From Minisyncoccia bacterium (GTDB lineage: Bacteria > Patescibacteriota > Minisyncoccia > UBA6257 > GWB1-50-10): a DNA stretch of 64,000 nucleotides. The notes beneath the pieces are model-generated. The model did no database searches. It had not been told where the DNA came from and was given only the letters and a program-made list of their open reading frames with translations. Of this stretch, positions 1 to 64,000 are shown in pieces. Every line of letters starts with the position of its first letter. Positions within the stretch are counted from its first letter, which is position 1. The stretch lies in the NCBI GenBank assembly GCA_049997815.1, contig JBEKVQ010000006.1, positions 2,613 to 66,612 of the forward strand. The letters run 5' to 3'. The position numbers were made by a program, and so were the translations under genes.

Positions 1-17
1 ATCCCCGGAAATCATTC

Positions 18-1370
18 TTGGAACAATTCGGCGACCTTTGGAAAGCGGTGCCCAAGATCGCCCTAATGTATACGCGGAGCGTCAATTCCGAATACACGAA
101 CATCTCGGCCGATAGCAAGAATTGCTACATGATAGTCGAATCGTCCAACAACGAGAATTGCATCCATTGCTACTGGATCCAGCAATCCAAGGACCTAGTT
201 GACGTTTCTTTCACCAATAAAGTAGAGCTCTCTTACGAGAGCGATGACAGCTACGATTCCTACAAGATTTTCTACAGCAAGGGGTGCCATGATTGCCGGG
301 AGAGCTATTTCCTTTTGGATTGCCGGAATTGTTCCGACTGTTTCGGCTGCGTCAATTTGAGGAACAAGCAATATCACGTTTTCAACGAACCCTTGGGAAA
401 AGATGGGTACGAAAAATTCCTGAAGGAAGCCCGGTTGGATACGGCGAGCGGAGTCGAGGCGACGAGAAAGAAATTTGCTGAATTTCTGAAGACCCAGCCC
501 AGAAAGTACGCCGAGATAGTTAATGCCGTTAATTCATCGGGTAACTACATAAAAGACGCCAAGAACTGCAATTCTTGTTTTCATTGTTATGACGCCGAGG
601 ACTCCAAATATGGTGTCCATGTCTGGCGGGACGCCAAGGATTGTCTTGACGTCGATACGACCGGCAGGGGAGCTCAAATGATGTACAACTCGATGAATGC
701 CGGGATGAATGTATCGAATCAAATATGTTCCCGAATGTGCTGGTCAAGTACCTTCATGAGTTATTGTTATTATTCTTTCGATTCCAATAATTGTTTTGGA
801 TGCGTCGGGTTGAGGAACAAGAACTACTGCATTTTGAACAAGCAATATGAACCGGAGGAATATAAAGAACTGGTTTCACGGATAAGGGCCAAGATGGTTC
901 AAGACGGGGAGTATGGGGAATACTTGCCGTATAAGATGGCGCCGATCGGATATAATCTTTCTTTACTCGCTTCCACCTATTTCCCGCAGACCAGAGAATC
1001 GGTGGAGAAGCTCGGCGGGACCTGGGACGAATTGGAAAGCACCGGCGGCAACGTCGCTTTGCTCGAACCGGCCGATGATATCGGGGACGTCGACGAGAGC
1101 ATCGTAAAATACGGGATAAAATGCCTGGAGACCGGCCGGCCCTTCAATATCACGAAGGATGAATTGGATTTCCTGAAGAGGCACGGGATTCCGGTGCCGC
1201 GATATTATCCGGATGTGCGGACGTCCGAACGGTACAAGAAACTGGCGGATATCCGTCCGAGGGAAGCCAAGTGTTTCTTTTGCCAAAAACCCATAATCCA
1301 CTACTACCTGCCGGAGTGGGGATACAAAAAAATCGCGTGCAATGATTGTTATCTTAAAGAGGTAATTTAA
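18..1370 (+). CDS. Cys-rich zinc-ribbon repeat protein, family copy 1. The 5' end is cut by the window edge (frame open to position 3), so it is aligned to mid and C-terminal regions of the other copies. It has a divergent C-terminal ribbon module (ends CNDCYLKEVI).
   Basis: Frame open to window start. Mid-region motifs match the other copies (VNSEYTNISADSKNCYMIV, CRNCSDCFGCVNLRNKQYHVFN, FGCVGLRNKNYCILNKQYEPEEYKEL). A CxxC....CxxC tail is present. Confidence 0.6.
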   Translation: MEQFGDLWKAVPKIALMYTRSVNSEYTNISADSKNCYMIVESSNNENCIHCYWIQQSKDLVDVSFTNKVELSYESDDSYDSYKIFYSKGCHDCRESYFLLDCRNCSDCFGCVNLRNKQYHVFNEPLGKDGYEKFLKEARLDTASGVEATRKKFAEFLKTQPRKYAEIVNAVNSSGNYIKDAKNCNSCFHCYDAEDSKYGVHVWRDAKDCLDVDTTGRGAQMMYNSMNAGMNVSNQICSRMCWSSTFMSYCYYSFDSNNCFGCVGLRNKNYCILNKQYEPEEYKELVSRIRAKMVQDGEYGEYLPYKMAPIGYNLSLLASTYFPQTRESVEKLGGTWDELESTGGNVALLEPADDIGDVDESIVKYGIKCLETGRPFNITKDELDFLKRHGIPVPRYYPDVRTSERYKKLADIRPREAKCFFCQKPIIHYYLPEWGYKKIACNDCYLKEVI

Positions 1371-1385
1371 CTAGCAACCAGAGAC

Positions 1386-3131
1386 ATGCAACAAGAGACA
1401 AGGAATTGTCAGAGCTGTAAAAAACCTTTTGCAATTGAGCCGGAGGACTTCGCTTTCTACGAGCGGATAAAAGTTCCGGCGCCGACGTGGTGCCCGGAGT
1501 GCCGGATGAAGCGCAGAATGACCTTCCGGAGCGAGCACTCGCTCTTTAAAAGAAAGTGCGACCTATGCGGGAAGGAGATCATCGCCATGTACCATCCCGA
1601 GGCGGACGTTGTCGTCTACTGCTACGACTGCTGGTGGAGTGATAAGTGGGATGCCGCCGATTACGGAAAGGAATACGATTTCACGAAGCCGTTCTTCAAG
1701 CAATTCGGCCAGCTCTTGAAAGAAGTCCCGAGAGCGGCGCTCGAAGGATACAAGAATGAAAACTGTCCCTACACCAACTACACCTGGTTCTGCAAGAATA
1801 TCTACCTTTCCCCCTCGACTCTTTACTCCGAGAATATTTGGTATTCCCACGGGGTTACCTATTGCCAAGACAGCATGGACTGCGTTTATATCTATAATTC
1901 TCAGCTTTGTTACGAGTCGCTGGATTCGCTGTACTGCTCAAATTGCAAGTACCTGACCGATTGCCGGGAGTGCATCGATTGCGCATTCCTTTTCGATTGC
2001 CGCGGATGCCAGAGCTGTTTCATGAGTTCGAATCTTCGGAACAAATCGTACGTTTTCAGAAATACGCAGTTGTCCAAGGAGGAATACGAAATAAAAATGA
2101 GCGAGGTTAATCTCGGGAGCAGTTCCGCCACGGAAAAGCTTTTCCCTGAATACGAGAATTTGAGGTCGCGGGCCATCCATCGCTTCGCGAGCCTTTTTCA
2201 CACGAAGAACTGCACCGGAAATAATTTGAGCAATGCGAAAGACACGAGGTTCTGCTTTACCGGCGAGAAGCTGGAAAACGTGAGCCACGGCATCCGCATA
2301 ATCGACGCCAAGGATTCCGCCGACCTCTACGGCGTCGGGGACGGAGCCGAACTTCTCTACGACGGCGTGAACGTCGGATATCGGGATTCGCTCATCAGAT
2401 TTTCCATGAATACTTTTGAAAACATAATCGATGCAACTTATTGCAATGATTGCCGGGTTTCCCGGTATCTCTTCGGTTGTGCCGGCTTGCGGAAGAAGCA
2501 ATATCACATTTTGAACAAGGCCTATTCAAAAGAGGAGTACGAAGCGCTGATACTGAAGATAATCAAACACATGAACGATATGCCGTACACGGATAAAAAG
2601 GGCAAGGCATACCCCTTCGGCGAGTTTTCTCCGTCCGAATTCAGTCCGTTTTCTTACAACGAATCGATTGCGCAGGAGTACTATCCGATAGCCGAGAAGG
2701 AAGCCGTAGAGCAGGGTTTTCGCTGGAGAGCCTTGAGTACCCGGGAATACAAGATCACGAAGAACCCGAATGACCTGCCCGACGATATCAAGGAGGTTCC
2801 CGATTCTATAATTAAGGAAACCATCGGGTGCCTTCACGGAGGTTCGTGCGACGAGCCGTGCACGACCGCTTTCAAGATATTGGAATCGGAACTCCAATTT
2901 TACAGGCGGTTGAACTTGCCCTTGCCGCGTTTATGCCCGAATTGCCGGCATTATCGGCGAATCAAGTACAGGAATCCCCTGAATATACAGCTTTGGCATC
3001 GCGCCTGCATGTGCGGCAAGCCCGGCCACGGACATACGGATAAATGCCGCAACGAATTCGAAACGCCGTATTCTCCCGAACGCCCGGAGATCGTTTACTG
3101 CGAGCAGTGCTATCAATTGGAAGTTTCTTAA
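1386..3131 (+). CDS. Cys-rich zinc-ribbon repeat protein, family copy 2 (581 aa)
   Basis: N-term MQQETRNCQSCKKPFAIEPEDFAFYERIKVPAPTWCPECRMKRR. Internal CxxCxxCxxC-LRNK-Y-xxN-xYSKEEYE repeats. C-term FYRRLNLPLPRLCPNCRHY...NEFETPYSPERPEIVYCEQCYQLEVS. Confidence 0.7.
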   Translation: MQQETRNCQSCKKPFAIEPEDFAFYERIKVPAPTWCPECRMKRRMTFRSEHSLFKRKCDLCGKEIIAMYHPEADVVVYCYDCWWSDKWDAADYGKEYDFTKPFFKQFGQLLKEVPRAALEGYKNENCPYTNYTWFCKNIYLSPSTLYSENIWYSHGVTYCQDSMDCVYIYNSQLCYESLDSLYCSNCKYLTDCRECIDCAFLFDCRGCQSCFMSSNLRNKSYVFRNTQLSKEEYEIKMSEVNLGSSSATEKLFPEYENLRSRAIHRFASLFHTKNCTGNNLSNAKDTRFCFTGEKLENVSHGIRIIDAKDSADLYGVGDGAELLYDGVNVGYRDSLIRFSMNTFENIIDATYCNDCRVSRYLFGCAGLRKKQYHILNKAYSKEEYEALILKIIKHMNDMPYTDKKGKAYPFGEFSPSEFSPFSYNESIAQEYYPIAEKEAVEQGFRWRALSTREYKITKNPNDLPDDIKEVPDSIIKETIGCLHGGSCDEPCTTAFKILESELQFYRRLNLPLPRLCPNCRHYRRIKYRNPLNIQLWHRACMCGKPGHGHTDKCRNEFETPYSPERPEIVYCEQCYQLEVS

Positions 3132-3175
3132 TCGATTCCGAGATTGCCTGATTTAGTGTTATAATTATTCAAATA

Positions 3176-5074
3176 ATGGCGAACGAGATCGAAAAGGACG
3201 TCGTCTATTTTGCGAGAACCGATTTCCGCAACAGCGAGCGGCTTTTCGGCATCAAGCGCAAGGACCGGCGCCAGCACATGTACGTTATCGGCAAGACCGG
3301 CACCGGAAAGTCCGTCCTTTTGAACAACTTGATCATCCAAGACATCGCGAACGGCGAGGGTTTGTGCGTGATAGACCCGCACGGCGAATTGGCCGAGGGC
3401 CTTTTGGAAAAGATTCCCAAGGAGCGGATGAACGACGTCATCTATTTCAATCCCGCCGATGCGGATTTCCATATCGGCTTTAACGTATTGGAATTGCCCG
3501 ACCCCAAATACAAGCACTTGGCCGCTTCGGGCCTGATGAGCATCTTCACGAAGATATGGTCCGGCGTTTGGTCGGCGAGGATGGAATACATTTTGAACAA
3601 TGCGATTCTCGCGCTCTTGGATACGCCCGGCTCGACCCTCCTGGGCGTCACGCGGCTTTTAGTGGACAAAGAGTATCGCCAGAAAATTGTGGGGAACATC
3701 AAAGACCCGGTCGTGAAGGCCTTTTGGGTGAATGAGTACGAGGAGTGGAAGGACCAGTTCCGGAACGAGGCCATCGCGCCCATTCAAAACAAAGTCGGCC
3801 AGTTCCTCTCGACCTCGATGGTCCGGAACATCGTCGGCCAGTCCAAGAGCACGATAGATATCTTCGACATAATGAACACGGGAAAGATTTTCATCGTGAA
3901 CGTCTCGAAGGGACGCATCGGCGAGGACAACTCGGCACTTCTGGGAGCGATGCTCATCACGAAGATTCAGCTCGCTTCGATGGAGCGCGTGCGCGTGCCG
4001 GAAGACGAGCGCGTTGATTTTTATCTCTATGTGGACGAGTTCCAGAACTTCGCGACCGATTCTTTCGCGAGCATCTTGTCCGAATCCAGAAAATACCGGT
4101 TGGATTTGATTTTGGCCCATCAGTACATCGGCCAGCTCGTGACGGACGTTTCAACCAAGGTACGCGACGCGGTTTTCGGCAACGTCGGTACGATGGTTTG
4201 TTTCCGGGTAGGTGCGGCCGACGCCGAGTTTTTGGAAAGCGAATTCGAACCCGAATTCGTACCCCAAGATTTCGTTAACCTTCCGAACTACACGATTTAC
4301 CTGAAGCTAATGGTGGATGGCGTTACGAGCCGGCCCTTTTCGGCGAAGACGCTTCCGCCATTCAAGGTCAATTCATCCTCGGAGCTCGTAAAACACATCA
4401 TTGACAGTTCAAGGAAGCGTTACACGCGGCCGGCCTGGGAGGTGGAGAAGGAGGTTAGAGAGTGGAGTGGTATGACCGGTCCGGGCGGTGGCGGCGGTTC
4501 CTCGACGGGTCTTGGTTTCGGAAAATACGAGGTCGTGTGCTCTTCCTGTGGCAAGACGACGACCGTTCCCTTCGAGCCCCAGCCGGGACGGCCGGTCTAC
4601 TGCCAGGATTGCTTGGCCAAGATAAAGGCGGGCGAACTCCAACCGGTCACGGTTCGCAGGGATTCTCCGGCGGTGGCTTCAACCCAGATGAATCAATTCA
4701 CTGATCTGTCTAAGTTGGGCATTGAGTATGAAGAAAAGGTAGCGCCGCCGCCTAGGGCGGAACGGAAACCGGAAGAAGCGAGAAAAGAACCACCCGTGTT
4801 CAAAAAGGCCTTCAGTACTTTCAGACCCCAGCCAAGGGCTCAACAACAGCCCCAATCGAACGTCCAACAACAATCCCAAACAAGGACTCAAAGGCCGCCG
4901 GCCTTCGAGGAAAAACCATTCATTGAGGAATCGGAAAAACCGGCAATGTCCCTATCGGAGCTCTCGAAGCCCCACGAAGAAAAGAAAACGAAGGAACCGA
5001 AAGAAGGAATGGACGTGGAAAGTTTGCGGAACGCCTTGAAGGAAGCCCTGATCAACGTTGATGATAAGAAATAA
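3176..5074 (+). CDS. P-loop NTPase of the TraD/TraG(VirD4)/HerA-like (DUF87-type) superfamily. It has a C-terminal CxxC...CxxC zinc ribbon and a Pro/Gln/Glu/Lys-rich low-complexity tail. No N-terminal TM helices.
   Basis: Walker A YVIGKTGTGKSVLL. Walker B-like FYLYVDEFQNF followed by RKYRLDLILAHQYIGQL. Gly linker GPGGGGGSSTGLGFG then KYEVVCSSCGKTTTVPFEPQPGRPVYCQDC. Tail QQQPQSNVQQQSQTRTQRPP...EEKKTKEPKEG. Confidence 0.55.
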   Translation: MANEIEKDVVYFARTDFRNSERLFGIKRKDRRQHMYVIGKTGTGKSVLLNNLIIQDIANGEGLCVIDPHGELAEGLLEKIPKERMNDVIYFNPADADFHIGFNVLELPDPKYKHLAASGLMSIFTKIWSGVWSARMEYILNNAILALLDTPGSTLLGVTRLLVDKEYRQKIVGNIKDPVVKAFWVNEYEEWKDQFRNEAIAPIQNKVGQFLSTSMVRNIVGQSKSTIDIFDIMNTGKIFIVNVSKGRIGEDNSALLGAMLITKIQLASMERVRVPEDERVDFYLYVDEFQNFATDSFASILSESRKYRLDLILAHQYIGQLVTDVSTKVRDAVFGNVGTMVCFRVGAADAEFLESEFEPEFVPQDFVNLPNYTIYLKLMVDGVTSRPFSAKTLPPFKVNSSSELVKHIIDSSRKRYTRPAWEVEKEVREWSGMTGPGGGGGSSTGLGFGKYEVVCSSCGKTTTVPFEPQPGRPVYCQDCLAKIKAGELQPVTVRRDSPAVASTQMNQFTDLSKLGIEYEEKVAPPPRAERKPEEARKEPPVFKKAFSTFRPQPRAQQQPQSNVQQQSQTRTQRPPAFEEKPFIEESEKPAMSLSELSKPHEEKKTKEPKEGMDVESLRNALKEALINVDDKK

Positions 5075-5079
5075 AGCGC

Positions 5080-5655
5080 TTAACTCTTTTCTACTCGCTC
5101 AACGTATTCTCCGGTAGTCGTATTTATTCTCAGAATGTCGCCTTCATTGATGAAGAGAGGAACGTTCAATTTCGCTCCGGTCTCGAGCGTTACCGATTTC
5201 GTGCCACCTTGGGCGGTATTGCCCTTGATGGCCGGCGGGGCTTCCGTTACCTTCAAGTCCATTTTTATCGGCAGTTCCATGTTGATGATTTTGTCCCCAA
5301 ACTTATAAGCCATTACCTCCAGGTTGGTTTTCAGAAATTTAGCGGCCGCGCCGATCGTTTCCTCTTTGAGGGGGAAGCGATTCTTCGGATTGCCCTTCTC
5401 GTTGAACCAATATTCACCCCGGCTCTGGTAGATGAAGACCACCGGCGTCATATCTATCTCGGCCTCCTCGAATTCTTCGTTCTGGTGCGCGGAATAATCC
5501 ACCACCTTGCCGCTCACGAGATTCTCGATCTTAAGCTGGGTGACGGGCTTTCTCTGTTGCATTCGGATGAAGGCGTAATCCAGCACTTTCCAAGGTTCTC
5601 CGTCCTTTATGAAAATCGTGCCGACCTTCAGCTCGTTGTAGGATAATCTGGACAT
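5080..5655 (-). CDS. efp: Elongation factor P (EF-P), 191 aa, with a non-canonical modification loop
   Basis: Length and three-OB-domain layout fit EF-P. C-terminal segment TKSVTLETGAKLNVPLFINEGDILRINTTTGEYVERV matches the EF-P consensus. The KPGKG loop is replaced by MQQRKPV. Confidence 0.7.
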   Translation of the reverse strand: MSRLSYNELKVGTIFIKDGEPWKVLDYAFIRMQQRKPVTQLKIENLVSGKVVDYSAHQNEEFEEAEIDMTPVVFIYQSRGEYWFNEKGNPKNRFPLKEETIGAAAKFLKTNLEVMAYKFGDKIINMELPIKMDLKVTEAPPAIKGNTAQGGTKSVTLETGAKLNVPLFINEGDILRINTTTGEYVERVEKS

Positions 5656-5700
5656 ATTTTTATAACGTTCACTATTTTATTGAAAGTCCTAGAAAAATGC

Positions 5701-5744
5701 AAATAAAATAAAAAATCCGTAATCCCTCGGTTGAGAAATTACGG
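5701..5744 (-). terminator. Rho-independent terminator for the minus-strand small membrane protein gene
   Basis: Inverted repeat CCGTAAT...ATTACGG (5717-5744). On the minus strand it is followed by a T-rich run (revcomp of 5701-5716). Confidence 0.45.
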
Positions 5745-5770
5745 ATAAATGAGTGCGCTCAGCGCAATTA

Positions 5771-5983
5771 CTATGGATGAGGCAAGCGGGGAGTTTTGTC
5801 GCCTCTCCCTAGGGTTACACCTATGAGTCCCATCGCGAAGAGGAACCCCCCTGGAACTATGCGAAGAGTCATTGCTTCGCGTTCGGGCGAGCCGAAGGTT
5901 GAATCCCATCCAATTGACAGTCCCCATACAATGAGGATGATTCCGATGATAAATAGAAAAGCCCATACCGATTTTCTAGTCAT
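5771..5983 (-). CDS. Small hydrophobic membrane protein (~70 aa), paralog A, C-terminus ...PRLPHP
   Basis: ATG at 5981-5983 on the minus strand gives MTRKSVWAFLFIIGIILIVWGL...GDKTPRLPHP. Two predicted TM segments. The longer 122-aa ORF call extends upstream without support. Confidence 0.4.
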   Translation of the reverse strand: MTRKSVWAFLFIIGIILIVWGLSIGWDSTFGSPEREAMTLRIVPGGFLFAMGLIGVTLGRGDKTPRLPHP

Positions 5984-6004
5984 GGCTATCTCCCTGGCTA
6001 ATGT

Positions 6005-6050
6005 TCGGTGTTGTAAATCTACAGTGTTTGTTGCTATGGATGAGGTAGAC
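6005..6050. repeat. Direct repeat unit GGTGTTGTAAATCTACAGTGTTTGTTGCTATGGATGAGG (copy 1)
   Basis: Near-identical ~40 bp sequence recurs at 6245-6290. Its 3' part (CTATGGATGAGG) also recurs at 5771-5782. Confidence 0.5.
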
Positions 6051-6231
6051 GAGGTTGAGATCTTTTCGTCGATGGGAAGGCTCTGGGTGTCAAATATATC
6101 AGAGATAGAATTGCCCCCAAAATACCAATTCCTCTCCATACGTTGATAATCGGAAATTCGGGCATGAATATGAGGGGTGCAATCATACAGAGCAGTCCAA
6201 CGACCAGTAGAATGGCAGAGGGTTTTTTCAT
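6034..6231 (-). CDS. Small hydrophobic membrane protein (65 aa), paralog B, C-terminus ...PRLPHP
   Basis: MKKPSAILLVVGLLCMIAPLIFMPEFPIINVWRGIGILGAILSLIYL...RSQPRLPHP. It has the same CTATGGATGAGG 3' end as paralog A, 263 bp away. Confidence 0.4.
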   Translation of the reverse strand: MKKPSAILLVVGLLCMIAPLIFMPEFPIINVWRGIGILGAILSLIYLTPRAFPSTKRSQPRLPHP

Positions 6232-6244
6232 GGTGGTGTCTTTC

Positions 6245-6290
6245 TAGCTGTGATCTGGTGTTGTGAATTTGTAGTGTTTGCTGCTATTAT
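6245..6290. repeat. Direct repeat unit GGTGTTGTGAATTTGTAGTGTTTGCTGCTATTATAATG (copy 2). It overlaps the putative -10 (TATAAT) of mnmA.
   Basis: About 85% identical to 6005-6050. It lies in the divergent region between the small membrane gene and mnmA. Confidence 0.5.
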
Positions 6291-6310
6291 AATGACAAAC
6301 ATATAGTCTT

Positions 6311-7465
6311 ATGTCAAGAATAAAAGAAAAATTTAATCCCAAACAGGGCCGAAGGATTTTCGTAGGAATGTCCGGCGGGGTAGATTCTTCGGTTGCTGCT
6401 CATCTACTTAAAGAACAAGGCTTCGATGTAACCGGCGTTTTTATCCGTTCTTTCAACGTTGACGGTTGCGCCGAGCGGGATGCGGAGGATGCCCGGCGGG
6501 CGGCGGCGCACCTGGGGATTCCGTTCTATGTTTTTGACTTTGAGGAGGAGTATAAAAGGGAGGTGGTGGAGTATATGGTCAATGGCTATCGGAACGGCCT
6601 TACGCCCAATCCGGACGTGATGTGCAACAAGGAGATAAAGTTCGGGTTGTTTTTGAAAAAAGCCCTGGAAATGGGAGCTGACTACATTGCTACTGGGCAC
6701 TACGTTCGCCTAGATCGCTCGTCCAACACCCCTGCTCAGGGTGTCTCCGGGGCGACGCCCAAGTCTTACCCTTCGCAGGAGTGTCGGAACCCGCTCTCAG
6801 TAGCTCGTGATGCCAATAAAGATCAAAGCTATTTCCTGTGGACACTGACCCAGGATCAATTAGGGTATTGTCTTTTTCCAATTGGAGATTATTTGAAGGG
6901 GGAAGTGAGGGAAATCGCGCGGAAAGCGGGATTGCCGACGGCGGAAAAGAAAGACTCGCAGGGCATCTGTTTTCTGGGCGATGTGGCGCTCGACGAATTC
7001 CTGAAGGATTATATAAAGCCAAAGAGGGGGCCGATCGTTGATATAGATGGCAATAAGGTCGGTGAGCACGACGGGATTTTTTTCTATACCATCGGCCAGC
7101 GGCACGGCCTAGGTCTTGGCGGAGGGGAGCCGTACTACATCGCCGACAAAATTTTGAAGACCAATACGCTCATGATGGCGCGAGGGAGCGATAATCCAGC
7201 ACTTTTTAAAAAGGAAATAGAAATTGCGGATGTCCATTTTATCGATTCAAACCCTTCCGATAAACAAAGGGTTTTCGCTAGAGTTCGGTATCGTCAGCCA
7301 CTCGTCCCGGCGGAACTTCAGCGGCTCTCAAATTCAAATTATCGACTTGTCTTCAAGAGGGCGGTAAAATTTGTCGCGCCCGGCCAGTCGGCGGTCTTCT
7401 ACGAGGCCGGATACTTCGCCGGTCTTCGCGGCCGGAGGATGCTGGGGGGTGGTATAATAATTTGA
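6311..7465 (+). CDS. mnmA: tRNA-specific 2-thiouridylase MnmA
   Basis: PP-loop SGGVDSSVAA. Motifs NKEIKFGLF, ATGHYVR, KDQSYFLW and GICFLGD are typical of MnmA/TrmU. Confidence 0.85.
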   Translation: MSRIKEKFNPKQGRRIFVGMSGGVDSSVAAHLLKEQGFDVTGVFIRSFNVDGCAERDAEDARRAAAHLGIPFYVFDFEEEYKREVVEYMVNGYRNGLTPNPDVMCNKEIKFGLFLKKALEMGADYIATGHYVRLDRSSNTPAQGVSGATPKSYPSQECRNPLSVARDANKDQSYFLWTLTQDQLGYCLFPIGDYLKGEVREIARKAGLPTAEKKDSQGICFLGDVALDEFLKDYIKPKRGPIVDIDGNKVGEHDGIFFYTIGQRHGLGLGGGEPYYIADKILKTNTLMMARGSDNPALFKKEIEIADVHFIDSNPSDKQRVFARVRYRQPLVPAELQRLSNSNYRLVFKRAVKFVAPGQSAVFYEAGYFAGLRGRRMLGGGIII

Positions 7466-9237
7466 TGAACCCTGAAACAAAAACCTGCCAAAACTGCAAG
7501 CAACCGTTCAGAATTGAACCGGACGATTTTGCGTTTTACGAGCAGATAAAAGTTCCGCCACCGACTTTCTGTTTTGACTGTCGTTTGGAACGCCGCATGG
7601 TCTGGCGGAACGAGCGCTCGCTTTACAGGAGAAAATGCAATGCGCCGGGGCATTCGGAGGACATCATAAGCATGTACGCGCCGGAGGGGGAGTATAACGT
7701 CGTCGATTCAAAGTTCTGGTGGTCGGACGGGTGGGACCCGATGATGTACGGGCTTTATTACAATTTTTCCGTCCCGTTCTTCAAGCAATTCGAACGGTTG
7801 ACCCACAGCGTGCCGCTTTTGAATCTCTCCATCGTGAATTCGAATAATTCGGACTATACGAACTACGTGGACGGGAACAAGGACTGCTATCTGGTTTTCG
7901 GTTCGGGATGGAACGAGAACGTCAATTACGGCAACAAGATAATGGGCAATAAGGACTCCCAGGACCTTTTGGGTACCACGAAGTGCGAACTCTCGTATGA
8001 GAGCGTTAATTGCGTGGAGTGCTATCGGCTGCTTTACAGCCGGAACTGCAAGGCCTGTTCAAATTCTTGGTTTCTGTACAACTGCCGGAATTGTCAGGAT
8101 TGCGTCGGTTGCGCCAATCAGAACAACAAGACGCACTGCATTTTCAACGTCCAATACTCTAAAGAGGAGTACGAAAAGAAGCTGGGAGAGCTTGGGCTTA
8201 ATACAGTCGGAGGCATTGCTTCCGTTAAAGAGGAATTCACAAAAACCTATCTGCAGGTGCCTCACCGCTACGCGAATATTTTCAATTCGGTGGACTGCAC
8301 GGGGGAGAACATCAACGATTCGAAGAACGTAAAATATTCATTCGATATCTTCGAAAAGATGGAGGATTCGAGATATATGTACGGTTCGCTCCAGACCAAG
8401 GATTGCTACGACGGGAACGGCATTTACCAGAATCCGATGTGCTACGAGACGGTGGACGCGAACATCGGCCAGAACGTGCACATGTCGCTCACCATTTATT
8501 CCTCGAATGACATAACCTACTGCTGGAATTGCCACTCTTCATCCGACCTCTTCGGCTGCGTCGGTTTGCGCAATAAGAAGTATTGCATCTTGAACAAACA
8601 GTATACGAAAGAGGAATATGACGAGTTGCTCCCCAAGATAAAGAAACACATGAACGATATGCCGTATGTAGACAAGATTGGCCGGAAATACGGGTACGGG
8701 GAGTACTTCCCGGACGAAATATCGCCGTTCGCGCACAACGAGTCCATCTCGCAGGAGTATTTCACGCTTTCGAAAGAGGAAACCGAAAAAGCCGGATACG
8801 CCTGGCGCAATATGCTTGAACGGGATTATCGCCCGACCCTGCGTTCGGACCAGCTTCCGGACAGCTCCAGTTTTCCCGAATCTATCGCGAACGAGGTCGT
8901 GGAGTGCGAACACAAAGGGAGTTGCAACGAACAATGCACGACGGCTTTCAAATTCATTCCAGCTGAGATTCAGTTCTATAAGCGGCTGAACCTCCCGCTT
9001 CCGCATTTCTGCCCCAATTGCCGGCACTACGCCCGCTTGAGGCAGCGCAATCCGATAAAGCTTTGGCACCGCAAATGCCAGTGCGTCGGGGAAGCGTCCG
9101 AAAACGGCGTCTATCAAAACACCGTCCAACATCAGCATGGAGCAGGAAAATGTCCTAACGAATTTGAGACAAGTTACAGCCCGGAGAGGAAGGAGATAGT
9201 GTATTGCGAGCAGTGTTATCAAGCGGAAGTCGTATGA
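7465..9237 (+). CDS. Cys-rich zinc-ribbon repeat protein, family copy 3 (~590 aa)
   Basis: The ATG at 7465 overlaps the mnmA stop (TGATG). N-term MNPETKTCQNCKQPFRIEPDDFAFYEQIKVPPPTFCFDCR. C-term NEFETSYSPERKEIVYCEQCYQAEVV. Confidence 0.7.
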   Translation: MNPETKTCQNCKQPFRIEPDDFAFYEQIKVPPPTFCFDCRLERRMVWRNERSLYRRKCNAPGHSEDIISMYAPEGEYNVVDSKFWWSDGWDPMMYGLYYNFSVPFFKQFERLTHSVPLLNLSIVNSNNSDYTNYVDGNKDCYLVFGSGWNENVNYGNKIMGNKDSQDLLGTTKCELSYESVNCVECYRLLYSRNCKACSNSWFLYNCRNCQDCVGCANQNNKTHCIFNVQYSKEEYEKKLGELGLNTVGGIASVKEEFTKTYLQVPHRYANIFNSVDCTGENINDSKNVKYSFDIFEKMEDSRYMYGSLQTKDCYDGNGIYQNPMCYETVDANIGQNVHMSLTIYSSNDITYCWNCHSSSDLFGCVGLRNKKYCILNKQYTKEEYDELLPKIKKHMNDMPYVDKIGRKYGYGEYFPDEISPFAHNESISQEYFTLSKEETEKAGYAWRNMLERDYRPTLRSDQLPDSSSFPESIANEVVECEHKGSCNEQCTTAFKFIPAEIQFYKRLNLPLPHFCPNCRHYARLRQRNPIKLWHRKCQCVGEASENGVYQNTVQHQHGAGKCPNEFETSYSPERKEIVYCEQCYQAEVV

Positions 9238-10907
9238 ACTCTGAGACCAGAAATTGCCAAAATTGCAAACAGCCGTTCAAGATAGAATCGGAAGATTTTG
9301 GGTTTTATGAAAAAATGGGCGTGTTGCCGCCGGTTTTGTGTCCGGATTGCCGGATGAAACGGAGATTGGTCTGGAGGAACGAGCGCACGCTTTACAAGCG
9401 TACTTGTGACTTATGTAAGAAATCGATCGTCTCAGTTCATCATCCTAATTACCCATCTCCGGTGTACTGCGTTAAGTGCCATCATTCAGACAATTGGGAC
9501 CCGTATTCTTTCGGGGTCGCCTATGATCCCAGCCGTCCATTTTTCGATCAGTTCAAAGAACTTTTACTACGGATTCCAAAAGCAGCCACCCATCACGGCA
9601 CTGCCGATGGTTCCCCCAACGTAAACAGCGAATACGTAAATTTCGCCGGCGGGAACAAGGATTGCTATCTCATTTTTAACTCAAGCGTGAGTGAAAATTG
9701 CAGCTATTCACGAGGACTCATTAATTGTCGTGATACCATGGATTCCTATTTTGCCGACCAGGTAGAACGCTGCTACGAAGGAGTGAACATCAATAAGAGT
9801 AATTCGGTGATTTATGGCCAAGATGTTTTTGATTCCATGGATTCCATGTTCCTCCTGAATTGCGTGGGTGTTCAGCATTGCTTTGGTTGTGTTAATTTGA
9901 GGCACAAGTCCTACCATTTTTTCAACGAGCCATTGTCCAAGGACGAATGGGAAAAACGAGTTGGAGAGATCCGAGGTAGTCACCAAAAGACGAAAGAAGC
10001 AAGAAGGCGCTTTGAAGTTTTTGCGCTTACCATGCCGCGCAAAGAGAATAACAATATGAAATCAGTGAACTGTTCGGGTGATTATATTTTTGAATCGAAG
10101 GGCTGTTCCTCGTGTTTTGAAATATTCGCTTCGGAAAACTGCAAATACGGATTTTCCGTGAAACTTGCAAATGATTGCTACGATTTAGTTGGTCGCGGGC
10201 ACAAATCGGAATTGCTCTTGGAAGGCGTTGGAGTTGGCCACGGTTGTTCTCGTGTTATCGGTTCATGGGTGGCTGAAGTATCGCACGATGTTGAATATTC
10301 TTATGATGTTCGTTCTTGCGAGTATTGCTTTGGGTGCGCGGCCTTAAGGCACGCCCGTTTTTGTATTTTTAACAGGCAGTATTCGGAAAAAGAATATAAA
10401 AAAATAAGAGAAGATATTGTCTCCCATATGAAACAGGGGGGTTCGTACGGGATGTACTTTCCGCCCGCACTTTCTCCCTGGGCATACAATGAAACACTGG
10501 CGCAGGAAAATTTTCCTCTCACCAAAGAAACGGCCGTAACCAGCGGGTTTCGTTGGGAAGAAGGCATACCACGGACGAAGGGGAAGGAAACGTTATTGCC
10601 GGAACAAATCCCAGACAACATAAAAGACGTTTCGGACTCGATTCTTAATGAAACTCTGAAGTGCATTTCCTGCGGCCACAATTATCGTTTAACTCCCGCC
10701 GAGTTTGCTTTATATCGCGAGCTTCTCGTGCCTGTGCCGCGGGAGTGTTTTGACTGTCGCTATCTAGACCGTATCCGCCGCAGAGGACCGATCAAGCTTT
10801 ATGTTCGGAAATGCGCTAAGTGCGGTAAATCGATTAATACCACCTTTGCTCCCGACCGGCCTGAAATCATCTACTGCGAGCAGTGTTATCAAGCGGAGGT
10901 GGTTTGA
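9234..10907 (+). CDS. Cys-rich zinc-ribbon repeat protein, family copy 4 (~557 aa; shorter, variant C-terminal module)
   Basis: ATGA overlap with the copy 3 stop. N-term MNSETRNCQNCKQPFKIESEDFGFYEKMGVLPPVLCPDCR. Ends KCAKCGKSINTTFAPDRPEIIYCEQCYQAEVV and lacks the CQCAG...NEFETSY segment. Confidence 0.7.
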   Translation: MNSETRNCQNCKQPFKIESEDFGFYEKMGVLPPVLCPDCRMKRRLVWRNERTLYKRTCDLCKKSIVSVHHPNYPSPVYCVKCHHSDNWDPYSFGVAYDPSRPFFDQFKELLLRIPKAATHHGTADGSPNVNSEYVNFAGGNKDCYLIFNSSVSENCSYSRGLINCRDTMDSYFADQVERCYEGVNINKSNSVIYGQDVFDSMDSMFLLNCVGVQHCFGCVNLRHKSYHFFNEPLSKDEWEKRVGEIRGSHQKTKEARRRFEVFALTMPRKENNNMKSVNCSGDYIFESKGCSSCFEIFASENCKYGFSVKLANDCYDLVGRGHKSELLLEGVGVGHGCSRVIGSWVAEVSHDVEYSYDVRSCEYCFGCAALRHARFCIFNRQYSEKEYKKIREDIVSHMKQGGSYGMYFPPALSPWAYNETLAQENFPLTKETAVTSGFRWEEGIPRTKGKETLLPEQIPDNIKDVSDSILNETLKCISCGHNYRLTPAEFALYRELLVPVPRECFDCRYLDRIRRRGPIKLYVRKCAKCGKSINTTFAPDRPEIIYCEQCYQAEVV

Positions 10908-10977
10908 TCTAGCCGCCAGTCCTAATATAGGACTGGTAAGGATATTGTTTGGAATTTGGAAGAAGAACCGGCGGTTC

Positions 10978-12270
10978 ATGTGGATTACTGTACTGTCGCT
11001 ATTTGTTTTGGTCGGCTCTTTATATTCCTCGGCTTTCAGTGAGAATTTCGCGCAAAAATTCGTTCCTGAAGACAAAACCGTGAATTTTCAGGGACTGGTA
11101 CTGAACAACCCCGCGCCAATAGGGAACTACCAAAATCTTTACATTCGGACGAAACTCTCCGGAGCCGATGTTGAAATCCTAGTAAAAGCGCCGCGCTATC
11201 CGGAATTCCATTACGGCGACTGGGTGCTTATAAACGGCGCGGTAAAAAAGCTGGAACCGGAAAGCTACGCGCAATATCTCGCGAAAGAGGGGATAAGCGC
11301 CGTAGTGTCATATCCCAAGACGGAATTGGTTGCAGCGAATAAAGGCTCGCCGATAAAAGCATTTCTCTTCAATTTCAAGAATTCCGTCGTGGATAACTTT
11401 GGGAAAGTTCTGCCGTCCGAGGAATCCGCCTTTCTTTCCGGGTTGGTTTTGGGCGAGCGGAGCGATTTTTCGCCGGAATTCAAAACGGCGATGCAGACCT
11501 CCGGAACGACGCATCTCGTGGCGCTTTCGGGATATAACGTGACGATAGTCGTCACTTACGCGATGCTCTTGTTCGCTATGTTTTTCAGGAAGAAAGTATC
11601 GCTCACGCTCACGTTTCTGTTCCTGCTTGGATTCGTCCTGATGACCGGGGCGGAGGCCTCCGTCGTGCGGGCGGCGATAATGGGTGCACTCGTCGTCATT
11701 GCGAAGGAGAGCGGAAGGATCTTCAACGTGCGGAACGCCATAACGCTGGCCGGTCTCGCAATGGTGCTCGTGAATCCCAAGGTCCTGATCTTCGATGCCG
11801 GTTTTGAACTGTCGTTTCTGGCGCTACTGGGGATAATTTATTTGGAACCGGCGCTCCGAAAAATATTCAAAATGAAAGAGGAGGCCGGAATCCTGTCTTG
11901 GAGAAGAAACCTGCTTACCACCGCTTCGGCTCAACTGATGGTTGTGCCGATACTGATACAAAGTTTCGGGAACTTTTCACCCGTATCGCTTCTATCGAAC
12001 GTTCTGATATTGGAACTCATTCCTTTCACGATGGCTCTCGGCTTCAGTATTGCGCTCGTTTCGGGCATTTCCTACTATCTCACGCTCGTTGCGGGCTGGT
12101 TCGTTTGGCCGTTCCTGAAAATCGAGACCTGGCTCATTAGGTTCTTCGGCGGTTTCGGCATATCTCTGAATTTATCGTTGAGCTGGTTCCTGATACTGTT
12201 TTATTATGCTGCTCTTATCTTTTTCATCGTCTATGTAAATAGAAGAGCGAGAAAAATGTATGTTGCGTGA
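10978..12270 (+). CDS. comEC: ComEC/Rec2-family competence membrane channel domain protein
   Basis: Multiple TM helices. HLVALSGYNVTIV matches the ComEC HLxAISGxH motif. Start chosen at MWITVL (10978) rather than 10801, which overlaps the upstream gene by 107 bp. Confidence 0.65.
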   Translation: MWITVLSLFVLVGSLYSSAFSENFAQKFVPEDKTVNFQGLVLNNPAPIGNYQNLYIRTKLSGADVEILVKAPRYPEFHYGDWVLINGAVKKLEPESYAQYLAKEGISAVVSYPKTELVAANKGSPIKAFLFNFKNSVVDNFGKVLPSEESAFLSGLVLGERSDFSPEFKTAMQTSGTTHLVALSGYNVTIVVTYAMLLFAMFFRKKVSLTLTFLFLLGFVLMTGAEASVVRAAIMGALVVIAKESGRIFNVRNAITLAGLAMVLVNPKVLIFDAGFELSFLALLGIIYLEPALRKIFKMKEEAGILSWRRNLLTTASAQLMVVPILIQSFGNFSPVSLLSNVLILELIPFTMALGFSIALVSGISYYLTLVAGWFVWPFLKIETWLIRFFGGFGISLNLSLSWFLILFYYAALIFFIVYVNRRARKMYVA

Positions 12271-13141
12271 ATATATCCGAAATTTAATAGAGAACAATTT
12301 TAAAAAGGCGGTTTTTTGGCTCACGCTGTTTTTCGTTCTGGATATCATCGTATTCCGGCAGATTGCCGGTGGCGTGGCGGTAAAAGATAAGCTGGCGCTC
12401 TATTTTTTGCCGGTAGGGCAAGGGGATAGTGAACTTGCGGTTTTGCCCGGCGGAGTAAAAATACTTATCGACGGCGGTCCGCCGGATTCGCTTGTGTTGG
12501 CGAACCTGGATAAAGTTCTTTCGCCGCGCGACCGCTATATTGACCTCGTGATTTCAACTCATCCCCAGCAGGACCATTTTGGGGGATTGATAGAAGTTTT
12601 GAGACGTTATAAGGTCGGTACGTTCGTCTGGAACGGAGAGGTTGGCACTAACCCGGCGATGAATGATTTGCTTGCGCTCATTAAAGAAAATAACGTGCCT
12701 ATGGTTACGCTTGTGGCGGGAGACAAGATAATTTACGGAGAAAGCGAAACTGATGTCTTGTCACCTGTTTCGGGAGTGAAAGTTGATATAAACGAGGATG
12801 CGCTTGTCCTGGCACTTCAAAGCGGAGACACGAAAACGCTCTTCACGAGCGATGTCGGGGCAAAGACGGAGACGAGTATATTGAATTCTTATGCTGGACC
12901 CATAGATATCCTGAAGGTTGGCCATCACGGTTCTAAATTCTCTTCGTCGGCAAATTTCTTGAATATCCTAAGACCTAAGGTGGCGGTGATAGAGGTGGGG
13001 AAGAACAGTTACGGCCATCCGACGCCGGAGGTTCTAAATCGGCTCGCGGATATTGGTGCGCAAATTTTTCGCACCGACCAGGACGGACTCATAAAATTCG
13101 AGCCGGCGGGTGGAGCGCTCAAAATCTTCAAGGTTTTATAA
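12260..13141 (+). CDS. Metallo-beta-lactamase-fold domain protein (ComEC C-terminal MBL domain encoded separately)
   Basis: LPVGQGDSELAV...IDGGP, HPQQDHFGG and VGHHGS motifs. Overlaps the comEC end by 11 bp. Confidence 0.65.
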   Translation: MLREYIRNLIENNFKKAVFWLTLFFVLDIIVFRQIAGGVAVKDKLALYFLPVGQGDSELAVLPGGVKILIDGGPPDSLVLANLDKVLSPRDRYIDLVISTHPQQDHFGGLIEVLRRYKVGTFVWNGEVGTNPAMNDLLALIKENNVPMVTLVAGDKIIYGESETDVLSPVSGVKVDINEDALVLALQSGDTKTLFTSDVGAKTETSILNSYAGPIDILKVGHHGSKFSSSANFLNILRPKVAVIEVGKNSYGHPTPEVLNRLADIGAQIFRTDQDGLIKFEPAGGALKIFKVL

Positions 13142-13218
13142 TTGACACAGTCTGGTAAATAGATTAGTTTCTTCGTAGTAGCCAACCGAATTTTCCAATC
13201 AAATAAAGAGGTATCCTG

Positions 13219-13545
13219 ATGAAGATAGAACGTTTACACGGCACCACCAAGCAAACCGCCATTCAGAAGATTGATCAGTTTCTGGATGATTTAATGAAGC
13301 GCCGGTTCGAAGAAGTTGAAATCTCAAATCCTCGAAAGGAATGGAACGGAAACGTAATGGAATTTTCTTTCCATGTTTCGAAGGGCATGAAATATACCAA
13401 TATCCGGGGAAACGTTACGGTCACCGAAACGAGCGTCCGACTTGAAGCCAAGATGGGCATAATCGCACGCCAGTTTGTGTCGGAGGATCTTATCAGTAAG
13501 ACCATCAACGAACAATTCGAGAAATTGTTCTTTTTGAACGGCTGA
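13219..13545 (+). CDS. Hypothetical small protein (108 aa)
   Basis: Good SD (AAAGAGG) 7 nt upstream. No recognisable motif. Confidence 0.4.
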   Translation: MKIERLHGTTKQTAIQKIDQFLDDLMKRRFEEVEISNPRKEWNGNVMEFSFHVSKGMKYTNIRGNVTVTETSVRLEAKMGIIARQFVSEDLISKTINEQFEKLFFLNG

Positions 13546-13564
13546 TCCGAGCCGAGTCTAGGAA

Positions 13565-13603
13565 GGGTCGCATCTTTTAATTGAGATGCGGCCCTTTTGT
13601 TTG
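13565..13603 (+). terminator. Rho-independent terminator
   Basis: GGGTCGCATCT-loop-AGATGCGGCCC followed by TTTTGTTTG. Confidence 0.55.
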
Positions 13604-13641
13604 TCTTAGCGGCATTTTTTGTGTAAGATAATCTTATTCAT

Positions 13642-15036
13642 ATGCGAACATTAGTGGCGGAAATCGCGGAAAAAGAAGGAAAAGAAGTGGAGCTCATGGG
13701 CTGGGTGGACGTCCGGCGCGACCACGGGAAGCTCATCTTCATTGACCTGCGGGACCGGAGCGGAATAGCCCAGGTCGTTTTCTTTCCGAAAGACAAAGAG
13801 ATGTATGCCATGGCGGAAAAATTGCGTTCCGAGTGGGTAGTTAAAATAAAAGGGAAGGTTGGCAAGCGTCCGGCGGGAATGGATAATCCGAAAATTCCGA
13901 GCGGAGAGCACGAAGTGCCGGCGGAGAGCTTAGAAGTTCTGGCCGAGGCCAAGACGCCGCCCTTCGATATCGGTACGGATGGCCGGGAGATAAGCGAAGA
14001 AGTACGGATGAAATATCGCTATCTGGACTTGCGCCGCTCGCGGCTTCAGAAGAATATCCGCAATCGCCACAAGCTCATCAAATTCATCCGGGATTATTTG
14101 GATAAGGAGGATTTCACCGAAATAGAAACGCCGATACTCACGAAATCCACGCCCGAGGGCGCGCGGGACTACATAGTTCCTTCCCGTTTGTATCCGGGCA
14201 AGTTTTACGCCTTACCTCAGGCGCCCCAGCAGTACAAGCAGCTTTTGATGGTGGCCGGAATGGAAAGATATTTCCAGATAGCGCGGTGCTTTCGCGACGA
14301 AGATACGCGCGGAGACCGCCAGCCAGAGTTCACCCAACTGGACTTGGAGATGAGCTTCGTCGATAGGGAGGACGTGATGAATTTGAATGAAGAACTGCTT
14401 ATCGCGCTGGTCAAAAAGCTCTATCCGGAAAAGAAAATCCATAAAGTTCCCTTTCCTCGGATGAGTTATGCCGAAGCAATGGAGGAATATGGTACCGACC
14501 GGCCGGATTTGCGGAGCAATAAGAGTGACCTCAACGAACTGGCTTTTTGTTGGATAATCGATTTCCCGTTCTTTGAGAAGGCCGATGGCGGCGGCTGGAC
14601 CTTTACCCACAATCCTTTTTCCGCCCCGAAGCCGGAATTCATGAAGGACCTGATGGCGAAGAAGAATATCCCAGGAATACTCACGAGCCAGTATGACGTT
14701 GTCGTAAACGGCTGGGAAATCGGCGGGGGAAGCATCCGGAACCACACGTCCGAGGCACTCGAGAAGGTTTTTGAGATAATGGGTTTCAAACCGGAGAAGA
14801 TTAAAAATAATTTCGGGCATATGCTCGAAGCTTTCGAGTTCGGCGCGCCGCCGCACGGCGGCATCGCTTGGGGATTGGACCGGCTCGCAATGATACTGGA
14901 GAACGAACCGAATATCCGAGAGGTTATCACCTTCCCGAAGACCGGTGACGGAAGGGACCTAATGATGGACGGCCCGTCGGAGGTTTCCAAGGAACAACTG
15001 AAAGAACTTCACATTAAGGTGGAGAAAGAGAAATGA
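13642..15036 (+). CDS. aspS: Aspartyl-tRNA synthetase, bacterial-type core but lacking the GAD insertion domain (464 aa)
   Basis: GKFYALPQAPQQYKQLLM. Class II motif 2 FRDEDTRGDRQPEFTQLDLEMSF. Motif 3 GGIAWGLDRLAMIL. TDRPDLR is followed directly by the catalytic-core continuation. Confidence 0.85.
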   Translation: MRTLVAEIAEKEGKEVELMGWVDVRRDHGKLIFIDLRDRSGIAQVVFFPKDKEMYAMAEKLRSEWVVKIKGKVGKRPAGMDNPKIPSGEHEVPAESLEVLAEAKTPPFDIGTDGREISEEVRMKYRYLDLRRSRLQKNIRNRHKLIKFIRDYLDKEDFTEIETPILTKSTPEGARDYIVPSRLYPGKFYALPQAPQQYKQLLMVAGMERYFQIARCFRDEDTRGDRQPEFTQLDLEMSFVDREDVMNLNEELLIALVKKLYPEKKIHKVPFPRMSYAEAMEEYGTDRPDLRSNKSDLNELAFCWIIDFPFFEKADGGGWTFTHNPFSAPKPEFMKDLMAKKNIPGILTSQYDVVVNGWEIGGGSIRNHTSEALEKVFEIMGFKPEKIKNNFGHMLEAFEFGAPPHGGIAWGLDRLAMILENEPNIREVITFPKTGDGRDLMMDGPSEVSKEQLKELHIKVEKEK

Positions 15037-15482
15037 AAGAGTGGCCATCGGTACAAGGTGATAATCCGGAAGGGGAACGTGAAAAGCGTGAGTTGACGGA
15101 AGAGGAAAGAGAAAGTTTGCATTTTGCGCCTCAGGTTGAAGAAGGACCCAATGACCCAGACTCATCGCTAGAAAAAATCGACATATTTCTTGGAGAGGAA
15201 AAAATAGGAGGAGGCTCATTCATTCCCGATAGAAAAGAAGGAGGCGTCACTCAATTTCAGGGGTTGGAGATATTGCCGGAGTATCGAGGGATGGGCATTG
15301 GGAAGGAAGTGTACCGCAAATTGAACGAGGATGCGAAGAAACGCGGGCAGGTTCTGACCTCAGATATAATAGTTTCTGATGATGCCAAAAGGGTTTGGGA
15401 ATCGCTCGTAAGGAGCGGTGAGGCGGAGAAGTTGGGTGAGGGTATTTATCGTTTTAAGAGAGAAGAAAAAAAGGAAGAATAA
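15033..15482 (+). CDS. Small GNAT-family acetyltransferase-like protein
   Basis: ILPEYRGMGIGKEVY resembles GNAT motif A. ATGA overlap with the aspS stop. Confidence 0.5.
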   Translation: MKEWPSVQGDNPEGEREKRELTEEERESLHFAPQVEEGPNDPDSSLEKIDIFLGEEKIGGGSFIPDRKEGGVTQFQGLEILPEYRGMGIGKEVYRKLNEDAKKRGQVLTSDIIVSDDAKRVWESLVRSGEAEKLGEGIYRFKREEKKEE

Positions 15483-15485
15483 AAA

Positions 15486-16559
15486 ATGAAAGATTATCAA
15501 TTTCCGCTGTTTAAAACAAAAATAGACAGCGTTGGGCAGAAATTCTCTCTGGACGACCCGATAGAGAGGAAAAAATATTTCACGCTGAAAGTCGGTCCCG
15601 AAATAGAAAAAATAAAGGAGTATCTGAGAGAAAATACGTTTGTCGGAATCCTTTTGGGAAAGAAAAATTCCGGTAAGGGAACCTATGCCAAGCTTTTCGC
15701 GGAAGCGATAGGCCCGGAACATATTCGCCATATATCGGTAGGCGACATTGTGAGAGCGGCCCATGAGGATTTAGGGGATAGCGGAAAGAAGGAAGAATTG
15801 AGGGAATATCTGAAAAACAAATACCGGGGTTCAACGTCACTTGATGAGGCGATAGATTCGCTCTTAGGCAGGTCCACTTCTTCTTTATTGCCGACCGAAC
15901 TTATTCTCGCGCTGGTTGAAAAGGAAATATCGAAGAGCGAGCATAAGGCCATTTTCATAGACGGTTTTCCCAGAAGTTTGGACCAGATATCCTATTCACT
16001 TTATTTTCGGGAACTGATGGGATACCGCAACGACCCGGACTTTTTCGTTTTTATAGACCTGCCGGAGCCGATCATCGACGAAAGAATGAAATATCGGGTA
16101 ATTTGTCCGGTTTGCAAGACCCCCCGGAATCCGAAACTTCTACGCACCAAAGAGATAGAGTACGAACCCAAGGAGAATAAGTTCTATTTGATATGCGATA
16201 ATCCCGCTTGTGGCCATCAGAGAATGGTGCCTAAAGAAGGTGATGAGTTGGGGATTGAAGCCGTCCGGGACAGGATTGAGGTCGACGAGGCCGTCATGAA
16301 GGCATTATTGAACATGCAGGGAGTGCCGAAAGTATATTTGAGGAATGCAATTCCGGTTTCAGTTGCGAAAGAGTACGTTGATGACTACGAAATTACCCCC
16401 GGCTACAGATATGAATGGGACGCTAAGGCCGGGAAGGTCAATGTTTTCGAAGAGCCGTGGACGATCAAGGATGACGACGGAAATCCATCGTACAGCCTTA
16501 TGCCGACGCCGATAGTCGTTTCGTTCATTTCGCAGGTCGCGAAGATACTGAACCTTTAG
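15486..16559 (+). CDS. Adenylate-kinase-family protein, atypically long (357 aa)
   Basis: P-loop GKKNSGKGTYAKLFAEAIGPEHIRHISVGDIVR parallels AK GxxGxGKGTQ...HISTGDMLR. LID-like CPVCKTPRNPK...CDNPACGH has four Cys. There are about 140 extra residues. Confidence 0.5.
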   Translation: MKDYQFPLFKTKIDSVGQKFSLDDPIERKKYFTLKVGPEIEKIKEYLRENTFVGILLGKKNSGKGTYAKLFAEAIGPEHIRHISVGDIVRAAHEDLGDSGKKEELREYLKNKYRGSTSLDEAIDSLLGRSTSSLLPTELILALVEKEISKSEHKAIFIDGFPRSLDQISYSLYFRELMGYRNDPDFFVFIDLPEPIIDERMKYRVICPVCKTPRNPKLLRTKEIEYEPKENKFYLICDNPACGHQRMVPKEGDELGIEAVRDRIEVDEAVMKALLNMQGVPKVYLRNAIPVSVAKEYVDDYEITPGYRYEWDAKAGKVNVFEEPWTIKDDDGNPSYSLMPTPIVVSFISQVAKILNL

Positions 16560-16562
16560 TTT

Positions 16563-17039
16563 ATGGAAAACAAAAAAGACCCGCGGCTTCACATGGTTGC
16601 CATTACCGGCATCATTGAAAAGGATGGCAAGTATTTGATTTTGAAGAGAGCGGAAACGGAAGTGGCTTACCCGGGATATTGGACAGTCCCTGGCGGGAAA
16701 TTGGTGCGCCATGAATACGAAACGCTTCCAAAAACCCCGAATACCGATGATTGGTACAATATCGTCGCCTTTACTCTGAAAAAAGAGATAAAAGAAGAAG
16801 CGGGCCTGGAAGTAGAAAATGTACAGTATTTGACGGACATGACCTTCATCCGGCCGGACGATATACCGGCTTTGGTTTTATCCTACTGGTGTAAATATAA
16901 GAGCGGGGAAGTGATGTTGGGTAAGGATTTGGTAGATTCGGCCTGGATAAAGCCAGAAGAAGGCAAAAATTACAAGATGATTCCCGGAATTTTGGAAGAG
17001 ATTGAAACGGTGGATCGCTTAGTCAAGGGGAAATCATAG
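16563..17039 (+). CDS. NUDIX hydrolase
   Basis: VPGGKLVRHE....KKEIKEEAGLEV is a Nudix-box-like GGxxE...REx2EExG. Confidence 0.6.
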   Translation: MENKKDPRLHMVAITGIIEKDGKYLILKRAETEVAYPGYWTVPGGKLVRHEYETLPKTPNTDDWYNIVAFTLKKEIKEEAGLEVENVQYLTDMTFIRPDDIPALVLSYWCKYKSGEVMLGKDLVDSAWIKPEEGKNYKMIPGILEEIETVDRLVKGKS

Positions 17040-17311
17040 GGTCTCGGCAATTCTTCACTTTTCTCTCTTTCTGTCAATTTTTTATGCACAGAGCCCGATT
17101 TGTGCCCGCCGGGGCGGGCGTATAATTAATGGTGATCCTGCTCGTTAGATTCCGGATCAAATAATCCTTACCAGGGGTGTCAAAATGTTCCGATTCGACA
17201 GAGAATTAATTTTTTCTTAAGTCTCGGAACTAGACAATACCCACTTTGGCCAATGCCGGGATTAATCTAGGAGCGGGATTTGCGTTTTTATAAGGCCTTG
17301 TTATCATTCAA

Positions 17312-17731
17312 ATGATGAAATTTTCCTTAGTGCTCTTGATTCTCGCGAGCTTTCTGGCCATCAGTGTTTTTGGTTTCGTGGGCTTGAGCGAGATGCACAA
17401 GCAGATGGGGGATAATTGTGCGGGAAGCACTTCGCAGGGCGTTACTTGCCCGGTTAAGGACGGTGTTTTCGCTTTTGCTCTCTTTCATTTAAGAACACTT
17501 CAGGGACTCAGCCAATCCAGTTTCTCCAACATACCGCCGATATTTTTGCTTGCGGTTCTAATGCTCGCATTCGCCATTGCCCTTGCCGTTTTCGCGGACT
17601 CATCGGGAATTTTTTCGAGCCAAAGCTATTTCAAGAAGAATTATGAAGATAGGGTTCGCGATGTCGGGTCCAAAAAACTCTTTTGGCTCGCGCGTTTAGA
17701 GAATTCTCCCGCTGTCGTAAAAGGCGCCTAA
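17312..17731 (+). CDS. Hypothetical secreted/membrane protein with N-terminal signal peptide
   Basis: MMKFSLVLLILASFLAISVFGFVG signal-like N-terminus. A second hydrophobic segment is present. Confidence 0.4.
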   Translation: MMKFSLVLLILASFLAISVFGFVGLSEMHKQMGDNCAGSTSQGVTCPVKDGVFAFALFHLRTLQGLSQSSFSNIPPIFLLAVLMLAFAIALAVFADSSGIFSSQSYFKKNYEDRVRDVGSKKLFWLARLENSPAVVKGA

Positions 17732-17820
17732 CCGCCGGTTGCCGTCGAGCAATTTCGGTTCCGCGCCTCAATCCCTTTCATGGGATTTTTGTTATTTTGA
17801 CCAGTAGAAAATAAAAATTA

Positions 17821-18480
17821 ATGTTACCAATAGTTTTAGTCGCGGCGGCGATAGACAGCTTGAATCCCTGCGCTTTTTCGGTGCTGTTTCTCACCATTGC
17901 ATTCCTTTTCAGTCTGGGAAGAACGCGCTTGAACGTTCTCGTCGTTGGTGGGACTTTCATCTTCGGCATATTCCTGACGTATGTCCTGATCGGGCTCGGC
18001 ATTCTTCAGGCACTTACCGCCTTCGGAGTATCGGGCATCATCGCAAAAATCGGAGCTGTGCTTCTAATTATCTGGGGAGCACTAATTCTCGTGAACGAGT
18101 TTTTTCCGGCCTTCCCGATAAAGCTTAAGATGCCGGAATCGAGCCACAAGAAGATAGCGAAGTTGATGGAGAAAGCATCTTTGCCGGCGGCCTTCGTTCT
18201 GGGAATAATCGTCGGTCTCTATGAGTTCCCGTGCACCGGCGGTCCGTATCTTCTGGTCTTAAGCCTGCTCCATACTCGGGGTTATTTCTGGAGCGGCCTG
18301 GGATACCTCCTGCTCTACAACGTCGTATTCGTCTTGCCGCTCGTTATATTTCTGACCTTGGCCAGCAACCGGCAGATTTTGGACAAAATTCAGGAATGGC
18401 GCAAGAATAATATGAAAGGATTCAGAATTTGGGGAAGCTTGATTCTTATCCTCATGGGCTTTCTAATCTTTCTGACCTAA
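17821..18480 (+). CDS. ccdA: Cytochrome c-type biogenesis protein CcdA / DsbD-core transmembrane thiol-disulfide electron transporter
   Basis: DSLNPCAF in TM1 and EFPCTGGPYL in TM4, the two conserved Cys. Six TM helices. Confidence 0.75.
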   Translation: MLPIVLVAAAIDSLNPCAFSVLFLTIAFLFSLGRTRLNVLVVGGTFIFGIFLTYVLIGLGILQALTAFGVSGIIAKIGAVLLIIWGALILVNEFFPAFPIKLKMPESSHKKIAKLMEKASLPAAFVLGIIVGLYEFPCTGGPYLLVLSLLHTRGYFWSGLGYLLLYNVVFVLPLVIFLTLASNRQILDKIQEWRKNNMKGFRIWGSLILILMGFLIFLT

Positions 18481-18484
18481 AAAC

Positions 18485-19012
18485 ATGGAAAACATAAATT
18501 TTGGGGAGTTAATGAAAAAGGTGGCCGAACTCAAAAAAGGGGGCAAGTTCGACCTGTCGCTCGATGAGGATCTGAGTATCGCGGTCATGAATCTGGTCAG
18601 TCTGGAAGAGCATTTCTTCTTCACGGCCGAAAAGACTAAGAAGGATGAATATCTGGATTGGCTCCGCGATACGCGGGAGATGAGGAAACAATTGCTTGAG
18701 AAACTAATAGACAAACACGAGGGGGAAACCTGGTGCGTTTCTAAACACCTGCTTGCGGCCTCGATGCGGTTAATGGAAGTGGGGACGAAGCTTGAAGGCG
18801 CCGGAAAGCGGGGGGAAGCCAAGAAAATGTTTGACGGTGCCTACAAACTGTATGCGTTGTTTTGGAGTTTGCGGCTGAAACTCTTGAATACGAAAGGATT
18901 GAAGAAAATAGGAGATGATAAATTGAACATTCATGACGAAAAAGGAAACGGCGGGAAACCGTGGAAGTTCGAGGATATCGTGAGCAAATTAGTCGATTGT
19001 TGCAAAGAGTAA
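18485..19012 (+). CDS. Hypothetical protein (175 aa)
   Basis: ORF only. Sits between ccdA and the thioredoxin-like gene. Confidence 0.35.
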   Translation: MENINFGELMKKVAELKKGGKFDLSLDEDLSIAVMNLVSLEEHFFFTAEKTKKDEYLDWLRDTREMRKQLLEKLIDKHEGETWCVSKHLLAASMRLMEVGTKLEGAGKRGEAKKMFDGAYKLYALFWSLRLKLLNTKGLKKIGDDKLNIHDEKGNGGKPWKFEDIVSKLVDCCKE

Positions 19013-19021
19013 AATAAAAAT

Positions 19022-19396
19022 ATGAGTACAAAAAATACATTGATTCTAATAGGAGTCCTCGTTCTGATATTGGCGGCTGTAGTTTTGGTGGTTGTTTTGG
19101 TAGGGGGTTCGGCCAAGCCCAACCCGGCGGTGGATGCTTTTGCCAAATGCCTGGCTTCGAAGAATGTCGTCATGTACGGTGCTTATTGGTGCCCGCATTG
19201 CCAGAACCAAAAGAAACTGTTCGGCGATTCGTTCCAATACATACCCTATGTGGAATGTACACAGGATGTGGCGAAGTGCACCGCGGTGAACATTGACGGG
19301 TATCCGACCTGGATATTCTCCGATGGTAGCCGGGTGGAGGGAGAACAGTCATTCCAGGATCTCTCGAGCAAGACCGGCTGTCCGCTGCCGAATTAG
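19022..19396 (+). CDS. Membrane-anchored thioredoxin-like thiol:disulfide oxidoreductase
   Basis: N-terminal TM anchor. Active site YWCPHCQNQK (CxxC of the thioredoxin/DsbA type). Confidence 0.7.
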   Translation: MSTKNTLILIGVLVLILAAVVLVVVLVGGSAKPNPAVDAFAKCLASKNVVMYGAYWCPHCQNQKKLFGDSFQYIPYVECTQDVAKCTAVNIDGYPTWIFSDGSRVEGEQSFQDLSSKTGCPLPN

Positions 19397-19418
19397 TTCT
19401 ATATTCCTCTATATTAAT

Positions 19419-20702
19419 ATGGGAAAAATCCAAAATCTTGAGAAACTAGCCGTTACTGAGCTAAGGAGAGCCGCTTTGGAAATTGCCGAGGCGGGGCTTC
19501 TGGCGATTGATACGGAAAAAGCCGTGAAGGGCGGCGTGGTTTTGGATGGGGAAGTTCTCAGGGTTAAGGACAAGGAATTTGATCTCGCCGGATTCGAGCG
19601 CGTTTTCGTCGTGGGCGTCGGTAAGTGCGCGCTTGAGGCCGGCCGGGCTTTGGAAGAAATTTTGGGCGACAAATTGACGAACGGCATCGTTCTGGATGTT
19701 CATTCGGGAAATCTGAAAAAGATAAGGACGTTTGTCGGAACGCATCCGTTCCCCACGACCGAAAACGTGAACGCGACAGCCGAGATAATTCAACTTTTAT
19801 CATCTTTAACGGAAAAGGATTTCGTAATCTTCGTTATCTCGGGCGGCGGTTCCACGCTTCTCTGCCAGCCGAAGAACCTCATCTGCCAGGATGAAAAGGA
19901 TATCTTAACCCACCTTTTTAAGGTCGGCGCAAATATCGAAGAGATAAACACAATTCGAAAACATCTATCTCTTGCGCGCGGAGGATATCTTGCATCCTAC
20001 GCCCATTTGGCCTCGTCCGTCGCACTCATATTTTCGGATGTACCGGGCGGAGCAATGGAATTCATCGCTTCCGGACCGACAGTTAAGGACACGACGACGG
20101 TGGATGATGCGCGCCGGGTTTTGGAGAAATATGGAGTGGAAGAAGCTACGAGATTGAAAATAGAACCGCTTGAAACACCGAAAGACGAAACATCTTTTGA
20201 AAAAATCACGAATATTCTATTTTTGGACAATATGACGGCATTGGAAGCAATGTCCGCCAAGGCCAGAGGGTTGGGATTTAACCCCAAGATTCGCACGAAC
20301 GTTCTGGACGGCGAAGCCAGGGAAGCGGGGGAAAATATCGCGCTGGATATAGGAAAAGCCGGGGCGAAAACGGCCATTCTCTATGGCGGAGAGACGACAG
20401 TGAAGATAAAAAACGACGGCAAGGGAGGCCGGAATTTGGAAGTCGTTCTGGGCGCTTTGGGTAAAATTGGAGAAAACGAACTTGTTTTATCATTCGATTC
20501 GGACGGCCGGGATAACACGGATTTTGCGGGCGCGCTCTGTGATAGAATAACGAGTGAAAAGGCCGCGAAACTGGATTTGAAACCGGAAGAATTTCTGAAA
20601 AACAACGATTCATATATGTTTTTTGAAAAAGTCGGGGATTATATATTGACCGGCGACACCGGCTCCAACGTTTCGGACTTAATGATTGCAATTAAAAGCT
20701 AA
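19419..20702 (+). CDS. Glycerate 2-kinase of the MOFRL family (DUF4147 + MOFRL), 427 aa
   Basis: VVGVGKCALEAG, ISGGGSTLL and IRKHLSLARGG motifs. Start at MGKIQNL (19419), not the upstream ORF start. Confidence 0.65.
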   Translation: MGKIQNLEKLAVTELRRAALEIAEAGLLAIDTEKAVKGGVVLDGEVLRVKDKEFDLAGFERVFVVGVGKCALEAGRALEEILGDKLTNGIVLDVHSGNLKKIRTFVGTHPFPTTENVNATAEIIQLLSSLTEKDFVIFVISGGGSTLLCQPKNLICQDEKDILTHLFKVGANIEEINTIRKHLSLARGGYLASYAHLASSVALIFSDVPGGAMEFIASGPTVKDTTTVDDARRVLEKYGVEEATRLKIEPLETPKDETSFEKITNILFLDNMTALEAMSAKARGLGFNPKIRTNVLDGEAREAGENIALDIGKAGAKTAILYGGETTVKIKNDGKGGRNLEVVLGALGKIGENELVLSFDSDGRDNTDFAGALCDRITSEKAAKLDLKPEEFLKNNDSYMFFEKVGDYILTGDTGSNVSDLMIAIKS

Positions 20703-22475
20703 ATGGCGTCTGAAACCAAAAATTGCCAAAATTGCAAAAAGGACTTCACCATTGAGCCCGATGATTTTTCGTTCTACGAAAGGATAAAAGTACCACCTCC
20801 GACTTTTTGCCCGGAGTGTCGGCTACAGAGGCGGCTCGTGTGGCGTAACGAGCGCAGTCTTTACAAACGTACCTGCGAGCTCTGCGGCGAAGTTACCATA
20901 TCCATGTATAACGAGGAAAGTCCGTACCCAGTTTACTGCTCCAAATGCTGGTGGTCGGACGGGTGGGATCCGATGCGTTACGGGAGAAATTACAATTTTT
21001 CCCGTCCATTCTTCGAACAGTTTAAAGATTTAATGCTCCGCGTGCCCCGCGTGAGCTTGGGCCATAAGGATGCCGTTGACTCTCCTTATACCAATTACAT
21101 AGTTCACGTTAAAAATTCTTATCTCGTTTTTGGCGGCCATGACGTCGAGGACTCATCTTATGTGGCGCTCCGAAGCCATTTTTTGAAAGATTGCCTGGAT
21201 GTTGATCAGATACATCATTCGGAATCATGTTACTGGAGCATGGACTGCAATAAGTGTTATCGGGTTTTCTTCAGTCAATACTGTGATGGTTGTAATGATT
21301 CGAGGTTTCTATTTGATTGTCGAAATTGTGCTAACTGTATCGCATGCGTGGGATTACGAGGCAAGCAATATCATATTTTGAACCAAGCGTATTCCAAAGA
21401 AGATTATCTCAAAAAAGTTGAAGAATTAGAGTTGGGGAGCTGGAAAGGTGTTCAAAATCTTTGGGAAAAGTGCGTGCAACTCCGATTAAAACTTCCGAGG
21501 CGTTATGCGATGATTCTGCAGTCCGCCAATGTGAGCGGCGACGACATTATGGGAGTGAGAAACTGTCGGAATTGTTTCGCGGTTTCGAATGAAAGCGAAA
21601 ATTGCGCTTATCTCTGGAGCATGGACCGCGTTAAAGAAAGTCATGACATAAATTTCAGCTATCTCACTGAATTTTCCTATGAGGGAATGAGCACGGTGGA
21701 GGGTCAAAGGATGTTTTTTGGTAATGTGGCTTGGACGAATCACGAAACCAGCTATGTGGATAATTGCCATGACTGCGGCAACCTTTTTGGGTGCGCAGGA
21801 TTGCGCAGTAAGGAATACTGCATCCTCAACAAACAATATACCAAGGAAGAGTACGAGGCCATCGTTCCTAAGGTAATAAAGCACATGAACGACATGCCCT
21901 ATAAGGATGCTAAGGACAGGATCTATAAATACGGGGAGTTTTTCCCGCCAGAACTTTCTCCCTTTGCGTACAATGAAACCATCGCTCAAGAGTATTTTCC
22001 TCTGACTAAGGAAGAAGCCTTGCGACAGGGTTATAGATGGCGAGAACCCGACACGAAACAGTACAACATCACCGAGAAGCCGGAGAATCTGCCAGATAAC
22101 ATTAAAGATGTCCCCGATTCAATCACTGAAGAGGTTATCGGTTGCGCTCATCAAGGAACTTGCACGCATCAATGTACCACCGCTTTCAAGATTACCTCCG
22201 GAGAACTCCAATTCTATCGCCATATGAATCTTCCTCTCCCTCGACTTTGCCCGAACTGCCGTCATCACGAAAGATTGGCCCAGAGAAATCCGCTACGACT
22301 ATGGTACCGCAAGTGCCAGTGCGCCGGTATTAAATCCGAAAACGGAGTTTATCAAAACACCGCAAAACATCAACACGGAACAGGGAAGTGCTTGAACGAG
22401 TTCGAGACATCATATGCACCCGAACGCAAAGAAATCGTCTATTGTGAGCAGTGTTATAATGCCGAAGTCATATGA
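20703..22475 (+). CDS. Cys-rich zinc-ribbon repeat protein, family copy 5 (590 aa)
   Basis: Starts 1 nt after the glycerate kinase stop. N-term MASETKNCQNCKKDFTIEPDDFSFYERIKVPPPTFCPECR. C-term NEFETSYAPERKEIVYCEQCYNAEVI. Confidence 0.7.
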   Translation: MASETKNCQNCKKDFTIEPDDFSFYERIKVPPPTFCPECRLQRRLVWRNERSLYKRTCELCGEVTISMYNEESPYPVYCSKCWWSDGWDPMRYGRNYNFSRPFFEQFKDLMLRVPRVSLGHKDAVDSPYTNYIVHVKNSYLVFGGHDVEDSSYVALRSHFLKDCLDVDQIHHSESCYWSMDCNKCYRVFFSQYCDGCNDSRFLFDCRNCANCIACVGLRGKQYHILNQAYSKEDYLKKVEELELGSWKGVQNLWEKCVQLRLKLPRRYAMILQSANVSGDDIMGVRNCRNCFAVSNESENCAYLWSMDRVKESHDINFSYLTEFSYEGMSTVEGQRMFFGNVAWTNHETSYVDNCHDCGNLFGCAGLRSKEYCILNKQYTKEEYEAIVPKVIKHMNDMPYKDAKDRIYKYGEFFPPELSPFAYNETIAQEYFPLTKEEALRQGYRWREPDTKQYNITEKPENLPDNIKDVPDSITEEVIGCAHQGTCTHQCTTAFKITSGELQFYRHMNLPLPRLCPNCRHHERLAQRNPLRLWYRKCQCAGIKSENGVYQNTAKHQHGTGKCLNEFETSYAPERKEIVYCEQCYNAEVI

Positions 22476-24259
22476 CCTCCGAAACTAGAAATTGCCAAAA
22501 CTGCAAGCAAAACTTCGTCATTGAATCCGACGATTTTGACTTTTACGAAAAAATGAAGGTTCCGGCGCCGACGTTTTGTCCCGATTGCCGGTTGGTTCGA
22601 AAATTGATCTGGAGGAACGAGCGCGTTCTATACCGGCGCGAGTGCGACCTTTGCAACAAATCCGTCATCTCTATTTATCCGAAAGAAAGCCCGCTAAAAG
22701 TATATTGCCATGATTGCTGGTGGGGAGATAAGTGGGATCCGCAGGTGTACGCAGCAAAATTCAATCCCAGTAAGCCGTTCTTTGAACAGTATCGAACGCT
22801 TGTCGAATCCGTTCCGGTTATAAATCTTTTCAATACCAATCCGGTCAATTCCGAATATTGTAATTACGCCAGCAATAGTAAGAATTGCTACTTATTCGTC
22901 GGCGGTAGGGAATGCGAGAATATTCTATATGCCAACCGAGTATTTTCCTCCAAGGACTCGATCGATCTCTACGATGCCAATAAGTTGGAGTTGTCCTACG
23001 AGGCAATCCAGTGCAAAAATTGCAATCGCTTGTTCTTCGGACAGTTATGCACGGATTGCAATGATTCGTGGTTTCTCTACGACTGCCGGGGCTGCCAGAA
23101 CTGTTTTGGCTGCGCGAATCTTCGCGGGCAGCAATATCACATCTGGAATCAGCCCTATCAGAAAGAGGATTACTTCGCGAAGCTGAAAGAATTCGATCTG
23201 GAAAGCCGCGCCGGCTTGGAAAAGGCAAAGAAACTCGCGGAAGAACATCTCGCCAAATATATCCGCCGTTATGCCCACATCGTCAATTCTCCGGGGAGCA
23301 CGGGGGACAATCTTTACAATTGCCGGAACTGCAAATATTGCTTCGATTTGACCGGCTCCGATTCGGAGAGCTGCAAATTCACGCACTTCGCCGGCGTCGG
23401 CATGAAGGACTCCTACGATAATTACGGGGCGCCCCGCGCCGAACAGGTTTACGAAACCCTGGCCATCGGCTTTGAATCCAACGATAACTCGCATTATTAC
23501 TTCAGTTATTTCGTTAGAGGAAGCCACGACATCTATTATTCTTACAATTGCGTTTCCTCCTCATATCTCTTTGGATGCGTCGGATTGCGCAATAAGCAAT
23601 ATCGCATTTTGAACAAACAGTATACAAAGGAGGAATATGAAGAACTTGTTCCGAAAATCATTCAGCAAATGAATGATATGCCGTTCATGGATAAGAGGGG
23701 ATTGGTCTATAAATACGGAGAATTTCCGCCGGCGGAGTTCTCGCCATTCGCTTATAACGAAACCATTGCCCAGGATTATTTTCCCATTACTAAAGATGAG
23801 GCAATCAAGCAGGGTTATCTTTGGAAGGACCCGGAGACCAAGGCATATCAGGTAACCATTCCGGCGGATAAGATACCGGAGCGCATCAAAGACGTTCCCG
23901 ATGCCATTACTTCCGAGGTTATCGCTTGCGCCCACGCAGGGAAGTGCACTCACCAGTGCACCACCGCTTTCCGTATCATTCTGGAAGAGCTTCAATTTTA
24001 CCGAAGGATGGATCTGCCTCTGCCGAGATTGTGTTCCAATTGCCGCCATTATGAGAGATTGGCACAGAGGAATCCAATGAGATTATGGCACCGAAAATGC
24101 CAGTGTGCTGGGGCAAAATCCGAGGGTGGTGCCTATCAAAATACCGTCAAGCATCAGCACCAAGACGGCCACTGTCCGAACGAATTTGAGACGAGTTATT
24201 CCCCAGAGAGGAAGGAAATCATCTACTGCGAGCAGTGCTATAACAGCGAGGTAATATGA
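22472..24259 (+). CDS. Cys-rich zinc-ribbon repeat protein, family copy 6 (595 aa)
   Basis: ATGA overlap. N-term MTSETRNCQNCKQNFVIESDDFDFYEKMKVPAPTFCPDCR. C-term NEFETSYSPERKEIIYCEQCYNSEVI. Confidence 0.7.
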   Translation: MTSETRNCQNCKQNFVIESDDFDFYEKMKVPAPTFCPDCRLVRKLIWRNERVLYRRECDLCNKSVISIYPKESPLKVYCHDCWWGDKWDPQVYAAKFNPSKPFFEQYRTLVESVPVINLFNTNPVNSEYCNYASNSKNCYLFVGGRECENILYANRVFSSKDSIDLYDANKLELSYEAIQCKNCNRLFFGQLCTDCNDSWFLYDCRGCQNCFGCANLRGQQYHIWNQPYQKEDYFAKLKEFDLESRAGLEKAKKLAEEHLAKYIRRYAHIVNSPGSTGDNLYNCRNCKYCFDLTGSDSESCKFTHFAGVGMKDSYDNYGAPRAEQVYETLAIGFESNDNSHYYFSYFVRGSHDIYYSYNCVSSSYLFGCVGLRNKQYRILNKQYTKEEYEELVPKIIQQMNDMPFMDKRGLVYKYGEFPPAEFSPFAYNETIAQDYFPITKDEAIKQGYLWKDPETKAYQVTIPADKIPERIKDVPDAITSEVIACAHAGKCTHQCTTAFRIILEELQFYRRMDLPLPRLCSNCRHYERLAQRNPMRLWHRKCQCAGAKSEGGAYQNTVKHQHQDGHCPNEFETSYSPERKEIIYCEQCYNSEVI

Positions 24260-26034
24260 CCTCCGAAACTAGAAATTGCCAAAACTGCAAACAATCCTTC
24301 ACGATTGAGCCGGATGATTTCAGTTTCTACGAAAAAATCCACGTGCCGGTGCCTACCTGGTGCCCGAACTGCCAACTGCAGCGGAGATTTTGTTTTAGGA
24401 ACGAACGGACGCTTTATAAGCGCAAGGAGTCGCTCCGGGGCGAGGTGGTCATCTCTAATTATTCGCCGGACCTGAACGTCCCGATCTATAACCAGCAGGA
24501 TTGGTGGAGCGATTCGTGGGACCCGATGATGTACGGGAAATCATACGATTTTTCGAAACCGTTCTTTCTGCAGATGAAAGAACTCTCGAGAGCAGTGCCG
24601 TGGCCGGCGCTCCTGAACTGGAATGCGGTAAACAGCGATTACTGTGTTTACACCACGGACAACAAGGATTGCTACCTGGTTTTCGGCGGGGACTACAACG
24701 AAAATTGTTTCTGCGCCACGCATAACTTCCATTCTAAGGACAGTGGCGAATTATTTTGGGTGGAAAAGTGCGAGCTTTGCTACGAGCTCATCTACAGCGA
24801 AAACTGTTTCCGGGTGAAATACGGTCGGTACGTTAACAACTGCACCGATTGCGCGTTCATGTTGAGTTGCACGAACTGCACCGATTGCATCGGGTGCGTG
24901 GGGCTGAAGAACAAATCCCACTGCATCCTGAACAAACAATATTCCAAGGAGGAATACGAAAATAAAGCGAAAGGAGCGGCGCTGGATACGCGGGCGGGGC
25001 TCGAGAAGTTCAAAAGGCAATTCGAGGAACTGCGCCTGTCCCAACCAACCCGTTTCGCGGAGATCTATAAATCGGTCGGTTGTACCGGGGACAATATCCA
25101 CAGCAGCAAGAACTGCGTCAACTGTTTCGACGTCTTCGACGGGGCGGAGGATTTGAAGAATGCGGTTCTCGCCGGATGGGGGAGCAAAGACGGACGGAAT
25201 GTGAACCACTTCGGACATAAATCGGAGCTGGTATACGACTCCCTCATCACCTTCGATAATTCGCAGCGGGTGCGATTTTGCGCTTCCACGTCCACTTCGC
25301 AGGACATTGAGTATTCCATGAACTGCCGGAGTTCCCGGAATCTCTTCGGTTGCGTAAATCTTCGGGGGAAGGAGTATTGTATCCTGAACAAGCAGTACGA
25401 CAAGGATTCGTACGAAAAGACGCGTTCTCAGATCGTCGAGCACATGAAGGCGATGCCGTATAAGGATATGCAGGGCTATATGTACACGTATGGTGATTTC
25501 TTCCCGCCGGAACTTTCCCTTTTTGCCTATAACGAGACGTCGGCCCAAGAGTACTTCCCGTTGACCAAAGAAGAAGCGTTGAGGTTGGGATACGAATGGC
25601 GCGAGGCCGAGAACCGAGAGTATACAGCCACGAAACCAGCCAGTTCAATGCCGGATAACATAGCGGAAGTAGATGACTCAATAACCAAGGAAGTCATTGG
25701 ATGTTCCCATAATGGGGAATGCAATCAGCGCTGCGCCAAGGCGTTCCGCATCGTTCCGCAGGAACTCCAATTGTATCGCCAGCTTAACGTCCCGCCGCCG
25801 ATACTTTGTCCAAGTTGTCGCCACTATGAACGTATGAGCCAAAAAAATCCCCTAAAGCTTTGGCATCGAAAATGCCAGTGTTCGGGAGTTAGATCCGAAA
25901 ACGGCGTTTATCAGAATACCGTTAAACATTTTCACGAAGATGGTCATTGTCCCAACGAGTTTGAGACCTCTTTTGCTCCCGAGCGGAAAGAAATAGTGTA
26001 CTGCGAGCAGTGTTATCAAACGGAAGTAGCATGA
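24256..26034 (+). CDS. Cys-rich zinc-ribbon repeat protein, family copy 7 (592 aa)
   Basis: ATGA overlap. The first 36 nt are identical to copy 6. C-term NEFETSFAPERKEIVYCEQCYQTEVA. Confidence 0.7.
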   Translation: MTSETRNCQNCKQSFTIEPDDFSFYEKIHVPVPTWCPNCQLQRRFCFRNERTLYKRKESLRGEVVISNYSPDLNVPIYNQQDWWSDSWDPMMYGKSYDFSKPFFLQMKELSRAVPWPALLNWNAVNSDYCVYTTDNKDCYLVFGGDYNENCFCATHNFHSKDSGELFWVEKCELCYELIYSENCFRVKYGRYVNNCTDCAFMLSCTNCTDCIGCVGLKNKSHCILNKQYSKEEYENKAKGAALDTRAGLEKFKRQFEELRLSQPTRFAEIYKSVGCTGDNIHSSKNCVNCFDVFDGAEDLKNAVLAGWGSKDGRNVNHFGHKSELVYDSLITFDNSQRVRFCASTSTSQDIEYSMNCRSSRNLFGCVNLRGKEYCILNKQYDKDSYEKTRSQIVEHMKAMPYKDMQGYMYTYGDFFPPELSLFAYNETSAQEYFPLTKEEALRLGYEWREAENREYTATKPASSMPDNIAEVDDSITKEVIGCSHNGECNQRCAKAFRIVPQELQLYRQLNVPPPILCPSCRHYERMSQKNPLKLWHRKCQCSGVRSENGVYQNTVKHFHEDGHCPNEFETSFAPERKEIVYCEQCYQTEVA

Positions 26035-27827
26035 ACGCCGAGATAAAAACCTGTCAAAATTGCCATAAAGAATTCGTAATTGAACCCGACGATTTCACGT
26101 TCTACGAAAAGATGCAGGTGCCGGCGCCGATGTTTTGCCCGCAGTGCCGATTCCAGCGGCGGCTTTCTTTTTGCAACGAGAGGCATTTATACAAAATAAA
26201 TTGCGGATTGTGTGGCAAGGGAATGATCGCGATGTATCCTCCGAATACGAAATTCCCGGTTTACTGCCTACCTTGTTACCGGAGCGACAACTGGGACCCA
26301 CTCTCTTACGGGAGGGAGTATAACTTTGACCAGCCGTTCTTCGAACAATTCAAGGAATTGAAGTCACATGTGCCCCGGGCATCGCTCGTCCGGCAGGGGG
26401 ACATCGCGGGCAGCGAATACTGCAACCGGGCGAGTTATAACAAAGATTGCTACCTGATAATCCGGGCGAACTATAACGAGAATTCGCTCTATTCCTACAA
26501 CTTGTGGGAGTCCCGGGACAGCATGGATTGTTTTAACGTCCACAAATCCGAGCTGGCTTATAACTGCATCGATTCCATCGATTGCTATCACGTCCAATAT
26601 TGCCAGGAATGCAGATTATGCCGGGATTCCATTCTTCTTTTCGACTGCCGGAATTGCACGAGTTGTATCGGGTGCGTCGGATTGCGGAATAAGCAGTATC
26701 ACATTCTGAACCGCCCGTATACGAAAGAAGATTACGAGAACGAACTGCGTGGTTTGAGTTTGAATACTGTGGCGGGGATGACGGCTCTGGCGGGGCGATT
26801 CAAGGTGATTTTAGATAAAGCAATTCGCGAGTCCGAGATCGAAACGAATTGCGTCCGGTCCACCGGGAATTGGCTCACCGACTGCAAAGATGTTCTGGAT
26901 TCGTACCAGTGCCGGGATTTTGAGAACGGAAAATATCTGCTTTCCGTCATCGGGGCCAAGGATTGCATGGACTACTCGTACTGGGGCCGGGAAACGGAGC
27001 TCGTCTACGAATCCTCGAATTGCGGATACAACGTATCGAGAATTCGGTTTGCGAACGAATCCTGGGATGCCTGCCATGACCTGACCTATTGCGACAACTG
27101 CTATTCGTCGGCCAATCTCTTCGGTTGCGTCGGCTTAAGGAAGAAGGATTATTGCATCCTGAATAAGCAGTACACGAAAGAGGAGTATGAAAAAATGATG
27201 CCGAGGATAGTCGAGCATATGAACTCCATGCCGTACACGGATAAGAGGGGAAGGGTCTACAAGTTCGGGGAATTCTTCCCAACCGAGCTTTCAGCTTCTC
27301 CTTATAACATGACGGCGGCTTACGAGAATTTTCCGTTGAATAGAGAGGAAATTCTAAAGCAGGGATATGCCTGGGAGGATTTCAAGGAAAAAGAGTATAC
27401 GGTGACAAAATCCTGGCGCGACCTTCCCGAAAGTATCGAAACGGTGGACGACAGCATTCTTAAGGAGGTCATTCTTTGCAAGACCCAGGATGAAGGCAGT
27501 AAGGGCATTATCGAGGAGCGCAGCTGCACCAAGGCGTTCCGGATAACGCCGGAGGAATTCTCGTTCTATCGGAGAATGAATATCCCGCTCCCGCACTCCT
27601 GTTTTAATTGCAGACATTATGAGCGTTTCAAGAAAAGAAATCCGCTGAAGCTCTGGCACCGCAAATGCCAGTGCGCCGGCGCCAAATCCGAGAATGAAAT
27701 TTACCAAAACGTCGCCCAACACCCGCACGGAGCAGGCCACTGTCCCAATGATTTTGAAACCAGTTACAGTCCGGAAAGAAGGGAGATAGTGTATTGCGAA
27801 CAATGTTATAATAGCGAAGTAGTTTAA
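26031..27827 (+). CDS. Cys-rich zinc-ribbon repeat protein, family copy 8 (~598 aa)
   Basis: ATGA overlap. N-term MNAEIKTCQNCHKEFVIEPDDFTFYEKMQVPAPMFCPQCR. C-term NDFETSYSPERREIVYCEQCYNSEVV. Confidence 0.7.
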   Translation: MNAEIKTCQNCHKEFVIEPDDFTFYEKMQVPAPMFCPQCRFQRRLSFCNERHLYKINCGLCGKGMIAMYPPNTKFPVYCLPCYRSDNWDPLSYGREYNFDQPFFEQFKELKSHVPRASLVRQGDIAGSEYCNRASYNKDCYLIIRANYNENSLYSYNLWESRDSMDCFNVHKSELAYNCIDSIDCYHVQYCQECRLCRDSILLFDCRNCTSCIGCVGLRNKQYHILNRPYTKEDYENELRGLSLNTVAGMTALAGRFKVILDKAIRESEIETNCVRSTGNWLTDCKDVLDSYQCRDFENGKYLLSVIGAKDCMDYSYWGRETELVYESSNCGYNVSRIRFANESWDACHDLTYCDNCYSSANLFGCVGLRKKDYCILNKQYTKEEYEKMMPRIVEHMNSMPYTDKRGRVYKFGEFFPTELSASPYNMTAAYENFPLNREEILKQGYAWEDFKEKEYTVTKSWRDLPESIETVDDSILKEVILCKTQDEGSKGIIEERSCTKAFRITPEEFSFYRRMNIPLPHSCFNCRHYERFKKRNPLKLWHRKCQCAGAKSENEIYQNVAQHPHGAGHCPNDFETSYSPERREIVYCEQCYNSEVV

Positions 27828-27829
27828 AT

Positions 27830-30241
27830 ATGGCTTCCAGGAAGAAATCATTCGTTTTGTGGTTCAAGGAGCTCGGCATCAAGGATGTGCCGCTCGTGGG
27901 CGGGAAGAACGCCGCTTTAGGCGAGATGTACTCGCATCTCACACCTTTGGGTGTGAACGTGCCGAACGGTTTTGCGCTCACGGCCTATGCCTACAGATTC
28001 TTTTTGAAAAAGACGGGCTTGGATAAGAAAATCCAGGCGATTCTCAAAAATACGGATACGAAGAGTATAAAGAGCTTACAGAAAGCCGGAAAGGAGATCC
28101 GGGAGGCGATTGTGGCCGCCGAACTGCCGAAAGAGCTCACAAGAGCCATCCGCGAGGCCTATCGCAAGCTGGAGCGGGCTTACGGCAAGAATACAGACGT
28201 GGCGGTACGTTCTTCGGCCACGGCCGAGGATTTGCCGGGTGCTTCATTCGCCGGCCAGCAGGAAACATACTTGAATATCGTGGGAGTAGAGGCGGTGCTT
28301 ATTGCGACCAGAAAATGCATCGCGTCGCTCTTCACCGACCGCGCGATATCGTATCGGGTGGACAAGGGATTCTCGCATACCGACATTGCTCTTTCGGTAG
28401 GCGTCCAAAAAATGGTGCGCTCGGACGTTGCTTCAAGCGGCGTTATTTTCACGATAGATACCGAAAGCGGTTTCGACAAAGTTATCGTCGTCACGGCTTC
28501 GTGGGGCTTGGGCGAAATGGTGGTGCAGGGCAAGGTGACGCCGGACGAGTTCATGGTCTTTAAGCCGACGCTTGAGACCGGTCATCGCGCCATCATCGAA
28601 CAAAATCTCGGCGAGAAGAACATAAAACTAATTTATGCGAGAGAGGGGACGAAGAAGGTGAATGTTTCCAAAAGTAATCAGGATAAGTTTTGCCTCTCGG
28701 AAGACGAGGTTCTTACCCTCGCGAAGTGGTCATTGGAAATAGAAAAGTACTTCTCGAAGGTTCACAAACATTATCAGCCGATGGATATCGAGTGGGCGAA
28801 GGACGGCAAGACCAAGAAGCTCTATATCGTTCAGGCACGACCCGAAACGGTGGAAGCGCTAGTCGATAAGAGAATTTACAAGGAATATCATCTCCAAAAA
28901 CAAAGCAAGGTACTTATAAGCGGAATCGCGGTGGGTGCGAAGATAGGAGCGGGACCGGTGCGCGTCATTAAGGATGTTAGGAAGATAAAATCATTCAAGA
29001 AGGGCGAGGTGCTCGTGACCGAAATCACCGACCCGGATTGGGAGCCGATTATGAAGATTGCCTCGGCCATCATTACGGACAAGGGCGGGCGGACATCGCA
29101 CGCGGCGATTGTCAGCCGTGAGCTTGGGATTCCCTGCATCGTCGGCGCCGAAAAGGCCACCAAGGTTTTGAGAACCGGCCAGAAGGTGACCGTGGATTGC
29201 GCCTCAGGCGAGGTTGGCCACGTTTATGCCGGCATTCTTCCATTTGGCATCAAGGAACATCGTTTGGACAAGATGCCAAAGCCGAAGGTGAAAGTGATGG
29301 TGAATGTTGCATCGCCCGATGAGGCCTTCAAAAATCACTTCCTGCCGGCGCAGGGCGTGGGGCTCGGACGGTTGGAATTCATAATCGCTTCGCATATCAA
29401 AGTTCATCCGAATGCCTTGCTGGATTATCCGAAACTCGTTTCCGAAGCGAAAAAAAATCCAGCGATGAGGAAGACAATTGAAAAGATAGATATAATTACC
29501 CGCGGATACCGGAAGAAGACGGATTTCTATGTGGATGAGTTGGCCGAGGGAATCGCGAAGATCGGCGCGGCCTTTTGGCCGAACGAGGTAATCATCCGTT
29601 TTTCGGATTTCAAAACGAACGAATACCGGAAACTTTTGGGCGGAGAGCACTACGAGCCAGAGGAGGAAAACCCGATGTTGGGCTGGCGCGGGGCTTCGCG
29701 TTACTACGACCCGAAGTTCAAGGATGCCTTCGGACTGGAGGTGAAAGCCCTGAAGAAAGTCCGCGAGAGGATGGGATTAAAGAACGTCGTGCCGATGATT
29801 CCTTTTTGCCGAACGCCCGAGGAGGGCAGGAAGGTGGTGGAAATAATGGCCAGACACGGTCTGGACCGGAAGAAGGATAAAAAATTGAAGATATATGTGA
29901 TGTGCGAGATCCCATCCAATATTCTTCTGGCTGACGAATTCCTGGCGATTTTCGACGGCATGTCCATTGGTTCAAACGACCTGACCCAGCTTACGCTCGG
30001 TTTGGACAGGGACTCCGGCATCGTAACGCACATCGCGAACGAAAAAGACCCGTCGGTCAAAAAACTCATCGCCGAGATAATCAGGAAGTGCAACGCGAAA
30101 AAGAAATATATCGGCATTTGTGGCCAGGCGCCCTCCGACTATCCCGATTTCGCCGAATTCTTGGTAAAAGAAGGAATAAAAAGCATCTCCTTGAATCCGG
30201 ATTCCGTGATCAAGACGATTTTGAAATTAAGCCGGAAATAG
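27830..30241 (+). CDS. ppsA: Phosphoenolpyruvate synthase (pyruvate, water dikinase)
   Basis: N-term VLWFKELGIKDVPLVGGKNAALGEM. Phosphohistidine domain GGRTSHAAIVSRELGIPCIVG. 803 aa, PEP-utilising C-terminal domain. Confidence 0.85.
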   Translation: MASRKKSFVLWFKELGIKDVPLVGGKNAALGEMYSHLTPLGVNVPNGFALTAYAYRFFLKKTGLDKKIQAILKNTDTKSIKSLQKAGKEIREAIVAAELPKELTRAIREAYRKLERAYGKNTDVAVRSSATAEDLPGASFAGQQETYLNIVGVEAVLIATRKCIASLFTDRAISYRVDKGFSHTDIALSVGVQKMVRSDVASSGVIFTIDTESGFDKVIVVTASWGLGEMVVQGKVTPDEFMVFKPTLETGHRAIIEQNLGEKNIKLIYAREGTKKVNVSKSNQDKFCLSEDEVLTLAKWSLEIEKYFSKVHKHYQPMDIEWAKDGKTKKLYIVQARPETVEALVDKRIYKEYHLQKQSKVLISGIAVGAKIGAGPVRVIKDVRKIKSFKKGEVLVTEITDPDWEPIMKIASAIITDKGGRTSHAAIVSRELGIPCIVGAEKATKVLRTGQKVTVDCASGEVGHVYAGILPFGIKEHRLDKMPKPKVKVMVNVASPDEAFKNHFLPAQGVGLGRLEFIIASHIKVHPNALLDYPKLVSEAKKNPAMRKTIEKIDIITRGYRKKTDFYVDELAEGIAKIGAAFWPNEVIIRFSDFKTNEYRKLLGGEHYEPEEENPMLGWRGASRYYDPKFKDAFGLEVKALKKVRERMGLKNVVPMIPFCRTPEEGRKVVEIMARHGLDRKKDKKLKIYVMCEIPSNILLADEFLAIFDGMSIGSNDLTQLTLGLDRDSGIVTHIANEKDPSVKKLIAEIIRKCNAKKKYIGICGQAPSDYPDFAEFLVKEGIKSISLNPDSVIKTILKLSRK

Positions 30242-30255
30242 TTTAGATTCTTATT

Positions 30256-30702
30256 ATGGAATTACACAAAAAACTTTATCGTTCTCGGAGCGAACGGATG
30301 GTCTTCGGCCTCTGCGGCGGGTTAGGGCATTATTTTGATGTGGACCCGACGTTTATTCGCATCATTTTCGTGCTTCTTGCGATGCCGGGCGGAGCGGGAA
30401 TCCTGGTTTATCTCGTGGCGTCCTTTATAGTTCCCCTTGAGGCGGGCAGTGAAGAGATTCACCCTAAGGAGGAAGTGAGGGAATTCGCCCATAAATTCAA
30501 GCACGAAATACATCAAACGGCGGAAGAAATCAAGAAAGAAAGGCGCCACGGAGGTTTCCGGCCGGTCTTGGGCGCGATATTCGTCGCTGTCGGTTTCTTT
30601 CTTCTGTTTCGGGAGGTTTTCCCGTTCTATCATCTCGGAACCTTCTTGTGGCCGGTCTTGGTGATACTTTTGGGCATTTATCTTTTGACAAAACATAAGT
30701 AA
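30256..30702 (+). CDS. PspC-domain membrane protein
   Basis: LYRSRSERMVFGLCGGLGHYFDVDPTFIRIIFVLLAM is a PspC-domain signature. TM segments present. Confidence 0.6.
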   Translation: MELHKKLYRSRSERMVFGLCGGLGHYFDVDPTFIRIIFVLLAMPGGAGILVYLVASFIVPLEAGSEEIHPKEEVREFAHKFKHEIHQTAEEIKKERRHGGFRPVLGAIFVAVGFFLLFREVFPFYHLGTFLWPVLVILLGIYLLTKHK

Positions 30703-30719
30703 GGCGTAAACTCTTTGAC

Positions 30720-31196
30720 GTGAGAAGAAAAATTTCGCTGGCATTAATTGTTCTGGCTTCTCTAGCCGCCCTCGTCGCAATTTGGATTGGGATCCATTCG
30801 ATCGTTGATTGGGGCGAAAGTGTTTGGTCTTGCGAGAATGGAGCTTGGGTGAAACACGGTAATCCATCGGCGCCCAAGCCCGACTGGGAGTGCGGCGGCC
30901 ACGCGGCGGCTCTGCTTGAAAGCGGAATATCGTTCGGGAATTCGCGCTCCAATTTCAGTGAGACGGGAAATCTGATCGGCAAGAGCTTGGATTGTCTCTT
31001 CGTTTACGAAGATGCCGGCATGCCGGCCCTGACGGTTGGATTGACTCACTCATCGGCGTCCCGGTGCCTGATAAACGGCGTAGATGTGTCCTGTGTGGAC
31101 GGCAGGTGGAATATGGGGGACCGCGCCACCGTTGTCGGAGTATTGATCGGTAAGACGGTAAGCGTTTCCAAACTGGACATTTTGAGCGCGCGTTAG
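30720..31196 (+). CDS. Hypothetical membrane-anchored/secreted protein
   Basis: N-terminal hydrophobic anchor LALIVLASLAALVAIWIGI. Cys-containing extracytoplasmic part. Confidence 0.35.
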   Translation: MRRKISLALIVLASLAALVAIWIGIHSIVDWGESVWSCENGAWVKHGNPSAPKPDWECGGHAAALLESGISFGNSRSNFSETGNLIGKSLDCLFVYEDAGMPALTVGLTHSSASRCLINGVDVSCVDGRWNMGDRATVVGVLIGKTVSVSKLDILSAR

Positions 31197-31275
31197 AAAT
31201 CGGGTTAATCCGCACACTCGGCTGCGATGATTGCGTTCGGAGGTCGTATTGGCCCGTTTCGTATATAATAAAGAT

Positions 31276-32283
31276 ATGAAGATAGGATTTTTCAAACTGG
31301 ACGAGATGGAGGAAAAATATATTCGGGAACACCTCACGGGCCACGAATTGTATTTCAGCCCTGATAGGCTCTCGGAGGATTCCTTGCCGGAGCGAAATGA
31401 TTTCGAGATTATATCCGTTTTTGTGGATTCGGTGGTCACCGAAAAGGTTCTGGGTGCTTTTCCGAACCTGAAGATGGTTTCCACCAACTCCGTCGGCTTC
31501 GACCATATCGACGTCGTCGCCTGCAAAAAGCGGGGCATCGCGGTCGCTTACGTGCCGGGTTACGGTAACAATACCGTGGCCGAATTTGCCTTCGGACTCG
31601 TCTTGAATTTGACCCGCAAGATGTACCAGGCAATCGAGCAGGTGAAGAAAAGCCAGGCAATTTCCTTCGGCGGCCTTCGCGGCATCGATATTAAAGGCAG
31701 AACGATGGGGGTTATCGGAACGGGGAGAATCGGCAAGGAAACAGCGAAAATTTCAAAGGGATTCGGGATGAACGTGATAGCGTTCGATATTTTGGAGGAC
31801 ACCGCCGGGGCGAAAGAAATCGGCTTTACGTATGTCACACTTGAAGAACTATTGAAACAATCCGACGTTGTTTCCATCCACTGCCTCTTAACGGATGAAA
31901 CGCACCATCTGATAAACAAAAACAATATTGGGCTGATGAAGAAAGGGGCGTATCTCGTGAATACCGCCCGCGGGCCAATAGTGGAGACCGATGCTCTCAT
32001 TTGGGCGCTCAAGAACGGTATTCTCGCCGGCGTCGGGCTGGATGTATTGGAAGAGGAGAGGGAGATGAAGGAAGAAGGGCTCCGTGGCCAAAAACAATTG
32101 AATGATGAAGAGACGAGGGTGCTGGCCGAGAACCATGAATTGATACAGATGCCGAACGTTCTCGTCACCCCACACAATGCCTTCAATACGGAAGAGGCGC
32201 TCCAAAGGATAGTGGCAACGACGGTGGAAAGCATTACCGGGTTCGTAGCCAATAACCGGAATCCCAAGAATTTCGTGGTTTAG
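31276..32283 (+). CDS. D-isomer-specific 2-hydroxyacid dehydrogenase (glycerate/hydroxypyruvate/lactate dehydrogenase family), NAD-binding
   Basis: GVIGTGRIGKETAKI Rossmann motif. VNTARGPIVETDALIWALKNGILAGVGLDV and PNVLVTPHNAF motifs. Confidence 0.75.
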   Translation: MKIGFFKLDEMEEKYIREHLTGHELYFSPDRLSEDSLPERNDFEIISVFVDSVVTEKVLGAFPNLKMVSTNSVGFDHIDVVACKKRGIAVAYVPGYGNNTVAEFAFGLVLNLTRKMYQAIEQVKKSQAISFGGLRGIDIKGRTMGVIGTGRIGKETAKISKGFGMNVIAFDILEDTAGAKEIGFTYVTLEELLKQSDVVSIHCLLTDETHHLINKNNIGLMKKGAYLVNTARGPIVETDALIWALKNGILAGVGLDVLEEEREMKEEGLRGQKQLNDEETRVLAENHELIQMPNVLVTPHNAFNTEEALQRIVATTVESITGFVANNRNPKNFVV

Positions 32284-32285
32284 AA

Positions 32286-34029
32286 ATGAATTTGGAAACC
32301 AGAAACTGCCAAAATTGTAAGCAATCCTTCGTCATTGAACCGGAGGATTTTGCGTTTTATGAAAGGATGACTGTTCCGCCTCCGACTTTTTGTTGGGAGT
32401 GCCGGATGCAACGGCGTTTTGTTTGGAGAAACGAACGCACATTGTACAAGAGAAAGTGTGATTCTTGCGGAAGGAGTTCACTCTCCATGCATCATCCCAA
32501 AGTCCCCATTGTCGCTTACTGCCAGGAGTGTTGGCTTTCCGACAAGTGGGATGCGTTATCTTTTGGGGTAGAGTATGATTTTTCAAGGAGTTTTTTCGAA
32601 CAAATTCGGGATTTGTTGCTGAGAGTCCCCCGAAGGATGCTTTTTGTCGTAAATTCCAAAAACTCGCCCTTCACAAATTACACCAGAAATGCAAAGAATG
32701 TCTACCTCTCCGTTTCAGCTTTGGAGTCAGAAAATATTTTCTTTTCGAAGAACACGCTGAGAACATTCTGGGCCTGCGATTGTTTTGACATAAATGATTC
32801 CGAAAACTGTTACAGTGCTATAAAGGGTGATAAAAATTACAATTCGAAGTTTTTATTCGAGAGCCGTAATTGCATTGACTGTGCTTTCCTTTATGACTGC
32901 GTGAATTGTAGGGGTTGTATACTTTCCTCGAATTTAAGGAATAAAGAATTCTACGTAAGAAATCGACCGTGCACCAAGGAAGAGTATCAAAAAGTACTTA
33001 CCTCACTTAACCTTGGAAGTGCCTTGTCTACTAAAAGTGCTGAATTGGAACTGGAGAGAATTAAGCAAGCCGCTCTCCATAAATATGCCCAACTGGTCAA
33101 TGCTCCGAATTGTTCGGGTGACAACATAGCTGATTCTAAGAACTGTCACTATTGTTTCGACGGCAGGAATGATGAAAATTTGAAGTTTGGTTTTAGAGAC
33201 CCAGGTGTCAAGGATTCTATGGATGTAGTGAATGGTGGCCCACAGGCAGAACTTTTTTATGAATTTATCGGTGGGGGAGGGATGAACAGTAGGTCCTTAA
33301 TGTTTACTGTTAATGCTGACGTCGGTCTTGATGATATTCGTTATACGGAATATTGCTCTAAATCCTCCCACCTCTTCGCCTGCATCGGCCTCCGTTCCAA
33401 GCAATACTGCATCCTAAACAAGCAATATTCGAAGGATGAGTACGAATCCCTGGTCCCCAAGATCATTGCCCACATGAACACTCAGCCCTACATAGACCAG
33501 AAGGGCAGGATATATAGATACGGCGAGTTCTTCCCCCCGGAGCTCTCTCCCTTCGCCTACAACGAAACCATCGCCCAGGAGTACTTCCCCCTGACCAAAG
33601 GAGAAGCAGAGAAACAGGGCTATAGATGGAAAGACCCCGATACCCAAGGAATACGTGATAACCATCCTCCCAACCAAGCTTCCTGACCATGTGAAGGACG
33701 TAAAGGACGACATCCTATCCCAGACCATAGGGTGTGTCCACGAAGGCAAGTGCACCCACCAATGCACCACCGCTTTCAGAATCATCCCCGAAGAACTCTC
33801 CTTCTACCGAAGGATGAACCTCCCTTTACCCCGACTCTGCCCTAACTGCCGGCACTACGAACGCCTAGCTCAGAGAAATCCTTTGAAGCTGTGGCATAGG
33901 CAATGTATGTGCGATAAGACCACCCATACCCATAAGGGCCACTGTCTGAACGAATTCGAGACGAGTTACAGCCCAGAGCGGAAAGAAATCGTGTATTGCG
34001 AATCCTGTTATAATTCAGAGGTAGTATGA
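32286..34029 (+). pseudogene. Cys-rich zinc-ribbon repeat protein, family copy 9. It is disrupted by a +1 frameshift in a CCC run (33643-33645) and split into ORFs 32286-33686 and 33655-34029.
   Basis: The two ORFs together reconstitute a full-length family member (...GYRWKDPDT | KEYVITILPTKLPDHVKDVKDD...). The break coincides with a homopolymer. Confidence 0.6.
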
Positions 34030-35225
34030 AGATAAAAAGCATTGAAATAAAAGAAATATTGGATTCGCGGGGTGAGCCGACGATAGAGGTGAACGTAACC
34101 GGCGAAAACAACGAGAGCACTTCCGCTCAAATCCCTTCCGGGAAGAGCCGGGGGAAGAACGAAGCGGCGGTACTGAAACCGGCGGAAGCGGGGCATGTTT
34201 TGGAAAAGACGATAAAACCGAACATCGCCGACCGGAACTTCGAATCCATCGGTGAACTGGATGCGTTTCTGATAGCTCTGGACGGCACCGACAACAAAGA
34301 AAGATTGGGCGGGAACCTTATTTTGGGCATCTCGATCGCTTTTGCGCGCCTTATGGCCAAACAGCAGGAAAAAGAGCTGTGGCAGGTTTTGAACGAAGAA
34401 TTCTTTGAGGGTAAAAAATATTACGAGAAGCCCCTGATATTCTCCAACCTCATAAACGGCGGAGCGCACGCCAAGAACAACCTGGATATCCAGGAATATA
34501 TGGTCGTGGTGAGGCCGTACCCGTCGTATAAAATGGCCATCAGAGAGCTTGAGGATTTTTACGCTAAGCTCGGAGATTTTCTGAAAGAGAAGTTCAAGCT
34601 GGAAAAATTGGCGTTGGGCGACGAGGGCGGATATTCACTGAAATTTTCCAATAATTTCGAACCGATAGAAGTGCTTTCGGAGATGATAGAAAAATTCGAC
34701 ATTACGAAGATATTCTCGATCGCGCTGGACTGCGCCGCGAACGGTTTTTACAAGGATGGACTGTACAGCTTCGGCAAGCAGAAGTTGAATTTCATGGAGA
34801 TGGCCGAAATATATCGGGTTTATTTTCAAACCGTTCCGCTCCTGGTGTCCATAGAAGACCCGTTTGCCGAGGATGACCACGCTGGTTTCAAAAGATTGCA
34901 TTCTTTGTACAAAAACAAGCTGGTGGTGGGGGACGATTTGGCGGTAACGAACCCCCTCGTGATCGAAGAGGCCGTGAAGGAGAAATTGATGAGCGGGGTG
35001 ATAATCAAGCCGAATCAGGTTGGCACCGTGACCGAAACCTGCGAAGCGATGAAGATAGCTCACGTGAACGGTTTAAAGACCATCGTCTCCCACCGCTCGG
35101 GGGAGGAGAATGACCCGTTCATAATTCACTTCGCCAAAGCCGGCGGAGCTTATGGCGTAAAGATCGGCGCGCCGGTCCCGAGCCGGATATCAAAATATAT
35201 CGAACTGGAAAGGCTCTATGGCTAG
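34026..35225 (+). CDS. eno: Enolase (phosphopyruvate hydratase), divergent and short (399 aa)
   Basis: N-term IKEILDSRGEPTIEVNV...PSGKSRGKNEA. C-term SHRSGEENDPFIIHFAKAGGAYGVKIGAP...SKYIELERL. ATGA overlap with the copy 9 stop. Confidence 0.75.
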   Translation: MKIKSIEIKEILDSRGEPTIEVNVTGENNESTSAQIPSGKSRGKNEAAVLKPAEAGHVLEKTIKPNIADRNFESIGELDAFLIALDGTDNKERLGGNLILGISIAFARLMAKQQEKELWQVLNEEFFEGKKYYEKPLIFSNLINGGAHAKNNLDIQEYMVVVRPYPSYKMAIRELEDFYAKLGDFLKEKFKLEKLALGDEGGYSLKFSNNFEPIEVLSEMIEKFDITKIFSIALDCAANGFYKDGLYSFGKQKLNFMEMAEIYRVYFQTVPLLVSIEDPFAEDDHAGFKRLHSLYKNKLVVGDDLAVTNPLVIEEAVKEKLMSGVIIKPNQVGTVTETCEAMKIAHVNGLKTIVSHRSGEENDPFIIHFAKAGGAYGVKIGAPVPSRISKYIELERLYG

Positions 35226-36993
35226 CGAAACCCGTGAGTGCCAAAATTGCAATCGATCCTTCGTCATTGAACCGGAGGATTTCAGTTTCTACGAGCGGAT
35301 AAAAGTTCCACCACCGACGTGGTGTCCGGAATGCAGGATGATAAGAAGAATGACCTGGCGGAACGAAAGGAATCTTTACAGAATCGCCTGCGGTCTTTGC
35401 GGGAAAAGCATAATCTCGCTCTACCCACCCGAGAGCGGCGTCAAAGTTTATTGCAGTCAATGCTGGTTTTCGGACAAATGGGATGCATCGAATATTAATT
35501 TAGATTACGATTTTTCCCGGCCGTTCTTTTCCCAGTGGCACGATTTGTTCATGAAAGCGCCCCTAATCGCCATATGGTCGATAAGAGGCAACGTCAACTC
35601 GGAATACTGCAGTTATGCCGCGGATAACAAGAATTGTTATCTGTCATCCTCGGTTCTTTGGAGCGAAAACGTGTCTTACTCTTATTCGGTCGACAGGGAC
35701 AGGGATTGCATTGATTGTGCTTTCCTCAATGATTCTGAGCTTTGCTACGAGAATCTGAACGGCGCGAATAACTACAGGTCCGTTTTTCTCATTCAATCAA
35801 GGAATTGCCTGGATTCCTCATTCCTTTTCGACTGCGTCAATTGCCAGAATTGTTTCTTGAGCTGGAATTTGAGGAACAAAAGATTCGTTTTTAGGAATCA
35901 GCAGCTTGATGAAGCATCGTATAAAGAAAAATTGAAGGAGTTTGAGATGGGAAGCTCGGCAAATTTAGTGAGATTATTTGATGAATTCACTAAGATTTCG
36001 AAAGAAAAAGCCCTGCATCGTTACGCCAATATAATAAAGTCCCAAAAAGCGACGGGGGATAACATAGAAAATTCCAAGAACGTTAAGGAAGTTTTTGAGG
36101 CTTATGAAGATGAAAACGCATTTTACGGCGTAAGGGTATTTAAGGACAAGGATGTTGTGGATGCGATTGGCGTCGTCGGATCGGAGCTCGGCTACGAGTT
36201 GATCGCCCCGGGTTTGGCGAGCTATATGAGCCTGTTCGTAATGTTAAACGATTCCTGCCGCGAAGTGTCTTTTACGAATTACTGCTTCAATTGTTCCAAC
36301 TGTTTTGCTTGTATCGGTCTCAAGAACAAGCAATACTGCATCCTGAATAAGCAATACACCAAGGAAGAGTACGAATCACTGGTTCCCCGTATCATTGCCC
36401 ACATGAACGACATGCCCTACATAGACAAGAAGGGCAGGGTCTACCGATACGGTGAGTTCTTCCCCCCGGAATTATCTCCCTTCGCCTACAACGAAACCAT
36501 CGCCCAGGAGTACTTTCCCCTCACGAAAGGAGAGGCCATAGAGAAGGGCTACCGCTGGAAGGAGCCGGAAGAGAAAAAATATGAGATTACCATCCTTAAT
36601 GACCGGATCCCCGATAATATAAAGGACGTTCGCGACGATATCGTGAATGAGGTCATAGAATGCGCCCATAAGGGAGAATGCAATGAGCACTGCACTCAGG
36701 CCTTCAAGATGACGCCACCCGAAGTTCAATTCTATAAACGGATGAATCTTCCGTTGCCCCGGTTATGTCCAAATTGCCGGCATTACCAGCGTTTGAGGAG
36801 AAGAAATCCTTTAAGGCTTTGGCACCGGAAATGCGCCTGCGCCGGCGCAAAATCCAATAATGGTTCATATATGAACACCATTTCCCACCAGCACGGAGCG
36901 GGGAAGTGCCCGAACGAGTTCGAAACCTCCTACGCTCCGGAGCGGAAAGAGATAGTGTATTGCGAAAGTTGCTACAACACCGAAGTCGTATGA
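35218..36993 (+). CDS. Cys-rich zinc-ribbon repeat protein, family copy 10 (591 aa)
   Basis: N-term MASETRECQNCNRSFVIEPEDFSFYERIKVPPPTWCPECR. C-term NEFETSYAPERKEIVYCESCYNTEVV. Overlaps the eno stop by 8 nt. Confidence 0.7.
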   Translation: MASETRECQNCNRSFVIEPEDFSFYERIKVPPPTWCPECRMIRRMTWRNERNLYRIACGLCGKSIISLYPPESGVKVYCSQCWFSDKWDASNINLDYDFSRPFFSQWHDLFMKAPLIAIWSIRGNVNSEYCSYAADNKNCYLSSSVLWSENVSYSYSVDRDRDCIDCAFLNDSELCYENLNGANNYRSVFLIQSRNCLDSSFLFDCVNCQNCFLSWNLRNKRFVFRNQQLDEASYKEKLKEFEMGSSANLVRLFDEFTKISKEKALHRYANIIKSQKATGDNIENSKNVKEVFEAYEDENAFYGVRVFKDKDVVDAIGVVGSELGYELIAPGLASYMSLFVMLNDSCREVSFTNYCFNCSNCFACIGLKNKQYCILNKQYTKEEYESLVPRIIAHMNDMPYIDKKGRVYRYGEFFPPELSPFAYNETIAQEYFPLTKGEAIEKGYRWKEPEEKKYEITILNDRIPDNIKDVRDDIVNEVIECAHKGECNEHCTQAFKMTPPEVQFYKRMNLPLPRLCPNCRHYQRLRRRNPLRLWHRKCACAGAKSNNGSYMNTISHQHGAGKCPNEFETSYAPERKEIVYCESCYNTEVV

Positions 36994-38771
36994 ACTCCGA
37001 AACTAAAACCTGTAAAAACTGTAGCTCGTCCTTCGTCATTGAACCGGACGACCTTACTTTTTACGAGCGGATAAAAGTTCCGCCACCGACTTTCTGCCCG
37101 GAGTGCCGAAGCCAGCGGAGGCTTTCATGGCGGAACGACATGAATTTGTACACCCGTCCCTGTGATTCGTGCGGGAAGAGGATGGTTTCTCTTTATTCTC
37201 CGGATTCCGGGATGACGGTCTATTGCGTGAAATGCTGGTGGAGCGATAAATGGAACCCGAAGGATTATGCAATGGAATATGATTTTTCTAAGCCGTTCCT
37301 CAGGCAATTCGACGAATTGCAGAAAAAGGTGCCAATACTCGCGCTTGCGAACGATGACGGTCTCGTCGGAGGAAGCGTGAATTGTGAATACAATCATGAC
37401 TTTGCCCGAGCGAAGAATTGCTACATGGTTTTCGTGGCCTGGAAGCTCCAGGATTCCATGTACAGTCACTATATCGTTGACAGCAAGGGGATGGTGGATT
37501 GTTTGAGCAGCTGGGACGAGTCCGATTCGGTTTATGAGGGAATATTCGCCGAGAGGTGCTATAAATGCTGGTACGTTTTTTACTCCGTCGCTCTTTCGGA
37601 TTGCGCATTTTGCCTGGATTCTAGGGATTCTTCCGATTGCTTCATGTGCACCGGCTTGCGCCACAAGCGGTATTACTTCAAGAACAGGCCATATTCCAAG
37701 GAGGAATACGAAAAAATCCTGGCCGATTACAAACTCGATACGTATAGTGGCGTGGAACGGGCCAAGGAGGAATTTAGGGAGATGCTCTATTTGAAGCCGC
37801 GCAAATTTTCCATACTGCGCAACACCGTAAATTCAACCGGGGATTATCTGACCAATTGTAAAAATTGCCGAGACTGTTTTTTGGTCCAGCGCGGAGAGAA
37901 CCTTCGGTATGTAGAGAGCTCGGATACGCCCGTGGACTCTTACGATCTAAGCACGGGAGGAGAATTGCAGTATTGCTATGAAGGAATTACGCCGGACCAC
38001 TCGTATATGGGCCGATTTGAAATATTTTCGTGGAAGAATACGGATGTTTTTTATCTGGACGGCTGCCATTCCTGCAAGGATGTTTTTGGGTGTTGCGGGC
38101 TCAAAAAAGCGCAGTATTGTATTTTGAATAAGCAGTACACGAAAGAGGAGTACGAAAAAATTTTGCCTAAGGTCATAGAGCACATGAATGCGATGCCGTA
38201 TAAGGACAAAAACGGCGTGGAATACCGCTTCGGCGAGTTTTTCCCCGCAGAGTTGTCTTACTTCGGTTATAACGAAAGCGTTGCCCAAGAACGGATTCCG
38301 CTAAGTCGCGAACAGGCGCTCGCCAGCCATTTTAACTGGCGGGACAAGTTACAGCTGACGACCGGCCAGGAGACAGTCAAGACAGAAAATTTGCCCGATT
38401 CCATAGATGACGTAAAGGATTCCATATTGAATGAGGTTCTGGCCTGCATTGGATGCAAAAGGAATTACCGTATTGTTCTTCAGGAATTGCAATTTTACCG
38501 GCGAATGAAGATCCCTTTGCCCCGAAAATGTTTCTATTGTAGGCATCAGGCTCGCGTGAATTTTCGGAATCCCTTCAAGCTTTGGCACCGGAAATGCGCC
38601 TGCGTGGGTTCGACAAGCTCACCACAGGCTGGTCCCGGCTTTGTTTATCAAAATACAGTGAAGCATTTCCATGGCGATAAGGAATGCCCCAATGAATTTG
38701 AGACCTCATACGCGCCTGAGCGGAAAGAGGTGGTATATTGCGAGCAGTGTTATAATTCAGAAATCGTATGA
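36990..38771 (+). CDS. Cys-rich zinc-ribbon repeat protein, family copy 11 (~593 aa)
   Basis: ATGA overlap. N-term MNSETKTCKNCSSSFVIEPDDLTFYERIKVPPPTFCPECR. C-term NEFETSYAPERKEVVYCEQCYNSEIV. The upstream part of the long ORF call (from 36906) overlaps copy 10 and is rejected. Confidence 0.7.
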   Translation: MNSETKTCKNCSSSFVIEPDDLTFYERIKVPPPTFCPECRSQRRLSWRNDMNLYTRPCDSCGKRMVSLYSPDSGMTVYCVKCWWSDKWNPKDYAMEYDFSKPFLRQFDELQKKVPILALANDDGLVGGSVNCEYNHDFARAKNCYMVFVAWKLQDSMYSHYIVDSKGMVDCLSSWDESDSVYEGIFAERCYKCWYVFYSVALSDCAFCLDSRDSSDCFMCTGLRHKRYYFKNRPYSKEEYEKILADYKLDTYSGVERAKEEFREMLYLKPRKFSILRNTVNSTGDYLTNCKNCRDCFLVQRGENLRYVESSDTPVDSYDLSTGGELQYCYEGITPDHSYMGRFEIFSWKNTDVFYLDGCHSCKDVFGCCGLKKAQYCILNKQYTKEEYEKILPKVIEHMNAMPYKDKNGVEYRFGEFFPAELSYFGYNESVAQERIPLSREQALASHFNWRDKLQLTTGQETVKTENLPDSIDDVKDSILNEVLACIGCKRNYRIVLQELQFYRRMKIPLPRKCFYCRHQARVNFRNPFKLWHRKCACVGSTSSPQAGPGFVYQNTVKHFHGDKECPNEFETSYAPERKEVVYCEQCYNSEIV

Positions 38772-40555
38772 ATCCGGAAGCCAAAACCTGCCAAAATTGC
38801 AAGCAAAATTTCACGATTGAACCGGACGATTTTGCGTTCTACGAGAAAATCCACGTTCCACCGCCGACTTTCTGTCCGGAGTGCCGGATGCAAAGAAGGT
38901 TGATTTGGCGGAACGAACGGACGCTTTATAAGCGCAAGTGCGACGCGCCGGGACACTCCGAAGACATCATTTCGATGTATTCACCGGAGCAAACGTTTCC
39001 CATATACGATCATGCTTATTGGTACGGCGACGGTTGGGATTCCGGAAGCTACGGCCGGGATTACGATTTCTCGAAGCCGTTCTTTCCTCAGTTTAAGGAG
39101 TTGCTTCACGCGGTGCCCCACGTAACGCTTTTCGACAGTAAATCGGTCAATTCCAATTACTGCAACATCGTCGTGGAACAGAAGAATTGCTATCTCGTGA
39201 GCGCCGGCTGGGGGAATGAGGACTCCTTATACAGTAACCGCATTGCTTATTGCAAGGACACGGTTGATTCGTACGTTTGCCACAAGACCGAATTCGGATA
39301 CGAGAACGTCTATTGCAAGGAATCGAACCGGCTTATCTTCAGTTTGAGGAGCGAAGGATGCGTCGATTCTTATTTCCTTTACGATTGCCGGAATTGCTCC
39401 GATTGCATCGGGTGCGCGAATTTGAGGAATAAGAAATACTGCATCTTCAACCAGCAGTACACGAAGGAGGAATATCAGAAAAAGGCGTCGGAAATGAATC
39501 TCGGAAGTTACAGATCTCTTTTGGAACTCTCGGCTAAGTTCGAAAAAATACGGCTAAACGCCGTGAGCCGTTTCGCTTCTCTTTATAACACCCAAAACGT
39601 CATCGGGGACAACATCGAAGATTCGAGGAATTGCTATTACTGCTTCGACCTTGACGGCGACGCGGAAAATTCCAAATATTGCCACTGGTCCACGAGGGGA
39701 TTACGCGACTGCTATGATTCTGGGCCCGGCGCCGGCGGAAATTCAGAGTTGCTTTATGAAGGCATCAGCATCGGCGTGGTGAACTCAAGATGCAAGCTGG
39801 GCGTCATCGTGTGGTACTCGCACGATATGGAGTACTGCTACAATTGCCAGGATTCCCATGACCTCTTCGGCTGTGTCGGCATGCGCAAGAAAGAATACTG
39901 CGTTTTCAATAAACAATATTCGAAGGAGGAGTACGAAAAATTGGTATCGAAGATAAAGAAACAAATGGATAATGTGCCCTATGTCGATTCTAGAGGAAGA
40001 ATTTACAAATACGGCGAATTTTTCCCGCCGGACATAAGCCCGTTCACCTATAATGAAACCGTCGCCCAGGACTACATGCCGCTCACGAAAGATGGCGCTT
40101 TAAAGGGCGGATATAAATGGCGGGAGATGGAGAGCCGTGGCCACAAACCCACCATTTCTTCCGCTGACCTGCCGGATACTATTCAGGACGTTCCCGATTC
40201 AATAACCAAAGAAACCATAGGTTGCGCTCACGAAGGCAAGTGCAATGACCAGTGCACTGTCGCCTTCAGGATTATTTCGGAGGAATTGGCATTTTATCGC
40301 CGAATGAATCTTCCCTTGCCTCATCTATGTCCCAATTGCCGCCATTATCAGAGGCTGGCGGAAAGGAATCCCCTGAAGCTGTGGCATCGTAAGTGCCAGT
40401 GTGCCGGAACCGGCTCGGAAAACGGAATGTATAAAAATACCGTTCAGCACCAGCACGGAGATGGCCATTGCCCGAACGAATTTGAAACATCTTACGCTCC
40501 GGACCGCAAGGAAATCGTCTACTGCGAAAATTGCTACAATAGCGAAGTGGTATAA
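38768..40555 (+). CDS. Cys-rich zinc-ribbon repeat protein, family copy 12 (595 aa)
   Basis: ATGA overlap. N-term MNPEAKTCQNCKQNFTIEPDDFAFYEKIHVPPPTFCPECR. C-term NEFETSYAPDRKEIVYCENCYNSEVV. Confidence 0.7.
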   Translation: MNPEAKTCQNCKQNFTIEPDDFAFYEKIHVPPPTFCPECRMQRRLIWRNERTLYKRKCDAPGHSEDIISMYSPEQTFPIYDHAYWYGDGWDSGSYGRDYDFSKPFFPQFKELLHAVPHVTLFDSKSVNSNYCNIVVEQKNCYLVSAGWGNEDSLYSNRIAYCKDTVDSYVCHKTEFGYENVYCKESNRLIFSLRSEGCVDSYFLYDCRNCSDCIGCANLRNKKYCIFNQQYTKEEYQKKASEMNLGSYRSLLELSAKFEKIRLNAVSRFASLYNTQNVIGDNIEDSRNCYYCFDLDGDAENSKYCHWSTRGLRDCYDSGPGAGGNSELLYEGISIGVVNSRCKLGVIVWYSHDMEYCYNCQDSHDLFGCVGMRKKEYCVFNKQYSKEEYEKLVSKIKKQMDNVPYVDSRGRIYKYGEFFPPDISPFTYNETVAQDYMPLTKDGALKGGYKWREMESRGHKPTISSADLPDTIQDVPDSITKETIGCAHEGKCNDQCTVAFRIISEELAFYRRMNLPLPHLCPNCRHYQRLAERNPLKLWHRKCQCAGTGSENGMYKNTVQHQHGDGHCPNEFETSYAPDRKEIVYCENCYNSEVV

Positions 40556-40562
40556 TCCATTA

Positions 40563-41015
40563 ATGACTCAAGAACTTAACAGAAACACGAAGATTTGGCT
40601 CACGGTCGCGAGAATAGCGCTGGGCTGGTTTTTCTTTTATGCCGGGCTCGTAAAGATACTGGACGCTAATTGGAGCGCCGCCGGATTCCTGAACGGCGCG
40701 AAGACGTTTCATGGTTTATACGCCTGGTTTGCCGCTCCGAACGTCATCGGAATCGTGAATCTTCTGAATGAATGGGGGCTTTTGCTTTTGGGAGCATCTC
40801 TCATACTGGGGCTCTTCGTGCGGTGGAGCACGATTCCCGGAGTTCTTTTAATGCTTCTTTATTATTTCGCCAGCAACGCCTTTCCTTTCGTCTCCAACGG
40901 ATTCATCGTGGACGACCATATTATCTTCATCGCGCTGCTTGTGCTGTTTTTCGTAACTCACGACGGGTATTACTTCGGTTTGGACGAAAAATTCGGCAAG
41001 AAGATTTCCCAATGA
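40563..41015 (+). CDS. DoxX-family membrane protein
   Basis: Start at MTQELN. LTVARIALGWFFFYAGLVKI is a DoxX-like first TM motif. Four TM helices. Confidence 0.55.
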   Translation: MTQELNRNTKIWLTVARIALGWFFFYAGLVKILDANWSAAGFLNGAKTFHGLYAWFAAPNVIGIVNLLNEWGLLLLGASLILGLFVRWSTIPGVLLMLLYYFASNAFPFVSNGFIVDDHIIFIALLVLFFVTHDGYYFGLDEKFGKKISQ

Positions 41016-41473
41016 GCGGTTTCGCGAAGAAGATAATCGTTGTTTTTCTATTGCTTAGCGTTCTGGGGCTGATCGATGCTTCATATCTTACGATTGAACA
41101 CTACCGCGACGCTTCCGTCGTCTGTTTTCTGGTAAATACATGCGACAAGGTGCTCCAAAGCTCATATGCCACGCTCGGAGCCATCCCGGTCTCGCTTTTC
41201 GGCGTTATATACTATTTGGGAATATTCCTGCTTTCACTCGTTTCGCTTATAAAAAAGAATGAGAGGCTGTTTTTCACAACCTCCCTCTTGACCGTATTCG
41301 GATTTATTGCGTCCCTGTGGTTTCTCTACGTCCAGCTTTTCATCATCCATTCCCTTTGTTTTTATTGCCTCTTCTCGGCTCTCGATTCGATAATTCTTTT
41401 TATCTTAGGGCTTACGTTCTCACTTAGATTCAACCCGGGAAGCAGTTCCCAATCGCTTCGAAAAGATAAGTAA
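41012..41473 (+). CDS. Vitamin K epoxide reductase (VKOR) family protein, disulfide-generating membrane enzyme
   Basis: Loop cysteine pair VVCFLVNTC. Intramembrane CxxC HSLCFYCLFSA. ATGA overlap with doxX. Confidence 0.65.
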   Translation: MSGFAKKIIVVFLLLSVLGLIDASYLTIEHYRDASVVCFLVNTCDKVLQSSYATLGAIPVSLFGVIYYLGIFLLSLVSLIKKNERLFFTTSLLTVFGFIASLWFLYVQLFIIHSLCFYCLFSALDSIILFILGLTFSLRFNPGSSSQSLRKDK

Positions 41474-42637
41474 AAGAATCGCCGCGAGTCCCGCCATGGC
41501 GGCGCCGAAATAGAACGGAACCTGCGGTCCGAAGCGGTCCCACAGAAATCCCGCGAAGAAACTCGCCGGGAGCGCCGCGATGCCGACAGCGGTCCCATAC
41601 AGTCCGAAAGCCCGGCCCCGGTGCCCGGCTCCGACGATGTCCGTTAAAAGCGCTCTCGCGACGCCTTCACTCGTGGCATAATAAATTCCGTAGAAAGCGT
41701 AGAGAATCCAGATCATGTAAGGATTCGAGGCGAAGCCAAATCCAAGATAGACCAGGACGAAGGCCAGCCATCCGATGAGCATGGTCGGAATGCGCCCGAT
41801 GCGGTCGGAGAGGGAACCGAATGGAACGGCGGCAAGAGCGTAGACCAAGTTGAAGAGGGCGATGACGAGCGGAATATCCAAAAGAGTGATGCCGATATTC
41901 CTCGCGCGGAGAATGAGGAACGCATCCGATGAATTTCCGAGCGTAAAGATGATGACGATGGTGAGGAAGAGATAAAACGTGGAAGACAGTTTCTCCCGCG
42001 ATCGGGGAATAGCGGCGGCATCGGCGGAAACCTTGGGCGCTTCCCTGACCTTATAGACAAGTACGCCCAGGGTGAATATAAGCGGAACAGCGGTGAAGAG
42101 GAGGATATTGTGATAAAGAGTCGGACTGTCTTTGAAGATATAAAGAAGCCCGAATAGCAGGAGCGGACCGGCCACCGAGCCCAGGGTGTCCAGCATCCGG
42201 GCTATGCCGAAGCTTCTGCCGCGGACATCTTTCCCGGCCGAGCCGGCGATAAGAACGTCCTTAGGCGGGTCTTTAATGCCCTTGCCGGCGCCATCCAGGA
42301 GCCGGAGCCCTATAACGGCCGTAGCCGATGTAAAGAGAACCAGGAGCGGCCGGCCGACCATGGAAAGAAAATACCCCAGGAAGATGAGGGGCTTTTGCTT
42401 CTTGAACTTGTCGGAAATAAAGCCGGAAACGACCTTAAAAACGTTCACACTTGCCGTCACAATGCCCTCGGCGATGCCGACGAAGGCCTTGTCGAAGCCG
42501 AGGACCGAAGTCAGATAGATGGGGAGGATGGGAGCGAAGATGTCCTGGCTGATTCCGCCGAAGAAGCTAAGGAGGCCGACGAAGAAAACATTTCTGTTCT
42601 TTGGGGTCTCGGGAGGGTTTTTCGTTTCTGGTTCCAT
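41420..42637 (-). CDS. Major facilitator superfamily (MFS) transporter
   Basis: About 12 TM helices. MFS-type GxxxDRxGRR-like loop LSDRIGRIPTM. Confidence 0.7.
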   Translation of the reverse strand: MEPETKNPPETPKNRNVFFVGLLSFFGGISQDIFAPILPIYLTSVLGFDKAFVGIAEGIVTASVNVFKVVSGFISDKFKKQKPLIFLGYFLSMVGRPLLVLFTSATAVIGLRLLDGAGKGIKDPPKDVLIAGSAGKDVRGRSFGIARMLDTLGSVAGPLLLFGLLYIFKDSPTLYHNILLFTAVPLIFTLGVLVYKVREAPKVSADAAAIPRSREKLSSTFYLFLTIVIIFTLGNSSDAFLILRARNIGITLLDIPLVIALFNLVYALAAVPFGSLSDRIGRIPTMLIGWLAFVLVYLGFGFASNPYMIWILYAFYGIYYATSEGVARALLTDIVGAGHRGRAFGLYGTAVGIAALPASFFAGFLWDRFGPQVPFYFGAAMAGLAAILLLIFSKRLGTASRVESK

Positions 42638-42706
42638 ATATTTATATTACCATTTGGAATTACGGCTTATTTGACCAAAGGGGATGGTTGGATTTTAATG
42701 GTTATA

Positions 42707-44494
42707 ATGACCTCTTCGGAGATTAGGCAAAAATTCCTGAAGTTTTTTGAAAAAAAAGGGCACACGATAATTCCTTCGGCTTCACTCATCCCCGAGAATG
42801 ACCCGACGGTTCTTTTCACGACCGCCGGCATGCATCCATTAGTGCCGTTCCTACTGGGTGAAGTTCATCCCGGCGGGAAGCGCGTTGCGTCCGTTCAGAG
42901 ATGCATTCGAACGGGCGACATCGACGAGGTCGGCGACGAGGTACATCTTACGTTTTTCGAGATGCTCGGGAATTGGTCGTTCGGAGATTATTGGAAAGAA
43001 GACGCGATTAAATGGAGTTTCGAATTCCTCACCAAGGAGTTGAAACTCCCGATTAGTAAACTGGCAATATCGTGTTTTGCTGGCGATAAAGATGCGCCTC
43101 GCGACGATGAATCCGCGAAGATTTGGGAGTCGCTCGGTATTACCAAAGAACGCATTTATTTCCTTTCAAAGAAAGACAACTGGTGGGGTCCGGCGGGCGA
43201 GACCGGACCGTGCGGCCCGGACACCGAAATGTTCTACTGGACCGGCGATGGCGAACCAGAACTTCTTACAACGGGGGATAATAAGGAAAAATGGGTTGAG
43301 ATTTGGAACGATGTGTTCATGCAATACAATAAGCGCGCTCCCGGCGCTTTCGAGCCGCTTAAACAAAAGAACGTTGATACCGGAATGGGACTTGAGCGCA
43401 CTGTCGCGGTATTGAATGGCTGCGATGTGTACCAAATAGATATATTTAAACCGATCATCGAAGAAATTGAGAAGTTATCGGGCAAAAAATATGATTTCAA
43501 AAAAGGAGCTTTAGGATACGAAGAAATGCCTGAATGCTGGGCTCTGGATATGCGGTCAATGAGAATCATTGCCGACCATATCCGCGCAGCGACGTTCATC
43601 CTCGGAGACGAGCGGGGGGTACTCCCGTCGAATGTGGGGCAGGGATATGTGCTCCGCCGGCTTATTCGCCGAGCAGCCCGATACGGAAAAGTGCTTGGCA
43701 TTAAAGTGTCGCCGTTCTCGACGGAAATCGCCTCAAAAGTGATCAAGATATATCCGGAACTCAAGAAAAATCAGGCGCAAATTTTGGCCGGGCTTGCGGA
43801 GGAAGAAAAGAAATTTGCCGTCGCTCTTGAAAAGGGGCTCAGGGAGTTCGAAAGATTCACGAAAGTAGACGGCAAAATAGCCTTCGATTTATATCAGTCT
43901 TTCGGGTTCCCAATCGAATTGACGGAGGAGCTTTCCCGCGAGCGCGGTTTTAAAATCGATAAGAAGGTTTTTGAAGAAGAGTTCCGAAAGCACCAGGAGC
44001 TTTCCCGTACCGCTTCGGCGGGTCAATTCAAGGGCGGGCTGGCCGACAGTTCGGAACAGGTGGTAAAACTCCATACCGCGACGCATCTCTTGCATCAGGC
44101 ATTGATCGACGTGCTTGGCGGGACGGTTGACCAGAAAGGGTCAAACATCACTGCCGAGCGTTTGCGTTTCGACTTTGTATGCCCAAGAAAAATGACGCCC
44201 GAAGAGGTTAAGAAAACGGAAGAAATCGTGAACAAAAAAATAAAAGAAGATTTGCCGGTTCACTTCGAATTGCTCGCGGTTCACGAGGCGAAGGCGAAAG
44301 GAGCCATCGGCGTCTTCGACGACAAGTACGCCCAAATCGGCGGCAAGGTGAAGGTTTATTTCGTGGGAAATTATTCGAAAGAAATTTGTGGCGGGCCGCA
44401 CGTGGCCCATACGGGCGAAATCGGGAAGTTCAAAATCACGAAAGAAGAGCCGGTCGCGGCCGGAATCCGGAGAATTCGGGCCACCATTGGGTAG
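42707..44494 (+). CDS. alaS: Alanyl-tRNA synthetase, compact form lacking the C-terminal C-Ala domain (595 aa)
   Basis: N-term MTSSEIRQKFLKFFEKKGHTIIPSASLIPENDPTVLFTTAGM. Editing-domain HxxxH (TATHLLHQAL) and CGGPHVAHTGEIG motifs. Ends right after the editing domain. Confidence 0.85.
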   Translation: MTSSEIRQKFLKFFEKKGHTIIPSASLIPENDPTVLFTTAGMHPLVPFLLGEVHPGGKRVASVQRCIRTGDIDEVGDEVHLTFFEMLGNWSFGDYWKEDAIKWSFEFLTKELKLPISKLAISCFAGDKDAPRDDESAKIWESLGITKERIYFLSKKDNWWGPAGETGPCGPDTEMFYWTGDGEPELLTTGDNKEKWVEIWNDVFMQYNKRAPGAFEPLKQKNVDTGMGLERTVAVLNGCDVYQIDIFKPIIEEIEKLSGKKYDFKKGALGYEEMPECWALDMRSMRIIADHIRAATFILGDERGVLPSNVGQGYVLRRLIRRAARYGKVLGIKVSPFSTEIASKVIKIYPELKKNQAQILAGLAEEEKKFAVALEKGLREFERFTKVDGKIAFDLYQSFGFPIELTEELSRERGFKIDKKVFEEEFRKHQELSRTASAGQFKGGLADSSEQVVKLHTATHLLHQALIDVLGGTVDQKGSNITAERLRFDFVCPRKMTPEEVKKTEEIVNKKIKEDLPVHFELLAVHEAKAKGAIGVFDDKYAQIGGKVKVYFVGNYSKEICGGPHVAHTGEIGKFKITKEEPVAAGIRRIRATIG

Positions 44495-44510
44495 TGGTAT
44501 ACTGAGATTA

Positions 44511-45662
44511 ATGCCCGAGAAATTTTGGGACTTTTTGAATAAATTCTGGAACGGTCACCGGGAAAATTTTCTAATCGTTGAACAAAGGAACGGCGGTTGC
44601 GAGGTAACACTTGCTTCGCGGAATCTGAAGAAGAAAGAGCTCGTTATTAAGAAGAGATTTTCTTTGAAGAATCTCGAGGATTTGCGCCGCCCGCTCCAAA
44701 TGCTCGACAGAATAGTTTTTTCGTTCGGGAGCCGGAGTGCGACGACCGCGGAGAGCATCATTGCGTTAAAACGTTCCCGGCCGGATGACGTGATAAACGA
44801 AGGCGAGATGGACCAGCTCATCTATCAGGTCTTTTGGAATTTTCTGAACCGCCATCGTAGTTTGGCGGCGAAAAAAATGGGGACGACCGGCGAGAACCTG
44901 GTATTGGCTTACGTTCAGGTACGGGAGGTTTATCTGGGGAACAACCGGATATTCAATCCCATCGGTTTTAAGGGCGGGGAGTTGAGCATGAGATTGCGCG
45001 GGACGTTCGTTCCAAGAGAAGTTCTTCCGGCGCTGGAACGTTTCAAGGAGTGGGGAGAAATATTCGTTTTTGAATCGGGCAGCATTCTGACCTCGGTCCT
45101 GCCAGAAGGCGACAACTTGCTCGTCAATGTCGGCGAAGAAGCAACGACGGTTTTTAAATCGGCCGAAGGAGAAGAGGTGTTTTGCACATCCGAAGATTGG
45201 GGGACGAATTTGTTTGTAAAAAGCGCGGCCTTTGATCTGGGGGTAGATGAATTAACGGCTCATTCGATCGTCGATTGGTATTTTGAAAATAAGGTTTCGG
45301 CCCACGTGAGGAGGTATTTGGAAACGAGATTTAGCAAGGATTTCCAGAAACTGGCCGAATGGCTCAAATCGGTCAAGAAAAAATCGGGTATGAGCCGGCC
45401 GAAGCTCAATTTTAGCTTTCGGTACGGGCTAATGGCCTCAAGCGGTTATCTGAAGAAATTGGGTGGGGTGGCGGTGAGGATAGACGAAGAATTGGCGCGC
45501 CGGGAGGTCGTTTTGAAGAGTAGGCGAGGGGTCGCGGACTTCGAACCGCCGGCTGAGCAAGAAACGCTCGCGCTTTTGACCTTCGAATACGCGTTGCCCA
45601 AGTTTGATTTCTTAAACCAGCTTTTGAAGCGGCGCGTGCGTTGGCTTATACCAAACTTCTAA
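44511..45662 (+). CDS. Hypothetical protein (383 aa)
   Basis: ORF with start at MPEKFW just downstream of the alaS stop. No confident motif. Confidence 0.35.
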   Translation: MPEKFWDFLNKFWNGHRENFLIVEQRNGGCEVTLASRNLKKKELVIKKRFSLKNLEDLRRPLQMLDRIVFSFGSRSATTAESIIALKRSRPDDVINEGEMDQLIYQVFWNFLNRHRSLAAKKMGTTGENLVLAYVQVREVYLGNNRIFNPIGFKGGELSMRLRGTFVPREVLPALERFKEWGEIFVFESGSILTSVLPEGDNLLVNVGEEATTVFKSAEGEEVFCTSEDWGTNLFVKSAAFDLGVDELTAHSIVDWYFENKVSAHVRRYLETRFSKDFQKLAEWLKSVKKKSGMSRPKLNFSFRYGLMASSGYLKKLGGVAVRIDEELARREVVLKSRRGVADFEPPAEQETLALLTFEYALPKFDFLNQLLKRRVRWLIPNF

Positions 45663-45694
45663 ATTATAATTTAGGTTAGGATTACTAAAGACTT

Positions 45695-47383
45695 ATGAAG
45701 TTAGAGAAAAAAATCTTCCTCGACAAGAACGACGACTTGGATAAAGCGGTAGGGCAACTCGTGGCCGCCGAAGCCGAGAAGGTTGTTTTGAACATTCCCA
45801 AAAGCTCGGTTTTGGCCGTATCGGTGCACAACTTCCAGGTGTTGGAGAGGGAGAGCGAAACGGCGGGTAAGGAACTGGCGATAGAATCGGTAGATGAGCA
45901 CGTTTTGGAACTTGCGTCCCTCGCGACCATTCCGGCGGTGAACCCGGTATTCAAAGTCAGGGAAAGAGCGGTAGCGGATATCTTACCCGCCGAGTCTGAA
46001 GAATTCGAAGTTGAAGAAAAGCCGGTGAAAAAGCCGCGGGCGAAGAAAACGAAAGCGGAAAAGCCGGAACCCGCCCCAAAAGAAAAATCCAAACGAACCG
46101 TCAAAAAGAAAAAGGAGCCCGTTCCCGAAGCAATCCCGATAATCGTGAAAGAGAAAGAAAAACCGCCCGTTCCCGAAACGTTCGAAGAGGTGATGCCGAA
46201 GCACGAGTTCAAATACGAGGAAAAGAAAGAGCCGGAAGAAAAGCCGGTTCGCAGGAAATCGAAGCGCGGAAAGAAGTTTTGGATAACCGCCGTCTCGGCG
46301 CCTGTAGTTCTCGTGGCGGGATATTTTGCCGCTGCATATTTCCTGCCGATGGTGACGATAAACATATCCATTCAAAAAACGACCGCGCCGTTTTCCATGA
46401 ATGTCGTGGTGGACAAGAATGCCAATACGCCAGCCGTAAATAGCGGAACGGTGAATCTTCCCGGCCAACTCTCGGTGGCCCCCGGAAATTTGATAATGGC
46501 GTTTCCGGCGACCGGAAGTTCTACCGTAGGCACGAAAGCGAGCGGAATGATGACCGTTCACAATGATTACAACCAGAATCAAACTCTCGTGGCGACAACG
46601 CGATTCGAATCGCCCGATGGGAAGATTTTCCGGTTGGTGAAGCAGATATCGATACCGAAAGGCAAATCAGCGGACGCGCAGGTGGTTGCGGACCAGAACG
46701 GCTCCGACTATAACGTTCCGGCCGCTTCGCATTGGAATATTCCGGGACTTAAAGGAAAACCTCAATACGACAAGATCTATGGAGAATCTAAAGTATCTAT
46801 GGCCGGTGGGGCATCCGGAAATCAGCTCGTACCGACGTCGCAAGACATAACGCAGGGGAAAACGAAAATCGAAGCCGCGCTTCTGGATGTTCTGAAAAGC
46901 AAAACCTTGATATTGAGTTCGCAGAATTTCAAGCTTTTGAACGGTGCTTCGGCTTTCACCGTAACGAGCACGCCAAACCAGATGGTAGATAAGGACGGCA
47001 ATTTCAGTATTTTTTCAACAGGGGAGTTGAGACAAATGGTTTTTGACGAAGGTATGCTGAAGAACGCTATCGTTGGGTATGTTGCCACGTCGACTGCTTC
47101 TTCCACGGACGTGAAGATAGACGATTTTTCCATAAGCTATGCGACGAGTACGGCCGACCTAGTGAACGGCAAACTCACGTTTTCGGTGAGCGGGACGGTG
47201 GTATACGAACCGAAGATAGATTTTGACGTTTTCAAGAAAAGCATCGCGGGCTTGGATTCGGATTCATTGAAGATGGTAATCTTCGCCCTGCCGGGGCTCC
47301 AAAAAGCCAATATCTCCTTCTGGCCGTTCTGGGTCAACTCGGTGCCTAACCGCGAATCCAGAGTGAACATGGTAGTGGAGTAA
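45695..47383 (+). CDS. Hypothetical bitopic membrane protein. N-terminal cytoplasmic domain, Lys/Glu/Pro-rich linker, one TM, large extracytoplasmic beta-rich domain.
   Basis: KE-rich low-complexity 100-200 aa region. TM FWITAVSAPVVLVAGYFAAAYFLPMV. Confidence 0.35.
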   Translation: MKLEKKIFLDKNDDLDKAVGQLVAAEAEKVVLNIPKSSVLAVSVHNFQVLERESETAGKELAIESVDEHVLELASLATIPAVNPVFKVRERAVADILPAESEEFEVEEKPVKKPRAKKTKAEKPEPAPKEKSKRTVKKKKEPVPEAIPIIVKEKEKPPVPETFEEVMPKHEFKYEEKKEPEEKPVRRKSKRGKKFWITAVSAPVVLVAGYFAAAYFLPMVTINISIQKTTAPFSMNVVVDKNANTPAVNSGTVNLPGQLSVAPGNLIMAFPATGSSTVGTKASGMMTVHNDYNQNQTLVATTRFESPDGKIFRLVKQISIPKGKSADAQVVADQNGSDYNVPAASHWNIPGLKGKPQYDKIYGESKVSMAGGASGNQLVPTSQDITQGKTKIEAALLDVLKSKTLILSSQNFKLLNGASAFTVTSTPNQMVDKDGNFSIFSTGELRQMVFDEGMLKNAIVGYVATSTASSTDVKIDDFSISYATSTADLVNGKLTFSVSGTVVYEPKIDFDVFKKSIAGLDSDSLKMVIFALPGLQKANISFWPFWVNSVPNRESRVNMVVE

Positions 47384-47388
47384 AAACA

Positions 47389-47417
47389 TTGACATTTTTC
47401 CTGGATTTTCTTAAACT
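47389..47417 (+). promoter_or_regulatory. Sigma70-like promoter upstream of the infA-rpmJ-rpsM-rpsK-rpsD-rpoA-rplQ cluster
   Basis: TTGACA, 17-nt spacer, TAAACT. Confidence 0.4.
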
Positions 47418-47426
47418 AAGCTCTGT

Positions 47427-47660
47427 TTGTTAATGGAAAATAAGCCTTTGGTTAGGATTGAGGGAGTGGCGGAAGAGGCCTTGCCGGGTTTGCTTTTCCG
47501 CGTCAAGGTCCGATTGGAGAACGGCGAGGAAAAGAACATTCTGGCGCATCCGGCCGGTAAACTCAAGATTAACCGGATCCGCGTCATTCCGGGCGACCGG
47601 GTGATAGTGGAGATGGCAAATATTCTGGACAAACGTGGGAGAATAGTGCGAAGATTGTAG
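47427..47660 (+). CDS. infA: Translation initiation factor IF-1
   Basis: [19 protein letters not shown]...[28 protein letters not shown]1-like fold signature. Confidence 0.8.
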
Positions 47661-47665
47661 AACTT

Positions 47666-47782
47666 ATGAAAGTAAGGGCTTCGGTAAAAAAGATATGCAG
47701 CAATTGCAAAACCGTCCGCCGAAAAGGACGGGTTTACGTCATTTGTAGCAAGAATCCGAGGCATAAACAGAGACAAGGCTAA
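47666..47782 (+). CDS. rpmJ: 50S ribosomal protein L36
   Basis: Hand-translated 38 aa [38 protein letters not shown]. Below the ORF-track length cutoff. Confidence 0.8.
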
Positions 47783-47783
47783 G

Positions 47784-48167
47784 ATGAGAATTTCCGGCGT
47801 AAACATTCCCGATAACAAGAAGATATTCGTGGCTTTGGGCTACCTTTACGGCGTGGGCCCGGCTTTGGCCGTGAAGATCCTGGAGGCCGCCAAGGTTGAC
47901 CTGCATAAGCGGGCCAAGGAACTGGCGCCGGATGAGGTGAACCGGATACAGTCCGTCATCGAAAAGAATTACAAGATAGAAGGGGAATTGCGCCAGACCA
48001 TCAAACAGAACATCAGCCGCTTGAAGGACATTAAGGCCTATCGGGGCTTGCGGCACTTGAGGAAGTTGCCGGTGCGCGGACAGCGGACCAAGACTAACTC
48101 TCGGACGGTGCGCGGAAACGTGAGAAAGACCGCCGGCAGCGGCCGCCGGAAGGTTGACCTGAAATAA
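47784..48167 (+). CDS. rpsM: 30S ribosomal protein S13
   Basis: MRISGVNIPDNKKIFVALGYLYGVGPALA. Basic C-terminus. Confidence 0.85.
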   Translation: MRISGVNIPDNKKIFVALGYLYGVGPALAVKILEAAKVDLHKRAKELAPDEVNRIQSVIEKNYKIEGELRQTIKQNISRLKDIKAYRGLRHLRKLPVRGQRTKTNSRTVRGNVRKTAGSGRRKVDLK

Positions 48168-48174
48168 TATTAAA

Positions 48175-48627
48175 ATGGGAAAAAAGAAAGTCGCTCAAAA
48201 ATCAAAGAATGAAACGATAAAGGAAGCCGAATCCACGGATAAGGCCGCTTCGAAGCAGGCCGCGTCCGTTCCGAAGCAGCGCTGGGAGAACGGCCGAATT
48301 TATATTCAGGCGACCTACAACAACACCATCATTACCGTGACCGACGATAAAGGGGCGGTGATAACCTGGATGTCCGCGGGTTCATTGGGCTTTTCCGGCC
48401 CTAAGAAAGCGACGCCCTTCGCTGCTTCGAAGGTGGCTGAGGCAATTTCACAAAAGATAGAGAAATCGGGCCCGGTGAACGTGGAAATCATGGTTCGCGG
48501 CGTGGGCAGCGGCCGGGATTCGGCGATTCGCTCGCTCGTCGGCAAGGGAGTGAACGTTGTGTCGATCAAGGATGTGACACCGATACCGCACAACGGTCCG
48601 CGGGCGGCCAAGACAAGAAGAGTATAA
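48175..48627 (+). CDS. rpsK: 30S ribosomal protein S11 (with N-terminal Lys-rich extension)
   Basis: RIYIQATYNNTIITVTD..G..ITWMSAGSLGF.G.KKATPFAA. Confidence 0.85.
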   Translation: MGKKKVAQKSKNETIKEAESTDKAASKQAASVPKQRWENGRIYIQATYNNTIITVTDDKGAVITWMSAGSLGFSGPKKATPFAASKVAEAISQKIEKSGPVNVEIMVRGVGSGRDSAIRSLVGKGVNVVSIKDVTPIPHNGPRAAKTRRV

Positions 48628-48631
48628 AAAC

Positions 48632-49231
48632 ATGAGGCCTGTTAAAGAAAAAAAAGAAAGAGCATTAGGGATGAAACTTTTCCTAAAAGGGGACCGCTGC
48701 AATTCTCCGAAGTGCGCGATGGTGCGCCACCCTTATCGTCCCGGCCAGCACGGCCAGGCACGGCATTCCGTTTCCGATTTCGGCAAGCAACTTCAGGAAA
48801 AGCAGAAGATCCAGTTGCTTTACGGCCTGAATAACCGACAGATGATGAAGATGTTCCGCACCTATACCAAAGAAGAGATATTGAACAAGCTGGAGACCCG
48901 TCTGGACCACGTGGTGTTCCTTCTGGGCTTGGCCAAGTCGCCCCGAATTGCCCGCCAGCTCGTTTCCCACGGTCACATCACCGTGAACGGCCGGAAGGTG
49001 ACAATTCCCTCTTATTGTGTTAAGATGAAAGACACGATTGCCGTACGGGCAGAATCCCGCTCGGCCAAGATATTTGACGATATCCAACTTCGTTTGAAGC
49101 AGTACACCCCGCCTGAGTGGCTTAAGCTCAAAGTGGAAGAACTGAAAGGTGAATGCACGGGCAAGCCCCCGGTCGCGGGCGTCCAGCTGCCTTTCGATAT
49201 CAATTTAGTCGGTCAGTTTTATTCGCGTTAA
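48632..49231 (+). CDS. rpsD: 30S ribosomal protein S4
   Basis: KLFLKGDRCNSPKCAM and RLDHVVF..GLAKS..ARQLVSHGHI (S4 domain). Confidence 0.85.
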   Translation: MRPVKEKKERALGMKLFLKGDRCNSPKCAMVRHPYRPGQHGQARHSVSDFGKQLQEKQKIQLLYGLNNRQMMKMFRTYTKEEILNKLETRLDHVVFLLGLAKSPRIARQLVSHGHITVNGRKVTIPSYCVKMKDTIAVRAESRSAKIFDDIQLRLKQYTPPEWLKLKVEELKGECTGKPPVAGVQLPFDINLVGQFYSR

Positions 49232-49242
49232 ATTCAAAAAAT

Positions 49243-49983
49243 ATGAAATATTCCCATTTAAGCGAAGCGGTCACAATTAAGAAGGTTTCCGAAAAAGATA
49301 ACGTCGGCGTTTTTCACATTGAAGGCCTCTATACCGGTTACGGCGTAACCTTGGGGAACGCTTTCCGCAGGGTTCTGCTCTCGTCCCTGCCTGGAGCGGC
49401 CATTACCCAGATAAAGATAAAGAACGTAGAGCACGAATTTTCCACCCTCCCCGGAATGATGGAGGATATCGTGGAATTCACGCTGAATTTGAAGAAGGTG
49501 CGTTTCCATTTCGATGCCGACGAGCCGCAGACCCTGAAACTCCACGTAAAGGGTGAGCACGAGGTGAAGGCGGAAAATATTGAGTCCACGACGCTCGTTC
49601 AGGTCATAAATAAAGACATGCATTTGGCGACGCTCACGAAAAAAGCGGCGGACCTGGATATGGAAATCACAGTTGAAAAAGGTTTGGGCTACGTAATGTC
49701 CGAATCCAGAAAAATGGAACGGCTCTCGGTCGGCACCATCGTCTTGGACGCGATCTTTTCTCCGATCGTCCGCGTTTCTTTCCACTCGGAAGACATGCGG
49801 GTGGGGGACAGAACCGATTATAACCGCCTTAAGCTTGAGATAGAGACCGACGGCTCCGTGAGCCCCTCCGAAGCGCTCCACAAGGCCTCGAATATTTTGA
49901 AGGACCACTTTGAAAAAACGGCGGCGGGAGTGGAAGTGACTCCGGTTCTGAGAGAAGGAAAGACCGAAAAGAAAAAGAAGTAA
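49243..49983 (+). CDS. rpoA: DNA-directed RNA polymerase alpha subunit, N-terminal (assembly) domain only. No alpha-CTD is encoded.
   Basis: GVTLGNAFRRVLLSSLPGAAIT and DIVEFTLNLKKV alpha-NTD motifs. The protein ends at ~246 aa with a Lys-rich tail, and rplQ follows immediately. Confidence 0.75.
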   Translation: MKYSHLSEAVTIKKVSEKDNVGVFHIEGLYTGYGVTLGNAFRRVLLSSLPGAAITQIKIKNVEHEFSTLPGMMEDIVEFTLNLKKVRFHFDADEPQTLKLHVKGEHEVKAENIESTTLVQVINKDMHLATLTKKAADLDMEITVEKGLGYVMSESRKMERLSVGTIVLDAIFSPIVRVSFHSEDMRVGDRTDYNRLKLEIETDGSVSPSEALHKASNILKDHFEKTAAGVEVTPVLREGKTEKKKK

Positions 49984-49987
49984 AACA

Positions 49988-50338
49988 ATGCGCCACGCCC
50001 ACAAAGGAAGAAAATTCGGATTGAAAACCGGTCGGCGCCGGTCTTTCTTGCGGGTGCTCTCGAATAATTTGATAAGCCATGGCCGGATATCGACGACCGA
50101 GGCGCGGGCCAAGGAGCTCCGCACTGTCGTTGAGCGTTATGTTACCTACGGCAAGCAGCAGAATTTAGCCGGCTTGAAGCTGCTTTTGAAAAATCTGCCG
50201 AAGACGGCAGCTTACAAGGTCTATCACGAAATAGCGCCGAAATACAAAGACAGGAAGGGTGGATACACCAGAGTGATAAAAAAAGCCGTGCCCAGAAAAC
50301 ACGATGGCTCGAAAATGGCGACGATTGAGTTCGTTTAG
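49988..50338 (+). CDS. rplQ: 50S ribosomal protein L17
   Basis: MRHAHKGRKFGLKTGRRRSFLRVLSNNLISHGRISTTEARAKELR. Confidence 0.85.
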   Translation: MRHAHKGRKFGLKTGRRRSFLRVLSNNLISHGRISTTEARAKELRTVVERYVTYGKQQNLAGLKLLLKNLPKTAAYKVYHEIAPKYKDRKGGYTRVIKKAVPRKHDGSKMATIEFV

Positions 50339-50342
50339 AGAT

Positions 50343-50684
50343 ATGGAATATACTATCGACGCAAAAAACAAAAAACTGGGCCGGCTCTCCTCGGAGATCG
50401 CCGTTATTTTGCAGGGAAAGAAGAATCCGAAATACAATCCGAAGTTTTTGGGCGATGACAAGGTTATCGTAAAGAACATCAAGGAAATGTCCTTTACCGG
50501 CAAGAAGACGGGACAAAAAATATATTACAAGCACACCGGTCCCTTGGGGCACTTGAAGGAAAATAAATTTGCCGACGTTTTCAAGAAAAATCCGGCCTGG
50601 GTTCTGCGTCATGCGGTCCGGCTGATGCTTCCGAAGAACCGCCTGAATACCAAGCGTTTGAAAAATTTAACGGTTGAAAACTAA
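50343..50684 (+). CDS. rplM: 50S ribosomal protein L13
   Basis: Start at MEYTID. KKLGRLSSEIAVILQGKKNPKYNPKFLGDDKVIV...YYKHTGPLG. Confidence 0.8.
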   Translation: MEYTIDAKNKKLGRLSSEIAVILQGKKNPKYNPKFLGDDKVIVKNIKEMSFTGKKTGQKIYYKHTGPLGHLKENKFADVFKKNPAWVLRHAVRLMLPKNRLNTKRLKNLTVEN

Positions 50685-51144
50685 AATGCCAACAAAATCC
50701 GATAAAAAACCGACGAAGAAGGCAACTGAATCGGCATCAAAAGAAAAATACATTGAGGCAGTGGGCCGCCGAAAGACCGCGGTCGCCCGCGTGCGCTTTT
50801 TCTCCGGCAAGCAAAAAGCCGCGAAGGCGCCCGAGGTAATAGTGAACGGAAAGCCTTTTTCCGCCTATTTTCCGACGGCCAAACTACAGAAGACCGTGCT
50901 TTCCCCATTCGGTGAGCTTTCGCTCAAGGAATATCATGCTACGGTCATAGTGAGCGGCGGCGGATTGAGCTCTCAGGCGGAGGCGGTTCGTTTGGGACTG
51001 TCCCGTACCCTCGTTGCCCTAAATCCGATTTGGCGTTCCAGACTGAAGTCGCTTGGCTTCATGAAGCGCGACCCGAGAAGGGTGGAGCGCAAGAAGTACG
51101 GCTCCCGAAAAGCCAGAAGGCCGCAGCAATGGAGGAAACGTTAG
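50674..51144 (+). CDS. rpsI: 30S ribosomal protein S9
   Basis: YIEAVGRRKTAVARVRF, GGGLSSQAEAVRLGLSRTL and C-terminal ...KKYGSRKARRPQQWRKR. Confidence 0.8.
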   Translation: MKTKMPTKSDKKPTKKATESASKEKYIEAVGRRKTAVARVRFFSGKQKAAKAPEVIVNGKPFSAYFPTAKLQKTVLSPFGELSLKEYHATVIVSGGGLSSQAEAVRLGLSRTLVALNPIWRSRLKSLGFMKRDPRRVERKKYGSRKARRPQQWRKR

Positions 51145-51289
51145 TTTCCGAATTGCTGCGAGGAAAGGGTCGGGGAAGGGCGGGAATTGAGCCCGTCTCC
51201 GTGTCGGAAATAGCTCTGCTGAAGCGAGCGTTTAGAAACCGAGGGTTTCTAAGGAGCGAAGCGACGCAGCATTGGAGGAAACGTTAAAA
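51120..51289 (+). repeat. Direct repeat of the rpsI 3' terminus. Copies of GCAGCA(A/T)TGGAGGAAACGTTA lie at 51120-51143 and 51268-51289.
   Basis: The second copy reproduces the last codons of rpsI (..QQWRKR* versus ..QHWRKR*), 148 bp downstream. Confidence 0.5.
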
Positions 51290-51295
51290 AACTAT

Positions 51296-51330
51296 CCCGC
51301 CAGTCCATGGACTGGCGGGATTCTTTTTCT
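51296..51330. terminator. Bidirectional rho-independent terminator between convergent rpsI (+) and the PEGA-like gene (-)
   Basis: Perfect palindrome CCCGCCAGTCCATGGACTGGCGGG flanked by A-run (5') and T-run (3'). Confidence 0.6.
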
Positions 51331-51347
51331 ATACTGTTGCGAGGATT

Positions 51348-52658
51348 TTATTTCAGAACGACCTCGGAGAGTGTGCCGTTGGATTTTAAAATATATAGAT
51401 TGTTCCCCTGGACGAAGAATTTTTTGACGTTATTTGCTACCGGATAAGTATTCTGCGGAGTCCGCGAATCAAGCTCGGTTAGGAGCAGATTGCCGTTCAC
51501 TAAAATCAGGCCGTAGTTGGGGTAGTCACTCAGCCAGGCGAAGTCACTTACGGGACCGTCCACGGGAGAAATTTTCCATTTTTCTCCTTTCTTGACTTGG
51601 GTGTCGCCGTAGTAATCGTCGAGAGCCGCGACCGAAAGGGTATTGTCCTTGAGCGCGAGAGTGACCCTCTTTTCGTCGGGCGATACGAAAAAGTCGGCCA
51701 CGTTTTTCTCCAGGACCGAAGCTTTATTGAGCGATCGGTCATAGACCGTGAGGTCGCCGTTATCCCCCAGGAAAAAGAGCATCGAGCCGCTCGGGGTGGT
51801 GCTCATCGAGGCGTTTTGAGGCAGATTCTCGCCGTAGGCGCTTTCGGTCCGGAGGAAGAGATTAAAAGCCTCAAGACCGCCACCCTTGTTCTCGAAAAAT
51901 ACCTCGTTATTGGAGAGAGTCGCGTCCGTCGTGCTCGCTATAGAAGCCAGTTTATCCATGACGGTTCGGGATGAATCGAATGAGTAAAGAGCATTCTTTG
52001 TAACGATGAGTATCTTGCCTCCGCTGAACGGATGGATGAAGAATCGGAGGGGAGCGGCGGAGCCGATAAGGTCGGTCAGATTGATCGGGTTTTTGGCGTT
52101 CGCGAGGTCCGTAAGGAAATAGCTCTTCCCGTCGCTCGTGATGACGAGGCCGGATGAGGGGTCGCTTAAAATGACTTCTTGCCCGCGTAAACTGGTGTTG
52201 CTCCAATTGATTTTTCCGCTGTCGGTTTGGAGGAGCATTCCCTGTCCGGTAAGCCAGAAGTTTTTGACGGAACTTGTGGTCACCGGAATGGAAGCGAACT
52301 TATCCGGCCAGAGTTTTACCTGGCTTGCGGCGGTAACTATGGATTCCTTGACGTCCAGATTCTTTTCCCACGGCAGATAATTCGCCCGGCTCAATTTTAC
52401 GTCGTATTCTCCCGGCGCGAGTTTCGATATGAAAACCCCGGTCGAAAAGAGTCCGGGCGAAGCATCACTGGCTTTTCCGTTTATTTCGATTGTGGCATCC
52501 GCCGGAGAGTACTTTAGGAACAGAGCGCCGGTCTTTACGATCCTCAGGTTTTTGAGGTCCAGAACCCATCCCTGGGCGTTTATGAGGAGGTAAGCGCCCA
52601 ATAGGATGAAGACCAGAATGAGTGAGTAGAAGAAGAGCCGCCGTATTTTTAAATCCAT
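51348..52658 (-). CDS. Membrane-anchored protein with PEGA-like domain and beta-propeller-like repeats (437 aa)
   Basis: Start at MDLKIRRLFFYSLILVFILLGAYLLI (signal anchor). GEYDVKLSRANYLPWEKNLDV is a PEGA-like motif. The longer ORF call to 53207 overlaps murA and is rejected. Confidence 0.45.
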   Translation of the reverse strand: MDLKIRRLFFYSLILVFILLGAYLLINAQGWVLDLKNLRIVKTGALFLKYSPADATIEINGKASDASPGLFSTGVFISKLAPGEYDVKLSRANYLPWEKNLDVKESIVTAASQVKLWPDKFASIPVTTSSVKNFWLTGQGMLLQTDSGKINWSNTSLRGQEVILSDPSSGLVITSDGKSYFLTDLANAKNPINLTDLIGSAAPLRFFIHPFSGGKILIVTKNALYSFDSSRTVMDKLASIASTTDATLSNNEVFFENKGGGLEAFNLFLRTESAYGENLPQNASMSTTPSGSMLFFLGDNGDLTVYDRSLNKASVLEKNVADFFVSPDEKRVTLALKDNTLSVAALDDYYGDTQVKKGEKWKISPVDGPVSDFAWLSDYPNYGLILVNGNLLLTELDSRTPQNTYPVANNVKKFFVQGNNLYILKSNGTLSEVVLK

Positions 52659-52767
52659 CGCATTAATAATATACCCGGTATTACAATCCCAATCAAAGGG
52701 GATGCTCATCTCGGTGGAAGGGAGGGTAATTCTATTGAATTGTAATACCGGGTATAATAGAGACGAG

Positions 52768-54087
52768 ATGGATGGGCAAATGGAGAACAATGAGAAGTTC
52801 GTGGTGCGGGGTGGGCGGCCGCTCGTGGGAGAGATAAAACTGGCCGGCGCCAAGAACGCCGCGACAAAATTATTGGTAGCTACTCTTCTCACCGACGAAG
52901 AGTGCGTCTTCGAAAATTTCCCGAGGATCGGCGACGTGGAAGTGGCGAAAGAACTTTGCGCGATTTTGGGAAGCGAGATAAGAGCCATTGATTCCCATTT
53001 GGTCATTCGGACGCCCGAAATAAAAACGACGCGAGTAGCATCTTTGCACCGCCGGAACCGAATTCCAATACTGGCCTTGGGACCGCTTCTGAACCGGAAA
53101 GGGGAAGCCGAAGTCCCGATAGTGGGCGGGGATAAGATCGGTCCGCGGCCGGTGGATATGCACTTGGAATCCTTGAAGGAGCTTGGCGCGAAGATAGAAA
53201 TAAACAATAATTTCTATCGCGCGAGCGTCGTGGGACGGCTCAAGGGAGCCGACATAGCCCTCAAATATCCCAGTGTTGGAGCGACCGAACAGGTTATTTT
53301 GGCTTCGGTACTGGCTGACGGGAAGACCACGGTTTCGAATTCAGCGGTAGAACCGGAGATAATGGATTTGATAAAATTCCTCCAGAAAATGGGGGCCATC
53401 ATAGAGCTCGGCACGAACCGGACTATCGCTATTCACGGCGTTCCCAAGTTGCACGGCGCGCGGCACAAGATATTGTCGGACCGAAATGAAGCGGTCTCAT
53501 TCGCGTGCCTTGCGGTTGCGACGAACGGCAGGATTCTCGTTAATGGCGCGGAGCAGGACCATCTCATCACGTTTCTGAATGACCTAAGGCGCATCGGCGG
53601 AGAGTACGAAGTGATGGGGGACGGGATACTCTTTTGGCGCGCCCGGCCGCTTACGCCGGTCAGGATAGAGACCGACACTCACCCGGGTTTCATGACCGAC
53701 TGGCAGCAGCCGTTTCTCACGATGCTCACCCAGGCAAGCGGCGAGTCCTCGATTCACGAGACCGTCTACGAGGACCGCTTTGGCTACACGCGCGACTTGA
53801 ATTTAATGGGGGCGGACATTAGAGTAGTAGATGCTTGTTTGGGGAATTTACCCTGCCGCTTCAGGGACAAAAAATGCCCCCACAGCGCGATAGTGAAAGG
53901 CCCGACGCCGCTCCACGGAGCGAAACTCAGGGTGCCGGACTTGCGGGCCGGAATGGCCCATATTCTCGCGGCCCTGATTGCCGAAGGGGAATCCGAGATA
54001 AGCGGCGTCTCGGAGATTGACCGCGGATACGAAAAGATAGTGGAACGCTTGAGTTTTCTCGGAGCGGACATCAGGAGGGTGGGTTGA
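52768..54087 (+). CDS. murA: UDP-N-acetylglucosamine 1-carboxyvinyltransferase
   Basis: FVVRGGRPLVGEIKLAGAKNAATKLLVATLL and GGDKIGPRPVDMH. Start at 52768 or 52780. Confidence 0.85.
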   Translation: MDGQMENNEKFVVRGGRPLVGEIKLAGAKNAATKLLVATLLTDEECVFENFPRIGDVEVAKELCAILGSEIRAIDSHLVIRTPEIKTTRVASLHRRNRIPILALGPLLNRKGEAEVPIVGGDKIGPRPVDMHLESLKELGAKIEINNNFYRASVVGRLKGADIALKYPSVGATEQVILASVLADGKTTVSNSAVEPEIMDLIKFLQKMGAIIELGTNRTIAIHGVPKLHGARHKILSDRNEAVSFACLAVATNGRILVNGAEQDHLITFLNDLRRIGGEYEVMGDGILFWRARPLTPVRIETDTHPGFMTDWQQPFLTMLTQASGESSIHETVYEDRFGYTRDLNLMGADIRVVDACLGNLPCRFRDKKCPHSAIVKGPTPLHGAKLRVPDLRAGMAHILAALIAEGESEISGVSEIDRGYEKIVERLSFLGADIRRVG

Positions 54088-54319
54088 TTTTATGCAACAA
54101 AACTTCCCCTCCAAAACACGCTGTCAAATCCCCCAGCGATGAATTTGCGCTCGCTCTCGGCCTCGCTCTGCCCTACGGGCAACCATGCCCGCTCGGCCTG
54201 CGAGACGGTTTTGTCGGGAAAGTTTGTCGCGTAAAATCTTAGGAGGGAATTATTGGTTCGCTACTACGATACTCGCTCTAAGCGAGTTTTCTTACATTTG
54301 TTGGGGTCAGTAGATTAGT

Positions 54320-54348
54320 TTGACACCTTTGTAAATTAGGTTTATAAC
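54320..54348 (+). promoter_or_regulatory. Sigma70-like promoter in an AT-rich intergenic island
   Basis: TTGACA, 17-nt spacer, TATAAC. About 145 nt upstream of the 54494 start. Confidence 0.4.
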
Positions 54349-54493
54349 TCAAGTAGGTATTTAAGAATTATTTGTTATTTGCATTTTTGCCCAGCATTTA
54401 GGGTGTTATATTTAGTACTTTAAATGCTGCGGCAAAAAGACCAAACATTCGCAATAATGCGTATGTTCAAATCCCCGTGGCAAAGGAGATTTT

Positions 54494-55111
54494 ATGGGTA
54501 CGATATCAGTTGAGCAACGATTCGCAGTTCTGGCGAAACTTGGTGAGAATGTTGATTGGAATTCGCTCACGAGAGAGCAGGTCCAAGTCGGCATTACCGA
54601 TTCGGAACGTGCCGGAAGAGAGGCAACGGAATTTATCCGAAACGGTTTTTGTCTTAACGATATATTCAGGATTATCGAAACTCTTTCTATCCCTATACCT
54701 GCATTATCTCGCCCCAATCTCGAAGAGCTCCAAGAGTTTTCCTCTTTGGTCCATTATGTTAAGAGGGATACCTCGCCAACTGAAGCGGTAGTATTGAATA
54801 TCGCAACCGTTCTACGTTCAGATGAAGATCAGATAAACGGAAGAGAGTATGAAACTCGCATTAACACGAAATCCAAACTCATCCTCGGTTATCAGCACGC
54901 TATATGGCTCGCTGAACATCAGGGCGAATTTCCGGAATTAATGAAACTTCTGGGAAAATCCAATATAGATTTTCCAGGGTTGGTAGTGGATGTGACCGGA
55001 GATTTGAGAGTCCCTTGCCTCAGTAAGCTAAATGAGCGTTGGTCCTTGCGCTGGGAATCCCTATGTAGTGATTTTGGTCAATCCGCACGGGTTGCATTCT
55101 CTGGCAAGTAA
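54494..55111 (+). CDS. Hypothetical protein (205 aa), orphan, within an AT-rich island
   Basis: Stand-alone transcription unit with its own promoter and terminator. No recognisable motif. Confidence 0.35.
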   Translation: MGTISVEQRFAVLAKLGENVDWNSLTREQVQVGITDSERAGREATEFIRNGFCLNDIFRIIETLSIPIPALSRPNLEELQEFSSLVHYVKRDTSPTEAVVLNIATVLRSDEDQINGREYETRINTKSKLILGYQHAIWLAEHQGEFPELMKLLGKSNIDFPGLVVDVTGDLRVPCLSKLNERWSLRWESLCSDFGQSARVAFSGK

Positions 55112-55137
55112 TAGGATTTAGTCTCGTTTTCGTTTGG

Positions 55138-55175
55138 CCCCGTTTCGATTCATGGAACGGGGTTTTTGTTTTGTT
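55138..55175 (+). terminator. Rho-independent terminator
   Basis: CCCCGTTTCGATTCATGGAACGGGG hairpin followed by TTTTTGTTTTGTT. Confidence 0.55.
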
Positions 55176-55209
55176 GAATTTTGGGCCGGATAATAGTAGA
55201 GTAAAACCA

Positions 55210-56217
55210 ATGTTTATCCGGAAAATCGGCATTGATTTGGGGACCACGAATACGCTGGTTTTTTTGCCGAACCGCGGAATCGTAATCAACGAGCCGACGG
55301 TCGTGGCGCTCCGGAAACCCGATAATGCCGTGCTCGCGGTCGGCGCCGAGGCCAAGGAAATGGTTGGCCGTACGCCCGACGATATCGTCACTTACAAACC
55401 GCTCAAGGACGGCGTGATCGCCGAATACTATATCACCCAGGCGATGTTGCGCTATTTCATCTCGAAGAGCGTCGGCGCCTTCAATGTTTTCAGACCGGAG
55501 GTGGTTATATCCGTGCCGGCGGGCATTACCTCGACCGAATACCGCGCCGTTATGAATGCGGCCAAGGAATCCGGCGCCAAAGAGGTTTATTTGGTCAAAG
55601 AACCCATACTCGCGGCTTTGGGTGCCGGAATTCCCATCCATTCGGCCGAGGGCAATATGGTCGTGAATATTGGCGGCGGAACGACCGAAGTAGCCGTCAT
55701 ATCATTGGGCGGGATAGTAAACTGGCATAGTTTGCGGGTGGCGGGAAACCGTTTTGACCAGTCAATCGCCGAATATATCAAAAAGAAGTATGGGCTCGCG
55801 ATAGGCGAGACGAGCGCGGAAAACATAAAAATCGCCATTGGTACGGCGCTTCCGAACCACAATAAGATGGAGATGAGAATCCGCGGACGGGACCTGGCTT
55901 CGGGATTGCCCAAGGATCTGACGATAAGTTCCAACGAGATTGCGGAGGCCATCAATCCGCATCTGGTAGAGATAATGGGAGCGGTGCAGTCCGTCTTTAA
56001 CGTGACCCCGCCGGAACTGGCGGCGGATATCATGGAGAAGGGCATCATCCTTTCGGGCGGCAGTTCGCAGATACGGGATTTGGAAGAGTTCATTAAGCGC
56101 TCGCTCGGCGTTTCGGCTTACACGGCCGAGGAGCCGATTCTTTGCGTCGCGAAGGGCACCGCCATAATTCTGAATCACTTGGATGTGTATAAGCGCACTC
56201 TTTTGAACAAGAGATAA
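55210..56217 (+). CDS. mreB: Rod shape-determining protein MreB (actin homolog), paralog 1
   Basis: Start MFIRKIGIDLGTTNTLVF. NIGGGTTEVAVISLGG and ILSGGSSQIRDLEEF. Confidence 0.85.
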   Translation: MFIRKIGIDLGTTNTLVFLPNRGIVINEPTVVALRKPDNAVLAVGAEAKEMVGRTPDDIVTYKPLKDGVIAEYYITQAMLRYFISKSVGAFNVFRPEVVISVPAGITSTEYRAVMNAAKESGAKEVYLVKEPILAALGAGIPIHSAEGNMVVNIGGGTTEVAVISLGGIVNWHSLRVAGNRFDQSIAEYIKKKYGLAIGETSAENIKIAIGTALPNHNKMEMRIRGRDLASGLPKDLTISSNEIAEAINPHLVEIMGAVQSVFNVTPPELAADIMEKGIILSGGSSQIRDLEEFIKRSLGVSAYTAEEPILCVAKGTAIILNHLDVYKRTLLNKR

Positions 56218-56225
56218 TCTTCGTT

Positions 56226-56990
56226 ATGGATCTTTTCGGACACGAAGAAAGAACGAGGGCCTTCCAAAAGCTTATCAGGGAAAACAAACTGGGCCAGGCC
56301 TATCTTTTTTACGGCGACCGCGGAGTGGGCAAGGGAACCTTCGCCCGATTGCTCGCTTATGCGCTTGAAAACGGAAAGTTCGAAGTTGCGACCGAACCGC
56401 TTTTGGATGCCTCTTTCGTTTTGAAGGGAGAGGAAAAGAACAGTATCGGTATAGAAAAAATTTTGGAAGTGCGGAAGTTCCTATGGCAAAAACCGTTAAA
56501 ATCACCGAGGCGCCTCGCCGTCATCGATAACGCGGAGGAATTGACTCCCGAGGCCCAGGGAGCGCTCTTAAAGATAGTGGAAGAGCCGCCCGAACACGCC
56601 CTCTTGATTTTCGTCGCTCACGACCCACAGGTCTTGATTCCGCCGCTTCTTTCCCGGTTTGCCAAGGTCTACTTTCCGCGCCTTTCGAAAAACGAAGTGG
56701 CGAAGATATTGAAGGAAAAGTACGGCGAGAGCGAAAAAAAAGCGCGCGATATCGCCGCCGCCTCATTCGGCAGAATCGGCTACGCCCTGGAATTGTTGAA
56801 ACTGGATCCAAAAGGGGAAGACGATTTGGAGGATTTTCTAGAAAGGAGCATCCTGAAACTTTGGCGGGAAAATCTAGAAAAGAACGCTTCGCTTCTCTCG
56901 TGGCTCTTGGATAGGGAAACGCTCGTAAAAAGGTATAATTTGAATATGAATCTCCAAAGAAAAGCGGCGGAAGAAATGCTGAAGAATTAA
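56226..56990 (+). CDS. holB: DNA polymerase III delta-prime-like AAA+ clamp-loader subunit (short, 254 aa)
   Basis: LGQAYLFYGDRGVGKGTFARLLA degenerate P-loop. LLKIVEEPPEHALLIFVAH and LSRF sensor-like motifs. Confidence 0.55.
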   Translation: MDLFGHEERTRAFQKLIRENKLGQAYLFYGDRGVGKGTFARLLAYALENGKFEVATEPLLDASFVLKGEEKNSIGIEKILEVRKFLWQKPLKSPRRLAVIDNAEELTPEAQGALLKIVEEPPEHALLIFVAHDPQVLIPPLLSRFAKVYFPRLSKNEVAKILKEKYGESEKKARDIAAASFGRIGYALELLKLDPKGEDDLEDFLERSILKLWRENLEKNASLLSWLLDRETLVKRYNLNMNLQRKAAEEMLKN

Positions 56991-56993
56991 AAT

Positions 56994-57545
56994 ATGGAAC
57001 CGATCTTGAACGAACTGAAAACGAATGGGCAGGCGATAGTTGAGTCGCTCCGAAAGGCGCTCGCCGCCGTCCGGACGACCCGGCCGAACGCGGCCCTCGT
57101 CGAAGACCTGAAGGCCAATTACTACAATCAGATGACCCCGATAAAACAATTGGGGACCATCAGCGTTCAACCGCCCCGGGAAATATCGATTCAGGTTTGG
57201 GATAAGGGCGCGGTTCCCGGCGTGGCCAAGGCGATAGAGTCGTCCTCGTTGAACTTGTCGGCTAGCGTGGATGGACAGATAATTCGGATATTTCTCCCGG
57301 AGTTGAGCCAAGAGCGGCGGGATGAACTCATAAAACACATCGGGAAGGTTACGGAGGAGCACAAGATACAGATTCGCCATCTTCGGGACGATATCAATAA
57401 AAAAGTGCAGGTTGCTTTCGATGCCCACGAGATGAACGAGGACCAGAAGTTCAAGGCGAAAGAGCAGGTCCAGAAAGAGGTAGATAAGCTGAACGAGGAC
57501 ATCGAGAAAGCACTCCAGAATAAAACAAAGGAAATAAACGAATAA
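56994..57545 (+). CDS. frr: Ribosome recycling factor
   Basis: Length 183 aa. LAAVRTTRPNAALVEDL and RRDELIKHIGKVTEEHKIQIRHLRDD. Confidence 0.85.
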   Translation: MEPILNELKTNGQAIVESLRKALAAVRTTRPNAALVEDLKANYYNQMTPIKQLGTISVQPPREISIQVWDKGAVPGVAKAIESSSLNLSASVDGQIIRIFLPELSQERRDELIKHIGKVTEEHKIQIRHLRDDINKKVQVAFDAHEMNEDQKFKAKEQVQKEVDKLNEDIEKALQNKTKEINE

Positions 57546-58600
57546 TGGTTTTTGTAATAGTAATAATCGGGCTGGCGGTCCTTATTCTTGTCCACGAGCT
57601 CGGTCACTTTTTGGTCGCCAAACTTTTGGGAATGCGGGTGGATGAATTTGGTGTGGGTTTTCCGCCTCGGCTTTTGAAGAAGAAGATGGGGGAAACGACC
57701 TACAGTTTGAATACTCTGCCGTTCGGCGGTTTCGTGCGTCTCCACGGCGAAGACGAGCCGGCCGCCGGCATTTTAGGAGAACCGGGAGAAAAAGGTTTCA
57801 ATGAAGAAACGGCTTGGAAAAAGAGCTTGGTGGTTCTGGCCGGCGTTTTCATGAATGTGATTTTGGGCTGGCTGCTCTTGAGTTTGATTTTAATGGTCGG
57901 GATGCCGAAGCATCTGGTTATCGCGAACGTGGCGGAAAATTCGCCGGCACTTACGTCTGGTCTAAAATCCGGAGATATCATAAAGAGCGTTTCGTCCGGC
58001 GCATCGGTTTTATCCGACCCGATTATGTCGGATGATTTTACGAAGCTGGTCAAAGGGAACGGAGCGGGCCCGCTCACTTTGAATGTCGAGCGTGACACTA
58101 AAGAATTGAAATTCGAAATTAGTCCTAGGCAAAATCCGCCCAAGGGACAAGGACCGTTGGGAGTAGAGATTACCGAAGTGGGTTTGGAGTCCCAGCCGTT
58201 TTTAACGAGTTTAGGGTCGGGGCTTTCGGAGACCTGGGTCGTGACGAAGATGGTTTTTGACGGCTTGGGAACGTTTCTCGGTCAGCTCTTATCGTCGCCC
58301 GGAAACGTCCAAAACGTTACCGGTCCGGTGGGCATAGTTTTCCTTGCGGCCCAGGCGACCAATCTCGGATTTGTTTATTTCCTTCAGCTTTTGGCCCTTA
58401 TCTCCATAAACCTTGCGGTCCTGAACCTTCTGCCCTTCCCGGCGCTCGACGGCGGACGCTTCCTTTTCATTCTCATCGAAAAACTCGTCGGAAGGTCGAT
58501 TCCCCGGCAGGTGCAGATATGGGTGAATGGCGCCGGTTTCGCGATTTTGATTCTTCTCATGGTTTTTATCACAATTAAGGATGTAGTCAGACTTATTTAA
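57545..58600 (+). CDS. rseP: RseP-type site-2 protease (M50 zinc metalloprotease with PDZ domain)
   Basis: HELGHFLVAKLLGMRV (HExxH in TM1), PDZ-like region, and C-terminal LLPFPALDGG. Confidence 0.75.
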   Translation: MVFVIVIIGLAVLILVHELGHFLVAKLLGMRVDEFGVGFPPRLLKKKMGETTYSLNTLPFGGFVRLHGEDEPAAGILGEPGEKGFNEETAWKKSLVVLAGVFMNVILGWLLLSLILMVGMPKHLVIANVAENSPALTSGLKSGDIIKSVSSGASVLSDPIMSDDFTKLVKGNGAGPLTLNVERDTKELKFEISPRQNPPKGQGPLGVEITEVGLESQPFLTSLGSGLSETWVVTKMVFDGLGTFLGQLLSSPGNVQNVTGPVGIVFLAAQATNLGFVYFLQLLALISINLAVLNLLPFPALDGGRFLFILIEKLVGRSIPRQVQIWVNGAGFAILILLMVFITIKDVVRLI

Positions 58601-58606
58601 ATCATC

Positions 58607-59572
58607 ATGAAAAAATCCCGCAGAAAAATCGCAGTGCTTTCGGGCGGACCGTCGCCGGAGCATGACGTATCGCTCGCGTCCGGCCGGAACGTTGCCGCCA
58701 ATTTGAATCCGGAAAAATACGAAGCGGAGGAATTCGTCATCTCAAAGACCGGCGAATGGCCGATTGAGCCGGCTGAACTTAAAAAGCGCTTTGAGCTCGC
58801 TTTCATTGCAATGCACGGGCCTTACGGGGAGGACGGCACGGTGCAAAGCATTCTGGACGCGGCCCACGTTCCTTACGCCGGATCCGGAGCAATGACGAGC
58901 GCTTTGGGGATGAATAAGTGGTTGTCGCTCCGGCTTTTTCAGGACGCGGGTCTTTTGATACCACCGACCATTCATATATCGCGCCACGAGTGGTTCAAGG
59001 ACCGAAAGGGCATAGCGCAAAAAATAAGTTCATATTTAAAGGAGCCATGGGTCATAAAACCCAACGCGAGCGGCTCGAGCGTAGGAGTGAAAATACTGAA
59101 GGAGAAGAAGGAATTGAATCAGGCGCTGGAACTGGCGTTAAAGGATTCAAAAGAGATAATCGTTCAGGAGTTCATTGGGGGGAGAGAATTGACCTGCGGC
59201 GTCATCGATTCGGGCATTCCGAACTCGACTTTTGCTCTGCCGCCCACGGAAATAATCGCGGCGGGGAGCCCATTCTTCGACTATAAGGCGAAGTACGATC
59301 CGGCCACCATGGAAATTACGCCGGCGCCCTTGCCCGATTCTTATACTCAGGCGGTGAAGAGAGCGGCTCTCTTGGCGCATAAGACCATCGGCTGCAGCGG
59401 ATTTTCCCGCACCGATTTCATTTTGGGCAAGAACCGAAAGCTTTACGTTTTGGAGATAAACACCATCCCCGGAATGACCGAAAATAGCCTGCTTCCCAAG
59501 GCGGCCCAAGCCGTCGGCATCTCCTTCCCGAAACTTTTGGAAATTTTTATCGAAGGCTCTCTTCTGAAGTAA
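58607..59572 (+). CDS. ddl: D-alanine--D-alanine ligase
   Basis: IAVLSGGPSPEHDVSLASG, ALHGPYGEDGTVQSILD and ATP-grasp EINTIPGMTENSLLPK. Confidence 0.8.
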   Translation: MKKSRRKIAVLSGGPSPEHDVSLASGRNVAANLNPEKYEAEEFVISKTGEWPIEPAELKKRFELAFIAMHGPYGEDGTVQSILDAAHVPYAGSGAMTSALGMNKWLSLRLFQDAGLLIPPTIHISRHEWFKDRKGIAQKISSYLKEPWVIKPNASGSSVGVKILKEKKELNQALELALKDSKEIIVQEFIGGRELTCGVIDSGIPNSTFALPPTEIIAAGSPFFDYKAKYDPATMEITPAPLPDSYTQAVKRAALLAHKTIGCSGFSRTDFILGKNRKLYVLEINTIPGMTENSLLPKAAQAVGISFPKLLEIFIEGSLLK

Positions 59573-59611
59573 TTAGTTGTCATAGAGCGGGTCCTTTGCT
59601 AGTATTTTCAT

Positions 59612-60865
59612 ATGCGGGAATCGCATCTTTTCTTCAGAACGCAAAAGGATTTTCCCAAGGACGAAGTCGCCATAAACGCCCAATTTTTGATTCGGGCGAA
59701 TTTTGTTCAGAAATTGATGGCGGGCGTTTATTCGTTCCTGCCGCTGGGTTGGCGGGTGATAACGAAGATTGAAAACGTAATCCGCGAGGAAATGAATGCT
59801 TTGGGTTCGGCTGAGATATTAATGCCGGCTCTCCACCCTCGATCGGTTTGGGAAGCGACTGGACGATGGGCCAGCATGGAAAAGGTTATGTATCAATTTA
59901 AGGACCACGGCGGACGCGAATTCGGTTTGGGTCCCACTCACGAAGAAATAGTAAGTACTCTCGCCAAAACGATTATCAATTCCTATGCGGATTTGCCACT
60001 TTCGGTGTATCAAATTCAGGGTAAGTTTAGAGATGAACCCCGCGCCAAATCCGGTCTGATCCGAGGGCGGGAATTCATCATGAAGGACCTTTATAGCTTT
60101 CATGAGGATGAAGCATCTCTGTCAAAATTCTACGAAGAGGCAAAGAAGGCCTATATGAAAGTTTTCGGACGATTTGGGCTTAAAACTTACATTACCGAGG
60201 CCTCCGGCGGCGATTTTTCCAAAGAGTACTCACACGAATTCATGGTGGAAAGCGAGGCAGGGGAGGACGAAATAATCGTCTGCCGGCTCTGCGGCTTCGC
60301 CCAGAATAAGGAGATATCCAAGCTGAAATCAGGCGCCAGTTGCCCTCATTGCCAGAGCGGCGTTCTAGATGTGATAAAAGCGATTGAGGTGGGGAATATT
60401 TTCAAGCTAGGAACGAAATTCTCGGAGCCGATAAACCTTTTCTTCAAAGACAAAAGCGGAAAGAATCAGCCGGTAACAATGGCCTCTTATGGGATAGGCG
60501 TAGATCGTCTTATGGCTACAATTGTCGAAACACATCACGACGAAAGAGGTATTATCTGGCCGGATGAAGCCGCGCCATTCCGGGTTCATCTTCTCATGAT
60601 CGGTGAGGGAACGCCGGAGCTTCAAAAGTTCGCGGACTCGGTCTATAATCATCTCGTAAAAGACGGCGTGGAAGTGCTTTTTGACGACCGGGCGGGACTT
60701 TCGGCTGGTGAGAAGTTCTTCGATGCCGATCTCCTGGGCATGCCGTGGCGTGCGGTTGTGAGCGAAAAAACGATGGTGCAGGAAAAGATAGAAATTAAAA
60801 AGCGGAACGGGAAGGAGTCCAAACTGGTTAAGGTCCAGGACTTCGTTAAGGAAGTAAAGAAATAA
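59612..60865 (+). CDS. proS: Prolyl-tRNA synthetase, compact form without editing insertion (417 aa)
   Basis: YSFLPLGWRVITKIENVIREEMNALGSAEILMPALHPRSVWEATGRW class II motifs. Anticodon-binding C-terminal region. Confidence 0.75.
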   Translation: MRESHLFFRTQKDFPKDEVAINAQFLIRANFVQKLMAGVYSFLPLGWRVITKIENVIREEMNALGSAEILMPALHPRSVWEATGRWASMEKVMYQFKDHGGREFGLGPTHEEIVSTLAKTIINSYADLPLSVYQIQGKFRDEPRAKSGLIRGREFIMKDLYSFHEDEASLSKFYEEAKKAYMKVFGRFGLKTYITEASGGDFSKEYSHEFMVESEAGEDEIIVCRLCGFAQNKEISKLKSGASCPHCQSGVLDVIKAIEVGNIFKLGTKFSEPINLFFKDKSGKNQPVTMASYGIGVDRLMATIVETHHDERGIIWPDEAAPFRVHLLMIGEGTPELQKFADSVYNHLVKDGVEVLFDDRAGLSAGEKFFDADLLGMPWRAVVSEKTMVQEKIEIKKRNGKESKLVKVQDFVKEVKK

Positions 60866-60871
60866 ATCAAG

Positions 60872-61900
60872 ATGGTACTAAAAAAGATAATTGGCATCGA
60901 TTTAGGGACGGATATGACCCGGGTTTATCTTAAAGGAACGGGCATAATTCTTGCGGAACCCTCGATCGTGGCCTTCAACAACCGTACCAATCGCGTCGTG
61001 GCGGTCGGTTCCGAGGCCAAGCGGATGCTTTCGCGGACGCCGACGCACGTGACGGCTCTGCGGCCAATGATAAACGGGGTCATCGGAGATTTCGACATGG
61101 CCAAGGAGATGGTCCAGCATATTTTGAAGAGCGAAAAATTGCCCTGGTCCTGGTTTACCGAAACCATCGTGAGCGTGCCGACCAATCTTACGGAAGTGGA
61201 AAGAAAATCGGTGGAGGACCTATTGAAAGAGGTGGGGGTGAGCCGAGTGCATCTCGTGGAACAGCCCATTGCGGCGGCTCTTGGGAGCCATTTGGATATC
61301 AATCAGCCGACGGCGCATTTGATAGTGGACATCGGGGCCGGGACGAGCGGAATGGCGATAATCTCCATGAACGGCATCGTGGTTTCGAAACGCCTGAAGA
61401 TCGCCGGGGATTATCTGAATCAGGAAATTTTGAAGGGGATAAAGGAAGAAATGAAACTCCATATCGGCGAACCGACGGCGGAGGAGATAAAAATTGCCGT
61501 GGGAGCCGCTATTCCTCAATCCGAACGGCTGGAAATCGTGATTCGCGGGCGTGATGCCGTAACCGGTTTGCCGCGTGAGACGGTAATCAAGGACACGCAG
61601 GTGCGTTATTGGCTTACCCGGCCGCTGAAGCTCGTGGTGGAAGACCTGAAGGAACTTATAGACGTGACGCCGCCGGAGCTGGCGGGCGACATCTACAAGA
61701 ACGGTATCTATCTTTCGGGCGGTGGCAGCTTGCTCCGCGGTGTGGACCAGCTTTTCAAGAAGGAGATCGGCGTAGAAGTGCATCTGGTGGACGAACCCAT
61801 CCTCTGCGTTTCCCGCGGCACCGGCATCATCGCTGAGAATATGGGGGCTTACGACAATCTTTTAGATAATTTCTCCGGCTCCAAAATCATCAATCTATGA
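60872..61900 (+). CDS. mreB: Rod shape-determining protein MreB, paralog 2 (upstream of mreC-mreD-PBP2)
   Basis: IIGIDLGTDMTRVYL, VDIGAGTSGMAIISMNG and YLSGGGSLLRGVDQLF. Confidence 0.8.
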   Translation: MVLKKIIGIDLGTDMTRVYLKGTGIILAEPSIVAFNNRTNRVVAVGSEAKRMLSRTPTHVTALRPMINGVIGDFDMAKEMVQHILKSEKLPWSWFTETIVSVPTNLTEVERKSVEDLLKEVGVSRVHLVEQPIAAALGSHLDINQPTAHLIVDIGAGTSGMAIISMNGIVVSKRLKIAGDYLNQEILKGIKEEMKLHIGEPTAEEIKIAVGAAIPQSERLEIVIRGRDAVTGLPRETVIKDTQVRYWLTRPLKLVVEDLKELIDVTPPELAGDIYKNGIYLSGGGSLLRGVDQLFKKEIGVEVHLVDEPILCVSRGTGIIAENMGAYDNLLDNFSGSKIINL

Positions 61901-62598
61901 AGTCGTTTCGCCTCCTGATCCTGAGCGTCGCTTTCGTGGCGGTCGTGCTAGTTGTTTTCTTTTCACGGACGGTAATTGTCCATTTTTTCCAGAATTTCCG
62001 CTTGGCCTTTTCAGGTGCTGCCGATTCTGAGTTCACTTACGAAAACTACGGTAACCTGAAAGCCCAAAATGAGGTTCTTACCCAGAGCTTTTCCGGCGCG
62101 GAGAATGCGAATCCGACAGTGAATGCCGATCGCTACCGCGCGAAGGAAGCGCAGGTCTTTTCGGATTATCCTTTCAATAATTACGCGGCCATCACGATAG
62201 ATATCGGTTCCGACGACGGAATCAAGGTGGGAATGCCGGTTCTTTCGGCTCCGGGAGTGCTCTTGGGAAAGATAAAAGACGTGAAGAGAACGGAGAGCGA
62301 AGTGGAAACCATCTTCGATCCGGCTTGGCGAAGTGCGGTCGCCTTCGGAACAAATCGCGCGAAAGCCCTTCTAACCGGCGGTCCCGCGCCCTACTTGGAT
62401 CTGATACCCAAAGATGCTTCGTCAACGGCGGGCGACGCGGTCATGAATCTCGCGAGCAATTTTCCCATGAACTCGCTTATCGGGAGGATTTTAGATTGGG
62501 AAGCAGGCGAGAACGGCGTCTGGGCCAAGGCCAAGGTGGAGCCGCCGATAAGTTTTGAAGATCTAAGAAAAGTGCTTGTAATCATCAATTTTCCCTAA
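61897..62598 (+). CDS. mreC: Rod shape-determining protein MreC (short)
   Basis: N-terminal TM anchor. Beta-rich GMPVLSAPGVLLGKIKDV. Position between mreB and mreD. Confidence 0.55.
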   Translation: MKSFRLLILSVAFVAVVLVVFFSRTVIVHFFQNFRLAFSGAADSEFTYENYGNLKAQNEVLTQSFSGAENANPTVNADRYRAKEAQVFSDYPFNNYAAITIDIGSDDGIKVGMPVLSAPGVLLGKIKDVKRTESEVETIFDPAWRSAVAFGTNRAKALLTGGPAPYLDLIPKDASSTAGDAVMNLASNFPMNSLIGRILDWEAGENGVWAKAKVEPPISFEDLRKVLVIINFP

Positions 62599-62604
62599 CC
62601 GACT

Positions 62605-63087
62605 ATGGCGGACTTGGCTCGGTTCATTTTGGTTCTGCTCGTTATCGCCGTTTTGGTCTGCTTCGAGGGCACGCGGTTTTTGAGCGTGGGCGGAATAAAT
62701 CCAAATCTCATATTCATATTTTTCTTGGGCCTGATTCTTGCGCCCGTTTTTAGAAAACGCATCCGTTTTGATTTCTTCCTGGTGCTCTTGGGATTTTCTT
62801 TCCTTGTCGGTTCTTTTCTCTTCGGTTTTTGGATGACCACATGGCTCACGCTTACCGCCCTTATCGTTCTGGTTTATTTCTTGAAGGATTTTTTAACCGG
62901 CCATCCTTTTCCTGATTTCCTGTTCGTCTTGGTCATCGGTACCGTTCTTTTTCACGTTCTGCTCAGATTTTTGACCGGCAGTCCGCTCATGTGGGGTTTG
63001 ATACTTGAGGAGGCGGTTTATAATTTTCTCTTGGGCGGTATCTTCTGGCTCCTGCTCCTTTTTTGGGAAAAATATGCCCGAACCTGA
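62605..63087 (+). CDS. mreD: MreD-like polytopic membrane protein
   Basis: Five hydrophobic segments. Located between mreC and PBP2. Confidence 0.45.
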   Translation: MADLARFILVLLVIAVLVCFEGTRFLSVGGINPNLIFIFFLGLILAPVFRKRIRFDFFLVLLGFSFLVGSFLFGFWMTTWLTLTALIVLVYFLKDFLTGHPFPDFLFVLVIGTVLFHVLLRFLTGSPLMWGLILEEAVYNFLLGGIFWLLLLFWEKYART

Positions 63088-64000
63088 TTTAAATTTAGAG
63101 GATATCCTTACCGACCGATTGGCGGAGGAGGATTTTTTGGAAATACCGCTTACCGACCGGGTTTTCAAGAATTTTTTGATTTTCATCTCAATCGTGTTCC
63201 TTCTGGTATTCGCCCAACTTCTGAATTTGGCCGCCTTTAATTACGGCTTCTACGCCGGGCGGGCGGTTGCGAATATGAGCGACACGAAGGTGGAATACGC
63301 GCCGCGGGGAGCGATTACGGACCGTTTCGGCAGCGACCTCGTTAAGAACGATTCGGCCTACGATGCATTTTTGGTGCCCAAGTCTCTTCCGAAGTCTCCG
63401 GAAGAACAGCTTGCGGTCATCGGGAGTGCCGCAGATATTTTGGGGCTGGACCAGAATGATATCCTAAACCAAATAAAAGAACGGGACTGGAACGTGAGCG
63501 ACAGTTTTCTTCTGAAACAGAATCTCGGGCACGATGAGCTGGTGAATCTTGCGGCGGCGAATCTGGATGGCATTGAAATAGACCCGTCGTTCCAAAGAGG
63601 CCAGGTCGTTCCTTTGAAGTTTGCCCACGTGATTGGTTACACCGGTCTCGTGAACAAGAATGACCTGAAGAGTGATCCGAGTTTGAGCATTGACGACCAG
63701 ATTGGCCGGAGCGGGCTAGAAGCGTATTACGATGGATATTTGAGAGGCGTGAACGGTGAAAAGATGATACTGACGAGCGCCCAGGGCAGGACCGAAGCCG
63801 AAAGGGTGATAAAACAGCCGGTTTCAGGCGATAATCTGAAGACTTTCATAGATAAGGATCTCCAGTCGTACTTTTACGACCGTTTGAGCCAGGCTCTTCA
63901 GGAACTCGGGCGCGACGTGGGCGTGGGTATAGCAATGAACCCGCAGAACGGGGAAATTTTGTCGCTCGTGAACATTCCTTCGTTCGACCCGGAAAACGTG
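63074..64000 (+). CDS. mrdA: Penicillin-binding protein 2 (MrdA), N-terminal part; 3' end beyond window
   Basis: TM anchor then dimerisation-domain motifs GRSGLEAYYDGYLRGVNG and AMNPQNGEILSLVNIPSFDPEN. Frame open to window end. Confidence 0.6.
   Translation, partial: MPEPDLNLEDILTDRLAEEDFLEIPLTDRVFKNFLIFISIVFLLVFAQLLNLAAFNYGFYAGRAVANMSDTKVEYAPRGAITDRFGSDLVKNDSAYDAFLVPKSLPKSPEEQLAVIGSAADILGLDQNDILNQIKERDWNVSDSFLLKQNLGHDELVNLAAANLDGIEIDPSFQRGQVVPLKFAHVIGYTGLVNKNDLKSDPSLSIDDQIGRSGLEAYYDGYLRGVNGEKMILTSAQGRTEAERVIKQPVSGDNLKTFIDKDLQSYFYDRLSQALQELGRDVGVGIAMNPQNGEILSLVNIPSFDPENV

Follow-up and report, generated by a model that had tools for sequence, protein, structure and literature searches.

Both ends of the proteins of twelve neighbouring genes are ancient copies of one zinc-finger pair

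In the stretch of DNA analysed here (the window, 64,000 nucleotides from a Minisyncoccia bacterium with a tiny genome), twelve neighbouring genes each encode a protein in which one zinc-finger pair, duplicated long ago, forms both ends. An earlier note on this DNA had described the N- and C-terminal modules of these proteins as homologous zinc ribbons. The homology was borne out, and the alignments mark the duplicated unit as larger than that single ribbon, namely a cassette of two fingers, here called A and B at the N-terminus and A' and B' at the C-terminus. The twelve copies are:

18..1370, forward strand: copy 1, truncated on its 5' side by the window edge, with the A' ligands lost (KCLETG...RYYPDVR)
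1386..3131, forward strand: copy 2, with all 16 canonical cysteines and a short B' insert
7465..9237, forward strand: copy 3, with an N-terminal finger B without cysteines, as in copy 12
9234..10907, forward strand: copy 4, with A' and B' uninterrupted (CISC... and CAKC-x17-CEQC)
20703-22475, 22472-24259, 24256-26034 and 26031-27827, forward strand: copies 5-8, four tandem genes with ATGA overlaps
32286..34029, forward strand: copy 9, frameshifted at ~33642-33646, its C-terminal cassette running on in the other frame to 34029
35218-36993 and 36990-38771, forward strand: copies 10 and 11, in tandem with copy 12, with ATGA overlaps
38768..40555, forward strand: copy 12, from the list of open reading frames, a Cys-rich protein of 595 amino acids with 35 cysteines

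Residue numbers below are those of copy 12, whose reading frame holds both segments quoted in the earlier note (residues 21-62 and 506-547). The copies have 33-40 cysteines per protein, and most have a mildly acidic pI of 5.8-6.6, a range that is unusual for nucleic-acid binders. No hydrophobic segment was found in a family protein (the highest 19-residue hydropathy mean was 1.04), nor was a signal peptide; copy 12 begins straight at its first zinc knuckle (MNPEAKTCQNC). The family proteins are predicted to be soluble.

Likeness of the two ends

In the self-alignment of the termini, which the earlier note had named as a check, residues 1-100 of copy 12 aligned locally with residues 471-595 at a score of 119, versus 27.5 ± 4.9 for shuffled sequences (n = 2000, z 18.7), and no shuffle scored as high. 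All ten full-length copies tested showed the same likeness between N-end and C-end (Smith-Waterman z 11.8-20.6). Comparison of 11 N-terminal with 11 C-terminal blocks by hhalign gave 99.4% (E 8e-22, 84 columns), and the same comparison with a 71-sequence family alignment gave 99.1% (E 6.5e-19). The likeness spans the first CxxC knuckle (C8/C11) and the second finger up to the last residues, and each end has the same predicted order of secondary structure (strand, strand, helix, helix, strand, strand, helix). That a duplication placed the two-finger cassette at both ends, and that this is the architecture of a protein of the copy 12 type, is close to certain.

The two fingers of a cassette are unrelated to each other (hhalign A vs B, 13% only). 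In contrast, each is related to its counterpart at the other end of the protein (A vs A', 99.1%, E 1.5e-18; B vs B', 97.1%, E 5.5e-11). The signature of finger A is CxxC-x24-CPxCR and that of finger B is CxxC-x17-CxxC. In copy 12, the four fingers are:

38777..38923, forward strand: finger A, residues 4-52, with C8-x2-C11, 24 residues and C36-P-x-C39-R
38924..39037, forward strand: finger B, residues 53-90, degenerate (CDAPGHSED...IYDHAYW)
40208..40393, forward strand: finger A', residues 481-542, with a wide first knuckle C486-x-H-x3-C492-x3-C496, 24 residues and C521-P-x-C524-R
40394..40552, forward strand: finger B', residues 543-595, with C543, a 24-residue insert (C545...H561-x-H563), C568, 17 residues and C586-x2-C589

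Among 167 relatives, finger A has four cysteines in 164 (98%) and the 24-residue spacing in 166. For finger B', all four cysteines are present in 163 (98%) and the 17-residue spacing in 159, while the four cysteines of finger A' are intact in 85% and its 24-residue spacing in 149. N-terminal finger B retains all four cysteines in only 76 of the relatives (46%), and its 17-residue spacer in 124. Copy 12 itself has lost three of the four; its finger B aligns to the canonical CxxC-x17-CxxC that is present in N-terminal finger B of copies 2, 4, 5, 6, 8, 9, 10 and 11, and in finger B' of copy 4.

Most copies carry a long C-terminal form, with inserts of ~9 (A') and ~24 (B') residues within the first knuckles. 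The first knuckle of A' has a 9-residue spacer in 85 of the 167 relatives and is a plain CxxC in 37, and that of B' is a plain CxxC in 29 of 167 family members elsewhere. Within the B' insert, CxC and HxH go together (both in 83 sequences, CxC without HxH in 3). Finger B' of copy 12 closes in the terminal helix YNSEVV.

An arginine ladder, R40/R44/R48, lies on the helix right after the cysteines of finger A of copy 12, and finger A' has R525/R529/R533; R40/R525, R44/R529 and R48/R533 are equivalent conserved pairs of the two ends. The Cys ligands survive in both cassette copies, as do the spacings of 24 and 17 residues and ~15 non-ligand residues that the two share. Among the window paralogs, conservation is highest at the ends of the protein (0.65 for A and 0.69 for B', versus 0.36-0.37 for the cores).

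The picture of ribbon modules around a repeat core stands in part. Homologous, probably metal-binding ends do flank a duplicated core, and in AlphaFold models, which the earlier note had named as a check, the ends share their order of predicted secondary structure. However, each end is a two-finger cassette, and its fingers look more like treble clefs than classical zinc ribbons. In both AlphaFold models (copy 12, AlphaFold2, pLDDT 84, pTM 0.83; isolated cassette, pLDDT 83), the first Cys pair lies within a hairpin (formed by strands 4-7 and 14-17 around C8/C11, and by strands 54-57 and 64-69 around 58/61) and the second at a helix start (helices 37-45 and 80-85), which is a treble-clef arrangement; finger A of copy 12 has a further predicted helix at 19-28. 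This class is suggested because the second Cys pair starts a helix and because the only Pfam relatives are 'probable treble clef' families. Since Foldseek gave no significant match for the whole copy 12 model or the isolated cassette, the class is drawn from predicted secondary structure only. A BFVD phage 'putative zinc-ribbon domain protein' superposed over 40 columns at 0.6 Å, which was not significant (E 0.41).

Core, linker and age of the duplication

Between the cassettes of copy 12 lie:

39173..39496, forward strand: core repeat 1, residues 136-243, with short strands every ~12 residues, beta-solenoid-like in the AlphaFold2 model
39617..39955, forward strand: core repeat 2, residues 284-396, a homologue of core repeat 1
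39956..40207, forward strand: conserved linker, residues 397-480, containing MPYxDxxGRxYxYGEFFPxELSPFAYNET

The two core repeats match each other at 99.8% in hhalign (E 1.4e-30, 108 columns). Judged from sequence, the core is a second internal duplication, separate from that of the cassette. Repeat 1 ends in C207-x2-C210-x2-C213-x2-C216 and LRNKxYCIFNxxYxKEEY, and the four cysteines are conserved at 84-95%. Among the window paralogs, mean identity is 50% in the linker versus 36-37% in the cores, and the linker residues M400, G416, P420, N429 and W451 are invariant.

With its predicted short strands at a regular period of ~12 residues, the core is like a beta-solenoid such as the left-handed beta-helix of gamma-carbonic anhydrase and LpxA. 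Left-handed beta-helix proteins were also its sole Foldseek matches, although these were weak and not significant (E at least 0.47, TM below 0.2). In contrast, the period of the left-handed beta-helix is 18, and the core is Cys-rich. None of the hexapeptide-repeat Pfam families matches the core.

A profile of the cassette, searched against 1.84 billion representative proteins at a cut-off of E<=1e-3, matched 4160 proteins. Each of the best 150 of these 4160 matches in at least two stretches, the top stretch being N-terminal in some proteins and C-terminal in others. The family is large and uncharacterised, is confined to Patescibacteria (Parcubacteria/Paceibacteria lineages) and has no Pfam model. 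Rare deletion variants occur elsewhere, consisting of cassette and cassette only (P0196, P0232) or having one core only (P0177, P0217, P0223).

N- and C-terminal cassettes are as alike within a protein (28.2% identity) as between proteins (28.0%, p 0.20), and every window paralog is closer to a relative in another genome than to any copy in the window. These two results place the duplication of the cassette, a single event, ahead of the radiation of the family and mark it as ancient. The paralogs, by the same comparison of sequences, are older than the species.

Convergence of four-Cys CxxC/CPxC metal sites, with no duplication, might also make two ends alike. Cys-Cys matches score high, knuckle motifs are common, and many unrelated zinc-finger Pfam families match weakly (E 0.001-0.1). 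Yet, with the Cys columns dropped, the fixed-register score was 82 versus -41 ± 15 for shuffled sequences (z 8.2, 0 of 20000 shuffles), and 18 identities other than Cys remained over 55 ungapped columns. Moreover, two different finger types follow one order at both ends, where their spacings of 24 and 17 residues agree, and hhalign gives 99% for N vs C while A vs B reaches only 13%. The finger-wise hhalign and the Cys-independent score refute convergence, which we regard as exceedingly improbable. The earlier note had instead taken the endings of copies 1 and 4, which it quoted correctly, for ongoing loss and replacement of modules. In a wider form of this reading, termini are now being lost, swapped or replaced, possibly via conversion between ends or paralogs, and copies 1 and 4 are decaying. 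It gains from copy 1, whose A' ligands are gone while A' is intact in its closest external relative, from the frameshift in copy 9, and from the rare deletion variants. However, the short form of copy 4 has uninterrupted knuckles, is kept in the nearest relative identified (Jorgensenbacteria locus L007, 59% identity, same short C-terminal form) and recurs in 17-22% of family members. Furthermore, the paralogs are nearer to proteins of other genomes than to each other, and N-C identity within proteins equals that between proteins. Ongoing loss is therefore highly improbable. The knuckle spacing of A' and B' in copy 4 is that of the N-terminal fingers and of TIGR04272, so the short C-terminal form is the simpler one and is probably ancestral. 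Finger B' of copy 1 is short, with an 18-residue spacer.

Known finger families and bound metal

Fingers B and B' resemble TIGR04272 / PF23477 (zf_Tbcl_2), a domain of small Methanosarcina proteins and of the C-terminus of the neighbouring ATPase described below. Common to these fingers and the domain are four cysteines spaced 2-17-2, G/K following the first knuckle, a proline in mid-loop and VYC ahead of the second knuckle. PF23477 matches 16 of 22 cassettes (best E 1.3e-6). The scores lie below the curated cut-offs of 36 bits for TIGR04272 and 27 bits for PF23477 in copy 4 (21.4 and 24.5 bits, respectively) and at the N-terminus of copy 2 (PF23477, 22.6 bits), and copy 12 matches neither HMM. 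Unlike that domain, family finger B is always fused behind a different finger, A, with the pair twice per protein; the first knuckle of B' is mostly split by a 4-29-residue insert, and N-terminal B is often Cys-free. Fingers A and A' are like PF13451 (zf_Tbcl) in having two CxxC pairs, the second at a helix start. PF13451 matches 11 of 22 cassettes at E <= 0.1 (best E 4.8e-5), below its 24-bit cut-off in copy 4 (17.1 bits) and copy 2 (18.5 bits), and differs from the family signature FYE+hxVPxPxxCPxCRxxRRxxxRN and its 24-residue spacer.

Members of the TIGR04272/PF23477 domain family from Methanosarcina mazei bind zinc according to ICP-MS (PMC12704099). By analogy, the family fingers probably bind zinc as well. 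Each intact finger would hold one structural zinc ion via its four cysteines, giving up to four per protein, and N-terminal finger B would be dispensable and would often lack metal, copy 12 being a case of this. If the sites instead bound iron or Fe-S, with rubredoxin-like ends and a CxxCxxCxxC core, the family would be redox or electron-transfer proteins. The number of cysteines per protein, the resemblance of the CPxC knuckle to rubredoxin knuckles and the conserved C207-C216 motif would fit this. Yet zinc is the metal bound by the only sequence relatives for which metal data exist, and rubredoxin and ferredoxin families give no match. In addition, the cysteines of N-terminal B and sometimes A' are lost while the protein is kept, which suggests structural rather than catalytic sites. 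Binding of iron or Fe-S is highly improbable.

The neighbouring ATPase and a possible function

Next to copy 2 lies:

3176..5074, forward strand: soluble TrwB/VirD4-like P-loop ATPase, whose residues 451-483 make up a CxxC-x17-CxxC finger

Its P-loop and TraG-D_C regions score above the Pfam thresholds, as in TrwB/VirD4 coupling proteins (PF10412, 49.5 bits; PF12696, 27.6 bits), and TrwB (PDB 1E9R) is its nearest solved structure. Unlike those proteins, it lacks an N-terminal membrane anchor (no hydrophobic segment was found), carries an extra zinc finger, and adjoins zinc-cassette arrays rather than a virB4 or relaxase gene in the window. The finger passes the curated cut-offs of TIGR04272 (59.3 bits, E 2e-16) and PF23477 (55.9 bits), and it matches family finger B at 97.1% in hhalign (E 6e-11). 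Among 945 non-family ORFs, the finger-B HMM matches these ATPases only; it is the long form of the ATPase that bears the B-homologous finger.

The ATPase occurs in 26 of the 78 loci seeded with the family (the runner-up neighbour in 8). Of 80 ATPase-seeded loci, 43 contain family genes, 27 of them at a distance of <=600 bp; among the 39 such loci of >=12 kb, 26 contain family genes. The ATPase is found in only about one third to one half of loci, and these counts are not independent because the sampled loci are phylogenetically related. Family arrays adjoin the ATPase on the same strand, often tens of bases apart. We consider a functional link between family and ATPase about evenly balanced.

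The earlier note had likened the conserved C-terminus (EIVYCEQCY..EVV) to a recognition or sorting signal. The tail, made up of the last knuckle and helix of finger B', has an internal counterpart near the N-terminus, VYCxxCWWSDxWD, with which it aligns (Y80/Y585, W85/Y590, D88/E593), and so is not an added sorting signal. Signals of the LPXTG, PEP-CTERM or T9SS CTD type were likewise rejected, given the lack of a signal peptide and hydrophobic segment. Coupling proteins of the canonical VirD4 type recognise their substrates by C-terminal signals, and the paralogs might be substrates that the ATPase passes to type IV secretion or pilus-type export. The near-invariant tail ...YCEQCYxxEV[VI], the protein end always ~6 residues past the last cysteine, the strong linkage to coupling-protein-like ATPases and the wide occurrence of T4SS genes in Patescibacteria (bioRxiv 10.1101/2025.01.22.634366) agree with this. 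However, the conservation of the tail is already accounted for by its homology to an internal segment and by the zinc ligands of B' that it supplies, two of the four. The ATPase has no membrane anchor, no VirB-type gene was among the window ORFs scanned, and only 148 of 5713 CPR T4CP homologs lie near virB4. Zinc-stabilised, Cys-rich folded proteins would also be poor export candidates. We find export quite unlikely. The ATPase may recognise the C-terminus, which no result here requires.

The best explanation overall, which we hold to be probable, is that of twelve ancient paralogs with two internal duplications, zinc fingers as binding heads and the ATPase as partner. The protein runs from A and B through solenoid-like repeat 1, a helical hairpin, repeat 2 and the conserved linker to A' and B'. 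The fingers would present the Arg-ladder helix (R-x3-R-x3-R) right after the second Cys pair and serve as a pair of constant heads that bind one common partner, nucleic acid or protein, while the poorly conserved solenoid core would carry the differences between paralogs. The soluble ATPase would be the likeliest partner or co-worker, because it flanks the arrays and its long form has a B-homologous finger. Nucleic acid as the ligand of the fingers is a tentative suggestion that we think rather less likely; another role for the conserved arginines could be in salt bridges within the protein, to D21/E506 and D88/E593, which are conserved to an equal degree. More doubtful still is that the zinc-cassette family and the orphan soluble ATPases of Patescibacteria form an unrecognised two-component system, in which the shared finger docks or binds a common nucleic acid and the paralogs are alternative adaptors or clients. 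Orphan T4CP homologs in CPR were noted earlier, with no partner proposed there. If true, the two-component reading would explain the thousands of CPR coupling-protein homologs that are not encoded beside a secretion channel.

Some orthologs stand alone amid housekeeping genes, and seven public metagenome contigs encode a protein identical to that of copy 12.

Duplicated finger cassettes around a duplicated core

The two ends of copy 12 are homologous to each other. Copy 12 is one of twelve Cys-rich paralogs in the window, which contain 33–40 Cys each; the others are 37–55% identical to it. We denote the two fingers of the N-terminal cassette A and B, their C-terminal counterparts A' and B', and a Cys pair as a knuckle.

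Cys-rich paralogs and the parts of comEC in the window
18-1370, + strand, copy 1, cut by the window edge
1386-3131, + strand, copy 2
7465-9237, + strand, copy 3
9234-10907, + strand, copy 4
10801-12270, comEC, Competence/DUF4131 part
12260-13141, comEC, metallo-beta-lactamase part
20703-27827, + strand, copies 5 to 8
32286-34029, + strand, copy 9, frameshifted
35218-36993, + strand, copy 10
36990-38771, + strand, copy 11
38768-40555, + strand, copy 12, single ORF of 595 aa, last of the twelve same-strand paralogs

The N- and C-terminal segments of copy 12 quoted in an earlier note are present, at residues 21–62 and 506–547. Local alignment of the first 100 with the last 125 residues gave a score of 119, against 27.5 ± 4.9 for shuffles, and z ranged from 11.8 to 20.6 across the 10 full-length copies tested. 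Because Cys-Cys matches might inflate this score, all Cys columns were dropped with the register held fixed. This left 18 non-Cys identities in 55 columns, 8.2 SD above 20000 shuffles. Profile-profile comparison of the two ends gave 99.4% (E 8e-22, 84 columns) for the window copies and 99.1% (E 6.5e-19) for a 71-sequence family alignment. The duplication of the ends is confirmed.

The alignment runs from the first knuckle (C8-x2-C11) to the last residue and spans two different fingers, A (CxxC-x24-CPxCR) and B (CxxC-x17-CxxC). Finger A matches A' (99.1%, E 1.5e-18) and B matches B' (97.1%, E 5.5e-11). An alternative explanation, that the cassette is itself a tandem repeat of related fingers, was rejected, because A against B reached only 13%. 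Since each finger has its counterpart at the other end and A has no detectable kinship to B, a single two-finger cassette was duplicated.

The core is duplicated as well: residues 136–243 and 284–396 are homologous (99.8%, E 1.4e-30), and in both AlphaFold2 predicts short strands that recur every ~12 residues. The order cassette-core-core-cassette argues against one tandem duplication of cassette plus core and suggests at least two separate events. The duplication and the sandwich architecture of the earlier interpretation hold, but not the ongoing module loss or the sorting signal that it also proposed. Relatives elsewhere that have the N cassette joined to the C cassette (185–199 aa; P0196, P0232) or a single core (359–391 aa; P0177, P0217, P0223) are rare and look like internal deletion derivatives. 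Core repeat 1 ends in C-x2-C-x2-C-x2-C (39386-39415, residues 207–216), which is 84–95% conserved across the family; core repeat 2 retains only the first and last of these Cys (C360, C369), followed by C378.

AlphaFold2 modelled full-length copy 12 with pLDDT 84 and pTM 0.83, and the isolated cassette with pLDDT 83. In these models, the secondary-structure elements follow an identical order at both ends, and each finger has its first Cys pair in a hairpin and its second at a helix start. The two ends had been described as zinc ribbons; going by predicted secondary structure only, the fingers look treble-clef-like rather than like a classical zinc ribbon. Foldseek found nothing significant for the full model in the PDB (best E 0.47, left-handed beta-helix enzymes, TM < 0.2) or BFVD (best E 0.024, small phage 'zinc-ribbon' proteins), nor for the isolated cassette in the PDB (best E 0.11, generic C2H2, PHD and HypA fingers). 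Pfam and NCBIfam gave sub-threshold matches only, of PF23477/TIGR04272 to finger B in 16 of 22 cassettes and of PF13451 to finger A in 11 of 22. The fingers are distant members of known finger families whose function is uncharacterised; in one of these, the CxxC-x17-CxxC family, M. mazei proteins have been shown to bind zinc (PMC12704099).

In B', the first knuckle is interrupted by a 24-residue insert (40394-40471, residues 543–568) with a conserved C-x-C...H-x-H; CxC and HxH occur together in 83 sequences, and CxC without HxH in 3. The A' insert of copy 12 contributes H488 and C492. Judging from these residues, the two inserts may provide at least one additional metal site.

Conservation and age of the family

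Relatives were sampled as 77 family-seeded loci from species-representative genomes, which hold 214 family ORFs (at most 9 per 22 kb). The names on these loci are nearly all Patescibacteria (Staskawicz-, Ryan-, Nomura-, Jorgensen-, Giovannoni-, Lipton-, Brenner- and Wolfebacteria), and include Paceibacterota and some labelled Saccharibacteria.

Finger integrity in 167 full-length members
Finger A: four Cys intact in 98%; 24-residue spacer in 166/167
Finger B: four Cys intact in 46%; 17-residue spacer in 124/167
Finger A': four Cys intact in 85%; 24-residue spacer in 149/167
Finger B': four Cys intact in 98%; 17-residue spacer in 159/167

Only A' and B' have insertions, always in the first knuckle, which is a plain CxxC in 37/167 members for A' and 29/167 for B'. 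N- and C-terminal cassettes do not co-vary within one protein; they are 28.2% identical within proteins versus 28.0% between proteins (p 0.20). Moreover, the nearest relative of every window paralog lies in another genome, not in its own. Both the cassette duplication and the radiation of the paralogs are therefore old.

This bears on the variant copies, which had been taken as signs of ongoing module loss and replacement. Copy 4 is not decayed: its knuckles are uninterrupted, as they are in a 59%-identical Jorgensenbacteria relative, and the persistence of this form speaks against ongoing loss. In view of the N-terminal fingers and TIGR04272, the uninterrupted knuckle is the simpler and probably the ancestral state. 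In copy 1, the A' ligands are truly gone (1095-1367): RYYPDVR replaces RLCPNCR, so that the second Cys pair is absent, and the first knuckle has one Cys. Yet B' is retained in copy 1, and A' is intact in its closest external relative. The finger lost most frequently is the N-terminal B, including that of copy 12 (CDAPGHSED...IYDHAYW, 38939-39037, residues 58–90). Three or four of its Cys are missing in copies 3, 7 and 12, and it is not intact in 54% of members elsewhere, whereas A and B' are almost never lost.

The conserved C-terminal tail, EIVYCEQCYxxEV[VI], had been likened to a sorting signal. No such signal is needed, as the tail has an aligned counterpart inside the protein, the VYCxxCWWSDxWD of N-terminal B (Y80/Y585, W85/Y590, D88/E593). 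The tail holds two B' ligands, and neither a signal peptide nor a hydrophobic segment was found in the sequence of copy 12.

Conservation among the window paralogs is highest at the ends (A 0.65, A' 0.55, B' 0.69) and lower in the cores (0.36–0.37) and helices (0.30). The two cassettes have about 15 conserved non-ligand residues in common. Among them, the helix that follows the second Cys pair carries three arginines at i, i+4 and i+8, namely R40/R44/R48 in the N-terminal cassette and R525/R529/R533 in the C-terminal one. The corresponding helix of GATA and nuclear-receptor fingers makes contact with DNA. By analogy, DNA contact by the arginine helix is a lead. However, the family proteins are mildly acidic overall, and the conserved acidic residues D21/E506 and D88/E593 could pair internally with the cassette arginines.

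A coupling-protein-like ATPase as neighbour

Among the non-family ORFs of the 77 loci and the window, the commonest neighbour by far was a TrwB/VirD4-like P-loop ATPase, present at 26 of 78 loci (runner-up, 8). In the window, it sits directly after copy 2 (3176-5074). The ATPase is nearly always on the same strand as the family genes, and often flanks arrays on one or both sides. Conversely, when 80 metagenome loci were collected around the ATPase, 43 contained family genes, which in 27 loci lay no more than 600 bp away; among the 39 loci spanning 12 kb or more, 26 contained them. These neighbour counts come from genomes related to one another. The link between ATPase and family is one of guilt by association, and some orthologs stand alone among housekeeping genes, which speaks against it. 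A single paralog type as partner was rejected, since ATPase-adjacent family genes are of many types.

The window ATPase exceeds the Pfam thresholds of PF10412, PF12696 and PF23477, and no membrane anchor was found in its sequence. A CxxC-x17-CxxC finger is present in 75 of 139 ATPase ORFs, which come in a long form with the finger (at least 520 aa) and a short form without it (440–500 aa). The ATPase finger shares homology with B (97.1%, E 6e-11) and B' (94.7%), and none with A. Among 945 non-family ORFs, the finger-B HMM matched only these ATPases; a search for finger A in other neighbouring proteins gave no matches. A recent survey of 2918 CPR genomes found 5713 VirD4-type homologs, most of them away from virB4 and only 148 near it, and its authors raised the possible exaptation of CPR T4CP homologs for other functions (2025 preprint, 10.1101/2025.01.22.634366). 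Seen from either side, this genomic association gives the soluble coupling-protein-like ATPases and the cassette family each a concrete, testable partner.

The family comprises more than 8000 clusters at 90% identity and 4160 cassette-bearing representatives at 50% identity, with tandem arrays in many Parcubacteria lineages. It has no Pfam or NCBIfam model, copy 12 had no NCBIfam match, and the family profile matched no PDB sequence. There is no support for participation in a known defence system, as PADLOC gave no match and PHROGs only weak matches to families of unknown function. The literature on these finger types and on zinc-ribbon and cysteine-rich proteins of CPR/Patescibacteria yielded no mention of the family. 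Hence, the finger types are known; the doubly duplicated arrangement in a very large lineage-specific family, and its genomic partner, are new.

Internal duplication by itself is ordinary protein evolution. The architecture defined here, a duplicated finger cassette on either side of a duplicated solenoid, provides a basis for a family model and identifies conserved surfaces to mutate. Patescibacteria genomes are ~1 Mb (relatives include an 888-kb chromosome), yet this one devotes ~21 kb of a 40-kb stretch to twelve old, unannotated paralogs. Experimental follow-up is warranted by the size of the family, by its link to the ATPase and by what it costs a minimal genome.

Gene layout in the window

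Between the paralogs lie housekeeping genes: mnmA, a split comEC, aspS, adenylate kinase, glycerate kinase, PEP synthase, a 2-hydroxyacid dehydrogenase, enolase and alaS. Six tandem paralog junctions have ATGA start/stop overlaps (9234, 22472, 24256, 26031, 36990 and 38768), while copy 3 (7465) overlaps the end of mnmA and copy 10 (35218) that of enolase. These junctions and overlaps suggest that the copies are co-transcribed and translationally coupled with the housekeeping genes.

In the 3' part of copy 9 (33621-34029), one extra base in GATACCCAAGG (~33642-33646) changes the frame. The copy is not truncated: beyond the shift, the C-terminal cassette is complete in another frame and ends at 34029, overlapping the start of enolase. 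The frameshift points either to an error in the sequencing or to a pseudogene of recent origin. Immediately 3' of copy 4, comEC is split into two overlapping ORFs.
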